Shown here in pieces: positions 1 to 64,000 of a stretch of 64,000 bases of DNA. The DNA is from Malacoraja senta. Lineage: Eukaryota. The stretch's first letter is position 1; each line of letters starts with the position of its first letter. The translations under genes and the position numbers were made by a program. Where the stretch lies: NCBI GenBank assembly GCA_038087875.1, contig CM075993.1, positions 11,720,001-11,784,000 on the forward strand, given 5' to 3'. The notes under the pieces were generated by a model, which saw only the letters and a program-made list of their open reading frames with translations, was not told where the DNA came from and did no database searches.

Positions 1-834
1 GTTCAGCGCTGGAATTATTTTAAAATCAGCTTCGAAAGCCATCAACGCCGACAATGGGGACGGATTTCACGCACGGGACAGGTAAACGAAAGCAGTTTAT
101 ATTATGTATAAAAGTGCTTCTTAAGAGGCCTTTAATTCACATTTTTTAATGCGAAATGGTGAATCTATTCCCCGAACTAACGGCAAAATTTTTCATGCCG
201 ATACGGGGTTAAGTTCACCGCAAATCAACGTTCCAAATGATCGCGTTCCAGAAAACCCCACTCGCAAGATGATTTAAATGCCCTTTAATTTACAGGTATT
301 AAACATTAAATTCCTTCCATTTGGCCTGTAAATCCATGACAATGAGATTTTAAAATTATGTTATATTGTGAATTCTTGTGTGAATGTTATTTGGACACTT
401 AGGCTATTTAAAAATGTTAATCTATTCTTAAGAAATTGATAGATGTTTAGATCTAGTAATTGAATTTTGTAATTAGCTACAATTACATAACTAACTAATT
501 ATATGCTTTAATTTCATGTCATCTAAGTAAGATTGTTTCATATTTGTTTCAGAATGCTTCAATCTATAATAACTGAAAATTTATTTCAGTTCTCTTAATT
601 TTTAAGAAAGTTATGGGCTTTTGACTGTCCTTGATCACAGCTTTTGTGTTAAGTCAATGGAAAAGCAATAGGGAACAAGATGCTAACTTCTGAGTATGAA
701 AATGGCCATAACGTTTTTAATACTGAAGATATGAAAGTGAATTAGGTGTCAAATTAAACGTCTTTTTATGCTTTATCTGATGGGATAAATTACAGACTTG
801 ATTTTTAAAATCTCAAAATGTTGTAACATTGCTA
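1..834. mobile_element. Non-autonomous DNA transposon-like element, right-hand part (same family as 50240-51280)
   Basis: Colinear, highly similar to about 50445-51280; ends in ...tgtaacattgcta. Confidence 0.75.
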
Positions 835-1118
835 TACCTATGTTGCTAGTGCCCAGGTGGACCACCGCACCTGGACCCTCCCTCTCCTGGGAAACATTTA
901 CAACTGTCTGCTGTTTCTTGTGGTCTTGGGCAGAGCTGTTCCCAAACCCAGCTGTGGTGTCACCCGACAGTAGGCCTTCGACGTAGGAAGGAACCACAGA
1001 GGCTGGTTTACACCAAAGATAGACACAAAAAGCTGGAGTAAATCAGCGGGCCAGACAGCATCTCTGGAGACACGGAATAAGTGACATTTTGCTCAAGTTT
1101 GTAAGAGATTGAAGTAGA

Positions 1119-1345
1119 GTTTTTTAAAAAATATATAACCAAAAATAATTTATTCGCCTATTTACAATAATATGTACAATACTAAATTATTCAAAACAAA
1201 CCCAGCGCCACAATGCAAGCAAAACAAATTTGCTAAATAAACTGTTATACATCACCATCCGTATTGAGGATACATTCCGCCCCCCGCGGTGCCCAGCGGT
1301 CCCGGAAAACAAGGAGAGGCATTGGTTGTCCTTCTTGGAATTCGC
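1119..1345 (-). mobile_element. Tx1-like LINE 3' end
   Basis: Minus frame ends FRDRWAPRGAECILNTDGDV*, followed by an AT-rich UTR and A-rich tail; related fragment at 32127-32450. Confidence 0.5.
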
Positions 1346-1764
1346 AACAATGTGATTGATCCACCGTCACATTTTTGGCAATATTAACAGCGTGGAAGTT
1401 TGCAACTATTCCCACTTCAGCACCATTGTTGCTAATTGGGGCATGTACTCCACCAAGCGTGGGTTTTCTCCGGGTGCTCCGGTTTCCTCCCACACTCCAA
1501 AGACGTGCAGGTTTGTAGGTTAATTGCCTTCTGTAAATTGTCCCTAGTGTGTGGGATAGAACTGGTGCATGGGTGATTGTTGGCTGGTGTGGACTCGTTG
1601 GCCGAGGGGCTTGTTTCCGCTGTATCTCTCAACTAAAGTAAGACTTCACCCCCTCCCCTCTGTCCCCCCTCCCCTCTCCCCCCCCTTCTCTATTCCTTCA
1701 GCCACATCCTCAAAGATCGGCAAGAGATTAGACAAATATAATTTTTTCCTCATAGCTCACAAAA

Positions 1765-2175
1765 GGGTGGCCCGGTGGCGCAGAGGTCGAGTTGCTGCCT
1801 TACAGCGCCAGAGATCCGGGTTCGATCCTGACTACGGATGCTGTCTGTACGGAGTTCGTACGTTCTCCCCATGACTGAGTGGGTTTTGTCCGAGAACTTT
1901 GGTGTCCTCCCACACTCCAAAGACATACAGGTTTGTAGGTTAATTGGCTTGGTATAAATGTAAAAATTGTCTCAAGTGTAGGTTAGTGTTCTTCTTCTTC
2001 TTGCGTTTGAGGCAGCAGAAGTCTGCAGCAGGGTGATGCCATCCGGCTCGCCACGGGGAGGTCGACAACATGAGCCCCTAGGTTAGTGTTAATGTGCGGG
2101 GATCGCTGGTCAGTGCAGACTCGGTGGGCCGAGGGGCCTGTTTCCGCGCTATATCTCTAAACTAAACTAAACTAA
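1765..2175 (+). mobile_element. tRNA-derived V-SINE (HE1-like), interrupted by an 88-bp insert
   Basis: A box TGGCGCAG, B box GGTTCGATCC, V-domain (GGAGTT..TACGTTCTCCCC...CCTCCCAC), CR1-like tail GGGCCGA.GGGCCTGTTTCC..CTCTAAACTAAA. Confidence 0.85.
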
Positions 2176-2397
2176 GATCCACCCTGACCCATCTCAGTTC
2201 CAGGACTCTTTCCAAGCCTCTCTGCTATTGCACCCTTCCTCATGGAGTCCTGTATTTCCCTCCAGGGACCATTCGCTCAGACATCTATGAACAATGTGTT
2301 CACGTTTGTCCTTCCCCAGCCACACGTCCATCCACGGCACCCATTATGAATCTGCAGGACCACGGAATTACCACCATGCATAATTATCCCCCCCCCC

Positions 2398-2876
2398 ACC
2401 ATTCCCACACTGACCTTTCTGTCCTGAGCCTCCTCCATTGTCACACACAAACTGGAGGAACAGCACCTCATATTTCACTTGGGCAGCTTACAACCCATCG
2501 GTATGAGTTTTGATTTCTCCTTGCATCCCCTCTCTCTCTATCCCTGCCCCACCCTAGTCGTTGTACTAGTTTCAATGCCAGCCTGGTGAGTTTCATTGTC
2601 TATAACTGGTTTTCACCTAGCCCACAGCTAACAGTGGCCTGTTTCCTTGATCATCGTTACCTTTTTGCATATCTTTCATTCATTTGTTCTATATCTCTCT
2701 ACATCACCGTCTTTTTGTCTTGTTTCCCTTTCCCCTGACTCTCAGTCTGAAGAAGAGTCTCGAGCCGAAATATCATCTATTCCTTTTCCCCAGAGATGCT
2801 GCCTGACCCGCTGAGTTACTCCAGCTTTTTGTGTCTATCTTCGGTTTAAACCAGCATCTACAGTTCCTTCCTACAT
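2398..2876 (+). mobile_element. Penelope-like element 3' end: GIY-YIG C-terminal remnant, 3'UTR and terminal repeat with a degenerate hammerhead
   Basis: Translates HSHTDLSVL..LH...KLEEQHLIFHLGSLQPIGM (PLE endonuclease tail); CTGAAGA...GAAA at 2747-2770. Confidence 0.75.
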
Positions 2877-3414
2877 ATTTTGTCCACTATCTAAAGCCTG
2901 GTCTTTCAAACCCTGGGAAGTGGATTATCATCTGCTTGGGATAGACACAAAATGCTGCAGTAACTCAGCGGGACAGGCAGCATCTCTGGTGAGAAGGAAT
3001 GAGTGACGTTTCGGGTCGAGACCATCAAGGGAAAAGCAAACGTGAGATATAGACATATCTTCAGACTATTTGCCCAAGGATTGAATCTATTTGCTCCAAG
3101 CTCACCAATTCCCCCAGCGCTATTTGTTTTTTAAATGTTTAATTTGTTTGGAGGGATTGGAGGGATATGGACCAAACGCGGGCAGGTGGGACTCGTGTAG
3201 ATGGGACATATTGGCCAGTGTGGGCAAGTTGGGCCGAAGGGCCTGTTTCCACATTGTATCACTCTATGACTCTAATTCCTTCAGTTCTGCGTTGTCATTA
3301 CATAGAACATGGAACAATAATGCACAGGATGCTTTGGCCCACAATGTCCATGCCAGACATGATGCCAAGTTAAACTGATCTCCAAGCTGCCTGCAAGTGA
3401 TCCATATTCCTACG

Positions 3415-3689
3415 CCTCACAGCTCCAGAGACCCGGGTTCGATCCTGACTACAGGTGTACGGAGTTTGTCTCTGGCATTGCGCGTGGGATTTTCTCTGGG
3501 AGCTCCAGTTTCCTCCCACACTCAAAAGACGTACAGGTTTGTAGGTTAATTGGCTTGGTGTAAATGTAAATTGTCCCTAGTGTGTGTAGTGTAAGTGTGT
3601 GGGGATCGCTGGTCGGCGAGGACTCGGTGATCTGACGGGCCTGTTTCCATGCTGTATCTCTAAACTAAACTAAATTAAACCAAACTAAA
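3415..3689 (+). mobile_element. V-SINE (HE1-like), 5' truncated
   Basis: B box, V-domain and (CTAAA)n tail. Confidence 0.8.
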
Positions 3690-3924
3690 TCTTCTGACTG
3701 CCCATGTTCACCTTCCTTGCCAGTCTGCACTCAAGTTTCTTCTAATCTTCCTTCATCGGTTCCTGATCTTCCTTTGCTGTTTTCTCAAGTGCTCATATTC
3801 TCAGACCCACCACTATCTCATAATGTTTAAGGTCTCTTCACTTGATTTAACACTAGCTTTCATTTCTCTCATCAGCCACAGATGAATTACATATGTCCTT
3901 CTGTATCTTTGTGCCACAAAGATG

Positions 3925-4270
3925 CAGCACGGTTTGGGAACGGCTCCATCCAAGACTGCAGGAAATTGCAGAGAATTGTGGACGCAGCCCAGACCATCAC
4001 CCAAACCAACCTCCCTTCCATTGACTCCATCTACACCTCACGCTGCCTCGGCAAGGCCAGCAGCATGATCAAGGACCAGTCCTACCCCCTCTTCTCCCCT
4101 CTCCCATCAGGCGAGAGGTACAGAAGTGCGAAAACGCACGCCTCCAGAGCCAGCGACAGTTTCTTCCCAGCTGTGACCAAGCAACTGAACCGTCTGCTCA
4201 CCAACTAGAGAGTGGTCCTGACCTCCCATCTATCTCATAGGAGACCTTTGGACTAGCTTTGATCCGACTT
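3925..4270 (+). mobile_element. Rex1/Babar LINE 3' fragment
   Basis: FGNGSIQDCRKLQRIVDAAQTIT..LPSIDSIYTSRCLGKASSMIKD..PLFSPLPSGERYRS, typical Rex1 ORF C-terminus. Confidence 0.75.
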
Positions 4271-4272
4271 TA

Positions 4273-4655
4273 TAGACAATAGACAATAGACAATAGGGGC
4301 AGGAGTAGGCCATTCGGCCCTTCGAGCCAGCACCGCCATTCAATGTGATCATGCCTGATCATCCCCAATCAGTACCCCGTTCCTGCCTTCTCCCCATATC
4401 CCCTGACTCCGCTATTTTTAAGAGCCCTATCTAGCTCTTTCTTGAAAGTATCCAGAGAACCGGCCTCCACCGTCCTCTGAGGCAGAGAATTCCACAGACT
4501 CACCACTCTCTGTGAGAAAAAGTGTTTCCTCGTCTCCATTCTAAATGGCTTACTCCTTATTCTTAAACTGTGGCCCCTGGTTCTGGACTCCCCCAACATC
4601 GGGAACATGTTTCCTGCCTCTAGCGTGTCCAAGCCCTTAACAATCTTATATGTTA
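4273..4655 (-). mobile_element. CR1 (HER1-like) LINE 3' end
   Basis: MFPMLGESRTRGHSLRIRSKPFR.E.RKHFFSQRVVSLWNSLP...FKKELD and a (CTATTGT)n tail. Confidence 0.9.
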
Positions 4656-5087
4656 TCTTGCACTAAATATTGATGAATGATGAATGATCAGATGTGAAAG
4701 GTCACAGCGATACTCTTTGTTTCGCATAACCAAGGTATACAAAGAGTATCCACATAAAGGACCCTCACAATGTTACAAAGTATTCCATTTTAACACATAC
4801 TCTTTTCTAAAGATTTCATTCGTGTTCCCCCCAAGTTCTCGGCAGTTCCCTCCCACGCCGGATCCTCCTATGTTCTCAGCTCTGAAACCGACCTCTGCCA
4901 CCACGAGGCCCATCGTTTACCGTCTGCGCCATCCTAGCCCTCATCGACCCGCCCGCCAGCCCGACCCCCTCGACGATCACCGACGGTTCCACTCCTGACA
5001 GCTCCACGGTGCTGACTCAGAGTGTGGCCGTTGGGATCCGCCGCCTGGCTTCACTGCGGCCTCCTTTATCTACGTCCTTTTATGCAG

Positions 5088-5420
5088 AAACATAGACAAT
5101 AGGTGCAGGAGTAGGCCATTCGGCCCTTCAAGTCAGCACCGCCATTCATTATGAACATGGCAGATCATTCAAAATCAGTACCCCGTTCCTGCTTTCTTCC
5201 CATATCCCTTGATTCCATTAGCCCTAAGAGCTAAATCTAACTCTCTCTTGAAAACATCCAGTGAATTGGCCTCCACTGCCTTCTGTGGCAGAGAATTCCA
5301 CAGATTCACAACTCACTGGGTGAAAAAGCTTTTCCTCATCTCAGTCCTAAATGGACTACCCCTTATTCTTAAACTGTGACCCCTGGTTCTGGACTCCCCC
5401 AACATCGGGGACATCTTTCC
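5088..5420 (-). mobile_element. CR1 (HER1-like) LINE 3' end
   Basis: Same TRGHSLRI/WNSLP terminus and 3'UTR as the neighbouring copy. Confidence 0.85.
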
Positions 5421-5486
5421 TCTATTTTTTAATCTGTGTGTTGGTAGCTTGATCCTAATCATATATAATCCTTATAATCCTTATGT

Positions 5487-5770
5487 TGTAGGAAGGAACT
5501 GCAGATGCTGGTTTAAACCGAAGATGGACACAAAATGCTGGAGTAACTCAGCGGGACAGGCAGCATCTCTGGAGAGAAGGAATGGGTGACGTTTCGCGTT
5601 GAGACCAAGGCTGCTTGGCAAGGAGATTATGAATCAAACATGATCCAAAATACCCTTGTCCCTCACTGGTCTTCAGTCTGAAGAAGGTTCTCGACCCAAA
5701 AGGTCATACATCCCTTCTCTCCAGCGATGCTGCCTGTCCCGCTGAGTTACTCCAGCATTTTAGTCTATAT
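5487..5770. mobile_element. Fold-back Penelope terminal-repeat insertion with a captured spacer
   Basis: Arms ATGCTGGAGTAACTCAGCGGGACAGGCAGCATC and their reverse complement flank a unique 60-bp spacer. Confidence 0.75.
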
Positions 5771-5910
5771 AAAATCTTTAACTGGATAGCACGCAAACAA
5801 AAGCTTTTCCCTGTACCTCAGCACATGACAATAATAAACCAAACTATCTTTCCAACTTATGCTATATTTCTTTAAATGCTCTTTAAATTGCACGTGTGCC
5901 TGTTCACTGC

Positions 5911-6378
5911 TTTAGTTTAGTTAGTTTGGAGATACAGCACGGAAACAGGCCCTTTGGCCCACCAAGTCCTAGCACAACCAGCGATCCCCACACATTAACA
6001 CCATCCTATACACACTAGGGATAATTTACATGTACACCAAGCCAATTAACCTACAAACCTGTAAGTTTAAGAAGGAACTGCAGATGCTGGAAAATCGAAG
6101 GTAGACAAAAATGCTGGAGAAACTCAGCGGGTGCAGCAGCATCTATGGAGCGTAGGAAATAGTCGACGTTTCGGGCCGAAACCCGTTTTCAGACCTGCAA
6201 ACCTGCAAGTTTTTGGAGTGTGGGAAGAAACCGGAGATCTCAGAGAAAACCCACGCGGTCACGGGAAGAAGGTACAAACTCCGTACAGACAGCACCTGTA
6301 ATCGGGATCGAACCCAGGTCTCCGGCGCAGCAAGCGCTGTAAGGCAGCAACTCTACCGCTGCACCGCCATGCCGCCCC
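5911..6378 (-). mobile_element. V-SINE containing a nested Penelope terminal-repeat fragment (about 6066-6195, second subfamily)
   Basis: SINE head at 6378 and tail at 5911, interrupted by AAGAAGGAACTGCAGATGCTGGAAAATCG...GACGTTTCGGGCCGAAACCC. Confidence 0.8.
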
Positions 6379-6823
6379 GGGTGTTTTCTCAATCAACTCC
6401 CCTCCCACACCTTCAGAGTTGCTTTTGTTCAGGTCCAAGACCCCAGTTTTGCATTGAACTTTCAAGCTCAGCGTAAACATTTATTAAATGCTGAACACTT
6501 TCCCCAAACAGCTGCTTGACAAGAAGATTATCGATCAAACTCCATAATAATAACCTTTTCCCTCCATGGTCTGTCAACATATTGATCTAGAAAGACATCT
6601 TGAACATGTTCTCTCAATACATCTTCCACTTCTCTCACTGATCCACTTGATATGTAGGTCAATGCCCTCATCATTCTTCAGGTGCCAGATGATGGGAATA
6701 GTGCCAGTGACATCCCGATTCAGAATGAAGGGGCGGTGATAAGCTGATAATCACTGGCTGATTCGTCAAGCATCTTGTTGGAAAATCGTTACAATTGATT
6801 ATTAAGGCAGTAATGACAGCTAA

Positions 6824-7018
6824 GGTAGACACAAAATGCTAGAGTAACTCAGCGGGACAGGCAGCGTCTTTGGAGAGAAGGAATGGGTGACGTTTTGGCT
6901 TCTCCACCACTGAAGCAACATCCATTCCTTCTCTCCAGAGATGCTGCCTGTCCCGCTGAGTTATTCCAGCATTTTGTGTCTATCTTCAGTAAACCAACAT
7001 CTGCAGTTCCTTCCTCCA
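6824..7018. mobile_element. Fold-back Penelope terminal-repeat insertion with a 16-bp direct repeat
   Basis: CAGTAATGACAGCTAA at 6808-6823 and 7019-7034 flanks the inverted arms. Confidence 0.8.
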
Positions 7019-7062
7019 CAGTAATGACAGCTAATCTGGTAATCACACAAGGATAATACTCG

Positions 7063-7272
7063 GAGTATTGAGTATAGAAGTTGGGAGGTCATGTTGCAGT
7101 TGTATAAAATGTTGGTCAGGCCGCATTTAGAGTATCGTGTTCAGTTCTCGGCATGATGTTGTCGAGCTGGAGAGGGTACAGAGCAGATTTACGAGGATGT
7201 TGCCAGGACTAGAAGGCCTGAGCTTTAGGGAGCGGTTGAGTAGGCTGGGTCTCTATTCCTTGGAGCGCAGGA
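7063..7272 (+). mobile_element. CR1 ORF2 fragment
   Basis: [48 protein letters not shown]. Confidence 0.85.
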
Positions 7273-7297
7273 AGGGTGTTGCCCAGAATGTGGAAAT

Positions 7298-7377
7298 CAC
7301 ACACTGGTGCACGAACACACACACACACACACACATACACACACTGGTGCACGGACACACACACACACTGGTGCAGA

Positions 7378-7414
<37 letters not shown>

Positions 7415-7503
7415 GTGCACGGACACACACACACACTGGTGCACGGACACACACACACACTGGTGCAGAGACACACACACACACACACACACACTGGTGC
7501 AGA

Positions 7504-7564
<61 letters not shown>

Positions 7565-7893
7565 GTGCACGAACACACACACACACACTGGTGCAGAGAC
7601 ACACACACACTGGTGCAGAGACACACACACACACTGGTGCACACACACACTCACACACACACACACACACACTGGTGCACGAACACACACACTGGTGCAC
7701 ACACACACACTGGTGCACGAACACACACACTGGTGCACACACACACACACACACACTGGTGCACACACACACACACACACACACTGGTGCACGAACACAC
7801 ACACTGGTGCACACACACACACACACACTGGTGCACACACACACACACACACACACTGGTGCACGAACACACACACACACTGGTGCAGGGACA
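7298..7893. repeat. Compound (CA)n minisatellite punctuated by CTGGTGCA(CGA/CGG/GAG)
   Basis: Read directly; it is the source of the spurious HTHT/CVCV ORFs. Confidence 0.97.
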
Positions 7894-7899
7894 CATTAT

Positions 7900-8470
7900 A
7901 CTGCATATCCCATGCTTCTGCCCACTAACCCAACCTATCCAAGTCACCCGCAGCCTCATAGCATCCTCCTCGCAGCTCACACTGCCACCCAACTTAGAGA
8001 TGTTACATTTAATTCCCATGTCTAAATCGTTAATATATATTGTAAACAACTGGGTTCTCAGCACCGAGCTTTGCGGCTCCCCACTGGCCACTGCCGACCA
8101 TTTTGAAAAAGACCCGTTAATTCCTACTTTTTGCTTCCTGTCTGCCAACCAGTTCTGTATCCATGTCAATACCCTACCCCCAATACCATGTGCTCTAATT
8201 TTGCCCACTAATCTCTTGTGTGGGACCTTGTCAAAAGGCTTTTTGAATGTCCAGATACACTACATCCACTGGCTCTCCCTTATACAATCTACTTGTCACA
8301 TCCTCCAAAAATTCCAAAGGATTAGTCATGCATGATTTCCCATCATAATTCCCTGCTGACTTTGACCGATCCCATCACTGCTTTCAAAATGCACTGCTAT
8401 AACATCTTTAATAATCGACTCAAGCATCTTCCCCACTACCGATGTAAGGCTAACTGGTCTATAATTCCCC
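7900..8470 (-). mobile_element. CR1 reverse-transcriptase fragment (degenerate)
   Basis: KIRAHGIGGRVLTWIQNWLADRKQKVGING..W..V.SG.PQ.SVL...LFTIYINDLD. Confidence 0.88.
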
Positions 8471-8560
8471 AAGAGTTGGTCTTGGCATCATGTTCAGCAC
8501 AGACATTGTGGGCCGAAGGGCCTGTTCCTGTGCTACATTATTCTGTTCTTCTGTTCTAAA

Positions 8561-10975
8561 GGGGCGGCACAGTGCCACAGCGGTAGAATTGCTGCCTCAC
8601 AGGGCCAGAGGCCCAGGTTCGATCCTGACTATGGGTGCTGTCTGTACGGAGCTTGTACGTTCTCACCATGAACACGTGAGTTTTCTCCGGGTGCTCCGGT
8701 TTCCTCCCACACTGCAAATACGTGCGGGTTTGTACGTTGTGTAGGAAGGAACTGTTGATGCTGATTTTTTTTTATTTTTTTTTTAAAAAATTTAAATTTT
8801 TTTTATTTATTAGAAGTACATTACATTACAACCACATACATTAATACTCGTCATTTATATCTTCTTACAATTAATGTACTCCCTTTATTTATTTTTTTAC
8901 ACTAGAAAAGGAAAAGATTGAAAGAAAGAAGAAAGTGAAGGAAAAAGTGCAAGTGTAGAAAAGTGTAGAAAATGTAACAACAAAAAAGGACGAAGACCCT
9001 ATGAGAGCGAAATTAAAAACAAAAAGAAAAAGAGTTAAGAAATAGGCCCTAAGAAAAGAAAAGAGAAAGAGAAAAAAAGAGAAACAAATGTTTTTTTTTT
9101 TGAGCATCACGTAAATAGGACATACCAACTCTTCAACTATCATCCCCCCTTACCCGACCTCAATTTTTTTATTTTTTTTAAAGTACTTTTGCACCCTATG
9201 TTTGTAATAATTCTATAAATGCAGACCACGTCAGGTGGAAGTGATCTGGTTTACCTGCTAGGAGGAGTCTTATCTCTTCTAGGTGTAATGTTTCAAACAT
9301 ATTTGAAATCCACATATTTATAGTTGGTATTGGAGCCTTCTTCCAAAATTTTAGGATTAGCTTTTTTCCAGTTATTAACCCATAGTCCATTAATTTCCTT
9401 TGAAACACATTTAGTTCTGGATCATCTTCCGTTATTCCGAAGATAATCCATTCTGCTTTGGGTATCAGTCTTGTTTTAAATAACTTTGTAAAGATTTCAA
9501 AAATTTCATTCCAAAATTTTTGAATTTTTGTACAGAAGACAAATGAGTGCGTTATGGTAGCTTCTTGGGATTGACATTTATCACAAATAGATGATACGTT
9601 TGGGAAATTTTTATGAATTTTAGTTTTCGAATAATATAATCTATGTAAAATTTTAAATTGTATTAAAGTGTGTCTTACATTAATCGAGCATTTATGCACG
9701 TTTAATAAGTATTCATTCCAACTTTCCTTTGAAATTTTAATAGCTAACTCTTGTTCCCAGTCTCTTCTGATACCCTCCGTAGGTGGTATTTGTACATTTA
9801 AAATAATATTATACAAATATGATATTAAGTTTGCTGATTCCGCTTTTATCTGCATTGCCTCGTCCAATACATCTACTGGGTTATTATAATGATCTTTTGT
9901 ATATTTTTTCAAATAGTCGCATATTTGAAAATATTTAAAATATTGATTATTTCCGAGTTTATATTTTATTTGTAATTGTTGAAATGAAAGTAATTTTCCA
10001 GTTTCATACAAGTCACCAAGCGTTTTAATTCCTAGTCTATCCCATTGTGTATAAGCTTTATCTATAATAGAAGGACTAAACGAAGGGTTATTGACTATAG
10101 GTAATAAAAGTGATAAGTTTCTTAGTTTTAAATTTTGTTTTATTTGTTTCCAAATACGGATTGTACTATGAATAATTGGGTTCTTATTATAATTTATGTT
10201 ATTCAGTTTCATTGGAGAGAGGAGGATCGCTCCAATGTTTCTAGAGGAGCAATCCTCTTTCTCCATTACAATCCAGTCTACTTGCTGGGCGGAGTTATCC
10301 ATCAGTTGAATCATGTTTTTAATATTTACTGACCAATAATAATACATAAAATTAGGTAGTGCTAGACCCCCCAATACTTTAGGTTTATTCAGATGGGTTT
10401 TTTGTATTCTATGTGATTTATAGTCCCATATAAAATTAGTGATATCTGAGTCGAGTTTTTTTAAAAACTTCTTAGGTAAGTATATAGGAATTGATTGAAA
10501 TAGGTATAAAATTTGTGGTAAAAAGATCATTTTTATTGCGTTTATTCGGCCTATTAAAGACATCGGGAGCGTTTTCCAGAATTTAATTAATGTATTTAGT
10601 TTATTAAGTAGGGGGTCAAAATTTGCCCTGAATGCTGATTTAAACTGAAGATAGACGTAACAGCTGGAGTAACTCAGGGGGACAGGCGGCATCTCTGGAG
10701 AAAAGGAATAGGTGACATTTCAGGTCGAGACCTTTCTTCAGTCTCTGAAGAAGGATCTCGACCCAAAACGTCACCATACCTTCTCCCCAGAGATGCCGCC
10801 TGTCCCCCTGAGTTACTCCAGCTGTTACGTCTATCACTGGTCTGTAGGTTAATTGGCCTCTGTAAATAGTCCCTAGTGGGCAGGATAGAACTGGTGTGAC
10901 CAGGTGATCTCTGGTTGGCGTGGGCTTGGTGGCCCCAAGGGCCTGTTTCCACGCTGCATCTCTGGAGTTTAAAGT
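8561..10975 (+). mobile_element. V-SINE (8561-8735 and 10841-10975) split by a Penelope fold-back (8739-8767 and 10642-10835), itself split by L1
   Basis: The SINE sequence resumes at TGTAGGTTAATTGG after the insertions; the PLE arm resumes after the L1. Confidence 0.8.
8768..10631 (-). mobile_element. 5'-truncated L1-clade LINE: uninterrupted ORF2 C-terminal part (9196 to about 10631), 3'UTR and poly(A)
   Basis: SLIGRINAIKMIFLPQILYLFQSIP, GGLALPNF, CCHC-type CDKC..ATITHSFVFC; direct repeat ATGCTGATTT at 8758-8767 and 10632-10641. Confidence 0.92.
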
Positions 10976-11504
10976 TCTGTGTACTTTGCCCAGGGCAGCA
11001 GCATTAATGCCTCCACCCCTGAACATCTCAAGGACATACTGCAGAAAGGACAAGATAATGAGAGCAAAGATTGACTTCCCGTGAGCTGTGGTACCTCAGC
11101 TAAGGAGGCAGCTGCAAACTGAACAGAGGACTAATTACAGAGGGTGGCGGGTGTATGGAACAAGCTGCCAGAGGAGGTAGTTGAGGCTGGGACTGACGTT
11201 TAAGAAACAGTTGGACAGGTACATGGATAGGATAGGTTTGGACTAGTGTAGATGGGACATGTGGGCGTTGGGCCAAAGGGCCTGTTTCCACACAGTTTCA
11301 CTCTATGACTCTCTGGTCACTGTGGTCTCTGACACAAGAGCAGCTGGTAGAGTGATGTCATCACCATCTGCCTCGGCCCATGGCCACACGCCGACCCTGA
11401 CCTTCAACGCTTCCTCCCGCCCCCGAGTCACACCTTCACCCGCGTCCAGGGGTTGGCGCACTGCTGCCGTCTCAGTGGAAACCAGGGCCCAAAGCAAAAA
11501 ACAG

Positions 11505-11772
11505 CAGCACTCTGGTGCAGCGGGTAGAGCTGCTGCCTCACAGCGCCAGACACCCGGGTTCCATCCGGCGCTGTCTGTGTGGAGTTTGCACGTTCTCCCT
11601 GTGACCGCGTGTGTTTCCTCTGGGTGCTCCAGTTTCCTCCCACTTCCCAAGGGAAGTGGGTTTGTAGGTTACTAGTCCTCTGTAGATTTTCCCCAGTGTG
11701 TAGATTGATGGTCAGTGCAGAGTCGGTGAGCCAAAGGGCCCGTTTCCTTGCTGTTCCTCTATACCAAACTAA
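11505..11772 (+). mobile_element. V-SINE (diverged)
   Basis: tRNA head and V-domain. Confidence 0.75.
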
Positions 11773-11796
11773 TTAATAAGCAGCATACCTTTAATC

Positions 11797-12098
11797 TTTA
11801 GAGATGCAGCGTGGAGACAGGCCCTTCGTTCCACGGGGTCCGTGCTAACCAGCGATCACCCCGTACACTAGCACTATCCTACACTCCAGGGACAATTTAC
11901 CTATCTTTACCAAAGGCAATTAATCTACAAACCTGAACATCTTTGGAGTGTGGGAGGAAACAGGAGCACCCGGAGAAAACCCACGCTGTCACGGGGAGAA
12001 TGTACAAACTCTGTACTGACAGCACCCGTAGTCAGGATCGAACTTGGGTCTCTGGCGCTGTGAGGCAGCAACTCTACCGCTGCGCCACCGTGCCGCCC
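11797..12098 (-). mobile_element. V-SINE, full length
   Basis: GGGCGGCACGGTGGCGCAGCGGTAGAGTTGCTGCC head on the minus strand. Confidence 0.88.
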
Positions 12099-12236
12099 TA
12101 AATACATTTGTCCTAGCATGTAGGGAGGGGATGTGAAAGTGGGATAACTGATTGATGGTCGGCACGGACCCAGTGGGCCGAAGGGCCTGTTTCCATGCTG
12201 TATCTCTAAGCTAAACAAATTAATAATAGCATACGG

Positions 12237-12550
12237 TTGGTCACAGTGGCGCAGCGGTAGAGTTGCTGCCTTACAGCGAATGCAGCGTCGGAGACCTGGG
12301 TTCGATCCCAACTACAGGTGCTGTACGGAGTTTGTGCGTTCTCCCCGTGACCTGCGTGGGTTTTCTACGAGATCTTCGGTTTCCTCCCGCAATCTAAAGA
12401 CGTGCAGGTTTGTAGGTTAATTGGCTTGGGAAATGTAAAAATTGGCCCTAGTGGGTGTAGGATAGTGTTAATGTGCTGGGATCATTGGTTGGTGAGGACC
12501 CGGTGGGCCAAAGGGCCTGTTTCCGCGCTGTATCTCTAAACTAAACTAAA
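12237..12550 (+). mobile_element. V-SINE, full length (subfamily with extra GAATGCAGC in the head)
   Basis: A/B boxes, V-domain, (CTAAA)n tail. Confidence 0.88.
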
Positions 12551-13579
12551 CATATTTCTTCCACTAATCTCCAGGTTGGGAGACTCTACACGTGAGCCTC
12601 TGATATTTCCATGTTGGGTCTCTAAACTCTAAACTAAAAGGAACTCTGGTTTGTCTCGAATGCTGGAGTAACTCAGCGGGACAGGGAGCATCTCTGGAGA
12701 GAAGGAATTGGTGACGTTTCGGGTCGAGACCCTTCTTCTGGTTTCTCCAGCACTCACCGAGTTCTCATTAGCCTGTGACTGATTGCCCTAGCCAGCCCTG
12801 TGCTCACCCTCTCTGCCCTCCCTCCACCTCCCCATCAGGGTAACAGACCCAATGCAAATGCCCGGGACAAACCCCCCTGGTCTCCTCGTCACCAGGCACC
12901 TGACCTTAGCCCCAACAACAGACAGGATTGCTGAGAGTTCAATGGGTCAGGCAGCCTCCGTCGAGAGATGTTTTAGCTCCAGCACCTCCCACCAACTAGC
13001 ACCCATCATCTCTTGTAGATATTCTAGAATATTCCTACTGCCTATCAGGAAGCCTTGGAAAATATTCTATAGGATGGAACTGCAGGTGCTGGCTTACACC
13101 GAAGATAGACACAAAGTGCTGGAGTAACTCAGCAGGACAGGCAGCATCGCTGGAGAGAAGGTATGGGTGGCGTTTCGGGACGAGACCTTTATTCTTAGAC
13201 TGTGGCCCCTGGTTCTGGACTCCTCCAACATTGGGAAAATTTTTCCTGCATCTAGCTTGTCCAGTCCTTTTATAATTTTATACGTTTCTATAAGATCTCA
13301 TCCTTCTAAACTCCAGTGAATACAAGCCCAGTCTTTCCAATCTTTCCTCAAATGAATGAATGAATGAATGAATTATACTCTATTATCATGCGTCACAAGT
13401 CACAGTGGTGTTCCTGTGTCATTCTTTGTCTTACATACCAAACACCCGTAGTCACTATCGAACCCGGGTCTCCGGCGCATTGAGGCAGCAACTCTACTGC
13501 TGCGCTGTGCCCTTGGTGATCTGTAATCCCGAGGTTATCGACTCTCCCCACCTCTGTCCTTCATGAGACCCTGTGTGCA

Positions 13580-13962
13580 GAAGGGTGAAGGGGGGACCTC
13601 ATTGAAACCTCATTGAAAGGATTGGTTAGAGTGGATGTGGAGAGGATGTTTTCACTAGAGGGAGAGTATAGGACTAGAGGTCACAGCTTCAGAATTAAAG
13701 GATGTTCTTTTAGGTAGGAGATAAGAATGAATTTCTTTAGTTGGGGGCGGTGAATCTGGAATTCTTTGCCACAGAAGGCTGTGGAGGCCAAGTCAGTGGA
13801 TATATTTAAGGCAGAGATAGATAGATTCTTGATTTGTATGGGTGTCAGAGGTTATGGGGAGAAGGCAGGAGAATGGGGTTAGTCTACTCCGCCATGATTG
13901 AATGACGGAGTAGACTTGATGGGCCGAATGGCCTAATTCTATTGCTATCACTTATGACCTTA
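13580..13962 (+). mobile_element. CR1 LINE 3' end
   Basis: GESIGLEVTASEL-type decayed TRGHS region and 3'UTR ending (CTTATGA)n. Confidence 0.75.
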
Positions 13963-14002
13963 TGATCGCCACTCCGTCAATCTGCCTCACCGGCACTCTC
14001 AC

Positions 14003-14300
14003 TTCTCTCACTTCAGGTAGCCCCGGCATTCCCTCTCTCTATCCCTCCCCCACCCAAGTCGCACCAGCTTCTCATTTTCACCCAACAAACAGCTTACAAT
14101 GGCCTGTTTCCTTTATCATCGTTACCTTTTTGCATATCTTTCATTCATTGTTGTTTATCTCTCCACATCACCGTCTATATCTCTCATTTCCCTTGTCCCT
14201 AACCAGTCTGAAGAAGGGTCCCGACCCAAAACGTCACCCATTCCTTCTCTCCAGAGATGCTGCCTGTCCCGCTGAGTTACTCCAGCACTTTGTGTCTTTC
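14003..14300 (+). mobile_element. Penelope-like 3'UTR plus terminal repeat (hammerhead core with G12 to A change at about 14228)
   Basis: Similar to 2520-2876 and to the reverse complement of 54347-54640. Confidence 0.75.
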
Positions 14301-14595
14301 ACCAACACTTCTCGTCACACTGCGGCTGCTCCTGCCAGTGATGCATTACAGGTTGCGATGTCTGTCTGCTGCAGTCGTTGCATTCTTGTGCAGGTTCCGC
14401 GGTTGTGGTTTCTTGAGAGAACACCATTCCCTCAGCTGCTCTGCTTTGGACATCACAGTTCTGTCTGTTCTCTATCGAAGACAGACACAGAATGCTGGAG
14501 TAACTCAACGGATCAGGCAACATCCCTGGAGAAAAGGGATAGGAATAGGAAAGGAAAGGAAAAGGAATAGGAATAGGAATAGGAAAAGGAATAGA

Positions 14596-15148
14596 CCTGG
14601 AGTATTTTGTGCAATTTTTTATCCCCTAATTTGAGGAAGGACATTCTTGTTATTGAGGGAGTGCAGCGTAGGTTTACAAGGTTAATTCCCGGGATGGCTG
14701 GACTGTCATATGCTGAGAGAATGGAGCAGCTGGGCTTGTGCACTCTGGAGTTTAGAAGGATGAGAGGGCATCTCATTGAAACATATAAGATTGTTAAGGG
14801 CTTGGACACACGAGAGGCAGGAAACATGTTCTCGATGTTGGGGAAGTCCAGAACCAGGGGCCACAGTTTAAGAATAAGGAGTAAGCCATTTAGAACGGAG
14901 ACGAGGAAGCTCTTTTTCTCACAGAGAGTGGTGAGTCTGTGGAATTCTCTGCCTCAGAGGGCGGTGGAGGCAGGTTTGGATGCTTTCAAGGGAGAGCTAG
15001 ATAGGGCTCTTAAAAATAGTGGAGTCAGGGGATATGGGGAGAAGGCAGGAACGGGGTACTGATTGCGGATGATCAGCCATGATCACATTGAATGGCGGTG
15101 CTGGCTCGAAGGGCGGAATGGCCCACTCCTGCACCTATTGTTTATTGT
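14596..15148 (+). mobile_element. CR1 (HER1-like) LINE 3' end, young
   Basis: Open frame SPNLRKDILVIEGVQRRFTRLIPGMAGLSYAER...GYGEKAGTGY*. Confidence 0.92.
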
Positions 15149-15401
15149 GACATTTTGGATTGAGAGCATGTATATTGATTACAGTATATTGATATATATT
15201 GAGAGAGAAGGGCAGTAGATATGATCTATGTGGACTCTAGTGTAAGACCTTTGACTGGGCCCCATATCGGAGACTGGTGAAGAAGGTTTAGGACCAGGGC
15301 AAGTTGGTAAATTGGGTCCAAATTTGGTTTAGGTGCCCTGGAGACAGAGGATGATGATGGAGGGGTGTTGTTGCGATTGGATGCCTATGGCGGGTGTTTA
15401 A

Positions 15402-15689
15402 TTTAGTTTAGAGATTCAGCACGGAAACAGGCCCTTCGGCCCACCGAGTCGGCACCGACCAGCGATCCCCGCACACTAACACTATGCGACACACACGAGG
15501 GACAATTTACACTTATACCTACAAACGTGTACCTGGAGTGTGGGAGGTAACCTGGAGATCTCAGAGAAAACCCACGCAGGTCATGGGGAGAACGTACAAA
15601 CACCATACAGACAGCACCCGTAGTTGGGATAGATTCCGGGTCAGTGGTGCTGTAGGGCAGCAACTCTACCGATGCGCCACCGTGTCGCC
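15402..15689 (-). mobile_element. V-SINE inserted in a decayed CR1 RT fragment (about 15200-15950)
   Basis: SINE head and tail visible; flanks show VD.IYVD.SKTFD and VPQGLVVGPL-like remnants. Confidence 0.8.
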
Positions 15690-16098
15690 CATGAGTGTTG
15701 TTCCACAAGGATTAGTGGTGGGTCCCTTGTCACAGGCATGAATGACTTGGACGTGGATGAAGGATGAATGATCAGCAAGTACACAGGTGACATGAAGATC
15801 GGTGGAATGGTGCCGTATGTCCAATTAGTCCAATTAGCAGTGTGGCTGCCCACAACGTATGTCCAATTAGGAGAGAGGTTGCGAGATATTGGTTTGGGTG
15901 AAATGGGCTGAGAGATGGCAGACAAATGTGATGTGATGATTGCCTTTCCAGAGAGTGAATCCAAGCCAAATAACTGGTCCCTGTGGAGCCCCTAGCTGTA
16001 TCCTCAGCACCAGCGTAGATCAGCTGGCAGAGGATGGACACAAGGTGGATACAGCGTGCTGGAGTAACTCAGCACGGCTCTGGGGAGAAAGGATGGGT

Positions 16099-16126
16099 GA
16101 CGTTTCAGGTCAGGACCCTTCTTCAG
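16099..16126 (-). ncRNA. Minimal hammerhead ribozyme core (PLE type)
   Basis: Minus strand CTGAAGA A GGGTC CT GACCT GAAAC GTC. Confidence 0.6.
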
Positions 16127-16254
16127 ACTGACAGTAGGTGAGGGGGAGTGGGGAGGTGTTTATTGAAGAGCTGGAGGTGAGAAAAGATCGGGACCACACT
16201 AGGCCGGCCACAAGAGGTATTCACAGATATCTTTCACCTCTCACTGCTCCATTG

Positions 16255-16520
16255 TGAGGGTCCCACCTGCTTCATTAAGACCACTATCATCCCAGTGCCA
16301 CAGAGAAGTAAGCCAGCATCTCTGAATGACGAGTGGCTCTGACGTCCACCATCAAGACGTGCGTTCAGCAGCTGGTGATGGTCCACATTTACTCCAGCCT
16401 CCCAGCCTGCTGTCACCCACTGCAGGTTGCCGACCACCGCAACAGGTCCACAGCAGGCACCATCTTCCTGGCCCTAAACGCATTCCTGAAACACCTACTC
16501 CATAAAGACTCCTTCATCAG
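16255..16520 (+). mobile_element. Rex1/Babar RT-region fragment (degenerate)
   Basis: PTCF..TTIIPVP...KPASLND..VALTS...C......HI...LP....PLQ.A...NRST. Confidence 0.65.
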
Positions 16521-17129
16521 AGTACAGACAGCACCCATACTCGGGATTGAGCCGGTGTCTCTAGCGCTGCAAGCACGGTAAGGCAGCAACTCTACCGGTG
16601 ATCAACTGCTGCCACCATGTTTACAAACCTGCCACAATAAAGAATTCCAACGTTCCATTTGTTTTTTTGCTTTGTTCCTTCTCTCACCCCACACTGTCAA
16701 GTCATCTCCTGCCTTTCCCCTTTCCCTGCATCTTAAGGTCATTGAGCTGAAACTCTGTTTCTCTCTCTACAGTTGCTGCCTGACCAGCTGAGTGCTTCCA
16801 GCATCTGGAGTTTGATTTGGCGATTATAAGATTATCTTCATAACCGGAAGTCTACAATTCTTTTTGCTTCTTCACAGTTCCATTTCTACCTTCTACACTC
16901 TCAGTGTTGGAGATAAGGAGCCTTGTCCTTAACCAGTAGAGAGGTCGTGATCTCCAGATCCCTGCTTGATCCGTCACGGCTCGGTGATTTATCATCCACG
17001 ACTTCTCGCTGCCTCTTCATTGTCCAAGTGTGGCAGAGCTCCCTGTTCTGTGACTGCTCACCTCAGCCATTAATCTCAGAGTGGAACCCCGTCAAATACT
17101 GTATTCTTCCTGTCACCAGCAATCACAAT

Positions 17130-17443
17130 ACACGGTGGCGCAGCGGTAGAGTTGCTGCCTTACAGCGGATGCAGCGCCGGGGACCCGGGTTCGATCCCGA
17201 CCACGGGTGCTGTCGGTACGGAGTTTGTACGTTCTCCCTGTGACCGCGTGGGGGTTCCCCCGAGATCTTCAGCTTCCTCCCACACTCCAAAGCCGTACAG
17301 GTTTGTAAGGTAATTGGCCTGGTGTAAGTGTAAATTGTCCCTAGTGTGTGTAGGATGGTGATAATGTGCGGGGATCGCTGGTCGGTGCGGGCTCAGTGGA
17401 CCCAAGGGCCTGTTTCCGCGCTGTATCTCTAAACTAATCTAAA
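17130..17443 (+). mobile_element. V-SINE, full length
   Basis: A/B boxes, V-domain and tail. Confidence 0.88.
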
Positions 17444-18555
17444 TACCTTCCCCACATGGAGAGTTAACTCAACACCATGTTAACTCAAGACTGAACGCTA
17501 CACACTCACAACCTGATGTGATCTCAGCCAGTTATGAAGGGTTCCGTAATTTCAGCATTGTTGTGGATCAATCTATAGTGCATTTAGTTTAGTTGGGAGA
17601 TACAGCATGGAAACAGGCCCACCGAGTCCACACCGAACACCGATCACCCATTCACACTAGTTCTCCCTAGTTTCCACTAGTGGGAGAGTCTAGGAAATCT
17701 ACAGAAGCCAATTAACCAACTAAGTCTTTGGTATTGTGGAAGAAAAACTTAATATCCTTGTTTATTTTGATTGGAATTGAACAAGGTAACGAAAGGGTGT
17801 TTTGGATGTGATAATTAGCAGCTCTCGCTAAGTCGGCAAAGTAAGATTGGACGTATTACCTCCAGTCTGGGAATGTGATGAATTGTGAATATAAATATGA
17901 AATGGGAGGAGATAACAAAGCTTGTTTACATTTCTGAGAAGTTACAGTGGATCACCTGCTCCCCCTACCACTAGTAGCGTTGATACATTGCAGTAAATGG
18001 GAGGCTAATGATTGGCTCGAAATGGGGATGGTGATGAGGGCCGCTTGAAAGATGAGATCGAATAATGTCAAGATGCCCTTGTTTGACGTATTAACCATCT
18101 GTTGTTGAATAAGATTAACATAAGAGAAAAGTACGCTATGACTAATTAAATAATTGGTACCCATGTCGTTGATAGTATATTTTCATATAGCTGTATCTAA
18201 CAAAAGTTATTTACTGCACAGTATAACTGTCGGCTAATTCTGCTGTAGACTCAGAGAACCGGTGAGCAGTTTACCGCAGCCATCTCTCCATGATATGATG
18301 CAATAAAGTCTCTTGAAGCAAACCTGTAACTTTTCGTTTTTCCTTTTATTTCCCTCTAAATTGATTTCTTCCACAGGTATGTAGGAGGAAACCAGAGCAC
18401 CTGGAGGAAACACGTGCAGCCACGGGGAAAACGTGCAAACTCCACATCCGAGGTCAGGATCGAACCCGGGACTCTGCCGCTGTGAGGCAGCTGTCCTTTA
18501 GTTCAAGTAAAGAGGTCAGATTTTTAGGTTTCCATGAATGGTGAAAGTGACTGTC

Positions 18556-18832
18556 TAGTTTAGTTGAGTTTAGAGATACAGCACGGAAACAGGCCGCACA
18601 TTATCCTACACCCACTAGGGACAATATTTACATTTACCAAGCCAATTAACCTACAATCCTGTACGTCTTTGGAATGTGGGAGGAAACCGAAGATCTCGGA
18701 GGAAACCCACGCGGGTCACGGAAAGAACGTGCAAACTCCGGACAGACAGCACCCGCAGTCAGGATTGAACCCGGGTCTCCAGCGCTGCATTCGCTGTAAG
18801 GCAGCAACTCTACCGCTGTGCCACCATGTGCC
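18556..18832 (-). mobile_element. V-SINE
   Basis: Head GGCACATGGTGGCACAGCGGTAGAG on the minus strand. Confidence 0.85.
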
Positions 18833-19054
18833 CAGCGTGAAGCTACTGCTGTTGTTACCTTCACTCATTGTACCGGTGGCATCAGCCATGTTACTGCGGT
18901 CTGCGGCCCTGACCACACCAGGCCTCACCTCTTACTTCAAGTGTTTGTCATTGAGACAGACAGTGTGGAAACAGGCCCTACAGACCAACTTGCCCACACC
19001 AAACAAGATGCTCCATCTACACTAGTCCCTCCTGCCTGTGTTTGGCCCATATCC

Positions 19055-19254
19055 NNNNNNNNNNNNNNNNNNNNNNNNNNNNNNNNNNNNNNNNNNNNNN
19101 NNNNNNNNNNNNNNNNNNNNNNNNNNNNNNNNNNNNNNNNNNNNNNNNNNNNNNNNNNNNNNNNNNNNNNNNNNNNNNNNNNNNNNNNNNNNNNNNNNNN
19201 NNNNNNNNNNNNNNNNNNNNNNNNNNNNNNNNNNNNNNNNNNNNNNNNNNNNNN
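19055..19254. other. Assembly gap (200 N)
   Basis: Run of exactly 200 N, i.e. a placeholder scaffolding gap. Confidence 0.99.
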
Positions 19255-19502
19255 CTACGGGACTCAAGACCCGTCCATCAACGGAGGGCTGGAGGCCCCG
19301 GCCAAGGAAGAACAATAAGGGTTTGAACTTTATTTTCACCTTCCATCACAGTGAAGAATGTGTAGGAGTCCACTGTGATGGATGTTTATGTTAAAATGTG
19401 TTTTCTGAGTCTGTTGCTTTTTAAAATTGTATGACTGACCTGGCCAGTGAATTTCACTACCACCGATTGGTGTTTGTGACAATAAATGACCTTATGAACC
19501 TT

Positions 19503-20640
19503 AACTCTCTCTTGAAAGCATCCAGAGAATTGGCCTCCACTGCCTTCTGAGGCAGAGAATTTCACAGAGTCACAACTCTCTGTGTGAAAAAGTGTTTCCT
19601 CGTCCCTGTTCTAAAATGGCCTACCCCTAATTCTTAAACTGTGGCCCTGGTTCTGGATTCCCCCAACATCGGGAACATGTTTCCTGCGTCTAGCGTATCC
19701 AAACCCTTAATAATTTTGTATGTTTCAATAAGATCCCCTCTCAACCTTCTGAATTCTAGAGTATAGAAACCGAGCCGCTCCATTCTCTCAGCATATGATA
19801 GTCAATAGACAATAGGTGCAGGAGTAGCCATTCGGCCCTTCGAGCCAGCACCGCCATTCAATGCGATCATGGCTGATCATCCCAATCAGTATCCCGTTCC
19901 TGCCTTCTCCCCATATCCCCTGACTCCGCTATATTTAAGAGCCCTATCTAGCTCTTTCTTGATAGCATCCAGAGAACCTGCCTCCACCGCCCTCTGAGGC
20001 AGAGAATTCCACAGACTCACCACTCTCTGTGAGAAAAAGTGTTTCCTTGTCTCCGTTCTAAATGGCTTACTCCCTTATTCTTAAACTGTGGACCCTGGTT
20101 TCTGGACTCCCCCAACATCGGGAACATGTTTCATGCCTCTAGTGTGTCCAAACCTTAACAATCTTAAATGTTTCAATGAGATACCCTCTCATCCTTCTAA
20201 ACCTCCAGTGTACAAGCCCAGCTGCTCCATTCTCTCAGCATATCCTGCCATCCTGGGAATTAACCTTGTGAACCTACGCCTGCACTCCCTCAATAGCAAG
20301 AATGCCCTTCCTCATATTTGTTGATCAAAACTGCCACACAAAACTCCAGGTGTGTCTCACTGGGGCCCTGTACAACTGCAGAAGGACCTTTTGCTCCTAT
20401 ACTCAACTCCTCTTGTTATGAAGGCCAACATGCCATTAGCTTTCTTCACTGCCTGCTGTACCTGCATGCTTACTTTCAGTGAGTGATGAACAAGGACCCC
20501 CAGATCTCTTTGTACTCCCCCCTTTCCCAACTTGACACCATTCAGATAATAATCTGCCTTCATGTTCTTGCCACCAAAGTGGATAACCTCACATTTATCC
20601 AACATTAAACTGCATTTGCCATGCATCTGCCCACTCCCCC
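19503..20640 (-). mobile_element. Two adjacent CR1 3' fragments
   Basis: DKCEVIHFGGKN...QRDLGVLVHHSLKVSMQVQQAVKKANGMLAFITRGVEY plus TRGHSLRI termini; many 1-nt indels. Confidence 0.88.
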
Positions 20641-22914
20641 AACCTGTGTAGGATTACAGGTAAAATTGTAAATTGTCCCTAGTGTGTGTAGCATAGTGTT
20701 AGTGTGTGGAGTTCGCTGGTCGGCGTGGACTCAGTGGGCCGAAGGGCCTGTTTTCCATGCTGTAGCTCTCAACTAAACTAAACACTGTTCCTACCACTCC
20801 CTCTGGCAGTGGCAGTCCAGGTACTCGCCACTCTTTGAATCTCCTCGAAATCTCTTACCCCATATTCTTAATCTACGCCCACTACATTTACTCATCTCTG
20901 ATCATGGGAAAAATCACCTGTAGTTGAACCTTTCTAATTCTATACACCTCCAGGGTGAATAGACCCAGCAAATGGAAATATTTAAAGACACTGAAATATG
21001 TGTCTTCAGCTGTTTTTAGTGTTGCCTCCAGCTGGATGGAGATGGGGACGGAGACTGACGACTAATCCCATTTCCCTGCTCTCTCCCTACAATCCAGTAG
21101 CAATCCCAAACTAATCTTGATCAGTTGGGCAAGTGGGCTAAGGAATGGTTATAGTCTTAGAGTGATACAGTGTGGAAACAGGCCATTCGACCCAACTAAC
21201 CCCATGCCGACCAACATGCCCCATCTACACTAGTCCCCACCTGCCAGCATTTGGCCCATATCCCTCTAAACTGTCATATCCATGTACCTGTCTAAATGTT
21301 TCTTAAACTTTGTGATAGTCCCTGCCTCAACTACCTCCTCCAGCAGCGTGTTCTATGCACCCACCACCCTCTGTGTAAAATAGTTACCCCCCTAAGGCTC
21401 CTTTTAAATCTTCCCCCCCCTCACCATAAACCTATGTCCTTAGGTTCTCAACTCGCGAGGCAGGTACTATAACAAGATTTAAGAGGCATTTGAACAGCTA
21501 ATGGACAGGAAAGGTCAGAGGTATGTGGGCCAAACACATGTAGATGGGGCATCTTGGTTGGCATGAGGAAGTTGGGCCGAGTGGCCTGTATCCATGCTGT
21601 ACGACTCTAATCCCATTGCACCACTCTGCCTCAAAGACCTCTTCAGCTCCAACAATCCAAATGCAGGATCTTTCCTATATTCCTGCATCATTCCCTTCCC
21701 AGACGTGTATCAATCTCCACTAAAGACAGACACAAAAAGCTGGAGTAACTCCAGTCTACGCTAACTCCACAGCCAATTAGACAGGGCAAACTGATTATTC
21801 TCAATGATATTCTCAATCCTAAATTAATCCCGTGCATCACTCCTCTTCAAAGCTCCTGGCAATCTAAAGGCAATGTTGGTGGACCCCACCATCAATGTAT
21901 GGGGGCTCACCAGAGACTAGAAACCTTGCTGGCCTAACAGGTCAAGTGGCAATCCCAAAGTAGCCCCATTGCCCTGCTCCTTGCACACATGGGTTTATCC
22001 ATCAGCTCCATCCGCCACCACGGCCGAAGATAAGGGTGAAGCATTCACATCCTTCTTCAGACGGAGATGCTGAGTCGATGAGCCGTCCTCCTGAGATCTT
22101 CACCGCACTGAAGCCAGTCTGCAGTCAACTGAGATCACTCCCTTAAGCCACCGGCAAATTGTGTCTATAAGTCCAGGTAACATCTCAGATCTATCGCAAC
22201 GTTTAAGAAACATTTGGACAGGTACATAAAGGGTGGTGGCTGTATGGAACAAGCTGCCGGAGGAGGTAGTTGAGGCAGGGTATTATAGCAATGTTTAAGA
22301 AACATTTGGACAGCTACATGGATAGCAGAGGGTTGGAGGGATATGGGCCAAACGCGGGCAGGTGGGACTAGTGTAGCTGGGACATGTTGGCCGGTGTAGG
22401 CAAGTTGGCCAACGGGCCTGTTTCCATTTACTCTGTAGAACAAGCTGCACTCTGGCCAGGCTTTTCCCTACAGTTACAATCTGACGATCTGGGAATTGCC
22501 CAGGTACGTCCTGCTCATCAAGTGCGACTGTCCACTTTATGCAGCAACGTCTTACATGATTGTTTTTCATTGGTTGGCAGCAACAATACCAGTGTTCAAC
22601 ATCACCCAGCTCAACTCGATAGGTAGTCAGTCTGGAGAAGGGTCACGACCCGAAACGTCACCCATTCCTTCTCTCCAGAGATGCTGCCCGTCCCGCTGAG
22701 TTACTCCAGCTTTTCGTCTCTGTCCTGGTTGAAACCAGCATCTGCTGTTCCTTCCTACTCAACATGATAGGTCTTCCATTAACAATCTGAAATAGTCGTT
22801 GCTTCCAGCAATAATCACTCTTCCTCCACTGTCCGGTCTTCGGGGCCGAGCTTTGTGGCTTCCCAGCTCCCCCCTCCCCTGCCCTGCAGGCAGCAGCCCG
22901 ATGGGTCCTTCTTC

Positions 22915-23140
22915 GTGGGGTTGGGGGATTGTGGAGAGGGTGGGGGAGGGAGTGGGGGCGAGGGAGAGGGAGGGGGTTTGGAGAGGGTGGGGGAGGGACG
23001 AGGTTGGGAGAGGGAGGGGGGGGAGAGGGTGGGGAGAAGCTGGGGGAGAGGGAGGGGGGGAGAGGGTAGGGGAGGGGCCGATGGAGGGATTGGGGAGAGG
23101 GTGTGGGGGGTGGTTGGGGAGAGGGGGTGGGTGTGGGGGG
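22915..23140 (+). repeat. G-rich low-complexity tract (many GGG/GGGG runs)
   Basis: Read directly. Confidence 0.9.
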
Positions 23141-23507
23141 CTGGCAGCTTCCCCCTACAGGCCACGGCCAGCCACTGGGTCTCCTGGGCAGGTCCCTGCT
23201 TGCACAGGTACCTTGTGCAAATACCAGGAACCTGCGCAGTGCCTCCATGTCACACACGCCCGGATTGGTCCTTCCTCATCTGAGTCTGAGCTCTGGGACA
23301 CCTCCCCTGGGGCCCATCTTCCCCAGGGCTGCTGCTGTCCAAGGCAGTGCACCACCACCTTCTCATGGGCAATAAAGGCCCACCTTGCCAGTGTGGCTGA
23401 GATCCCAACAAAATAAATCAAGTTTAAAAAAATGGTCCTGTCTTTCCACAATCGGCATCATTGCTAAACCAACTGGACCTGCCAACCCGCTTGCTCTAGA
23501 CTAAATG

Positions 23508-23687
23508 TTCAAGAAGGAACTGCAGATGCTGGAAAATCAAAGGTAGACAAAAATGCTGGAGAAACTCAGCGGGTGCAGCAGCATCTATGGAGCGAAGGAA
23601 ATAGGCAACGTTCGGGCCGAAACCTATTTCCTTCGCTCCATAGATGCTGCCGCACCCGCTGAGTTTCTCCAGCATTTTTGTCTACCT
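23508..23687. mobile_element. Fold-back Penelope terminal-repeat insertion (second subfamily: CAGCATCTATGGAGCGAAGGAAATAGG)
   Basis: Near-perfect inverted arms; GCTCTAGACTAA occurs on both flanks. Confidence 0.75.
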
Positions 23688-23900
23688 CTGCTCTAGACTA
23701 ACCCCACCAGCAAGCTTCCGCCCAGATCCCAAACTAATTCCAAATTAGTTGGAAATTCAGATCTGAAATTGGAAATGTAGGTTAATTGCTTGGTGTAAAT
23801 GTAAATTGTCCCTAGTGTGTTTAGGATCGTGTTAATGTGCGGTGATGTGTTGTGTTGTTGCTCATGGGTTCCAATCACTGGAGTAGTTCCTTTTTTTTTT

Positions 23901-24162
23901 GTTTCGAGATACAGCGCAGAAACAGGCCCTTCGGCCCACCGAGTTCGCGCCGAACTAGAGATCCCCGCACGCTAACACACACCAGGGACAATTTTACCAA
24001 GCCAATTAGCCTACAAACCTGTACGTCGTGGGAGGAAAGCGGAGCACACGGAGGTCACAGGGAGAACGTGGAAACTCCATACAGACTGCACCCATAGTCA
24101 GGATTGAACCCGGGTCTCTGGCGCTGTGAGGCAGCAGCTCTACCGCTGCTCCACCGTGCCGC
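23901..24162 (-). mobile_element. V-SINE
   Basis: Head and tail recognisable on the minus strand. Confidence 0.8.
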
Positions 24163-24457
24163 GGTTAGAGATAGACGTGGCCGATTGGTAGTTCAGCAAG
24201 GCTACTCAATGGAGTAATTAAGTCGAGCAAGAGAAATGGGAATATATAGTGCTTCACACTGCAGACATAAGATGACAAGTCGACCAAATCTGTAATTGAG
24301 ACAACCATATGAAGTGTCAAAAATCCAAGTGTTAAAAGTGTTTAAAAATTGAATATATTTCAAAGACATTGCAGGGATTCTCAGTAGCAATGGTAATGCA
24401 GTGCAAGTTTGACAGATATTGTTCATCCTATTTTGATTAGAGCATGATTGGAATGGT

Positions 24458-24554
24458 TTTAATTTTTTAACTGGAAGCCCAGCATGTGTATGGCTAGTTT
24501 TTGTGCTAGTTTGAGTTAAAGAATAAGGACAGAATCCAGGAAACCAGGTTTAAT
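24458..24554 (-). terminator. Candidate ATTAAA polyadenylation signals of the long VPS13C isoform (24554-24549, 24463-24458)
   Basis: tttaat hexamers in AT-rich, repeat-free sequence 290-380 nt past the stop codon; no canonical AATAAA noticed nearby. Confidence 0.3.
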
Positions 24555-24839
24555 TTGTTTGCAACATATTATTCAATTTCTTTTCCAACAGGTATACAGA
24601 ATAATTTTGTTAGTGCAAAATGAGCATAACATTATTACCTCAGGTGAACAATTTGAGATACACAATACACATTGATTTTGATACTAACCCGTATTTCTGG
24701 GTATGGAATAGGCAGCACTCATACTTTTGAGACATTGCATTTCATTCGAGTAAGAAAATATAATTGCAGTGCAAATAAGAATATCATAGAGAAGTACAGG
24801 GTGTTGGTTTGGTGCAAGGCGGAGGCAGTGTGGAAGGGG

Positions 24840-24929
24840 TCAGGGTTTGGAGAACCGCAGGGATTTCTGCTTCACCAGCCTCTGCTGCCGGCTTGCAGTC
24901 CGAGCTTCCTCTAAGGCATCCAGCATCCT
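24840..24929 (-). CDS. VPS13C: VPS13C last coding exon (RMLDALEEARTASRQQRLVKQKSLRFSKP*)
   Basis: ctctctttcag|AGG ATG...AAA CCC TGA; resembles the recalled human C-terminus RACNAIEDAQSTRQQQKLMKQSSVRLLRP. Confidence 0.88.
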   Translation of the reverse strand, partial: RMLDALEEARTASRQQRLVKQKSLRFSKP

Positions 24930-25096
24930 CTGAAAGAGAGCACACACATAATCACATTGCAGACTGGCCTGGACAGGCGAACCGCAGAAGCACAAGCATC
25001 AACTTCATAAAACTCACCGATTCACTCCAAGGTGACTGAAGCTTAATGGTAATAAACCACATCATATGAATGCTGGAGAACTCAGCGGGTGAACCA

Positions 25097-25340
25097 GCAT
25101 CTATGGAGCGAAGGAATAGGTGATGTTCGGGTCGAGACCCAGAAGCATCTATGGAGCGAAGGAATAGGTGACGTTTCGGGTCGAGACCCGGAAGCATCTA
25201 TGGAGCGAAGGAATAGGTGACATTTCGGGTCGAGACCCGGAAGCATCTATGGAGCGAAGGAATAGGTGACATTTCGGGTCGAGACCCGGAAGCATCTATG
25301 GAGCGAAGGAATAGGTGATGTTTCGGGTCGAGACCCGGAA
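25097..25340. repeat. Five tandem 49-bp units derived from the Penelope terminal repeat, inside a fold-back (25069-25450)
   Basis: Unit GCATCTATGGAGCGAAGGAATAGGTGACGTTTCGGGTCGAGACCCGGAA starts at 25097, 25145, 25194, 25243 and 25292. Confidence 0.92.
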
Positions 25341-26499
25341 GGGTCTCAACCCGAAATGTCACCTATTCCTTCGCTCCATAGATGCTGCCTCCCCCGCTGA
25401 GTTTCTCCAGCATTTTTATCTACTTTGATTTTTCCAGCATCTGCAGTTCCTCTTAAAGATCAATATGAATGCTCTGCACGTAAGCTGCTACCTTGCAACA
25501 TATATTTTCAGAAATATGAGTTCAAATTGTACACTTCCCAAACAAACACAGGGTTCCCCCTGTGAATATTGTGACACATTTCGTCAGCTTTTCTGTTTGT
25601 TTGCAAAGATAACCATACTTTTCCAATTTGTATTCCACCCGCCATTTCTCACCCATTCACTCAGCTTGTCCATATTCCCTCAAGGCCTCTCTACGCCCTG
25701 CTCCAAACCGTCTAGTTTAGCTTCATCGGCAAACTTGCAGATATATTTGTTCCCTACGGCCAAAATGCTGATATACACCATGACTAACCTGGCCCAAGAG
25801 CGTTCCTTGGACTACCCTGGTTGGCACCCTACAATGGCTCTTGCCCTCTCACTCCAAGTGTCTAAACGACCTTCAAGCCCCTTTTCATGTTTCTCACATC
25901 TCACAAACTTTAGTCGAGGGCGGTGAATCTGTGGAAGTCATTGCCACAGACGGCTGTGGAGGCCAAGTCAATTGTATTTTTAAAGCAGATATTGACATAT
26001 TCTTGATTAGTACGGGTGTCAGGGTTTATAGGGAGAAGGCAGGAGAATGGGGGTGAGAGGGAAAGATAGATCAGCCGTGATTGAATGGCAGAGTAGACTT
26101 GTTGGGCCAAATGGGCCGATTCTGCTCCTCGAACTAATGAACCTATCTGGTTTTGCATCATTAACAGAAATATTACATTCACTTCCTTGATCTTTAACTT
26201 TCCTTATGACACTGGAAGAGGCCCATCGGTCCATTGGGTGCTTGCTAGCTCTCAGACAATTCCATCGATTCCTCCCACCCATCTACACTGAGACAATTGT
26301 GAAGCACAGAAACAGGCATTGTTTGAGGCAGTGCTTTGTACTGTGATGTATGACCAGGAGCAGTTCACGAAGCAGATGCAATTATTTAAAAGGCAGCGGG
26401 AGGAATTTGTGAGGCCCTCGAAGAGCGGGGGGGGGGAAAGGGATTAGTTGGAATGATTTTAAGAGTCCTTGACTGCCTCTGCCGTGTAACCACTCTGTG

Positions 26500-26905
26500 A
26501 CTGGGCTTGTACACTCTGGAATTTAGAAGGATGAGAGGGCATCTCATTGAAACATATAAGATTATAAAGGGTTGGACACGCTAGAGGCAGGAAACATGTT
26601 CCCGATGTTGGGGGAGTCCAGAACCAGGGGCCACAGTTTAAGAATAAGGGGTAAGCCATTTAGAACGGAGATGAGGAAACACACAGTTGTGAGTCTGTGG
26701 AATTCTCTGCCTCAGAGGGCGGTGGAGGCAGGTTCTCTGGATACTTTCAAGCGAGAGCTAGATAAGGGTCTTAAAGTAGCGGAGTCAGGGGATATGGGGA
26801 GAAGGCAGGAACGGGGTACTGATTGGGGATGATCAGCCATGATCACATTGAATGACGGTGCTGGCTCGAAGGGACGATGGCTACTCCTGCACCTATTGCC
26901 TATTG
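26500..26905 (+). mobile_element. CR1 LINE 3' end
   Basis: LDTLEAGNMFPMLGESRTRGHSLRIRGKPFRTEMRK. Confidence 0.88.
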
Positions 26906-27483
26906 AACAAGAGCATTGTTTGTCCCAGCTGACAGGAGAGCCACACTGCAGTATGGCATCATAACCACCAGAGGGAATGTGAAGTCACAGCACCGTACGG
27001 TTACATGTAGGAAAGAACTGCAGATGTTAATTTACAATGTAGACACAAAATGCTGAAGTAATTTAGCGGACAGGCAATCTCTCTGGGTAGAAGGAACGGG
27101 TGACGCTTCCGGTCGAGGACCTTCTTAAGACTGCTGCAGATGTATGATTACATTGGCTGATGCTGACCACGGCTGCTTTGTACGAGGGGAATCACGGGAT
27201 TCAGGCCCATTATCAGGTCCATGATGATCATTTTGCCCATCTACACTAATCCCAGTTACCTCCATTCTAGTTATTGGCCATTTAGTGTCTGCTTAAATGT
27301 CTCTTAAATGTAGTGAGTGTACCATCTGATTCCACCACCTCCTCTGGCACTGGGCTCCCCAGATATCAACCATTCTGTGTAAAAAATCATATCCCTCAGA
27401 TTCCGGCTGAAACTCCTTCCTCTCACGTTTAACCGATGCAACCTTGCTTTTGATGGCCCTGCCATGGGTACAAGTACAAGTTT

Positions 27484-27764
27484 AGGGCAGCACAGTGGTG
27501 CAGTTCCTGCCTTAGGATGGCAGAGACCTGGGTTCGATCCTGACTACTGGTGCTGTCTGTACGGAGTTTGTACGTTCTCCGGCGTGGTTTTCTCCGGGTA
27601 CTCCGGTTTCCCCCACGCCCAGGCTTGTTGGTTAATTGCTGCGGTGAAATTGTAACTTATCCCTAGTGCGTGTAGGATAGTGTTAGTGCGCAGGGATCAC
27701 TGGTCGCCGTGGACTCGGTGGGTCGAAGGGCCTGTTTTTGCGCTGTATCTCTAAACTAAACTAA
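27484..27764 (+). mobile_element. V-SINE
   Basis: B box, V-domain, (CTAAA)n tail. Confidence 0.8.
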
Positions 27765-28085
27765 ATTTTGATCATCTACTCTACCAATGCAGCATAATCA
27801 TATGACCCTTGTTCTCCCTAGGGTGACGGGTTAACCCATGCCCCCCCTTCACTCCAGGGAAAACAAGCCCAGTCTATTCAATCAGGATCGAACCCGGGTC
27901 TCAATATGACCCAATCTATGAAGGCAAGCATGACGTATGCTTTATTCACCACCCTATCATCCTGTGTAAAAACTGGAGACATTGAACATGACTGATGTCT
28001 ACAATGACGAATTAAGAAAGAAATCTTCCAAGAACAAGCTGCATGAGCTGCAACTGTTGACTTCCCGTTCAATGAGAATATTTAC

Positions 28086-28174
28086 CTTGGCCACAACGTC
28101 ATTCTGGAGGGTCACTTTTTCACTAAACCTTCCGTCTCATTTCTTGGGCTTGTAAAAGCAATCAGTGACTGATC
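28086..28174 (-). CDS. VPS13C: VPS13C coding exon (DQSLIAFTSPRNETEGLVK[K]VTLQNDVVAK) with an apparent 1-nt deletion in the A-run at 28116-28120
   Basis: cttttccag|GAT...GCCAAG|gtaaat. Length is 89 nt where 3n is needed; adding one A to the A5 run restores the frame into the last exon. Confidence 0.78.
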
Positions 28175-28379
28175 CTGGAAAAGAACCAAACACATCGTTG
28201 CCATTGTTAATAGTTGTTTCATTTTTGTACATTTCTCCTGGCAAGCTAAGTAATATTCCCGATCCCGAGTTAAATTGTAACTACAAGAATGAGCTGAGGT
28301 AGTGGATGGACAGGCAATGCAGAGCAAGGTGGTCACTCCGCCCAGATTTAAAAATAAATTAAATGCTGGTAAGTAATTA

Positions 28380-28665
28380 TGGCGGCACAGTGTTAGAGCT
28401 GCTGCCTCACAGTGCCAGAGACCCGGGTTCAATCATCACCTGTGTGTGGAGTTTGCACGTTCTCCCTGTGACTGCCTGTTTCCTCCGGCTGCTCCGGTTT
28501 CCTTCCACATCCCAAAGATGTGCGGGTGTGTAGGTTAATTGCCCTCTGCATATTGCCCCCACTGTGTAGTGAGTGCAAAGTAGGAAAACATAGAACTAGT
28601 GCGAACGGGTGATCGATGGTCAGCGTGGACTTGATGGGCCGAAGGGCCTGCTTCCATGCTGAATG
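28380..28665 (+). mobile_element. V-SINE
   Basis: Head GGCGGCACAGTG..GCTGCCTCACAG and V-domain. Confidence 0.8.
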
Positions 28666-28819
28666 ACTATAAATGGTCGATAACCAGAGCTTGAGTTCAG
28701 GGACCAACCACTGGGTTTCAGGAAGTGTATGCACCTTTAGTTCTAGTTTTACAGATACAGTACGGAAACAGGCCCTTCGGCCCACCAAGCCCGTGCCAAC
28801 CTGCGATCCCCACAGTTAA

Positions 28820-29507
28820 GGGGCTGTCCCACTGCAGCAACCTAATCTGCGAGTTTAGAAGAGTTTGCCCTCGACTCAAACTCGCAGCATGGTCGACACG
28901 TGGTCCTAGGAGGTCCTATGAGGTCACTGGAACTCTCCTTCATGCTCGAGGGAAGATCCCGAATACTCACGGCCTCAGCTAGGTCGCGGAAAATTTTTCA
29001 GCATGTTGAAAAATTTTACGTAAGTAAAATTTGGTCGGCATGGTTCTTTTTGACTCGTAGTGCAGTGGAGTGGGGTCGCTATTTAGTTACAGGCAGTCGA
29101 GGGCAGCCGTAGGCAATCTCCTTCGCTGACCGGGCATTTTAATTGGCTCATTGGAGTTTTCAGGACTCAGGAAAATGCCCGCTAAACTTTATTACACTTC
29201 TTAACAGTGGCTCCACTCCTTCTCCCCCCCTCTCTCTCCCCTCCCTCCGCACTCTCTAAAGGACTTACCGTGCAGCCGTCTTTCTTCCTCTTCATCGCGG
29301 GTGTGAATTTCAGACAGCGCTCCCCGCTTTCCCTGGCCCCCGCCTTTGCGATGTGTTTGTGTGTGCGTGTGCGCGCTGCCGGTCGATCCAGTTTGCGATT
29401 TCAACGCTGACGGTCGATCCAGCTCGAGGTTTTCCAGGCGAGTGCCCTCGAGCTTGAAGGTCGAAGACACTAACTCGCGGATTAGGTCGCCGCAGTGGGA
29501 CAGCCCC
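28820..29507. mobile_element. About 690-bp MITE with ~35-bp TIRs at a TTAA site (Kolobok- or Harbinger-like; superfamily unresolved)
   Basis: TTAA|GGGGCTGTCCCACTGCAGCAACCTAATCTGCGAGTT ... AACTCGCGGATTAGGTCGCCGCAGTGGGACAGCCCC|TTAA. Confidence 0.88.
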
Positions 29508-29528
29508 TTAACACTATCCTACACACTA

Positions 29529-29872
29529 ATAATAATGATAATAATGGATGGGATTTATATAGCGCCTTTCTAATACTCAAGGCGCTTTACATCGCATTAT
29601 TCATTCACTCCTCAGTCACACTCGGTGGTGGTAAGCTACTTCTGTAGCCACAGCTGCCCTGGGGCAGACTGACGGAAGCGTGGCTGCTAATCTGCGCCTA
29701 CGGCCCCTCCGACCACCACCAATCACTCACACACATTCACACGCAGGCAAAGGTGGGTGAAGTGGTCTTGCCCAAGGACACAACGACAGAATGCACTCCA
29801 AGCGGGATTCGAACCGGCTACCTTCCCGGTTGCCAGCCGAACACTTAGCCCATTGCGCCATCTGTCGTCCCG
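29529..29872 (-). mobile_element. tRNA-derived CORE-SINE with an L2-type tail (AFC-like)
   Basis: Minus strand A box TGGCGCAATGG, B box GGTTCGAATCC, CORE motif GTGTCCTTGGGCAAGAC, tail GTAAAGCGCCTTGAGTATTAGAAAGGCGCTATATAAAT..(ATT)n. Confidence 0.8.
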
Positions 29873-30394
29873 AGGGACAATTTACAATTTTACACTAGGG
29901 ACAATTTACAATTTTAACAAGCCAAATCACCGTACAAACTTGTAAGTTTTTAGAGTGTGGGAGGAAAGAGCACTCGGGGTAAACCCACGCGGTCACAGTG
30001 GGAACGTATAAACTCCATACAGACAGCACCCGTAGTCAGGATTGAACCCGGGTCTCTGGCACTGTTAGGGAGTAACTCTACCACTGTGCCACCCTAGTTG
30101 GGAGGTGCAAGAGAACAGGTGGGCCCTTCACTAGCCCCCAGCCTTCTCATGCTGGAAATGCAAAGTCCGTGCAGTCTTCCACAATCCCTAGCGCACAAAG
30201 TTTAATGCTTCAGACTGCTCTACTTGATCGGTTGATTTTGTAATCCACATTCTGGATGCGAGTGACTCTGGACAAATATTGTAATGTGAAAAGGCATGTA
30301 AATGAGACAAGATTGTGCTATGAACAGCCTAAAACAACATTTTAGACAGGCTGTTGTTCGATCTTCCAGTTTGATGGACCATTCATTCATGGGA

Positions 30395-30793
30395 GATCTC
30401 TCGGTTGCCAAACACGTTACCTCCCCTTCCAATTCCCACACTGACCTTTTTGTCCTGGGCCTCTTCCACTGTCAGAGTGAGGCCCAATGCAAATTGGAGG
30501 AACAGCACCTCATATTTTGCTTGGGCAGCTTACAACCCAACAGTATGAATATCAAAGAAACCCTTTCATTCCCTCTCTCTTCATCCCTTCCTCCACCCTA
30601 GCTGTTGTACTAGTTTCACTGTCGTTCTGCTGAGCTTCACTGTTTGTATCCACTTGTTATCACGCTCACCACAGCCAACAATGGCCCATTGTTTGACCAT
30701 CCTTTCCATCTTTCCACCAAGCTCCACCTGAATTACTCCAGCATTTTGTGTCTATCTCCAGTGTAAACCAGCATCTGCAGTTCCTTCCTACAC
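30395..30793 (+). mobile_element. Penelope-like element 3' end (GIY-YIG C-terminus, UTR, partial terminal repeat)
   Basis: SVAKHVTSPSNSHTDLFVLGLFHCQSEAQCKLEEQHLIFCLGSLQPNSMNI. Confidence 0.78.
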
Positions 30794-31449
30794 ATTTTCT
30801 TTGTTCTTTGTGTATTTCAGCTTTTGCCGCCAGAGATTCTTTCCCCTAATTTCTTGTCGGAAGTCCAAAGATTCCCTATTTATGATGAAACCTCGTACTT
30901 GAATGGAAAATCACAAGACTTGAAAAGTTTTGATTGAGGAACTGGAGGAAGGAACTTGTAGCATGTGGATTTTAACAGGACATTGGCCTCTGATCATCAT
31001 ATTCACCAAAATTCACCTAGCATTGCGATTAGCCAAATATTAGCATGTATAGGATGTTTGGAACTTCCACCATGCCTTATTAGAGAGGAATAGATCGGGT
31101 AGATGCACAGAATCTCTTGCCCAAAGTAGGGGAATGGACGACCAGAGGACATAGGTACACGGTGAAGGGGAAAAGATTTAATAGGAATCTGAGGGGTAAC
31201 CTTTTCACACAAAAGGTGGTGCGTATGGAACAAGCTGCCAGAGGAGGTAGTTGAGGCTGGGACTATCGCAACGTTTAAGAAACAGTTAGATAGGTACATG
31301 GATAGGACAAGATTGGAGTGATATGGGTGGGACTAGTGTAGCTGGGACATGTTGGCTGATATGGGCAAAGTTTGGCAAAGGGCCTGTTTGCACACTATGA
31401 CTCTATTAAAGCCATGCCAGGTGCAGTTGCGGCATTCTACACAATGTAC

Positions 31450-31569
31450 CTTGACATACAAGCTCAGCACACTCCCGTCCAACGTTGGAGGCCGGATAAT
31501 TCATCATACGAGTAATTCCAATCACTACACGGATTGCACAGGATCTCATCACATATGTAGATCACTCTC
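31450..31569 (-). CDS. VPS13C: VPS13C coding exon (RVIYICDEILCNPCSDWNYSYDE[F]IRPPTLDGSVLSLYVK) with an apparent 1-nt deletion near 31498
   Basis: ctttcag|G AGA GTG...GTC AAG|gtacat. Length is 120 nt where 3n+1 is needed; restoring GAA TTT ATC gives continuous similarity to VPS13C (DW.....F..PP......L...VK). Confidence 0.82.
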
Positions 31570-31695
31570 CTGAAAGAAAGCATTTCAAAACAAGAGAATG
31601 CAAGTCAATATTTGTATGGAAGTAAGTCAGTGAATGAAACAGGTTTCCATTACCACACACTAGGCAACCATATAGTGTTAATCTGAATTGTGGGA

Positions 31696-32125
31696 TGTCG
31701 GGACTGTCATATGCTGAGAGAATGGAGCGGCTGGGCTTGTACACTCTGGAGTTTAGAAGGATGAGAGGGCATCTTATTGAAACATATAAGATTGTTAAGG
31801 GTTTGGACACGCAATAGGCAGGGAACATGTCCCCGATGTTGGGGGAGTCCAGAACCAGGGTCTACAGTTTAAGAATAAGGAGTAAGCCATTTAGAACGGA
31901 GATGAGGAAACACTTTTTCTCACAGGGAGTGGTGAGCCTGTGGAATTCTCTGCCTCAGAGGGCAGTGGAGGCCGGTTCTCTGGATACTTTCAAGAGAGAG
32001 CTAGATAGGGCTCTTAAAGATTGCGGAGTCAGGGGATATGGGGAGAAGGCAGGAACTGGGTACTGATTGGGGATGATCAGCCATGATCACATTGAATGGC
32101 GTACTCCTGCACCTATTGTCTATTG
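31696..32125 (+). mobile_element. CR1 LINE 3' end
   Basis: GLSYAERMERLGLYTLEFRRMRGHLIETYKI...GYGEKAGTGY*. Confidence 0.9.
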
Positions 32126-32126
32126 T

Positions 32127-32450
32127 GTTTTTTTTTGAACAAAAATCTATTTATTCAATTATTAACAATAATAATATTTACAATGCAAACAGTGTGAACA
32201 CACCCACCACTAAATACAAAAATGACCAAATATTCTTAATACTAAATAACTATATTACAATCCTGGTCCAGGATGCAGTCAACCCCCCCACGGTACATGG
32301 AAATCCCCCCTGGTGCCCGTGGACACTGTATGATCCAGGGAAATCCCCCCTGGTGCCCGTGGACACTGTGTGATCCATTTCGAGGGACACCCTGGCACAG
32401 ACATAACCCCGGATAAAGGTGCAGGCAGTCTATGCAGGCAAAGCCCCCTT
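32127..32450 (-). mobile_element. Tx1-like LINE 3' fragment with an internal 40-bp tandem duplication (32299-32377)
   Basis: Minus frame GYV.ARVSLE.DH.VSTGT..DF...GVDCILD; the GGAAATCCCCCCTGGTGCCCGTGGACACTGT unit is repeated. Confidence 0.5.
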
Positions 32451-32549
32451 CTGCTGGTCCCGTTGTTGAACTGACCTACACAACAAGGTCAAACTTTCAT
32501 AACTCTGGAAGGATACAGCTATTTTTCTGATTTAAGGGAATCATACATT

Positions 32550-32975
32550 TTCAATCAATCAAAGACTGTATTGTCATTCAAAAATACACCAACAAATGCA
32601 AGTCTGAACGAAATTTCGTTGCATCTGGCTCACCGTGCAACATAAAATAACAAAAGGATAAAATAGATAAAATAGATACTAGGGGCGGCACATTATATAG
32701 AATTCAAGAGTCTGATGGCTCGGGGGAAGAAGCTGTTGCAGAACCTGGCCGTTCTGCTCATTATACTACGCTACCTTTTGCCCGAGGGCAGCAGAGTGAA
32801 CAGTCCATGATGGAGATGTGTGGGGGCTTTTATAATGCTGTTGGCCTTGGACAAGCAACGTTTGCATGCAATGTCCCCGATTGAAGGAAGAGAAGTCCCG
32901 ATGATTTTTTCAGCCGTCCTCATCACTCTCTGCATGGACTCGGAGGCTTTGCAGTCCCCAAACCAGACAGAGATT
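32550..32975 (-). mobile_element. Rex1/Babar LINE 3' end
   Basis: Minus strand LQRV...AEKIIG.SLPSI.DI..KRCL.KA.SIIK.P.H..HGLFTLLPSGKR.RSI..RT.RF.NSFFP. Confidence 0.75.
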
Positions 32976-33184
32976 TTAAATGATAATCTAACTAAATATT
33001 TGAGGTTTAATTAATTTAGGGTTTAATCACAAATTTGGGGAGGGGCGGTGATTTCCCAGCTAACACCACGCAGATTAAAATTAATCAATACCAGTACATA
33101 TTTCCATGAAAGTGACTGATAAATAAGGTGGTGAAGGAAGCATATGGCATCTCTGGACAGGCATTGAGTACAGGAGTTTAGACT

Positions 33185-33460
33185 TTCGAGATAGTGCCTG
33201 GAAACGGGCACTTTGGCCCATCGAGTCCCCACCGACCAGCGATCAACTCGTACACTAGTTATATCCTACACATTTGGGACAGTTTACAATTTGCAGAAGC
33301 CAAATAACGTACGTCTTTGGAGTGCGGGAGGAAACTGGAGCACCTTAAGAAAACCCACATGGTCACGGGGAGAACGTATAAACTCCGTACAGACAGCACT
33401 CGTAGTCACGATCGAACCCGGGTCTCTGGCGCTGTAAGGCAGCAACTCTACCGCTGCACC
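33185..33460 (-). mobile_element. V-SINE
   Basis: Head and V-domain on the minus strand. Confidence 0.78.
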
Positions 33461-34512
33461 ACTATTATAGATGAGATGCCACTAATTTCATCTGCTTGCA
33501 ACGTGATCCATATCCCTCCATATCCTTGTGCCTATCTAAAAACCACTTAAATGCCACTATCATACCTGCCTTCAGCACCATGTTCCAGATGCCCACCACT
33601 CTGTGTAAAAACCTTGCCCCGTACATCTCTAACAAACGTTGCCCCTCTCACCTTAAAGCTGGGGTCAAGGAAAGACCATTCACATTGCCGCTCTGTTTCC
33701 ACCACTACGCACAACAAGCGGAAGACGCCATTGTATGCAGATGGCGAGGAGTGTGTTCTGCTCTGGCTGAACAATTTCTAATCTTGTGATGTGGACGATA
33801 AGAAGACCTTAAAGCTATGGCCTCTGGTCTTTGACATTTCTACCTTGGGGAAAAAGATTCTGACTGTCCACCGCATCTATGCTGCTCATAGTTGTATATA
33901 TTTCTATCAGGTCACCCTGTACTCTGGTGTTCTAGAGAAAACAATTCAAGTTTGTCCAACCTCTCCTTGTAGCTAATCCCGGCAGCATTCCGGTAAACAT
34001 CTCCAAAGCCTCCATATCCTTCCTGTAATGGGGCAACCAGAACTGCACACAACACTCTAAATGACGTCTAAGATGTCATGAAGGTGGGTTAGTTTGGTCG
34101 GCATTGACAAGTTGGTCTGAATGGCCCGTTTCAGTGCAGCATGACTCTGTGAAATCTTCTCTAGATTTGTAGCACAGGTCTGTGAACCAGGATTGAGAAG
34201 ATTGAAGATGGACATAAATGAAGGAAGGGTGACGATCCAGAGGACAATGAACGTTAATGTCCAAAAGCTGCTTTTAGCCACAAAGATGAGTACCAATCTC
34301 CCTGATTCCTTCACATTCGACAATCCTCCTTTTCACCTTCACCATCACCTACTCCCAAATCATATACCAGCGCTCATACTACATAGCTTACGATTAAATT
34401 AGTGAGTTTGCAATCCCACATGAAGGATGTAGATGAAGACACAAGAAACTCCACTGTATTCTCAGAAAAACATGGGAATAGCATAGACATAATGGGCCAG
34501 ACAACTTCCTGT

Positions 34513-34785
34513 AGGGTGGCATGGTGATGCAGCGGTAGAGGTTCGAACCTGACTACAGGTGCTGTCTGTACAGTTTGTACATTCTCTCAGTGAGCGTGTG
34601 GGTTTTTCCTGGGTGCTCCGGTTTCCTCTCACACTCCAAATACGTACAGGTTTGTACATTAATTTGGCTTTGCTAAAGAAATGTGTAAACTGTCCCTAGT
34701 GTGTGGAATAGTGCTAGTGTACGGGGTTTGCTGGTCTTCGCGGACTCAGTGGTTGAAGGGTCTGTTTCCGCTCTGTATCTCTAAA
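34513..34785 (+). mobile_element. V-SINE with internal deletion
   Basis: V-domain and tail. Confidence 0.75.
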
Positions 34786-35222
34786 GGAAACCAAATTAAG
34801 TGAAAGAAAAAAAAAACGATGGAAGGAGATTTTTGAGCCTGCTTTGCCCTTCAATATTGATCACGGCTGACCACTCAACTTCATAGTCTGTTCCTGCTTC
34901 TCTCAATAACCCTCCACCACTTGGGCATTCAAAGATAGAGTCATAGTCATACAGCGTGGAAACAGGTCCTTCACCCCAACTTGCCCACACTGGCCAACAT
35001 GCCCCATCTACACTAGTCCCACCTACCTGCATTTGGCCCATATCTCTCTAAACCTGTCCTATCCACGTACCTAAATGTTTCTAAAACAGCCAACTCCTTT
35101 ATGAATATAGTTAATGACTTGCCCCCTAGTCTTGTAACTACAGCCGCTAGTTTGTGATTCTCGGCATGTGACATATTGCATTATTGAACTGATGAAGTGT
35201 TGACTCTTGGTGTCCAGCGTAC

Positions 35223-35314
35223 CTGTTTGTGATGAGCAGATTCGTTTTTTTCTTCCCATACAATGGACAATGAAAACGATAGCGTTCCCCTTCAAATTTT
35301 TGAATGTCCAACCT
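35223..35314 (-). CDS. VPS13C: VPS13C coding exon (RLDIQKFEGERYRFHCPLYGKKKTNLLITN-R), start of PH-like domain
   Basis: ttacag|AGG...AACAG|gtacgc, 92 nt, phase 0 to 2; aligns by eye with the recalled human NHIKKLEGETYRYHCAIPGSKKTILMVTNR. Confidence 0.9.
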
Positions 35315-35976
35315 CTGTAACAAAATTCAAGTAATTTTCTTCAGTGACAATGCAAAAAAGGCCAGAATTTAAATAGATTACACACATCTTAGTTTGTGAC
35401 ACGTGCAGGCCGCAGCTGACGTTGGCATGGTTACTACTCAGCTTCAGCAGTTACGGGCAACTAGAGGAACATGCATGAGTTGAATGTTAGGACGGTGCGG
35501 TGTAACAAACCATCAAAGCCAAATAACTGTGATGCAGGCTCCACCCCCACCAGTTCCCACGGCTACCAACATGAGGTTTAGTCAGGCAGTGAGTGTAGAA
35601 TGAGAAGAGATGTGGAAATAATGTCCATCACAAGCATCACAAATTGATTTTGTACAACATCTATTAACCAGCTCACAATGTAACAGCTGTATCTCTAAAG
35701 TCTAAACTGGATTTCCAATCGCATGCTAGGTATGATGAATGCATGCAAATTAACTATTTGAACAAACACGTTTCTCTGTCACTCCAAGCCGTCCAAACCA
35801 ATACAAGTTTCAAGATGTTTCATTAATTGTTGGCCGCATCAAATAATCAATTATTTTACGCAAACTTAAAAGTCGATGTAACTTTGAGGAAGAAAGCATG
35901 CTGATGAAACCGTTGTAGTATTTTGTCAACCGCCATATATACACGGAGAGGAACCAACAACACTGAAAGAAACCCT

Positions 35977-36340
35977 TAGAAACATAGACAATAGGTGCAG
36001 GAGTAGGCCATTCGGCCCTTCGAGCCAGCACCGCCATTCAATATGATCATGGCTAATCATCCAAAATCAGTACCCCATTCCTACTTTCTTTCCATATCCT
36101 TTGATTCCGTTAGCCCTAAGAGCTAAACCTAGCTCTCTATTGAAAACATCCAGTTTGGCCTCCACTGTCTTCTGTGGCAGAGAATTCCACAGATTCACAA
36201 CTCTCTGGGTGATATTTTTTTTCCTCATCTCAGTCCTAAATGGCCTACCCCTTATTCTTAAATGGTGACCCCTGGTTCTGGACTCCCCCAGCATCGGGAA
36301 CATTTTTCCTGCCTTTAGCCTGTTCAATCCCTTAAGAAAT
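35977..36340 (-). mobile_element. CR1 LINE 3' end
   Basis: AGKMFPMLGESRTRGHHLRIRGRPFRTEMRK. Confidence 0.88.
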
Positions 36341-36884
36341 TAGAAATCATGTCGCGCATTCCAAATATATTGAACCCAAAGAGTTATATTTGCAATGGAT
36401 CACTGATGTAATGTGGAGATTGAGCAACAAATTTACACGCAGCAGTGTCTCATATCCGAATTATCCAACATTTATTATAATTGCAGGTTCATCATCGATT
36501 TTCCGGCACCCTTGGTCCAGAACATTTCTGCATTATCCGTTTTGCCAGTCCAGCAGAGGTCACAGCCTGCAAGAGGAGTCCAAAGGTATCGGAATGGTCC
36601 ACCTAGGTTGCCGAGATACCTTGGAAAGGCGACCAGCGTATCAAAGACTTCTCCCACCCCATCATTCCTTCTTCTCCCTGTTCCCGTCCGGCAGAAGATA
36701 CACGAGCTTGAACGTACGCACCATCAGAATCAGGAACAGCTTCTTCCCTTCTGTTATCTGGTCCTTCCATGAGCCAGGGCACTGTCTAATTCACCTCTAT
36801 CCCAGTATGGAACAATCACACTACAATGCTGAGAACAATATTGTCTTCACTGCCAGGGTGAAGAGTCCTTCATTTCCCTCGTTG

Positions 36885-37612
36885 CCAGGGGCATTGAGTG
36901 TAAGAGTCAGGATACAAGGATACAAAGGACATTTATTATCACGTACACCAATTGGTGTAGTGAAATTTGACTTGCCATTGCAGCACACGAATAAAGATAA
37001 GACACAACATTAAAGAATTTAACAATAAACATAAAAACATCCCCCCACAATGGTTCCCACTGTGGAGGAAGGCAGCAAAGTCATGATGCAGCTTTATAAG
37101 ACTTTGGTTAAGCCATATTTGGAGTATAGTGTGCAGTTCTGATTGCCCCATTACAGGAAGCATGTTTGAGGCTTTGGAAAATGCAAAGAGGTTTACCAGA
37201 ATGCTGCCTGGATTAGAGGGTTTCAGCTGCAAGGCAAAGATGGACAAACTTGGATTGTTTTTTCTGGAACATCAGAGGTTGAGGGGAGTATTTAAAATGA
37301 TGAGAGGCATAGATAGGGTAGACAGTCAGAATCTTTTTCCCAGTATGGAAATGTCCAACACCAGAGGGCTTAGTTATAAGATGAGAGGGGGAAGGTTTAC
37401 TGGAAATGTGCAGGGCAATTTTTTTAATACAGAGTAGTGGGGCCTGGAACTCATTGCCAGGGGTGGTGGTGGAGGCAGATACGATAGTGGTGTTTAGGAT
37501 GCTTTCAGATAGGTACATGGAAGTGCGAGGGATATGGATCATGTACAGGCAGATGATATCAGTTTAACTGCATCATGTTCGGCATAAACATTGTGGGCCG
37601 AAAGGCCTGTTG
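36885..37612 (+). mobile_element. Older CR1 3' fragment with a nested non-autonomous insert (about 36915-37080, minus)
   Basis: MQLYKTLVKPYLEYSVQF..P..RK..ALE...[14 protein letters not shown]. Confidence 0.75.
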
Positions 37613-39980
37613 ATTCTGCACTCTGATTCTTCCTAAGATAGACAAATTGCTGGAGTAACTCGGTGGGACAGGCAGCATCTCTGGAGAGAAGGAATGGGTG
37701 GCGTTTTGTGTCGAGACCCTTCTTCAGATTGATGTCAGGGAAGGGGGGGGGGGGGGGGATAGTGGTCTGTTTCTTCCTCTTTGGTTTGTATACTTTACGA
37801 GTTTATTTAGATTGTTTTATCTATGGTATTAACTGATCTGATTGAATAATGTAAAACAAAGTGTTCTCTATACTATGATATACATGACAATAATAAACCT
37901 CAACTTTTGTACATTCACCCTATCTATTCTCATAAATTTAGACACCTCTATAAGATCACCCCTTAACTTCCTACGCTCCAAGAAATAAAGTCCTAGCCCG
38001 CCCAACTTTTTCCCTATAGCTCTGCACTCTTTCAAACGTGATAACGTTCTTCCTATAACATGGCGACCAAAGCTGAACACGGTACTCCAAATGCGGCCTC
38101 ACCAATGTCTTGTACAACTGTAAAGTCCCAATGTCTATTCTCATCCAACAACTTTAGGCTGTGCACGCCATACGCAAGAAGAAGAAATCTATTCTCAATA
38201 CCCTGACTAAAGGGCAATGTAAATAAAGCCGTCGTCCCCACCCCATCTCCCTGTGATGCTACTTCCAGAATACGATGTCCCTGCATTCCAAGATAGATCT
38301 CACAGCTCTAGAACACTTCCTACAGCCCTACCAGTCACTGTGAAGGTCCTGCCCTGGTTTGAATTCTCACTTTTCGTGTTTCTCAGAATCCTCTCCAGTA
38401 GCTCACCTACCACAGACTTCAGGCTCACTGGTCTATAGTTCCCAGATTTTTCTTTGCACCCCTTCTTAAATAGAGGCAAAGCGACAGTCGCTCGTTAATT
38501 TTCCGGCACCTCATCCGTGTCTAACGATGATTCACATATCTCAGGTAGGGCTCTCTAGCTTCCTACATCATCCTTAGATATATCTGTTCGGGACCGGGAG
38601 ATTTATACCAACTGTCCTAAAAGCAATGAGATTAACCGTCCCAAGTTCCCAAGCCATTGTTTTTCTTCATGGTAAAAACAGAGGCAACATGCTCATTGAG
38701 GACCTCGCCCATCTCCTTCCGCTCCACACGGATGACTGCTCTGGTTTTTGACATTACCCAAATTCCCTTCATTACATAAAACACACTCCAAAGACTAATT
38801 AACTTTGGTAACATTGTATATTGTCTCTAGTGTGTGTAGGATAGTGTCAGTGTGTACGGGGTGATCGCAGGTCAGCGTGGACTCAGTGGGCCGAAGGGCC
38901 TGTTTCTGTGCTGTATCTCTAAAGTCTAAACTGGATTTCCAATCGCATGCTAGGTTTGTGGCATTGCTAGAGTGAAGGGCAAGGCATGTGGGAATAAGGA
39001 AGCCTGGATGATGTGAGAATTCGGTGACCCCTGGTTCTGGACTCCCCCAACATCGGAAACATTTTTCCTGCACTTAGCCTGTCCAATCCCTTAAGAATTT
39101 TATATGTTTCTATAAGATCCTCTCTCATCCTTCTAAATTCCAGTTAATATAAGCCCAGTCGACCTATACGTTCATCATATGTCAGTCCCTCCATCCCGGG
39201 AATTAACCTGGAGATTGACCAGGATGTGCCTGGGATGGAGTGTTTCAATTACCAGGAGACCAGGTCTGTTTTCCCTGGAGTGAAGTAGGTTCAGAGGGGA
39301 CATCATTGAGGAGCATAAAATTAGGAGAGGTATAGGTAGGGTAAACTGCAGGAAACTTTTCCCTTTGAAGTAAATAAACCTGGAGGACATAGATTAAGTG
39401 TCAAGGAAGGAATATTTAGAGGGGATCTGAGGGGTTCTCCAGAAAGTAATGATGATCTGAAACATATTTCTGGAGGGAGTGGTGGTGCAGAGTTACTGAC
39501 AGGATTTAAGAAGTGTTTAGACCAGCACTTGAACTGCCTTGGCATTGAAGTCTACAGGTCAAGAGGTGGAAGATAGGATTAACACGGATGCATGCCACAG
39601 GTCGATGTGGACATGGTGGACCAAGTAGCCTGCTTCTATACTGTGCGTTACAGTGGTTCAATTGACTAACAATCATTGCAGGGTGTTCTGGTGACGCTAA
39701 CATTGGTCGGTCCTTCTGCTTACGTGCAAGGCAACAAAACAATGATATCCCACCACAAATCAAACTGAGATTGAATACAATAAAAGGAAAATATAAAACC
39801 ATAATTAAAATACAACCCATATTTATTTTACATCTAGGTGGTGGTCATTATTCATACAATAGAAGAGGGAATAAATAATCACAGTGAATATAGAAAAAGA
39901 AAAGCCAAGTGTCATGAGCAGAATTATTGGTGTTTCAGGATATATTTCCTCATGGACATGAAACATTTACAATCGATATG

Positions 39981-39986
39981 TTTATT
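39981..39986 (-). terminator. Candidate polyadenylation signal AATAAA for the short isoform (second candidate at 39822-39827)
   Basis: tttatt on + strand about 200 nt past the TAA at 40183. The distal hexamer is followed by T/GT-rich sequence on the minus strand. Confidence 0.45.
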
Positions 39987-40182
39987 GATGAGACTACAGA
40001 TTCATTTGTAATGTAGTTTATCCAAAGTACAAGATGATTCAAGATGGAATGTGGTACTGTAATGTAGCATGGATCCAATAAATATATATATTACAAATCT
40101 AAATGTATTTACATTTGTTACTGAGACATAAAAATAAACAGGTTAAAAGAAAGAGTAAAGAGTCAGAACAGAATTTGAAATC

Positions 40183-40197
40183 TTAATCCGCATCTTG
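40183..40197 (-). CDS. VPS13C: Probable alternative terminal exon of VPS13C (QDAD*), giving a short isoform without the C-terminal PH-like domain
   Basis: Minus strand reads TTCTAAC branch point (40233-40227), pyrimidine tract ttttttttctttctctcttt, then catgcag|CAA GAT GCG GAT TAA. Phase 0 matches the donor at 52062. An AT-rich repeat-free 3'UTR follows with AATAAA at 39986-39981 and 39827-39822. Confidence 0.65.
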   Translation of the reverse strand, partial: QDAD

Positions 40198-40413
40198 CTG
40201 CATGTTTAAAGAGAGAAAGAAAAAAAGTTAGAATCTTGCCGTATTAATAAGCAACGAGTCAAATGCTTTTTCATTTAACGATTTTGGACATTACTAATAT
40301 AAACAAAAATTTAAGCAGAAGAGAAAGCTGGAAAAACAAAATCACAGTTTGGGGAGGAGATGTAGTTTAGTAGAGGAGGCGTAACGAAACATAAACCAAG
40401 ATAAACTGTTTTT

Positions 40414-41140
40414 CAAGATGGCGGATGTGCAGGAGTGGGCGCCGTTTGTACGGGCGCCTGCCTGCAGTCCGTCCTCTAACTCTTTTTATTTTCTATAACT
40501 TTTATTTGGAGGTCTATTCTTTCTTTGTGGGGTTGGGTGGGGGTGGAAACTGTTTTAACCCCAGTTCTACCTGGTCGGAGATGCGGTTTTCCTCCAAATC
40601 GCATCTTCTCTCTCCCCATGCGGCCTTCCATCGTGCTGGAGCTGCGTTTCCTGCCGGGGACCACAGCTTCGGCGGGCGGCGCTGGGTCGAAAACACCGCG
40701 GAGTCAGAGTCAGACTCCAACCGGCGCGGCCTGAAGACTACGGGCGTCGCAGTCTCCGGGGAGGGAGCGGCCGCTCCAGACACTACCAAGCTGCTGAGGA
40801 CTTTCCACCCAATGCCGGTGTTCCAGCTTCCCGGCAGGTGGGCATACAACATCGGGCTGCCGTTGCGGCGACTGGCTGCGGAGGCCTCAAACTGGCCCCG
40901 ACCTCGGGTGGACTAGGAGGAAGAGGAGGAGGACTGGACATTTTGGTGCCTTTCCCTCACAGTGGAGAGTGTCGACTGTGGGGATGTTCGTGTTGAATTT
41001 CTCATAGTGTGTTGTGTCTTGGTTTCTACCTCTCTTTTTTTTTCATTTATATGGATAATTTTCTCTGTAAAGCACTTTGGCTTCTTTGATTGAAATTGAT
41101 TGAAAAGTGCTATATAAATAAATGTACTTTACTATACTAT
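40414..41140 (+). mobile_element. CpG-rich non-autonomous retroposon (5' CAAGATGGCG head, L2-type 3' tail)
   Basis: Starts CAAGATGGCGG; ends TGTAAAGCACTTTG...GAAAAGTGCTATATAAATAAATGTACTT; no ORF. Confidence 0.6.
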
Positions 41141-41584
41141 AACACACCAGCCTTCCATCTATTCTCAAGCTTGCTGTACAGTATTTTAGTAATTGAACAT
41201 TTAAAGTATAAGTTTATTATTGTCACGTGTACCGAGGTGTTTCTTGTGTATACGTGTTTAATGTGTCTTGTGTTTTATGACTGCTGGCAGACCAATTTCC
41301 CTCCTGGGATTAATAAAGTTCTATCGTATCGTATCGTATCCAGGCACACCCCGACTTACATAAACAATTCACAATAGGGGGTCCTGTTTCCACAATGACC
41401 TGTGTTATTGCCAGGGGAGGATGGCCAGGGCTTCATGGATATAAAAGCATTGCCCGGGCTCGCTGTTCCTGCAGTTTCAGCCACTGTTGGTGCGACACTG
41501 GGAAGGTGAGTGAGACCGAGGGAGGCGGTGTAGAGCAACTCCTGGCTGAGATGCCAACATCTCCCACAAGGGGCACCAGTGAGC

Positions 41585-42001
41585 CCTTCATCACCAGATG
41601 CTGCACTGTCTGGTTGACACGGCTGTCGTTGTAGCTCAGGTTGTAGCCCCTGGGGGCAGCACTTTCTTCAGGGCGCCGCCATCAACCCCTCGGTCACCCT
41701 GGGGCTCCCTCCCCTCTCACCAGCTGCAACTTGCTCCACCGCTCCCACCTCCATCTGCTTCTCCCCGCAGTCGCCGACAGCTCCCACCTTGACTCCGGGG
41801 AGGAGGAGGTGGTGGAGGGGGAGCCGGGGGCGGACAAAGAGACAGCTGGCACGAACAAATGGCAGCTGGTGAGAGGGGAAGGAACCTCACGGTGACGGAG
41901 CGCGTCCTGTTGGTGGCAGCGTCCTGAAGAAAGCAGGGGCTACAATGTGAGCCGCAACAAGAGTCGTGTCAACTGGACGGTGTGGTAGCTGGTGAAGAAG
42001 G
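41585..42001. repeat. Diverged inverted repeat (arms about 41585-41727 and 41862-42001)
   Basis: Arm blocks TTGACACG, TTGTAGCCCCTG, CTTTCTTCAGG and TCCCCTCTCACCAGCTGC recur as reverse complements. Confidence 0.8.
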
Positions 42002-44732
42002 AGTCGTTTGTGCAGACCAGCACCATTGTGCCTAGTTTTAAGGTGAAACACAAAGTGCTGGAGTTACTCAACGGACTGAATCAGTCCGAAGAAGGGTCCT
42101 GACCCGAAAGGTCATCTACCCATGTTCTCCAGAAATGCTGCTCAGTTGCTCCAGAACTTTGTGTCGTTTGTGTATTAATCAGCATCAGCAACTTTGTTTC
42201 CAACTAGTTTTGAGGTGATAGACACAAAATGCTGGAGTAACTCAGCGGGACAGGCTACATCTCTGGAGAGAAGGAATGGGTGATGTTTTGGGTCGAGACC
42301 AGTCCTGCTGAGTTACTCCAGCATTTTGTGTCTATCTTCGATTTAAACCAGCATCTGCAGTTCTTCCCTGCTAGTTTTGAGGTGATTCAGACTTGTATAA
42401 AATCTGACTTGTGTAAGGGTTTACAGAACATAGCCCTTACGTAAGTCGGAGAGTGTCCATAGTGAAAATCTTTGCTTTGCTTGCTAACCAAACAGATCAG
42501 ATATACCATGTGTTTAAGAAGGGACTGCAGATGCTGGACAATCGAAGGTAGATAAAAATGCAGGAGAAACTCAGTAGATATACCATACATGTGTGTTTTG
42601 AACAATGATAAACCACAGATGTGACATGGACATAAAATATAATTTGATATGGTAAAATGCAAAGGGACCCATAATATGATGAAAACCGCAAGAGATGATA
42701 GGCTGTAGGTTTGAATGCTCAAGGCTCGCCTCATAGAAATGAGAACCTCAAGTGACAATAGAGACCAGTTTCCGTTTTACAGATGGCCACGTGAAAGTGT
42801 CCACAGAGAGATGTGGTGCGGAGAGAGTGCCACTTTGGGGACTGTGACTGTGGTAGCAACCCCAAGTGATGAAAGGAACAAAAGCCCACTATAAAGAAGG
42901 AAGATTGGGAACCACACCAGGAGAAATCATACTCTGAAAATACGTGCTTGGTGATACCTGCATCCACTACAGCTTTACCAGGCATCATGCACTCCCTTCA
43001 CATGTGGTGCAACAACAAGGTGGCAATAGGAAGGCCACGTCTACACGAATATACATCACCCAACAAAACATAGTGCTGTGGTGTGGGCTCCCTTGGTGTG
43101 GTAGCTGCCTGAGACAATGCGACGTGGACAGTACGTGTTAGTGAGCCTGTTTCTAAGGAGCGACAGTCATACTCCACGTTCCCCACACCACCGTAGAGCT
43201 CTCAAACACATGGACGTTGATAAACATGCCACAAGGGCATTCAGATACTGGGGAAAACCCCACGAGTGTTCTCCCAGTGGAGGGGAAGCACGTGGGTGTT
43301 AGGTGGCGAGAAAATGGGATGAGATACAGGAAACTCTGTAGTAAGGCATCAGTTTGAAGAAGGGTCTCAACCCTAAACGTCACCCATTCCTTCTCTCCAG
43401 AGATGCAGCCTGTCCCGCTGAGTTACTCCAGCATTTTGTGTCCATCTTTGGTTTACACCAGCATCTGCAGTTTCTTCACACATGTTCTTAATGCCTCCCT
43501 TAGTAAACTATGTCGACAAACTACATCTCCCAGTCCCCAGCACCATGTGTTTTCCCCCTTCTCCACCTGCTTTTCTCCCACCACTCTCTTGTTTAGGGCC
43601 CTCATCCCCCCCCTCCCCCTCCCTATATGCCATTCTATCCACTAACCCTCCCTCTGGTCAACATTTTACTCCCCACTTTCCTTCCTTATTAGATTCCAGC
43701 ATTTACCTCCTGGTCCTCTCCACCTGCAGCCTTAGTTACCACCTGGCTCATCTGCCTATCACCCCCTCCTCCCCTGGTTCCATCTATCACACGCTCTTGA
43801 TCTACCCCTATCCCTCAAGTCTTTCTTACCGCCTCTCTCCGCTCCACTCCATCCGTCTGCAAAATGGCCTCAACTCAACAAATTGCTTTTCCATTTCATT
43901 CCTTGTTGCCTGACCCACTGAGTTCCTCTTTTTGTCCAAACTACACCTTCTACCACTCCCCCTGCAACAGTTTCCGACATTTAAAAGGAGATAATTATTT
44001 TCTGGATGACAGTTGTGAACAGTAGAACCACAATACCGTGGAAATAAAATGCCGGTGTAAGCAATGCTGAAGTTTGCAACCGGCAGGTGAAAAAACAATG
44101 CAGAATCTGGCAGTAATGCTCAGGAAAGTGGCTGTTCAGAAACCCACCCAGCAACTGGATGTTAAGAACCAGAGTGAACAAGACTAGCAGCAATGAAGTG
44201 GCCCCGCTAGATTCTTGCACAGATGAGATGAGGTCAACAGTTTGGTGATTCCAATTTTCCACCGCATCAATGAATCAACTAACAATTTCCAATGAGTTAC
44301 AGTTAATGGTGAGGCCAAACTACAGATAAGTTTGGGGACAATATGTAAATAGGCCTACCAGAGAAGAGGCTGTATTTTAGCTCATGTTAGGAAATGAAAC
44401 CAGGCAGGTGATGGAAGTGTTGGTTGGAGAATACTATGAGGACAGTGATCACAACTCGGCAGGTTTCAGTGGTTATTGAAAAGGATACGGTTGGTCCACA
44501 AGTTAAGGTCCAAAATCGTCAGAAGGTTGATTTTGATAGCGCAAGAGAGAACCTGGTTAAAGTAGATTGGAAGCACATGCTTGTAGGGTAAAACACAAAG
44601 TGCTGGAGTAACTGAGCAGGTCAGGCTGCATCTCAGTAGGGAATAAATGGGTGAGGACCCTTCTTCAGACAAGTGAGTCTTTTAAAAGAGAGTGAGTAAG
44701 AATTGATCGACAACACCAGCAGGGACATGACC

Positions 44733-45020
44733 AGTTGTGAACACTGCCCAGTCCATCACCGGCTCTGACCTCCCCACCATCGAAGGGATCTACAGGAGTC
44801 GCTGTCTCAAAAAGGCAGCCAGCATCATCAGGGACCCACACCACCCTGGCCACACACTCATTTCACCCCTGCCATCGCGAATAAGGTTCAGGAGCCTGAA
44901 AACTGTAACGTCCAGGTTCAGTAACAGCTGCTTCCCCACAGCCATTCGGTTATTAAACACAACAACCTCAAATAACCTCTGAACTACATAGACTATTATT
45001 GTTATTATTGCACTATTATT
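44733..45020 (+). mobile_element. Rex1/Babar LINE 3' end
   Basis: VVNTAQSITGSDLPTIEGIYRSRCLKKAASIIRDPHHPGHTLISPLPSRIRFRSLKT. Confidence 0.8.
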
Positions 45021-45039
45021 GGGGGTTTTGTATGCACGT

Positions 45040-45410
45040 ATGTGTGTGTATGTATGTGATCTATATGTGTGTATGTGTGTATGTATGTGATCTATATGTG
45101 TATGTGTGTGTATGTATGTGATCTATATGTGTGTATGTGTGTATGTATGTGATCTATATGTGTATGTGTGTGTATGTATGTGATCTATATGTGTATGTGT
45201 GTGTATGTATGTGATCTATATGTGTATGTGTGTGTATGTATGTGATCTATATGTGTGTATGTATGTGATCTATATGTGTGTATGTGTGTGTATGTATATG
45301 ATCTATATGTGTGTATGTATGTGTATGTATGTGATCTATATGTGTGTATGTGTGTGTATGTATGTGATCTATATGTGTGTGTATGTGTGTGTATGTATAT
45401 ATACACACAC
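45040..45410. repeat. Minisatellite (GTGATCTATAT plus TG/TATG runs)
   Basis: Read directly. Confidence 0.95.
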
Positions 45411-45746
45411 TAACATTTTGTTTTTCTCTCTCGTTTATTATATTGTTTACAGTGTTCTATGTTTGCGTATTATGTCGTGCTGCTGCAAGTAGGAATTTAA
45501 TTGTTCTATCTGGGATCACTGTGGATCACTCTTGACTCTCTTGGGTTGAAGGAAAAGGTGGTAAGATGAGCAAACCTTGGACAACAAATGCTCGATTGGG
45601 GAAAATATAAGTTGCACTTTAGGAGATCAAATGTAAGGGGAAAGTACACAGTAAATGGCCAAACAGCTCACAACATTGATTTACCAAGTGATTTGGGGTC
45701 TAAGTCCATAGTTACTTGCAATTGGAACAAATATATAGGCAATTAT

Positions 45747-46050
45747 GGGCGGCCACGGTGGCGCAGCGCTGTAAGTTGCTGCCTTACAGCGCTTGCAGCG
45801 CCGGAGACCCGGGTTCGGTCCCGACTACGGGTGCTGTCTGTACGGAGTTTGGATGTTCTCCTCGTGGCCACGTGGGTTTTCTCCGAGATCTTCGGTTTCC
45901 TCCCACACTCCAAGGACGTATAGGTATATAGGTTAATTAGCTTGGTGTATGTGTAAATTGTCCCTAGTGTGTGTAGGACGGTGTTAATGTGCGGGGATCG
46001 CTGGTTGGTGCGGACTCGATAGGTCTGTTTCCACGCTGTGTCTCTAAACT
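45747..46050 (+). mobile_element. V-SINE, full length
   Basis: A/B boxes, V-domain and tail. Confidence 0.88.
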
Positions 46051-46099
46051 ACTTATGGAAAGATGGAAAACATCAGGATTGTTGCAATGGAAGATGTTT

Positions 46100-49000
46100 A
46101 TTAGTGTGTTATTGACTGGGACTCCCTTGGTGCCAACGTCACAGATGGAGCAGAATTTGTCAGGTGCCTCGAGGATGATTTCTGGACACAGTGTGTAGAT
46201 TGTCCTGCCACGGGACATCCTGCACTGGACCATGTATTAGGGAATATGCTCGGCCAGATGGTTAGATTTTCCAAAGGGAGAACAATGCAGGAACAGTGAA
46301 CATAACTCTAAGTTTTCACATAGTTATGGGTGACGATAAGACTGGCTCCCAAAGCAAAGGGTTAAATTGGGGAACGGCTATTACAACAGTACTAGAGTAG
46401 GGAGTATTTGTACGTTCACTCCGTGACCTTGATGGGGTTTTCTCCCAGATCTTCGGTTTCCTCCCACACTCCAAAGACAGGTTTATAGGATTATTGGCTT
46501 GGTATAAATGTAAAATTGTCCCTAGTGTGTGCGGAGATCGCTGGTTGCCGCAGACTCGGTGGGCTGAAGGGCCTGTTTCTGCGCTGTAACTCAAAACTAA
46601 ACTAAAAACTCGTGTAGGAAAGAACTGCAGATGTTGGTTTAAATCGAAGATAGACACAAAATGCTGGAGTAACTCAGCGGGACAGGCAGCATCTCTGGAG
46701 ACAAGAAAAGGGTGACTTTTCTCCAGAAATGCTGCCTGTCCCGCTGAGTTACTCCAGCTTTTTTTATGTCTACCTTTAACTAAAAACTAAGAAGATTGGG
46801 AACATCTGTTATTGGATAAATACAGATCTGACACGTTGGAGTCTTTTAGTCCAACTGTTTAGAATTTTAGTCCAACATGTTCCGATGAAGATTATAGATA
46901 GAGATAGCAAGGTTCAGGAACCCTGGCAAGAGATGTTTTAAGTTTAGTCAAAAAGAAAAAGGAAGAGAATGTAATTCAGAAGCACTTAAGAAGCTGATAT
47001 TAGACAAAGCCCTTGAAGAATATAAAGTAAGCAGGAAAAAATGTAAACAATGAATCAGGAGGGCTAAAAGGGACATGGAATACCCTTGGCAAGGATTAAG
47101 GAGAGTCCTGAAGTATTTCATTCACACATACATGTGTACATTAAAAACAAGACAGTAGGAGATGTAGGCTGAAAGAAAAAGAAGGGAATTTATGCCTGAA
47201 GCCAGAAGAACTGAGCCAGGCCTGACATTAGTTCTTCATGGAAGGAGTGTGTAGGAACATACTGCAGATGCTGGTTTAAACTGCAGATAGACTCAAAGAG
47301 CTGGAGTAACTCAGCGGGACAGGCAGCATCGCTGGAGAAAAGGAATAGGTGATGTTTTGGGTCGAGATCCTTCTTCAGACTGAGAGTCAGGGGAAAGGGA
47401 AATGAGAGGTATAGAGAGAGATAGAACAAATGAATGAAAGATATGCTAAAATGTTTCCAAGTATGGCCTGTTTCCGTTATCATTGTTACTTTTTTGTCTG
47501 ACCCACTGAGTTACTCCAGCATTTTGTGTCTATCTTCATGGAAGGAGAATGACATGGATGATAGTGAGATCAGGGATGGGTCTGATGATATGGAGGAGGA
47601 GGTGTTGGGTCTCTTGAAGAACTTGAAGGTAGACAGGTGCCCAGAGATCTATCCCAGGATATTATGGAAGGCAAGGCAGGAGAGTGTTGACAGAGATCTT
47701 TGTATTCTCCTTAGCCACAGAGGAGATCTCAAGAGAATAGCCAACATAGTTCCTCTGTATAAGAAGGGCAACAAAGACAAAACCAAGACATTATCGGCTA
47801 GTGAGCCCTACATCATTGGTCGGGGAATTATTGGAGAAGTTTCTTAGGAACATAATTTACTTGCACTTGGAAACGCACTGAATTAAGTAGAATCAGCATG
47901 GCTTTGTGTGAGGAAGGCCATGCTTCACAAACTTAAGTTGAGTTTTCGAGGAGGTAACAAAGATTATTGAGGAGAGCACGGCAGAGCATGTTGTCCATAT
48001 GGACTTGAGTAAAGCATTTGACAAGGTCCTTCATGGTAGGCTGATCCAGAAGATTATGTTACACGGGATCCAAGGTGAGTTGGTAAGTTGGACACAAACT
48101 AGGCTTGATCATAGTAGACAGAGGGCAGCGGAGAAAGGGTGTGACTGAATGCAGGTCTGTGACCAGTGGTTTCCACAAGTGCTGGAACTTCTTCTTTACT
48201 TCTAAATGATCTCAATGAAAGCATCAGGAAGTTTGCGGGCAATGAGAAAGATTAGCAGGTTTGCAGATAGTACACAAAGTTGTAGACAGTAGAATCGCGA
48301 TCAGTGGAAAATATGGGTGCAGAAATGGCAGATGGAATGTAATCCATCCAGCTGTTAATGTGGTGGATTTTGAGAGTTCAAATGTAAGAGGAAAGTGTAC
48401 ATTTAATGGATGTATATATAGATTCTTAACAGCACTTATGTACAGAGGGATCTTGGGTGGAAGCCCATAACTCCCTTTATGCGGCAGCACAAGTAGATCA
48501 AGCTGTGAAGAAGGCGTATGGAATGCCTGCCTTCATAGGTTGGGGCATTAAATATAAGTCAGAAGTCATGTTGCAGCTTTATAGGATGTTGGTTAGGCCA
48601 CATTTGGAATATTGTCTGCATTCTGGTTCCAATTACAGGAAGGACTTTGGAGAGGGTGCAGAAGAGGTTTACCAGGAGGTTTCCTGCATTGGAGATTTTT
48701 TTTTTTTAATATATATATATTTTTTAAATTCATTTTATTTATTTATTTATTTAAAAACATATTTTAATTTATTAGAAGTAAGTACAGTAATGTGGCACCA
48801 AGGTGCCTAATATATATTGGCATGTTACATTTGATGTACAGCTTCATTTTTTAAAAATAATAAAAGGGAGAAAGAAAGAATTGGTAATAAAAAATAGAAA
48901 AACGTGTGATGTGTTGGTGTGTGAAAAGGAAAAGGGGGGGAAGAGGGGAAGTTAAAAAAAAAGAGAGAGAAAGAGAAAGAGTAGAGAGTAGGAGATTCTA

Positions 49001-49520
49001 GGAGATAGTTATTTATATTCTTGACCATCCTTCACCCAGTCCTCGTTAAGAATTGGTCTGGTTTGTCTGTTAGGAGGAATCGCAGTTCTTCAAGATGTGC
49101 GGTGTCCAACATGTTTGAAAATTGGAGATTATTAGCTATAACTTTGATTGTGTTTGCTCAGGCTACTGAGGGGTAACTTGATAGAACTATGAAAAAAACT
49201 ATAATAGGCCCTGGTTAGGATAGACAGTCAAAGTATTTTTCTAATGATGGAACTGTCAGAAGGTATAGTTTTAAGGTGGGAGGGTAAAGTTTAAAGCAGA
49301 TTTACAAGGTAAGTTGTTTTTAAACAGCAGGTACCTGGAATACGCTGCCATGTTAAGTGGTAGAAGCAGATATGACAGCAACATTTCAGCAGCCTTTAGA
49401 TACCCTTATGAACAGGCAGGGAATAAAGGGATATAAACCATGTACGAGCAGGCAGATGAGCAGCTTCACTTAGAATCATGGTCGGTGCAGTAGTGGTGGC
49501 TCAAAGGGTCTGCTCCCTGT
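46100..49520 (+). mobile_element. Long decayed CR1 ORF2 interrupted by SINE (46406-46607), PLE fold-backs (46613-46776, 47248-47535) and an L1-like 3' tail (48695-49030, minus)
   Basis: Scattered remnants: ILLDLVLGN-like, ANIVPLYKKG, VVHMDLSKAFDKV, MLQLYRMLVRPHLEYC. Confidence 0.7.
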
Positions 49521-49805
49521 TACGTTTAAATGACCACGATGGGAATGATAAGATTCAAAAGATAACACTAGACTGAGAACACTTGTGATCAGCAAACAAA
49601 ACTTATGAACACGAGGACGACATGGCTAAAATGAATAACTGTGCAAGCAGAACATCGGAACCGGAACGTCACTGCCATAATTCACTGCTCAGAAATTTGA
49701 GAGACAAAATAAAATTCACTCTCACGTATTTATGTGAAAAGCAGTAGATAAATTGACATGAAAGTTGCGCTACAGCCCGTTTTGTAGAAATGCAACCCTG
49801 CTGTG

Positions 49806-49845
49806 GGGTGTGTGTGTGTGTGTGTAGTGTGTCTGTGTGTGTAGT

Positions 49846-49882
<37 letters not shown>

Positions 49883-50239
49883 CATGTGTGTGTGTAGTGT
49901 GTGTGTGTGTAGTGTGTCTGTGTGTGTGTGTGTAGTGTGTATGTATGTGTGTGTGTGTGTGTAGTGTGTCTGTGTGTGTGTGTGTGTATGTATGTGTATG
50001 TGTGTGTGTGTGTAAGTATGTGTGTGCGTGTGTGTATGTGTGGTGTGGTGTGGTGTGTGTGTGTAGTGTGTATGTATGTGTATGTGTGTGTGCGTGGTGT
50101 GTGTGTAGTGTGTATGTATGTGTAGTGTGTGTGTGGTGTGTGTGTGTAGTGTGCATGTGTGTGTATGTGTGTGTATGTGTGTGTGGTGTGTGTGTAGTGT
50201 GTGTGTAGTGTATGTGTGTGTGTATGTAGTGTGTATGTA
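49806..50239. repeat. Degenerate (TG)n satellite, left part
   Basis: Read directly. Confidence 0.95.
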
Positions 50240-51280
50240 TAGGTATGTCACAAAACTTACCTTCAGTCGCGCTGTAATTCTGCCACTGGCCGTGTGCGCG
50301 ATTTTGGCGCCTTTAAGGGGGGGGCGGGGTTAAAACGCGGTTTCTCCTCCCTTGTCCTGGAAATATTTTGTTGGAGTACAAAACTTCGCTGACAAAATCG
50401 TTCCTACCGGCGATTTGTGAATTTTTAAAAAAAATTAAATCGTCAATGTCAGCGCTACAGTCATTTTAAAAGCAGCTCCTGAAGCGTCAACGCCAATAAC
50501 GGGGACGGATTTCACACAATGGACAGGTAAACGAAAGTGCTTTCTTTAAATGTATAAAAGTGCTTCTTAAGAAGCCTTTAATTCACATTTTGTCATGCGA
50601 CACGGTGATTTTATTCCCCGAATTAACGGCAGTATTTTTCATGCCAATACGGGGTTAAATTCACCGCAAATGAACGTTCCAAAAGATCGCGTTCCAGAAA
50701 TTCTCACTCGCAAGATGAATTAAATCCCCATTAATTTACAGGTATTAAACATTCAATTCCTTCCATTTGGCCTGTAAATTCATGAAAATTAGATTTAAAA
50801 ATTATGTTATATTGTGAATTATTGTGTGAATGTTATTTGGACACTTAGGCTATTTAAAAATGTTAATCTATTCTTAAGAAATTGATAGATGTTTAGATCT
50901 AGTAATTGAATTTTGTAATTAGCTACAATTAGGTAACTAACTAATTATATGCTTTACTTTCATGTCTTCGAAGTAAGATTGTTTCATATTTGTTTCAGAA
51001 TGCTTCAATCTATAATACCTGAAAATTTCTTTCAGTTACCATAATTTTTAAGAAAGTTATGGGCTTTTAACTGTCCTCGATCACAGCTTTTGTGTTAAGT
51101 CAATGGAAAAGCAATAGGGAACTAGATGCTAATTTCTGAGTATGATAATGGCCATAACTTTTTTAATACTGAAGATATGAAAGTGAATTAAGTGTCAAAT
51201 TAAACTTCTTTTTATGCTTTATCTGATGGGATAAATTGCAGACTTTATTTTTTAAATCTCAAAATTTTGTAACATTGCTA
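50240..51280. mobile_element. About 1.04-kb non-autonomous DNA transposon with imperfect TIRs (TAG...CTA termini, possibly hAT-like), inserted in a (TG)n satellite
   Basis: Left end TAGGTATGTCACAAAACTT versus reverse complement of right end TAGCAATGTTACAAAATTT; no ORF; second copy at the window start. Confidence 0.7.
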
Positions 51281-51491
51281 GTATGTATGTGTATGTGTGT
51301 GTATGTGTGGTGTGTGTGTGTGTGGTGTATGTGTGTGTGTAGTGTGTATGTATGTGTATGTGTGTGTGTGTGTATGTCTGTGTGTGTGTGTGTGTGTGCG
51401 TGTGTGCGTGTGTGTGCGTGCGTGTGTGTGTGTGTGTGTGTAGTGTGTGTGTGTGCGTGTGTGCGTGTGTGCGTGTGTGCGTGTGTGCGTG

Positions 51492-51556
<65 letters not shown>

Positions 51557-51592
51557 GCGTGTGCGTGTGTGTGTGCGTGTGCGTGCGTGTGT
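51281..51592. repeat. Degenerate (TG)n/(TGCG)n satellite, right part
   Basis: Read directly. Confidence 0.95.
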
Positions 51593-52061
51593 GGCACCTG
51601 GACAGCTGAACATAGGGCGATGCACCTGAAGAAATGTGAGGTTCTGATTACTGGCGGCCCTTGTGAGGTGAGGGCCATGGCCACCCATTCCACAGCAACA
51701 TGACAGCAGGGGGAACACAGGAAAGTCAGTCATTCAACCTCTTGGGCACAAATTGGCCTGCCTCAGTGAGGGAGGGTCTGGGTCCGAGTCAGGGATCGAC
51801 GGGGGGAGGGTGGGGGGCGTGGGGGACGGGGGACGGAAGGGAGTGGGTGGGGTCCAGTCACAGGCGCAGCTCAGGAAGAGGAGTGGCTGGGAACAAACAA
51901 TATCTTTAAAATCATCGCTGACATTATGTTTCACCAACTCCATTTTAAAAGACTCGAGTGGATGTTGAAGTGTTTTGTTTCGGAGAGCTGTGAGTTCAAG
52001 TGTCCGCTGTCATTTATCTATTTAATTTTTCTGGTTTCCACTGTTCAGCAGCATAACTTAC

Positions 52062-52176
52062 CTCAAACAGGTGACATCCCTCAGACTCTCTTCGATTGTA
52101 CGGCCTGATAATCCCATCGTCACGAATGCATCGCGGTGGACGCAGTTTACTTACATCTTCAGTCGATTCTGCCACC
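52062..52176 (-). CDS. VPS13C: VPS13C coding exon (VAESTEDVSKLRPPRCIRDDGIIRPYNRRESEGCHLFE)
   Basis: caacag|G...GAG|gtaagt, 115 nt, phase 2 to 0; LRPPR..DGIIRPY motif. Confidence 0.95.
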
Positions 52177-52194
52177 CTGTTGAATTTAATTGAA

Positions 52195-52482
52195 TTAAAT
52201 CTAAAGATACAGCACAAAAACAGCTCCTTCCGCCCACCAAGTCCACGCTGACCATCAATCACCCGTTCACACTAGTTCTATGTCATCCCACCTTCTTACA
52301 CACCAAGGACAATTTATGGAAGCCAATTAACCTACAAACACGCACGTCTTTGGGATGTGGGAGGAAACCGGAGCATCCGGAGAACATGCAAACTCCACAC
52401 AGACAGCACCTGAGTTTAGGATTGAACCCGTGTCTCTGGCACTGGGGCAGCAGCTCTACCTGCTGCGCCACCATGCTGCCCC
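52195..52482 (-). mobile_element. V-SINE whose tail lies just upstream of the acceptor of the 52176 exon
   Basis: Head at 52482; tail ...CTGTATCTTTAGATTT about 20 nt from the AG. Confidence 0.8.
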
Positions 52483-52776
52483 ACACACATTGAAATAATG
52501 CATCAAAATAAATGGGTGCCTTTAACTACTTATCCAGCCTATGATAAATACACTGAACTTACGAGTCACTGCAGAGCAGAAGGAAGCAAATATATTTCCA
52601 AGACATCACGTCTGAGTATTTTCAGTAGATGGTTATTCATTAGAATTTAAAGCATCCTCTATCCTACTTTAAATTGTACAGGAAGGAACTGCAGATGCTG
52701 GTTCACATTGAAGTTAGACACAAAATGCTGGAGTAACTCAGCGGGACAGGCAGCATCTCTAGAGAGAAGGAATAGT

Positions 52777-52804
52777 CTGAAGAAGGGTCTCGACCAGAAA
52801 CGTC
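52777..52804 (+). ncRNA. Minimal hammerhead core within PLE fold-back 52678-52853
   Basis: CTGAAGA A GGGTCTCGACCA GAAAC GTC; one stem II mismatch. Confidence 0.5.
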
Positions 52805-53215
52805 ACCCATTCCTTCTCTCCAGAGATGCTGCCTGTCCCGCGGAGTTACTCCATAATCTATTTTGTGATCAGCGTGAATGCACATTGGGTGATAACAATC
52901 AAGTTTTAATGGACAACAGGATAATTGTAAAACAATGTTGTATTCAAAAGAAATAATCTCATTAAAATGTCAAGGATTATATATTCCATTATGATCATCT
53001 TTAAAGATGGTCCCTGGAGAACATTAACAATAATTAAACATATGGGATTTCCTTAATGGAGAGTCACTGGAGACAGAGAGCAGGAAACTACAGGCCAGTT
53101 GGCTTCACATCTGTCATAATGAACATGAGAGAAGCTAGTAGAACATGCAAAATATGTGGAAAAATTCAAAGAAAAAATCAACTTCAGCCAATTAATTTAT
53201 TGGACCTCTTTTCAT

Positions 53216-53490
53216 GTTTAGTTTAGAGATACTGCACGGAAATAGGCCCTTTGGTGCATCGAGTCCGCACTGGCCAGTGATCCCCGCACACTAACACTAT
53301 CCTACACACACTAGGGACAAGTTACACATATACAAAGCCAATTAACCTGCACGTCTTTGGAATGTGGGAGGAAAATGAGGATCTCGGAGAAAACCCACGC
53401 AGATCACGGGGAGAACGTACAAACTCCGTTCAGACAGCACTTGTCGTCAGGATCGAACCTGGGTCTCCGGCACTGTAAGGCAGCACCACC
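53216..53490 (-). mobile_element. V-SINE
   Basis: B box, V-domain and tail on the minus strand. Confidence 0.8.
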
Positions 53491-53654
53491 GTTCCACGCT
53501 AAAAATGTGCTGTGGTGAGTTGCTCTACACTGGACAATTGATAAGGGGCTGCGTCAAAACTTGTGGAAAGTAAAAGCTCACAGTGCAGGAAGTTGCATAT
53601 TGGCGTATGGTCAAGTTTAGCTTGCTAACAGGAAACATAGTAGGTGTAAACAGG

Positions 53655-54043
53655 GTAGACACAATAAGCTGGAGCAACTCAGCCAGTGAGGCAGCATCTC
53701 TGGAGAGAAGGAATGGGTGAAGTTTCGGGTCGAGACCCTTCTTCAGGCTGATGTCAGGGGAGGGTGCGGGACAAAGATAGAATGTAGGCGGAGACAGTAA
53801 GACAGGTGGGAGAACTGGGAAGGGGGAGGGGACGGAGAGAGAGAGCAAGGGCTATCTGAACTTCGAGAAGTCAATGTTCATACTGATGGGGTACAAACTA
53901 GCTAAGCAAAATATGAGGTGCTGTTCCTCCAATTTGCGCTGGGCCTAACTCTGACAATGGAGGAGGCCCAGGACAGAAAGATCAGATTGGGAATGGGAGG
54001 GGGAGTTGAAGTGCTGAGCCACCGGGAGATCAGGTAGGTTAAG
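53655..54043 (-). mobile_element. Penelope-like element 3' end (GIY-YIG C-terminus, UTR, terminal repeat with hammerhead core 53719-53746)
   Basis: Minus strand PDLPVAQHFNSPSHSQSDLSVLGLLHCQS.AQRKLEEQHLIFCLASLYPISMNIDFS. Confidence 0.82.
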
Positions 54044-54346
54044 TCAATGAATACTTTCTGGATACTTTCAAGAAAGAGCTAGGAGGTAAAGGGACAGGTG
54101 TTGCATCTTCTGCGGTTGCCGATGAAAATTGCAGGGGAAAGTACTCGTCCCTTCCCACCCAAACCGCCCCCTCCCCAGGTACTTTCCCCTACATGGTTGA
54201 CATAGGCTAATATTAGAGTAGTCTGCAAGGTAGAAAAGGTAACAGAGCATCACCATTTGTGGCTCAGGGAATTACATATTAAAATAGGAAGGGATACATT
54301 ATTGATATACAGCATTAATGAGATCACATTTGAAGTACTGGGAACA

Positions 54347-54640
54347 GATAGACACAAAATGCTGGAGTAACTCAGCGGGACAGGCAGCATCTCTGGAGAG
54401 AAGGAATGGGCGACGTTTCGGTCGAGACCCTTCTTCAGACTGGTTAGGGATAAGGGAAACGAGAGATATAGACAATGATGTAGAGAGATAAAGAACAATG
54501 AATGGACGATGTGCTTAAAGCTAACGATGATAAAGGAAACAGGCATTGTTAGCTGTTTGTTGGGTGAAAATGAAAAGCTGGTGCGACTTGGGTGGGTGAG
54601 GGATAGAGAGAGAGGGAATGCCGGGGCTACATGAAGTTAG
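54347..54640 (-). mobile_element. Penelope-like 3'UTR plus terminal repeat (hammerhead core 54412-54438)
   Basis: Reverse-complement match to 14003-14300. Confidence 0.78.
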
Positions 54641-55351
54641 GACCTGAAGTGGGAACAGACTTGGTCTCCTTACTTAAGGAGCCTTGAAAGCACTTGAAGG
54701 GGGTTTACTAGACTAATACCTAGAATGGACACCCAGTCTGAAGAAGGGTGTCGACCTGAAACCTCATCTATTCCCTTGCTCCACAGATGCTGTTTGACCC
54801 GCTGAATGATTCCGGCCTTTTGTGTCTATCTCGGTTTAAACCAACATCTGCAGTTCCTTCCTGCACACAATACGGAGAATGGGGGGGTTGACTTATGAGG
54901 AGAGGTGAACAAGCCAGGCTTGCAACCACTGGAGCTTGGATACAGAGAGGGGACTTGGTTGTAACACAAGGTCTTCAAGGGACTTGACAGGTTGTATGTG
55001 GAGAGGATATTTCCCCTTGTGAGAGAATCGAGAACAAAGTAATGTGTGACCGATTGGACACAGAGATAATGCATAATATTCTCTCGGATGGTCACGGGTT
55101 TTCAGAAGATTCTTCCCCAAAGGGCGGGAGAGGAGTGTCTTTGAATACTTTTAAGGCAGGGGTATAAAACATTCTTGATAATGGGGGAAAATTATTTGGG
55201 GGCAAGCAGGAATGCTGTGCAAGGTTACAACCAGATTAGCAATGCTCGAGGGTGTAGGGAGGAACTGCAGGTGCTGGTTTATATTGATGATAGACAAAAT
55301 GCTGCAGTAACTCAGCGGGACAGGCAGCATCTCTGGATAGAAGAACTGGAT

Positions 55352-55379
55352 GACGTTTCAGGTCGAGACCCTTCTTCAG
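55352..55379 (-). ncRNA. Minimal hammerhead core, sense to VPS13C
   Basis: Minus strand CTGAAGA A GGGTC TC GACCT GAAAC GTC. Confidence 0.6.
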
Positions 55380-55482
55380 ACCGGAGGGAATGTTGGAGGG
55401 AATGACTTTAGGAGCCAGCCAGCCAAGTCCTGCTCAAAACTCGTATCATTTGGATAAATTCCGATGGAGCAGCAAGTCTTAC

Positions 55483-55606
55483 TTTTTGATTCCCTGGAAA
55501 GTGCTGCTTGCCATGTCAATGATGCCGCCGGTCGGCCGCGCCACCACTCCCACCAGACCTTTGCCCACTCCTTTAAAGAAACCAGCTGCACCTTCCTTCC
55601 TCGCAC
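55483..55606 (-). CDS. VPS13C: VPS13C coding exon (ARKEGAAGFFKGVGKGLVGVVARPTGGIIDMASSTFQGIK-K)
   Basis: acag|GT...AAAAA|gtaaga, 124 nt, phase 1 to 2; hallmark VPS13 motif GFFKGVGKGLVG. Confidence 0.95.
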
Positions 55607-55974
55607 CTGTCGGGGAAATTGTAACACATTGATTGTTGCACACAAACGTCATTTTTTTAACCAGATTATCGCGCTCTGGAGCTGAACTTTTATTACCAGA
55701 TGGCATAGAATGCAAAAATATCAGTGTTATATACACAGCCAAATACAGCCTGGATGGTTTCCAAACAGGAAACAAATTATATGGAGCAAGGTTCACACAT
55801 TCTCCACACTGATCATGTCCAACATAAAGAGCTGTCACTGTTCACCACGTCAAGGAATGATGTTTAACCTCTCAAGGGGCTGTCTTTGGTGATATGAACT
55901 CAATTTCCAGAAGGAAGAGGTAATAAGGACAAGTCCTCCATTGTGGACTTTACAACGAGACTGGCAAAAGCGAA

Positions 55975-56402
55975 TTTGCCGACTAGGCTTGTATTCACTG
56001 GAATTTAGAAGGATGAGAGGGAATCTTATAGAACCATATAAAATGATTAAGGGATTGGACAGGCTAGATGCAGGAAAAATGTTTCCGATGTTGGGGGAGT
56101 CCAGAACCAGGGGTCACAGTTTAAGAATAAAGGGTAGGCCATTTAGGACCGAGTTGAGGAAAAACCTTTTTCACCCGGAGAGTTGTGAATCTGAGAAATT
56201 TTCTGCCACAGGAGGCCAATTCACTGGATGTTTTCAAGAGATAGTTAGATATAGCTCTTAGGGCTAATGGAATCTAGGGATATGGGGAGAAAGCAGGAAT
56301 GGGGTACCGATTCTGAATGATTAGCCATGATCATATTGAATGGCGGTGCTGGCTCGAAGGGCCGAATGGCCTACTCCTGCACCCATTTTCTTTGTTTCTA
56401 TG
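55975..56402 (+). mobile_element. CR1 LINE 3' end
   Basis: [48 protein letters not shown]. Confidence 0.9.
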
Positions 56403-56840
56403 AATCAACAGCAGGAGTGATGAACAAATTAATAGATTGCACTCACAACTATTGTTGAAGTCAGCATGCTGGGGAACCAATGATTAAATATGGCACTTTA
56501 GACATGAGTACAATGAGGATGTTTGTGGAAGAGTGATCATAATATGCTGACTTTTGTATAGAAACATTGAAAACCAATGCCTTTAAAATATTACAAATGA
56601 CCAAGTATGAGCCTAGGAAACTAGTTTGAGAACAAAGACATTGACAATGGAAAGAAATATACCCCAGTAACGAGAACTAACTGAAGAAGCATGTATAAAT
56701 ACGTACAAAGAAAAGATCAGCTAAAGTTAACAGGAGTACTTAACATTAATAGGAAGGAACTGGTTTAAACCGAAGACAGACACAAAAATGCTGGAGTAAC
56801 TCAGCGGGAAATGCAACATCTCTGGAGAGAAGGAATGGGT

Positions 56841-56868
56841 GACGTTTCGGGTCGAGTCCCTTCTTCAG
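56841..56868 (-). ncRNA. Minimal hammerhead core, sense to VPS13C
   Basis: Minus strand CTGAAGA A GGGAC TC GACCC GAAAC GTC; one stem II mismatch. Confidence 0.5.
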
Positions 56869-57118
56869 ACTGAGACTGACAGACAGGGAAAAGTACAGAT
56901 AGGAATAATGAAATGGTAGATTTTATTAACTGAAAAAACAAGAATACTTCCCAGAAATGGTGGTCACCAGGTCTGCATTGAATAAGGATTTGAAAGAACG
57001 TAATATTAGTAAAATAACAGCATTGGGAAAATTAATTGGATTGAAAGCTGATAAATCCACAGGCTCCATGACTTGCATCGACCTGAATATGATGCCAAGC
57101 TATGATGCCAAATAATGT

Positions 57119-57146
57119 CTGAAGAAGGGTCTCGACCCGAAACGTC
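57119..57146 (+). ncRNA. Minimal hammerhead core, consensus copy
   Basis: CTGAAGA A GGGTC TC GACCC GAAAC GTC: CUGANGA, stem II, GAAA, palindromic ACGU, GUC cleavage triplet. Confidence 0.65.
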
Positions 57147-58432
57147 ACCGATTCCCTCTCTCCAGAGATGCTGCCTGTCCCGCTGAGTTACTCCAGCTTT
57201 TTGTGTCTATCGCCAAGTTAACCTGATCTCCTCCTGCTGCACGTGATCCACACTCTCCATTCCATGCACATGTTTAGATTAAAGCAGCATTGAATCAGGC
57301 CCTTCAGCCCATCAAGTCCATGCCAACTATCCTTTTTTAATGAAGATAATGATAGAAAATTGGGTTGCTTTTAAATGACAAGGTTTTGAAAGGTGTTGAC
57401 TGACTACAGGATCGCGACTGTCCTTCCGTATGAAGCATTCCATGACAACAGGTAGAAATAAGGAAGGAAACAGAACCTTGTTGCAAAAGGATTTGAGTAA
57501 AGATATCTTCCTGCAATCACGAAAGACCTGGGTGAAACTGCACCTGGAATACAGTCGCATCTCCCCCCGGGAAGGTTTTACATGAAACAGAGGGAGTGCT
57601 GCAAAGATGAACCAGATTCATTTCCAGCCGAATGAGAAGATACACTCCAGAATTTAAAAGGGACGGGTCATTTAGGATTCAAATGAAAATAAATTTGGAG
57701 GGCAGCATATCCTTGGAACTCCCTCCACAAGGGCTGGAAAGATTCAGTTGCTGAGTTCATTCATTCAGAGATTTGGGGATATTAAGGGAATCAAGGAATC
57801 TGGGATTATTACAGGAAAGTGATATTGAGGTTAGACCAGCTGCGATCTCTACATGGCAGAGCAAATGTGATGGATCAATGGTCTCGTGCTCCCACCTCAT
57901 TTCATATTTATCAGGGTGATTTAGAGTCATTGATCATGCAAGCAGTAAAGTAAGCCCTTCAGCACAACGTCCATGCCAACCATTAAGCAGCCATCTCTGC
58001 GGATCACATTTGGACAGGAACAGAGATAGAAAAGATTTAGAGGGATATGAGCCAAACATGGGAAGGTGGGACCAGTGTAGATCAGGCATCTTGGTCGGCA
58101 TGGGCAAGTTGTGCCAAAGGGCCTGTTTCCATGCTGTATCACGATGAGTTGAATTGTACTACGACCTCCCTCTTTTATATCTCATGAAAGCAAATAATCT
58201 GTACTACTTTTCCACCCTTCATCCAACTGATCTGCATTACGAATCTTTGGACTGTAACACCACGGTTCCACTGTCCCTCAATTCTCCCATGGACCACACC
58301 ATCCATTATGTATGTCCTACCCTGAGTTAGTCCTCTCAAAATGTGCACTTATAAATATTAAAGTCCTATCTTCATTGCTCTACCCAACTTACCAACAGAT
58401 CAAAATCACCCTCAGCCCAACACTTCAGACTT

Positions 58433-58657
58433 TTGAGATACAGTGTGGAAACAGGCCCTTCGGCCCATCGAGTCCATGCCGACCAGCGATCACCCCGTAC
58501 ACCGAGACAACTTAAAATTTACAGAAGCCAATTAACCTACAAACCTGTACGTCTTTGCAGTGTGGGAGGAAACCCATGCGGTTACAGGGAGAACATACAA
58601 ACTCCGTAGACAGCATCCAAAGGCAGCAACTCTACTGCTGACCTACTGTGCCGCCCC
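58433..58657 (-). mobile_element. V-SINE with deletions
   Basis: Tail and V-domain fragments. Confidence 0.7.
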
Positions 58658-58839
58658 TAAGAAAAGACTACCCTCCATTCTACCAGCATCACCAATTCTC
58701 ATGTCATCTGCAAACTCGCTGATGGTATCACCTCCATTCACATCCAATCTTTAATATGTATAAAAAGCACTAAGGGCACCAGCACTGACCCCTGAGACAC
58801 ACCACGAGTCACGTGCTTCCTGTCCAACTGAAGTTCATG

Positions 58840-59062
58840 TGGTGAATCTTCGGAACTCTCTGCCACAGAAGGTAGTTGAGGCCAGTTCATTGGCTATATT
58901 TAAGAGGGAGTTAGATGTGGCCCTTGTGGCTAAAGGGATCAGGGGGTATGGAGAGAAGGCAGGTACGGGATACTGAGTTGGATGATCAGCCATGATCATT
59001 TTGAATGGCGGTGCAGGCTCGAAGGGCCGAATGGCCTACTCCTGCACCTATTTTCTATGTTT
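58840..59062 (+). mobile_element. CR1 LINE 3' end
   Basis: VVNL.NSLPQK.VEASSLAIFKRELD and 3'UTR ending (TTTCTATG)n. Confidence 0.85.
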
Positions 59063-60368
59063 CTATGTAGTCTACATCAATTGCATTGTCTTCAGAAAGC
59101 ATTATCACCTTTTCAAAAACAACATACAAATTGGTCTGACAGGATCTCTCATCTTTGTTGATTAATCCCTGCTTTTCCATATGGAAGGTCTGAGTGTTCC
59201 TCAGAATTTTCTCCGTCCTGACAGATGATGGCAAGCATGCCTTCTCTACCACCCAGCATTGCCACTTTTCAGTGATCTGTGGATTGCGCCCCACAATCTC
59301 CATGAGGATCATGCTTTGATACTTTCCTCTTACATTTGACCTCATAAAATGCAGCACTGCATACCAACGTGGATTAAACTCCATGTACCATCTGCAAACT
59401 TACAAATCAGGCCATCAACATTTTCAGATGAATCATTAACGCACTACAAATAATACAAACAGCAGAGAACCTGCCCCTTCAGTCCACATGCTTTGGGATT
59501 TCCTTAACATAGTTCACCAATTGTGTTCCCTCTTTTCCCTCTGAGGTTCTGGTTCAGATACCTCACTTCATGTCCGATACACCTTCACGGCCTTCCCAGT
59601 GGCAGTTTTCTTATCCTGCCCAACAGCGGTGGTTGGTATAAAGAATGAGTAGGTAGTTGAGGCAGGATCATAACTCATAGGAGTAGAATTAGGCCAATTG
59701 GCCCATCAAGTCTATTCCGCCATTCAATCATGGCTGATCTATCTCTCCCTCCTAACCCCATTCTCCTGCCTTATCCCCATAACCTCTGACACCTGTACTA
59801 ATCTACATAACAATCAACTAATCAACTATAACAGCATTTAGAAGACATTTGGCCAGGTTATTGGATACGAAAGGTTTAGAGGGATATGGGCCAAATGCAG
59901 GCAGGTGGGATTAGTGTAGATGGGGGATCTGGGTTGGCATGGGCAAGTTGGGCCGAAGGGCCTGTTTCTGTGCTGTTTGACAATATAATTTCCTTTATAT
60001 AATTTATTAAAACCTTGATATCCCGTGTCATCCCAGGTTCCTTACCTTTAACCTTTATGGGAACACATTGACCCCAGAAATTATTTTCCTTTCGAATGCC
60101 TCCCCCTGGTGGGGTGTACAATTACCTATCGGTCTATTTTCGCCAGGTCATATACTACAATAAGACTTCTCCCAAGTCAGCCATTAGCGTTAACCCTTTC
60201 AACGACCCCCCTGATACGTGAAAGTTATTTCAAGAGTAGCCGGCAGTAACCTGGGTCATACTATTCAATATATTAAATAATGAGGAGCTCTTTAACAAGA
60301 GTTAACAATTTATTATAATATTGTTCAAAATAATCTATTTGCCACATTTCCAATGGGGACAAACATAC

Positions 60369-60414
60369 CTTCGACTGGCTTGGTGATGATTCCTGTAAAT
60401 CCTCCCAATACACC
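60369..60414 (-). CDS. VPS13C: VPS13C coding exon (GVLGGFTGIITKPVE-G)
   Basis: tttcag|GGT...GAAG|gtatgt, 46 nt, phase 0 to 1; continues the VPS13C peptide in frame. Confidence 0.93.
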
Positions 60415-60559
60415 CTGAAAGAACAAATATTTATAAATTATTATTTGACATGATGAAATCCGTCAATTGAGCCAGTACGGAACTGGGTCATTTTAGCTTC
60501 TTTGAGCATTGAAAAAAAAAGTATAAAGTGTCCTGACAAGAGGGAAGACACTGGAAAAA

Positions 60560-61970
60560 AAATCTGAGGGAGAGGATTAATGATCATTTGGAAAGGCAGG
60601 GACTAACCTGAGATGGCTTGACACAAAATCCTGGAGTAACTCAGCTGGCCAGGCAGCATCTCTGGAGAAAAGGAATAGATGGCATATCGGGTCGAGACTG
60701 TTCTTCAGACTGTTTTGTCAAAGGCAGAGACTATCTGATCAATTTGAAGAGGTATTAGTGAGGGTAGGGCAGTAGATATACATTATGTGGACTTTAGTGA
60801 GGTCTTTGGCAAAGTTCCACATGGGAGACTAGTTGAAAAGATTAGGGCACAAGGGATCCAGGCAAGTTATTAAACTGGATCTAAAGCTGACTTGACAATA
60901 GGAGTTAGAGGATAATTGGAGAGGCTGTTGTTGTGACTCGCTGTGTCCCACAAGGATCGTTGGTGGGACTCTTGCTCTGTGTAATGTACGTGAATGACCT
61001 GTGTAGGAAGGAACTGCAGATGCTGGTTTAAACTGAAGATAGACATAAAGTGCTGGAGTAACTTAGGAGAGAAGGAATGGTTGATGTTTTGGGTCGCGAC
61101 TGTTCTTCAGACTCCAGTCTAAAGAATGGTCTCGACCCGAAACATCACCCATAGAGTCTGAAGAAGGGTCTCGACCCGAAATGTCACCCATTCCTTCTCG
61201 TGTAGGAAGGAACTGAAGATGCTGGCTTAAACCAAAGATAGACACAAAATGCTGGCGTAACTCAGCGGGACAGACGGCATCTCTGTGGTAATGCTATTCA
61301 AAAAATTAAGTAAATGAGGAGCTCTTTAATGAGAGTTAACAATTTAAAGACATAAAGTGCTGGGGTAACTCAGGAGAGAAGGAATGGGTGACGTTTCAGG
61401 TCAAGACCCATCTTCAGACTCAATGGGTGATGTTTCGGGTCGAGACCCTTCTTCAGTCCCATTCCTTCTCTCCAGAAATGCTGCCTGTCCTGCTTTTGTG
61501 TCTATTTACGTCAATGACCTGGATGTAGATCCGAGATGTGTAACTGTGAATAACACGAAGATTGGCAGGGTTGTTAATTGTATGGAATATCATATGGAAT
61601 ATATGGAATTGTATGGAATATCGTCATTTTAGGCTGCAGGGAGATATCAATGTGTTGGTGAAATGGCAGATGGAGTTTAATCCAGACAATCGAGAGGTCA
61701 AGCACTTGGAGAGCATGAATAAGGTGAAGATATACACCATGTACGACAGGATCTTAGAAAGTAGTTACAGTGGGACATTGGAGCACGTCCATTTAAAAGT
61801 GGCAACACAACTAGATAACAGCATTGGGAAACCATATGGAGCACTAGCATGGGATACATAGAATATAAAAGTAGGGAGGTTAAACTGCAGCTGTAATAAA
61901 ACCTGAGACCACAGCTGGAGTACAGGGCAGTTCTGGTCACCATGTTACAGGAAGGAAGTGATCGCATTGT
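60560..61970 (+). mobile_element. Decayed CR1 RT region containing a complex PLE cluster (61001-61506)
   Basis: AVDI.YVDFS..F.KVPH.RLV.KIRA.GI, VPQGS.VG.LL..MYVNDL, KWQMEFNPD..EV.H remnants. Confidence 0.72.
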
Positions 61971-62377
61971 AGATGGTTACAACGTGATTTCTATGGGGAA
62001 CCAGAGCACCACTTAAACGTTACTTAAAACACAACAACAGAAAAGAAAGCTGCTTTGGGGAAAAATACTGTTCCAATAGACACCATTGTCTGTTAAGAAC
62101 ACAGCTGATAGTTTCACCACAGTAGGCCATGGAAATAGACAAGCAATTGCTTTTTTTGACACGTGCAACAATACTATTAAACTATGTAACATAGTGTCTA
62201 GTATTTTAATACATCTAAAATACATTTATACCTATTAAAAAGACCTTTATTTTGGAAATGCGGCAGGAAAAATAACTATCATTGCGAACCTGAAACTTTA
62301 TGATCCCTAAAACTCCCATTTTCTCTGTTGACACGCGTTTTTAATAATGCAATTCTCCATACGAATAGATTTCTTAA

Positions 62378-62535
62378 GGGCCTGTCCCACTTACGCGATT
62401 TTATCGGCGACTTCCCGGCACCCGCCAGTCGCAGCAGGTCGCTGAAAATGTTGAAAATCCAGCCGCGACCAGAAAAAGGTACGACTCTTTGGGCAACTAC
62501 TTACGATCATACAGGCGTCACCTGTCGACATGTTA
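62378..62535. mobile_element. Left end of a MITE related to 28820-29507
   Basis: TTAA|GGGCCTGTCCCACT...; no matching right TIR seen. Confidence 0.6.
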
Positions 62536-62573
62536 CAATATCCCTACAGTTTTGTAGATGCAGTAACCTTCTA

Positions 62574-62830
62574 GCACGGTGGCTCAGCGGTAGAGTTGCT
62601 GCATTACAGCACCAGAGACCCTGGTTCGATCCTGACTACAGGTACTGTCTGTACGTACTATGTACGTTCTCCCCATGACCACGATTCCCCAGGTGCTCGG
62701 GTTTCCTCCCACACTCCAAAGACGTACAGGTTTGTAGATTAATTGGCTTTGTTAAGGATTGTAAATTGTCCCCAGTGTGTAGGATAGTTTTAGTGTGCGG
62801 AGATTGCTGGTCGGCGCAGACTTGGTGGGG
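62574..62830 (+). mobile_element. V-SINE, 3' truncated
   Basis: A/B boxes and V-domain. Confidence 0.82.
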
Positions 62831-63300
62831 AGAATTGGGAGAGTAAAGAAACAGGCCTGTAATTTGTGAAATGGTGTCTATCCCCAGTTTTATATAATGG
62901 TATTACTTTTGCTATTTTCATTTTGTTCGGAAATTTACCGGATTGAAGACAAGTTACAGATATGAGTTAATGGTTCTGCAATTTCTTCAATAATGTTTTT
63001 TATTATAATCATATCAATAACATTCCAATCAGTAGAGGATTTGCTTTTACATTTTCTTACAGTGTCTATGATTTAATTTCCTTCGACTTCTCTAAGGAAG
63101 ATAGAACTAGTATTTCTATCCCAAAGATCAGTATCCGCCCCTTCTTTTGTTTCTGGGTCATTCATTTTTTCTGCCAAATCTGGTCCCACATTTACAAATT
63201 TGTTAAAACCATCAACCGCATCATCCATATTATTCATTGTCTTGCCTTTCTCAATAAAATACTCAGGGTAGCCTGTATTTTTGATCCATTTCTAATAATA
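62830..63300 (-). mobile_element. AT-rich CR1-group LINE (Crack/Daphne-like) ORF2 fragment with frameshifts
   Basis: Minus strand FVNVGPDLA...IIEEIAEPLTHICNLS/SGKFPNKMKIAKVIPLYKTGDRHHFTNYRPVSLLSQFS. Confidence 0.75.
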
Positions 63301-63590
63301 CTATTTAGAGGTGGCTGTGAAGTTGAGAACCAGCAGCCATGGTCTAAAGATGTAGAAATTTCAATTTATGCTGCGTCGATTATTAACTTTAAACTGGAGA
63401 AGCAGAGAAGTTAACCACAGTGTACTCGGGACAGGCAGGAGAATGTGCAAGGATTCAGAGTTTCACCCAATGCCACAACTGGACCAAAAACCTAAACCAT
63501 CTCCACTGCTGTTCCTAATGTTTGTAATTAACAGTCCATAAAGTTTCCCCCTTCAGGTAGTTTTCTTTTAATAATAGGAACTTGACCTAC

Positions 63591-63754
63591 CCGTAGCAGG
63601 CCTTTTCCCCCTTTGGCCAAACTGTCTCCAAAGTCCTTGGGTTGGCGGTTCATTTCTTCCCTCCGCTTCTGCTGATACTCTTTATCCATTGTGATAGCAG
63701 CCAAACCTTTGCCGACTGAGCCGGTGATTCTCGACACCACACCAGCTGCACCAC
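63591..63754 (-). CDS. VPS13C: VPS13C coding exon (GGAAGVVSRITGSVGKGLAAITMDKEYQQKRREEMNRQPKDFGDSLAKGGKGLLR), ATG2_C-like region
   Basis: Acceptor ctacag|GT, donor CGG|gtaggt, 164 nt, phase 1 to 0. The peptide matches VPS13C (GGAAGVVSRITGSVGKGLAAITMDKEYQQKRREE) rather than VPS13A as recalled. Earlier exons lie beyond the window end. Confidence 0.95.
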
Positions 63755-64000
63755 CTGTAGTTAAGATCATTTGTATTCTGCATCAGTATTGGGGCTGTAG
63801 ACAAGTTTCAAATCCTGTGAATGACCGATTCTGAAACTATCCGAAAAATATGGACTTTATAGTGTAGGAAGGAACTGCAGATGCTGGTTTACACCGAAGA
63901 TAGACACAAAATGCTGGAGTAACTCAGCAGGACAGACAGCATCTCTGTGGTCATGCTACTTATATATTAAGTAAATGAGGAGCTCTGTAATGAGAGTTAA

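Follow-up and report, generated by a model that had tools for sequence, protein, structure and literature searches.

An alternative last exon of skate VPS13C, the likely counterpart of human exon 82, predicted to end the protein before its PH domain

The VPS13C gene of the skate Malacoraja senta carries an alternative last exon of four codons that is very probably real and used, and orthologous to exon 82 of human VPS13C. The exon was found in a window of 64,000 nucleotides (contig CM075993.1 of assembly GCA_038087875.1, positions 11,720,001 to 11,784,000), inside an intron that the long form of the gene removes whole. VPS13C is a lipid-transport and Parkinson's disease gene, and its ATG2C-PH region is central to current work on lysosome-stress sensing. 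The switch between a short and a long ending is shared by humans and many jawed vertebrates; it is already present in databases and has been little studied. The exon is therefore no discovery in itself: sister skates have it in their annotation, and its human counterpart has been validated. Added here are the breadth of its conservation, a parallel in the paralog VPS13A, and support from sequencing runs of a guessed RNA type in a skate relative. A natural VPS13C without the PH domain, on record from chimaera to primates, is a direct test object to set against engineered deletions.

The exon and its place in VPS13C

The 3' end of a skate VPS13C gene lies in the window on the minus strand, as indicated by tblastn with skate VPS13C and by protein search. 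Seven exon matches with 78-96% identity, plus a second-frame piece of one exon, were obtained by tblastn with Leucoraja VPS13C (Table 1). The exon at 52176-52062 comprises 38 codons that correspond to residues 3585-3621 of human VPS13C (E 4.7e-11), whereas its match to VPS13A is weaker (1.5e-4). Leucoraja and Amblyraja VPS13C have the same residues (...CHLFE) before the junction as this donor exon. Judged by its sequence, the gene is VPS13C and not VPS13A.

The intron between the exons 52176-52062 and 35314-35223 is 16,747 nt long, and at least 27% of it is repeated in the window according to self-BLAST. The long form is made in skate relatives, as three proteins from sequencing-run contigs (P0002, P0009 and P0010) continue into the PH exons. 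Within this intron the exon for the tail QDAD has a 3' splice site of its own, made of branch point, pyrimidine tract and CAG, and the phase 0 of the 52062 donor places the tail in the correct frame.

How far such an acceptor might arise by chance was gauged with a filter of our own making, fixed post hoc with 40197 already known. Three sites in the intron passed the loose version; the strict branch consensus was present at 40197 only, and a site that strict appeared in 3 of 200 block shuffles (1.5%). The tail offers a second measure. Among 915 AGs in the intron, 35 precede four codons and a stop; when these candidates were scored against ten database short tails, the one at 40197 was the likest to vertebrate short tails, with 11.0 versus 3.1 for the runner-up.

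The untranslated region that follows has a GC content of 29% (39822-40182) and shows no self-repeat within the window. It can also be considered single-copy, because the depth of X10, a sequencing run of DNA type, is about 18.7 over 39676-40380 compared with up to thousands in the flanks. An AT-rich island at about 50400-51290 was considered as an exon as well and was rejected, being mostly repeated in the window and holding zero acceptor candidates under the loose filter.

The exon had been proposed in a sequence-only reading of the window, which described a branch point, a pyrimidine tract, a CAG and the codons CAA GAT GCG GAT TAA; all of them lie on the minus strand where that reading had placed them. 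Its claim that the tail is in phase with the 52062 donor agrees with the phase-0 end of the upstream exon. The same can be said of an AT-rich, repeat-free untranslated region with two AATAAA motifs, borne out by composition, self-BLAST and X10 depth, and of the assignment to VPS13C, which the donor exon match upholds. For the intron, which it called transposon-saturated, self-BLAST gives the repeated share of at least 27% stated above.

Table 1. Features of VPS13C in the window (positions in the 64,000-nt stretch)
Feature	Position	Strand	Basis and remarks
VPS13C 3' coding exon	63754-63591	-	tblastn
VPS13C 3' coding exon	60414-60369	-	tblastn
Human exon 80 equivalent, ATG2C amphipathic-helix region, common to both isoforms	55483..55606	-	tblastn, boundaries read
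Last shared exon, human exon 81 equivalent, 115 nt, phase-0 GTAAGT donor	52062..52176	-	
Branch-point consensus TTCTAAC, presumed branch A at 40228	40227..40233	-	sequence
Polypyrimidine tract of 19 nt (40226-40208) and CAG acceptor (40200-40198)	40198..40226	-	sequence
Alternative last exon, coding part: CAA GAT GCG GAT TAA, Gln-Asp-Ala-Asp-stop	40183..40197	-	
Short-isoform 3' UTR, AT-rich, single-copy, presumed 3' end near 39800	39800..40182	-	
Proximal AATAAA	39981..39986	-	sequence; RNA-type contigs pass through
Distal AATAAA followed by a U-rich stretch, likely poly(A) signal	39822..39827	-	sequence
First exon of the long, PH-containing ending, human exon 83 equivalent, competing acceptor	35223..35314	-	tblastn, boundaries
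Second long-form exon; one base short in T run 31499-31498 in assembly	31450..31569	-	tblastn
Third long-form exon; one base short in A run 28120-28116 in assembly	28086..28174	-	tblastn
Last coding exon of the long form, C-terminal helix and stop	24840..24929	-	tblastn

Ten sequencing runs match part of 39700-40300, none of them recorded as RNA. Contigs of four of the ten (X1, X2, X6 and X10) were aligned to 39300-40700, a stretch that leaves the donor exon outside. X1 and X2 belong to one study of organism A, which is a relative of the skate and differs from the window's organism; that they are RNA is a guess, and X2 is flagged as 'probably DNA'. Each yielded one minus-strand contig (400 and 392 nt) whose base 29 aligns at 40199, and the alignments extend from there to 39828 and 39836, respectively. 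Two of the four runs aligned, both guessed to be RNA and both from one study, thus have a contig that begins right at the acceptor and leaves 28 leading bases unaligned, as a splice junction would. Donor exon and acceptor share a final AG but not the base before it, so that a spliced molecule would align exactly to 40199. The 28 unaligned bases and the AG add up to 30, which we infer to be the overlap expected from an assembly graph of 31-base words that branches after the shared exon, the word length being that given in the assembler's tool text. Branching of this kind would imply that a second path exists in the X1 and X2 samples.

The contigs of X6 (39971-40364) and X10 (39544-40392) cross the acceptor uninterrupted, as genomic DNA does. 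Among the differences listed for them, the sole change in the tract is a one-base change in length at 40219-40220. X10 has one change within the four codons, and the resulting tail, QDVD, is that of XP_032870853 and XP_055518722. Nucleotide conservation above background was sought by comparing the X10 exon contig (37 differences in 849 positions, 95.6% identity) with one flank (13 in 252, 94.8%), and none was found between these two segments. At the other end, the X1 and X2 contigs extend past the proximal AATAAA and break off 1 and 9 bases short of the distal one, while X10 continues. This is a weak hint that the distal AATAAA is used as the poly(A) signal, since it comes from one study and from contig ends, which need not be RNA ends.

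Short isoforms of VPS13C in jawed vertebrates

Short endings at the same junction were looked for in 205 VPS13C records, gathered from best hits (120 of 1601 listed), cluster members and protein-search hits. The junction is covered by 195 of them and, among the matches listed, 25 end no more than 50 residues past it. Twenty of these 25, from at least 17 species, fit the pattern [QHP]-[DE]-x-[DE], which was fitted post hoc to these predicted isoforms. Cartilaginous fish, including a chimaera, account for at least 11 of the 17 species, and the others are a sturgeon, a frog, two birds and two mammals.

Among skates and rays, the tail is QDVD in Amblyraja and Leucoraja, PDTD in Rhinoraja, QDMD in Pristis and HDMD in Hypanus and Mobula. 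QDME is found in two Chiloscyllium species, QDKE in Stegostoma, and DME, with the first residue missing, in the shark Scyliorhinus; the chimaera Callorhinchus has QEME. Outside the cartilaginous fish, the tail reads HEME in the sturgeon Acipenser, QELD in the frog Ascaphus, QELE in the birds Anser and Strigops, and QELEIQE, with IQE added, in the mammals Equus (donkey) and Nycticebus (slow loris). A graded series can be drawn from these tails and that of the window: QDAD, QDVD, QDME, QEME, HEME, QELD, QELE, QELEIQE.

Five of the 25 short tails do not fit. Three begin with Val and resemble a reading frame that continues past the donor into the intron; the other two come from sharks, Carcharodon and Mustelus, which have a different tail of 9 residues. 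A relative of the latter was sought in the window intron and none was found there (best scores 13-14). No short form of coelacanth or lungfish was present among the matches listed, in which lungfish is represented by one long record.

The nearest annotated counterparts are isoform X3 of Amblyraja radiata (XP_032870853.1) and isoform X3 of Leucoraja erinacea (XP_055518722.1), both with QDVD, and isoform X4 of Rhinoraja longicauda (XP_078286095.1), with PDTD. They share the junction with the window form and differ from it, with its QDAD, in the tail residues only; all three are computational models.

In human, we take the 'B' isoforms of UniProt Q709C8 to be the short VPS13C forms, and their tail is presumably a brief acidic peptide that starts with Q. 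The human variants were reportedly first described by Velayos-Baeza in 2004. The mammalian tail, as recorded in donkey and slow loris, has seven residues compared with four in the skate. UniProt isoform 2A is named in PMC5005967. Human exon 82 is an alternative last exon validated by RT-PCR (E80S-E82AS/E83AS, products of 245 and 206 bp), and its ratio differs about threefold, in one direction or the other, between tissues: 2.76 for cerebellum vs spleen and 3.27 for breast/cerebellum (PMC2875023). Like the window exon, this validated and tissue-regulated exon lies between the exon-81 equivalent and the first PH exon (PMC2875023). The best window match of the human primer E80S (15 of 20 bases) is at 55515, two exons upstream of the exon 82 position. 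From this match to the junction there are 148 spliced bases, a distance that fits the products of 245 and 206 bp by hand arithmetic, and human exon 82 is therefore placed at the window junction. With the same intron position and a homologous tail peptide, the skate exon is, as far as sequence comparison can tell, the ortholog of human VPS13C exon 82.

These observations bear on three earlier claims. The sequence-only reading had stated that human short isoforms leave at this very junction, which the RT-PCR validation of exon 82 corroborates (PMC2875023). It had also proposed that the switch is ancestral to jawed vertebrates, and this gains support from junction-matched short isoforms, in predicted records, from chimaera to mammals. 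The exon had finally been called hidden: ORF finders do miss it, but RefSeq already predicts the isoform in sister skates.

We found no study in the open-access literature on the conservation of the exon or on the short VPS13C protein. The main texts of PMC13430412, PMC12081312 and PMC13328759, as far as available, contain no word with 'isoform' or 'splic', and word searches of the available parts of PMC7613979, PMC7881566, PMC8325632 and PMC9104724 gave no description of a short VPS13C form. One of them does mention that unknown sites of action may emerge from splice variants (PMC8325632).

The predicted short protein and its possible roles

The short form ends 4 residues past the junction, compared with 130 in the long form. 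The Pfam domain VPS13_C spans residues 369-478 of P0002 with the junction at 396, and about 28 model residues are kept in the short form. To view the junction in structure, an AlphaFold model of the 221-residue skate C-terminus was used (35-sequence alignment, mean pLDDT 75.6). In this model helix 81-91 ends with residue 91, where the junction lies, and all strands as well as helix 188-217 lie downstream. Foldseek related the fold of the model to PH-type domains; the matches listed were other PH-fold proteins only, and the VPS13C cryo-EM chain was absent among them. According to the model, the PH fold in its entirety and the terminal helix would be missing from the short form; VAB, which binds Rab7, and the ATG2C helices would be retained. 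The removal of a PH-like domain, which had been anticipated from the sequence, is thus in keeping with the model. By hand count, the ATG2C residue V3563 maps to the shared exon 55606-55483, and therefore ATG2C is kept. The short tail was also considered as a classical PDZ-binding motif, which ends in a hydrophobic residue; the terminal residue is not hydrophobic, and the idea was discarded.

The proposed mechanism can be summarized as follows. After the 52062 donor, the spliceosome would either pick the 40197 acceptor or skip to the exon at 35314, so that the two acceptors would compete for one donor. Choice of 40197 would commit the transcript to an end inside the intron, where it would be cleaved and polyadenylated downstream of the distal AATAAA, and tissues would set the ratio of short to long form through exon choice. 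A stop codon in a terminal exon is not expected to elicit nonsense-mediated decay; since the short-form stop lies in the last exon, its mRNA should escape decay and make protein.

What such a protein might do admits more than one explanation. By analogy with an engineered protein, it may be a natural PH-less lipid bridge that binds the ER, Rab7 (through VAB) and lipid droplets (through ATG2C), and that tethers stressed but not damaged lysosomes; we hold this proposal to be evenly poised between right and wrong. A VPS13C with an engineered PH deletion is found on bead-stressed lysosomes, yet is cytosolic after LLOMe (PMC13328759), and Rab7 binding is independent of the PH domain (PMC13430412). 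From the numbering offset, the first residue deleted in the engineered protein probably lies about 37 residues ahead of the natural junction, and the construct is an imperfect stand-in for the short isoform for that reason.

A less likely possibility is that the exon is real and the short VPS13C is loosened and partly de-repressed through loss of the terminal helix that touches VAB, so that it would bind Rab7 and transfer lipids without a damage signal. In the cryo-EM structure, a helix located after the PH domain (3731-3745) contacts VAB repeat 1 in the inactive conformation; however, the interface of the closed state is made mostly by the C-terminal cap (3289-3418; PMC13430412), a part that the short form retains. 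Removal of ATG2C plus PH produces constitutive lysosome binding and frees Rab7 binding, but the construct that behaved in this manner lacked ATG2C too (PMC12081312), and a protein deleted for PH only departs from lysosomes upon damage (PMC13328759).

Another reading, also improbable in our view, is that the exon is real and acts mainly as an attenuator: its use would leave the cell with less VPS13C that carries a PH domain, and the protein made instead would be unstable or inactive. The third residue of the tail is free to vary (A, V, T, M, K, L), and the approximately 30 residues kept, which are ordered in the long model (blocks 61-90, pLDDT 81-94), may lose their partner. A hint in the same direction is that the short tail of shark and skate VPS13A is possibly in another frame than that of bony fish, as if PH removal outweighed the peptide. 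Against an attenuator, the two acidic positions and the length of four residues are preserved in 15 of the 17 listed species (one without the first residue), and the PH-less isoform B of VPS13A still localizes at ER-mitochondria contacts when expressed (PMC9436381).

It seems very unlikely that the short tails arose separately in each lineage from cryptic acceptors in a long intron, which would mean that the switch is not ancestral. Four codons hold little information, and two sharks have an unrelated tail; the same length and residue pattern recur, however, in chimaera (QEME), sturgeon (HEME), frog (QELD), birds (QELE) and elasmobranchs, and just one of the 35 four-codon candidates in the intron fits. 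That 40197 is an unused, chance acceptor-like sequence in an AT-rich patch of the intron is hardly credible: the contig evidence does come from a relative and not from the window's organism, but the geometry of the X1 and X2 contigs, the identity of the X10 tail QDVD with annotated skate isoforms, and the 1.5% shuffle rate all speak against it.

The paralog VPS13A and its short isoform

The alignment of skate VPS13C with torpedo-ray VPS13A runs through the junction without a gap. This position is covered by 155 of 160 VPS13A records; in 23 the sequence ends at most 50 residues later, including two with no tail at all. Acidic tails of 20-22 residues are present in bichir, reedfish and teleosts, while skates and sharks have both tails of 41-46 residues and tails of 9 residues. 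From sharks to bony fish, the short tails of VPS13A begin at the junction homologous to that of VPS13C, and exon 69 of human VPS13A presumably starts at exactly the same place. As the junction is homologous and both genes have short tails, it follows that VPS13A and VPS13C have their PH off-switch in one and the same intron.

A tentative interpretation, which we put forward as possible and rather doubtful, is that the PH on/off last-exon switch predates the duplication of VPS13A and VPS13C and has been kept in both of these disease genes for more than 400 million years, with tissue-level control of the docking membrane. Lamprey and hagfish clusters contributed one long-type member each, and the acidic short tail was detected in 0 of 150 distant representatives, with one protein per cluster. 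If the switch does predate the duplication, short VPS13C would represent an overlooked functional class outside lysosome damage repair, and this class would escape the effect of Parkinson's-related variants that lie in the PH exons.

Both the tails and the domains removed distinguish the two paralogs. The VPS13A tails have 20-46 residues with a K/R...W pattern, whereas the VPS13C tail consists of four residues of acidic type, and comparison by eye made no likeness between them evident. The PH domain of VPS13A binds XK and mitochondria, unlike that of VPS13C (PMC9436381). The architecture of the ending is nonetheless alike: isoform B of human VPS13A uses an alternative terminal exon, exon 69, that removes the PH domain and adds an acidic tail (PMC9436381), as does the predicted short form of VPS13C.

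Surroundings of the short exon

The exon that encodes the short VPS13C ending is flanked on both sides by multi-copy elements, located at 40381-40700 and 39300-39675. Depth in X10, a DNA-type sequencing run of a relative, reaches up to ~15,000 in the upstream flank and ~760 in the downstream flank. The short exon thus lies in a single-copy island of ~700 bases. The AT-rich element listed below is probably a DNA transposon remnant.

Features of the window outside the short exon
Feature	Position	Strand	Remarks
AT-rich element	50400-51290		Mostly repeated within the window; CA-type microsatellites on its flanks
1-base deficit in a long-ending exon	31499-31498	minus	Homopolymer run
1-base deficit in another long-ending exon	28120-28116	minus	Homopolymer run
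Two AATAAA/ATTAAA-type signals	24554 and 24463	minus	290-380 bases 3' of the long-form stop
Assembly gap, 200 N	19055-19254
Open frame of 507 codons within very AT-rich sequence	9199-10719	minus	Weak zf-RVT match, under the Pfam cut-off
Reverse-transcriptase fragment	7654-8259	minus	Match under the Pfam cut-off

The long ending and the region downstream

The 1-base deficits in the two long-form VPS13C exons are most likely long-read assembly errors. If they were real, the short form would be the sole intact VPS13C form in this skate. The two signals beyond the long-form stop are candidate poly(A) signals for the long isoform. Further downstream of VPS13C, the open frame and the reverse-transcriptase fragment are retroelement remains.

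Other short tails at the junction

Some sharks and skates have, in both paralogs, another type of short tail, which has 9 residues and departs from the same junction (the equivalent of the 52062 donor in the window): VPS13A records P0452, P0460 and P0464, and VPS13C records P0159 and P0175. A counterpart was sought in the intron of the window, and none was found. P0164 (Scyliorhinus canicula, isoform X4) has the tail DME, which lacks the first residue and would fit a tandem acceptor three bases downstream.

Longer VPS13A short tails, of 41-46 residues, are found in skates and sharks (P0448, P0451, P0458, P0459, P0462, P0471 and P0473). Their beginning resembles the acidic tail of bony fish, and their later part is rich in Met, Thr and Ile. 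When four of these tails were tested, with the segment chosen by eye and coding judged from protein records, a shifted frame could encode Asp at 5-7 of 14 positions, a figure matched by 0-1 of 400 control segments. In cartilaginous fish, the series of Asp residues found in VPS13A isoform B may be read out of frame.

Age of the intron position

In several distant VPS13 gene models (P0182, P0188, P0192, P0211, P0220 and P0241), divergence at the junction begins with Val, the pattern that read-through of a GT donor gives. The pattern points to an old intron position, which may be common to non-vertebrates too.

What the first reader, a model, noticed from the sequence alone, without database searches (positions are those of the whole stretch)
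57119..57146. The dominant short repeat of the window carries a minimal hammerhead ribozyme core
Seen: the repeat consensus contains CTGAAGA-A-GGGTC-TC-GACCC-GAAAC-GTC. That is the hammerhead core CUGANGA/GAAA, a 5-bp stem II, a stem III reduced to the palindrome ACGU and a GUC cleavage triplet. Core-intact or nearly intact copies are at 16099(-), 52777(+), 53719(-), 54412(-), 55352(-), 56841(-), 57119(+), 61158(+), 61390(-) and 61429(-). About 12-15 more have decayed, often by CpG transitions (CGAAACG to CAAAACG, TGAAA or AATG). Established: Penelope-like elements carry minimal type I hammerheads in their terminal repeats that are thought to cleave as dimers through the palindromic stem III. 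Inference: this genome holds a very high-copy, largely non-autonomous ribozyme-bearing family (about one copy per 3 kb here), resembling retrozymes. Stem I is only about 2-3 bp in most copies, so monomer activity is doubtful.
Basis: partly seen in the sequence, partly recalled or inferred. Interest (0 to 1): 0.8.

Follow-up and report, generated by a model that had tools for sequence, protein, structure and literature searches.

The report
Penelope retrotransposon tail carrying minimal hammerhead
The repeat is the 97-135-base end of a Penelope-like retrotransposon, present in an estimated 700,000 mostly decayed copies, and it carries a hammerhead-ribozyme motif of a kind already described in such elements, which likely cuts RNA only weakly, in pairs and with protein help, if at all.

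Summary
The motif is real: all ten cited sites keep the hammerhead core. It is not a separate retrozyme family. It is the terminal repeat (pLTR plus tail) of an endonuclease-bearing Penelope-like element of Neptune type. The same unit follows RT + GIY-YIG ORFs in 16 of 20 long copies, flanks intact ~1,210-aa ORFs on both sides, and follows three ORF stumps in the window. Genome-wide there are 45,154 exact core-intact 28-mers and an extrapolated ~740,000 copies (3.7% of sampled bases); only 125 close tandem junctions were found. Minimal hammerheads in such repeats were described in 2014. Corrections: stem II is 4 bp with a YNMG tetraloop, stem I is 2 bp, the youngest lineage has GUU, and only 1 of 56 window copies is fully intact. 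Lineage changes spare all 11 core bases, but the catalytic fold is not predicted to be stable, and insert 5' ends show no excess at the cleavage site. Unexplained: about half of the copies start within a few bases of the ribozyme's 5' edge. Verdict: new, very high-copy member of a known kind.

The parts
57117..57211 (+). Short (tail-less) copy of the Penelope-like terminal repeat; the only copy in the window with all hammerhead features
57119..57125 (+). Hammerhead core C3-A9 (CUGAAGA); 57126 is the extra A between A9 and G10.1
   Evidence: extra base described in PMC4209133
57127..57138 (+). Stem II: 4 bp GGGU/ACCC closed by a CUCG tetraloop (UUCG or CCCG in other lineages)
57139..57146 (+). 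GAAA core, ACGU palindrome (57142-57145) in place of stem III, C17; predicted cleavage between 57146 and 57147
   Evidence: site inferred from hammerhead numbering, not tested
57117..57148 (+). Stem I of 2 bp only: G57117-C57148 and U57118-A57147
   Evidence: 2 bp in 25 of 29 descriptor matches
57182..57197 (+). Downstream GCUG/CAGC hairpin, as invariant across lineages as the core; likely part of the RT binding or initiation module (inferred)
53852..54040 (-). Broken 3' end of the element's ORF (GIY-YIG C-terminus, one internal stop), followed by a 102-nt pyrimidine-rich UTR and the repeat at 53749-53654
   Evidence: 70% aa identity to intact L124 ORF, E 2e-19
30395..30796 (+). Second ORF stump (30395-30556) with a repeat remnant at 30699-30796
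2385..2879 (+). Third ORF stump (2385-2520), UTR and tailed repeat 2744-2879
52676..52883 (.). Head-to-head inverted pair of copies (includes cited site 52777)
60998..61511 (.). Cluster of inverted and 38-39-nt tandem copies (includes cited sites 61158, 61390, 61429), all partly decayed
54345..54441 (-). Cited copy 54412 with about 200 nt of a longer-UTR subfamily upstream
55252..55381 (-). Cited copy 55352, tailed, about 100 nt downstream of a VPS13-like exon on the same strand
56750..56871 (-). Cited copy 56841, one mismatch in stem II
16038..16129 (-). Cited copy 16099, core intact, G10.1-U11.1
25069..25452 (.). 49-nt tandem array of 5'-truncated copies lacking CUGANGA, plus an inverted copy

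Best explanation
The repeat is the terminal pLTR/tail of a Penelope-like retrotransposon with RT and GIY-YIG domains and Neptune-type motifs, and the dispersed copies are likely dead, 5'-short inserts made by that element's own protein. Shown: intact elements carry the hammerhead motif before and after the ORF; copies end at two 3' positions about 36 nt apart; a quarter to a third are head-to-head pairs; some have 10-15-bp target duplications; isolated copies decay at CpG. Inferred: the protein nicks DNA and starts reverse transcription at one of two internal sites just 3' of the hammerhead, as shown for the Anolis element; synthesis usually ends near the ribozyme's 5' edge and rarely runs into UTR and ORF. 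The ribozyme would act only in transcripts of tandem or full-length elements, as a weak dimer through ACGU with protein help, trimming tandem RNA to unit length; templates were uncut or re-ligated circles. I put in-vivo cleavage in active lineages at about 55% and a host function of dispersed copies under 5%.
For: Unit in sense just after the ORF in 16 of 20 long RT loci; ORF of about 1,210-1,250 aa flanked by two hammerheads in L121, L122, L124, L125, L126 of 20 loci, 97-99% alike, 415-nt direct repeats; RVT_1 E 7e-6 and GIY-YIG E 2e-3. 3' ends: 209 at columns 88-108, 194 at >=122, 93 elsewhere, of 496; relatives' RNA reads show the same borders. 56 of 238 anchored copies inverted, 104 of 317. 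TSDs 13 of 124 against 0 of 615 shuffled. Six lineage consensuses share all 11 core bases; changes are U-A>U.G, C-G>U.G, loop U>C, C17>U and A1.1>G, all allowed by the fold, while UTRs upstream differ in length (about 80-230 nt) and sequence. Non-CpG core columns 0.96 against 0.88 for flanks, 119 copies, p=6e-4. Precedent: PMC4209133, PMC11167929, PMC8557442.
Against: Catalytic fold is not favoured: stem I pairing probability <=0.015, stem II about 0 in 120-nt context for three of four copies, the ACGU dimer (-12.7 kcal/mol) loses to a stem-II-swapped dimer (-19.7). No excess of 5' ends at the cleavage site: 9 at columns 31-32 against 6.6 expected, p=0.22, 474 copies. No pile of RNA ends there in 3 RNA runs of relatives (weak test). 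The downstream hairpin is as invariant as the core, so the core may be kept for protein binding; the column test is biased by selecting copies that align at the 5' core, and clusters were defined on flank columns. Pfam scores are under the curated cut-offs. Clade was assigned by motif, without a tree.
Confidence: 0.85

Rival explanations
1. The short copies are a self-propagating mini-element: RNAs that start at the ribozyme's 5' edge (an initiator-like TCAGTCT, or the acceptor of an intron) are copied by the Penelope protein from the internal start sites to the RNA's 5' end, and such inserts are transcribed and copied again, like a SINE without a tRNA head.
For: 124 of 238 anchored copies have unique flank and start within about columns -3 to +4, against 51 with the pyrimidine UTR; 7 of 13 TSD-bounded copies start at columns 2-4; an extra G before AGT in 11 of 20 non-C cases (post hoc p=0.007) could be a copied cap; D. 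virilis Penelope has an internal promoter and an intron ending at helix I; some clusters have few UTR-bearing members (3 of 28).
Against: Starts are spread over 6-8 columns, not one base; no conserved donor at the ORF end and 0 intronless junctions for the one donor tested; RT stalling at the pyrimidine tract or annealing at the TCAG-T-CTGA palindrome explains the same pile-up; no start site was mapped.
Confidence: 0.25
2. The motif is a catalytically dead relic kept for another reason (protein binding, promoter or splice signal); the 2-bp stem I and the GUU site of the youngest lineage mark loss of cleavage.
For: Unfavourable folds; uncut templates; in Anolis cleavage is not needed for insertion in vitro; Naiad elements spread without canonical hammerheads.
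Against: All lineage changes stay inside hammerhead rules, H17 included; a 2-bp helix I is also reported for D. virilis Penelope; the Anolis ribozyme cut only when protein was present.
Confidence: 0.35
3. A non-LTR retrozyme family: tandem non-coding units that self-cleave into circular RNAs and spread independently of the ORF-bearing element.
For: A few 39-nt tandem arrays of the bare hammerhead exist (C1002, C21, C2294); retrozymes are proposed to derive from pLTRs.
Against: 125 close tandem junctions of the GUC form against 45,154 core-intact copies; 7 of 238 copies tandem; no canonical helices I and III; sequence continuous with the ORF. Longer tandem periods were seen only in the sampled loci, not searched genome-wide.
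Confidence: 0.07

Closest known systems
Minimal type I hammerheads in pLTRs of metazoan Penelope-like elements (Cervera and de la Pena 2014, PMC4209133; parts 1-2 of 4 read)
   Same: Core, unpaired base between A9 and G10.1, G10.1-C11.1, palindromic 15.2-16.2, position in both pLTRs, mostly solo truncated copies, inverted pairs.
   Different: Helix II 4 bp + YNMG loop instead of 7-8 bp; helix I 2 bp instead of 4-5 (as in their D. virilis variant); 45,154 exact core-intact copies against about 4,000 (coelacanth) and 9,000 (Xenopus), by different search rules.
Poseidon element PAc of Anolis (Frangieh et al. 2024, PMC11167929; parts 1-2 of 4 read)
   Same: Hammerhead at the pLTR-ORF junction, two 3' ends giving a 30-40-nt tail, uncut RNA as the main template.
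   Different: Here the ATG lies about 160 nt downstream of the core, not in stem II; the protein has the CX2-5CxxC linker of Neptune/Nematis; nothing was assayed here.
Neptune-clade EN+ PLEs (Craig et al. 2021, PMC8557442; passages read)
   Same: Single ORF, RT then CX4CxxC linker then GIY-YIG with CCHH; partial tandems; inverted 5'-truncated copies; tail.
   Different: No tree built; long low-complexity N-terminus (ORF about 1,210 aa); about 740,000 short copies.
Non-LTR retrozymes (PMC7229834, passages; bioRxiv 10.64898/2026.07.22.740005, parts 1-2 of 5 and passages)
   Same: Type I hammerhead in a high-copy animal repeat, link to pLTRs.
   Different: Not in tandem units of about 300 bp, hammerhead minimal rather than canonical, collinear with a coding element; axolotl has up to 120,000 motifs (section title), so the core-intact count here is no record.

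Membership tests
PLE minimal type I hammerhead | CUGANGA / GAAA / UH core | tested here: met
PLE minimal type I hammerhead | Unpaired base between A9 and G10.1; G10.1-C11.1 pair | tested here: met
   A in 112 of 117; G-C in 85 of 119 copies, G-U by CpG decay in 18
PLE minimal type I hammerhead | Palindromic stem III remnant | tested here: met
   ACGU in the lineage consensuses; one old cluster ties C/T at a CpG
PLE minimal type I hammerhead | Helix II 7-8 bp and helix I 4-5 bp of the Schistosoma type | tested here: not met
   4 bp and 2 bp; a 2-bp helix I is within the published variants
PLE minimal type I hammerhead | Lies in the pLTRs of a PLE | tested here: met
PLE minimal type I hammerhead | Self-cleavage as dimer or with protein | not testable with these tools
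   folding unfavourable; insert and RNA ends show no signal
EN+ Penelope-like element, Neptune type | One ORF with RT and C-terminal GIY-YIG | tested here: met
   (Pfam hits under curated cut-off; YIDD motif present)
EN+ Penelope-like element, Neptune type | CX2-5CxxC linker and CCHH motif in the endonuclease | tested here: met
   read in the translations; definition (shared with Nematis)
EN+ Penelope-like element, Neptune type | pLTRs, partial tandems, inverted 5'-truncated copies, 30-40-nt tail | tested here: met
EN+ Penelope-like element, Neptune type | RT phylogeny within Neptune | not tested
   no reference PLE sequences were at hand
Non-LTR retrozyme | Tandem repeats with an intact hammerhead in each unit | tested here: not met
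   125 close junctions genome-wide; 7 of 238 sampled copies tandem; a handful of 39-nt arrays would qualify
Non-LTR retrozyme | Canonical helices with loop 1-loop 2 contacts | tested here: not met
Non-LTR retrozyme | Abundant unit-length circular RNA | not testable with these tools
   no RNA run on record for this organism

The most novel reading that the evidence does not exclude
The short copies are a ribozyme-headed mini-retroelement: RNAs that begin at the hammerhead's 5' edge are copied from the internal RT start sites to their 5' end by the Penelope protein and re-amplify on their own, making a 100-135-nt hammerhead module nearly 4% of a vertebrate genome and recording the element's RNA start in hundreds of thousands of inserts.
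Probability: 0.25. Interest if true: 0.6.

Novelty: new member of a known kind. Interest (0 to 1): 0.33.

Why it matters
The class of motif is known, so the finding is not surprising in kind. Its value is as a test system: young intact elements, several lineages and about 740,000 inserts let one ask what Penelope hammerheads do, which the papers read leave open. The insert ends already say that linear cut RNA is not a main template, and the pile-up of 5' ends at the ribozyme's edge points to an unmapped step of Penelope transposition. Repeat annotation and small-RNA or miRNA calls in this genome must also allow for the many inverted pairs that fold as long hairpins.

Tried and rejected
Rfam scan: no hammerhead model at E<=1; hits were hairpins of inverted pairs and simple repeats. 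5-bp stem II with a 2-nt loop: sterically impossible. A better stem I partner elsewhere in the element: the best 10-mers were generic purine runs. Stem I rescue by upstream inverted copies: the fold pairs GGGU with the 3' strand instead. Intron from the ORF stop to the CAG: donor not conserved, 0 intronless junctions; other donors were not tested. Host exons spliced onto the repeat: TSDs abut the start in most TSD-bounded copies. The first 5'-end analysis was confounded by inverted arms and replaced. No RNA holder listed for this organism; reads of relatives come mainly from dispersed copies and showed no listed GT-AG joint to the hammerhead, but only 15 of 271 joints were displayed; an RNA-only view could not be obtained. 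Other hammerhead families in the blind sample: 0 matches outside this family. Lunse et al. 2017 on dimer cleavage could not be read and is known only through a review passage. Literature searches for this family in cartilaginous fish found no description (listings only, subscription journals, Repbase and Dfam not covered; supplements of PMC4209133 and of the 2026 preprint, which includes one chondrichthyan, were not seen and may list it). Earlier scan notes: none.

Full report
Observation. The loose core pattern has 11 matches in the window against 1.28 by chance, and the ten cited sites are at their coordinates. A profile built from 7 tailed copies finds 56 copies in the window; 28 span the core, 13 keep CUGANGA, GAAA and UH, and one (57119) keeps everything. 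Column numbers below count from the A three bases before C3, so C3 is column 4 and the predicted cut lies between columns 31 and 32.

Abundance. The window is G000:C17:11720001-11784000 in a 1.94-Gb assembly. An exact 33-mer occurs 10,212 times, reversed control 0. A 28-nt core-intact pattern occurs 45,154 times. In 120 stretches of 10 kb taken at round coordinates (1,198,200 bases) there are 456 hits, 0.38 per kb and 3.7% of bases, which extrapolates to about 740,000 copies; the first 60 stretches gave 0.44 per kb. The host is a vertebrate by a VPS13-like exon; that it is a cartilaginous fish is my recall of such repeats, from no call.

Identity. The copy at 53749(-) is preceded by a pyrimidine-rich UTR and a broken ORF end. 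A 29-aa piece of it has 39,707 first-look candidates in the genome, an RT piece 8,658, an N-terminal piece 3,374: the steep 3' bias of a 5'-truncating retroelement. In 16 of 20 loci chosen for long RT frames the repeat follows the ORF in sense. Among 20 loci chosen for the longest frames of a young lineage, L121, L122, L124, L125 and L126 have an unbroken 1,224-1,261-codon frame with the hammerhead on both sides, and several lie in tandem at about 3.9 kb; they are 97-99% alike with 415-nt direct repeats. The protein matches RVT_1 and GIY-YIG weakly and shows the CX2-5CxxC linker and CCHH motif given for Neptune and Nematis. Two more ORF stumps precede repeats in the window. The repeat is thus the pLTR and tail of a Penelope-like element.

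Architecture of inserts. 3' ends are bimodal, 209 at columns 88-108 and 194 at 122 or later, of 496, the 30-40-nt tail that marks two internal RT start sites in the Anolis element. Of 238 copies anchored on the 5' core, 124 have unique flank, 56 an inverted copy, 51 the pyrimidine UTR and 7 a tandem copy upstream. Inverted junctions often fall at self-complementary spots: TCAG-T-CTGA, stem II and AACGTT. Target duplications of 10-15 bp were found in 13 of 124 against 0 of 615 shuffled pairs. Close head-to-tail junctions number 125, with a few 39-nt arrays, so the retrozyme organisation is the exception.

The ribozyme motif. It has the features of the minimal hammerheads reported in PLE repeats: extra base after A9, G10.1-C11.1, palindromic 15.2-16.2. 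Stem II is 4 bp with CUCG, UUCG or CCCG; that these fit the YNMG tetraloop class is recalled. Stem I is 2 bp in 25 of 29 descriptor matches. Clustering 271 copies on flank columns gave six groups of 6 or more (264 copies); all share the 11 core bases, and lineage changes are wobble-compatible in stems I and II, in the loop, or C17>U. With about a quarter of flank columns variable, zero changes in 11 has a chance near 0.04, and the clustering favours flank variation, so this is modest support. Non-CpG core columns are 0.96 identical against 0.88 for flanks, with an ascertainment bias; the downstream hairpin is as invariant. There are no double compensatory changes at lineage level. Single copies decay at CpG: 58 of 119 keep the core and 33 the whole motif without regard to stem I.

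Against activity. Stem I forms with probability 0.015 or less, GGGU can pair with the bases after the cut site, and the ACGU dimer is 7 kcal/mol weaker than a stem-II-swapped dimer for 57119. If cut linear RNA were a template, inserts would start at column 32; 9 of 474 start at 31-32 against 6.6 expected. Cut and re-ligated circles, proposed in PMC4209133, would not be seen by this test. RNA reads of related organisms cover the repeat on both strands, confirm both borders and show no pile of ends at the site, a weak test with fragmented libraries. Published minimal motifs were inactive as monomers and weak as dimers, and the Anolis one cut only with protein.

Open point. Starts of unique-flank copies crowd into columns -3 to +4, and 7 of 13 TSD-bounded copies start at columns 2-4, just after a pyrimidine tract and CAG kept by all lineages. 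This may be an RNA 5' end (initiator-like by recall of the consensus; D. virilis has an internal promoter and an intron ending at helix I), or RT stalling. One splice model gave 0 junctions. Old lineages whose UTR is not pyrimidine-rich could be misfiled as unique flank, though the bases upstream of column -4 are near background.

Verdict. Observation confirmed, interpretation half right: a Penelope-type minimal hammerhead, in the end of an autonomous element rather than a retrozyme. New member of a known kind; I found no description of this family, which do not cover repeat databases. Interest 0.33.

Noticed in passing
L199-L209, L213, L214 (e.g. G000:C17:1-11700, C14:18.24-18.41 Mb, C5550, C1804): A second, young Penelope-like family sits in arrays among (TAACCC)n telomeric repeats, one at the very start of contig C17: ORF1 597 aa with a weak GDSL/SGNH esterase match (E 0.004), overlapping ORF2 759 aa with RT and GIY-YIG, many copies intact, and its own atypical hammerhead-like motif (5-bp stem I, 4-bp stem II, CU instead of UH before the cut site). 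About 30% identical to the window's family. Esterase-bearing Neptune-like PLEs are mentioned in PMC5408684; a telomere-repeat-associated endonuclease-bearing one in a vertebrate was not found. Possibly more interesting than the finding itself.
   Followed up: partly
window 55482-55607 (-): Exon matching VPS13C/VPS13A (E 3e-17); the repeat cluster around the finding is likely intronic.
   Followed up: partly
window 9196-10719 (-): 507-aa open frame that reads like the C-terminal part of an L1/Tx1-type ORF2 (label recalled).
   Followed up: no
window 7131-8335, 14595-15062, 36336-37013: Fragments of CR1/L2-type LINE ORFs, the first interrupted by a long (CA)n array (labels recalled).
   Followed up: no
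window 23505-23702, 6815-7020, 10632-10843, 25069-25452, 46610-46783, 52676-52883: Head-to-head pairs of the repeat form long hairpins that score as miRNA precursors below gathering thresholds.
   Followed up: partly
G000:C1002:16564-16674 and 25829-26017, C21:1887142-1887564, C2294:126955-127335: 39-nt minisatellites made of the bare hammerhead; the best local candidates for cis-dimer cleavage and for the retrozyme definition.
   Followed up: no
L212 (G000:C14:18482283-18492282) and L015: The last 10 kb of C14 are a simple-sequence array; a 16-nt telomere-like satellite follows some copies of the second family.
   Followed up: no
window, one gap near 19050-19260: 200 N bases in the window.
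   Followed up: no
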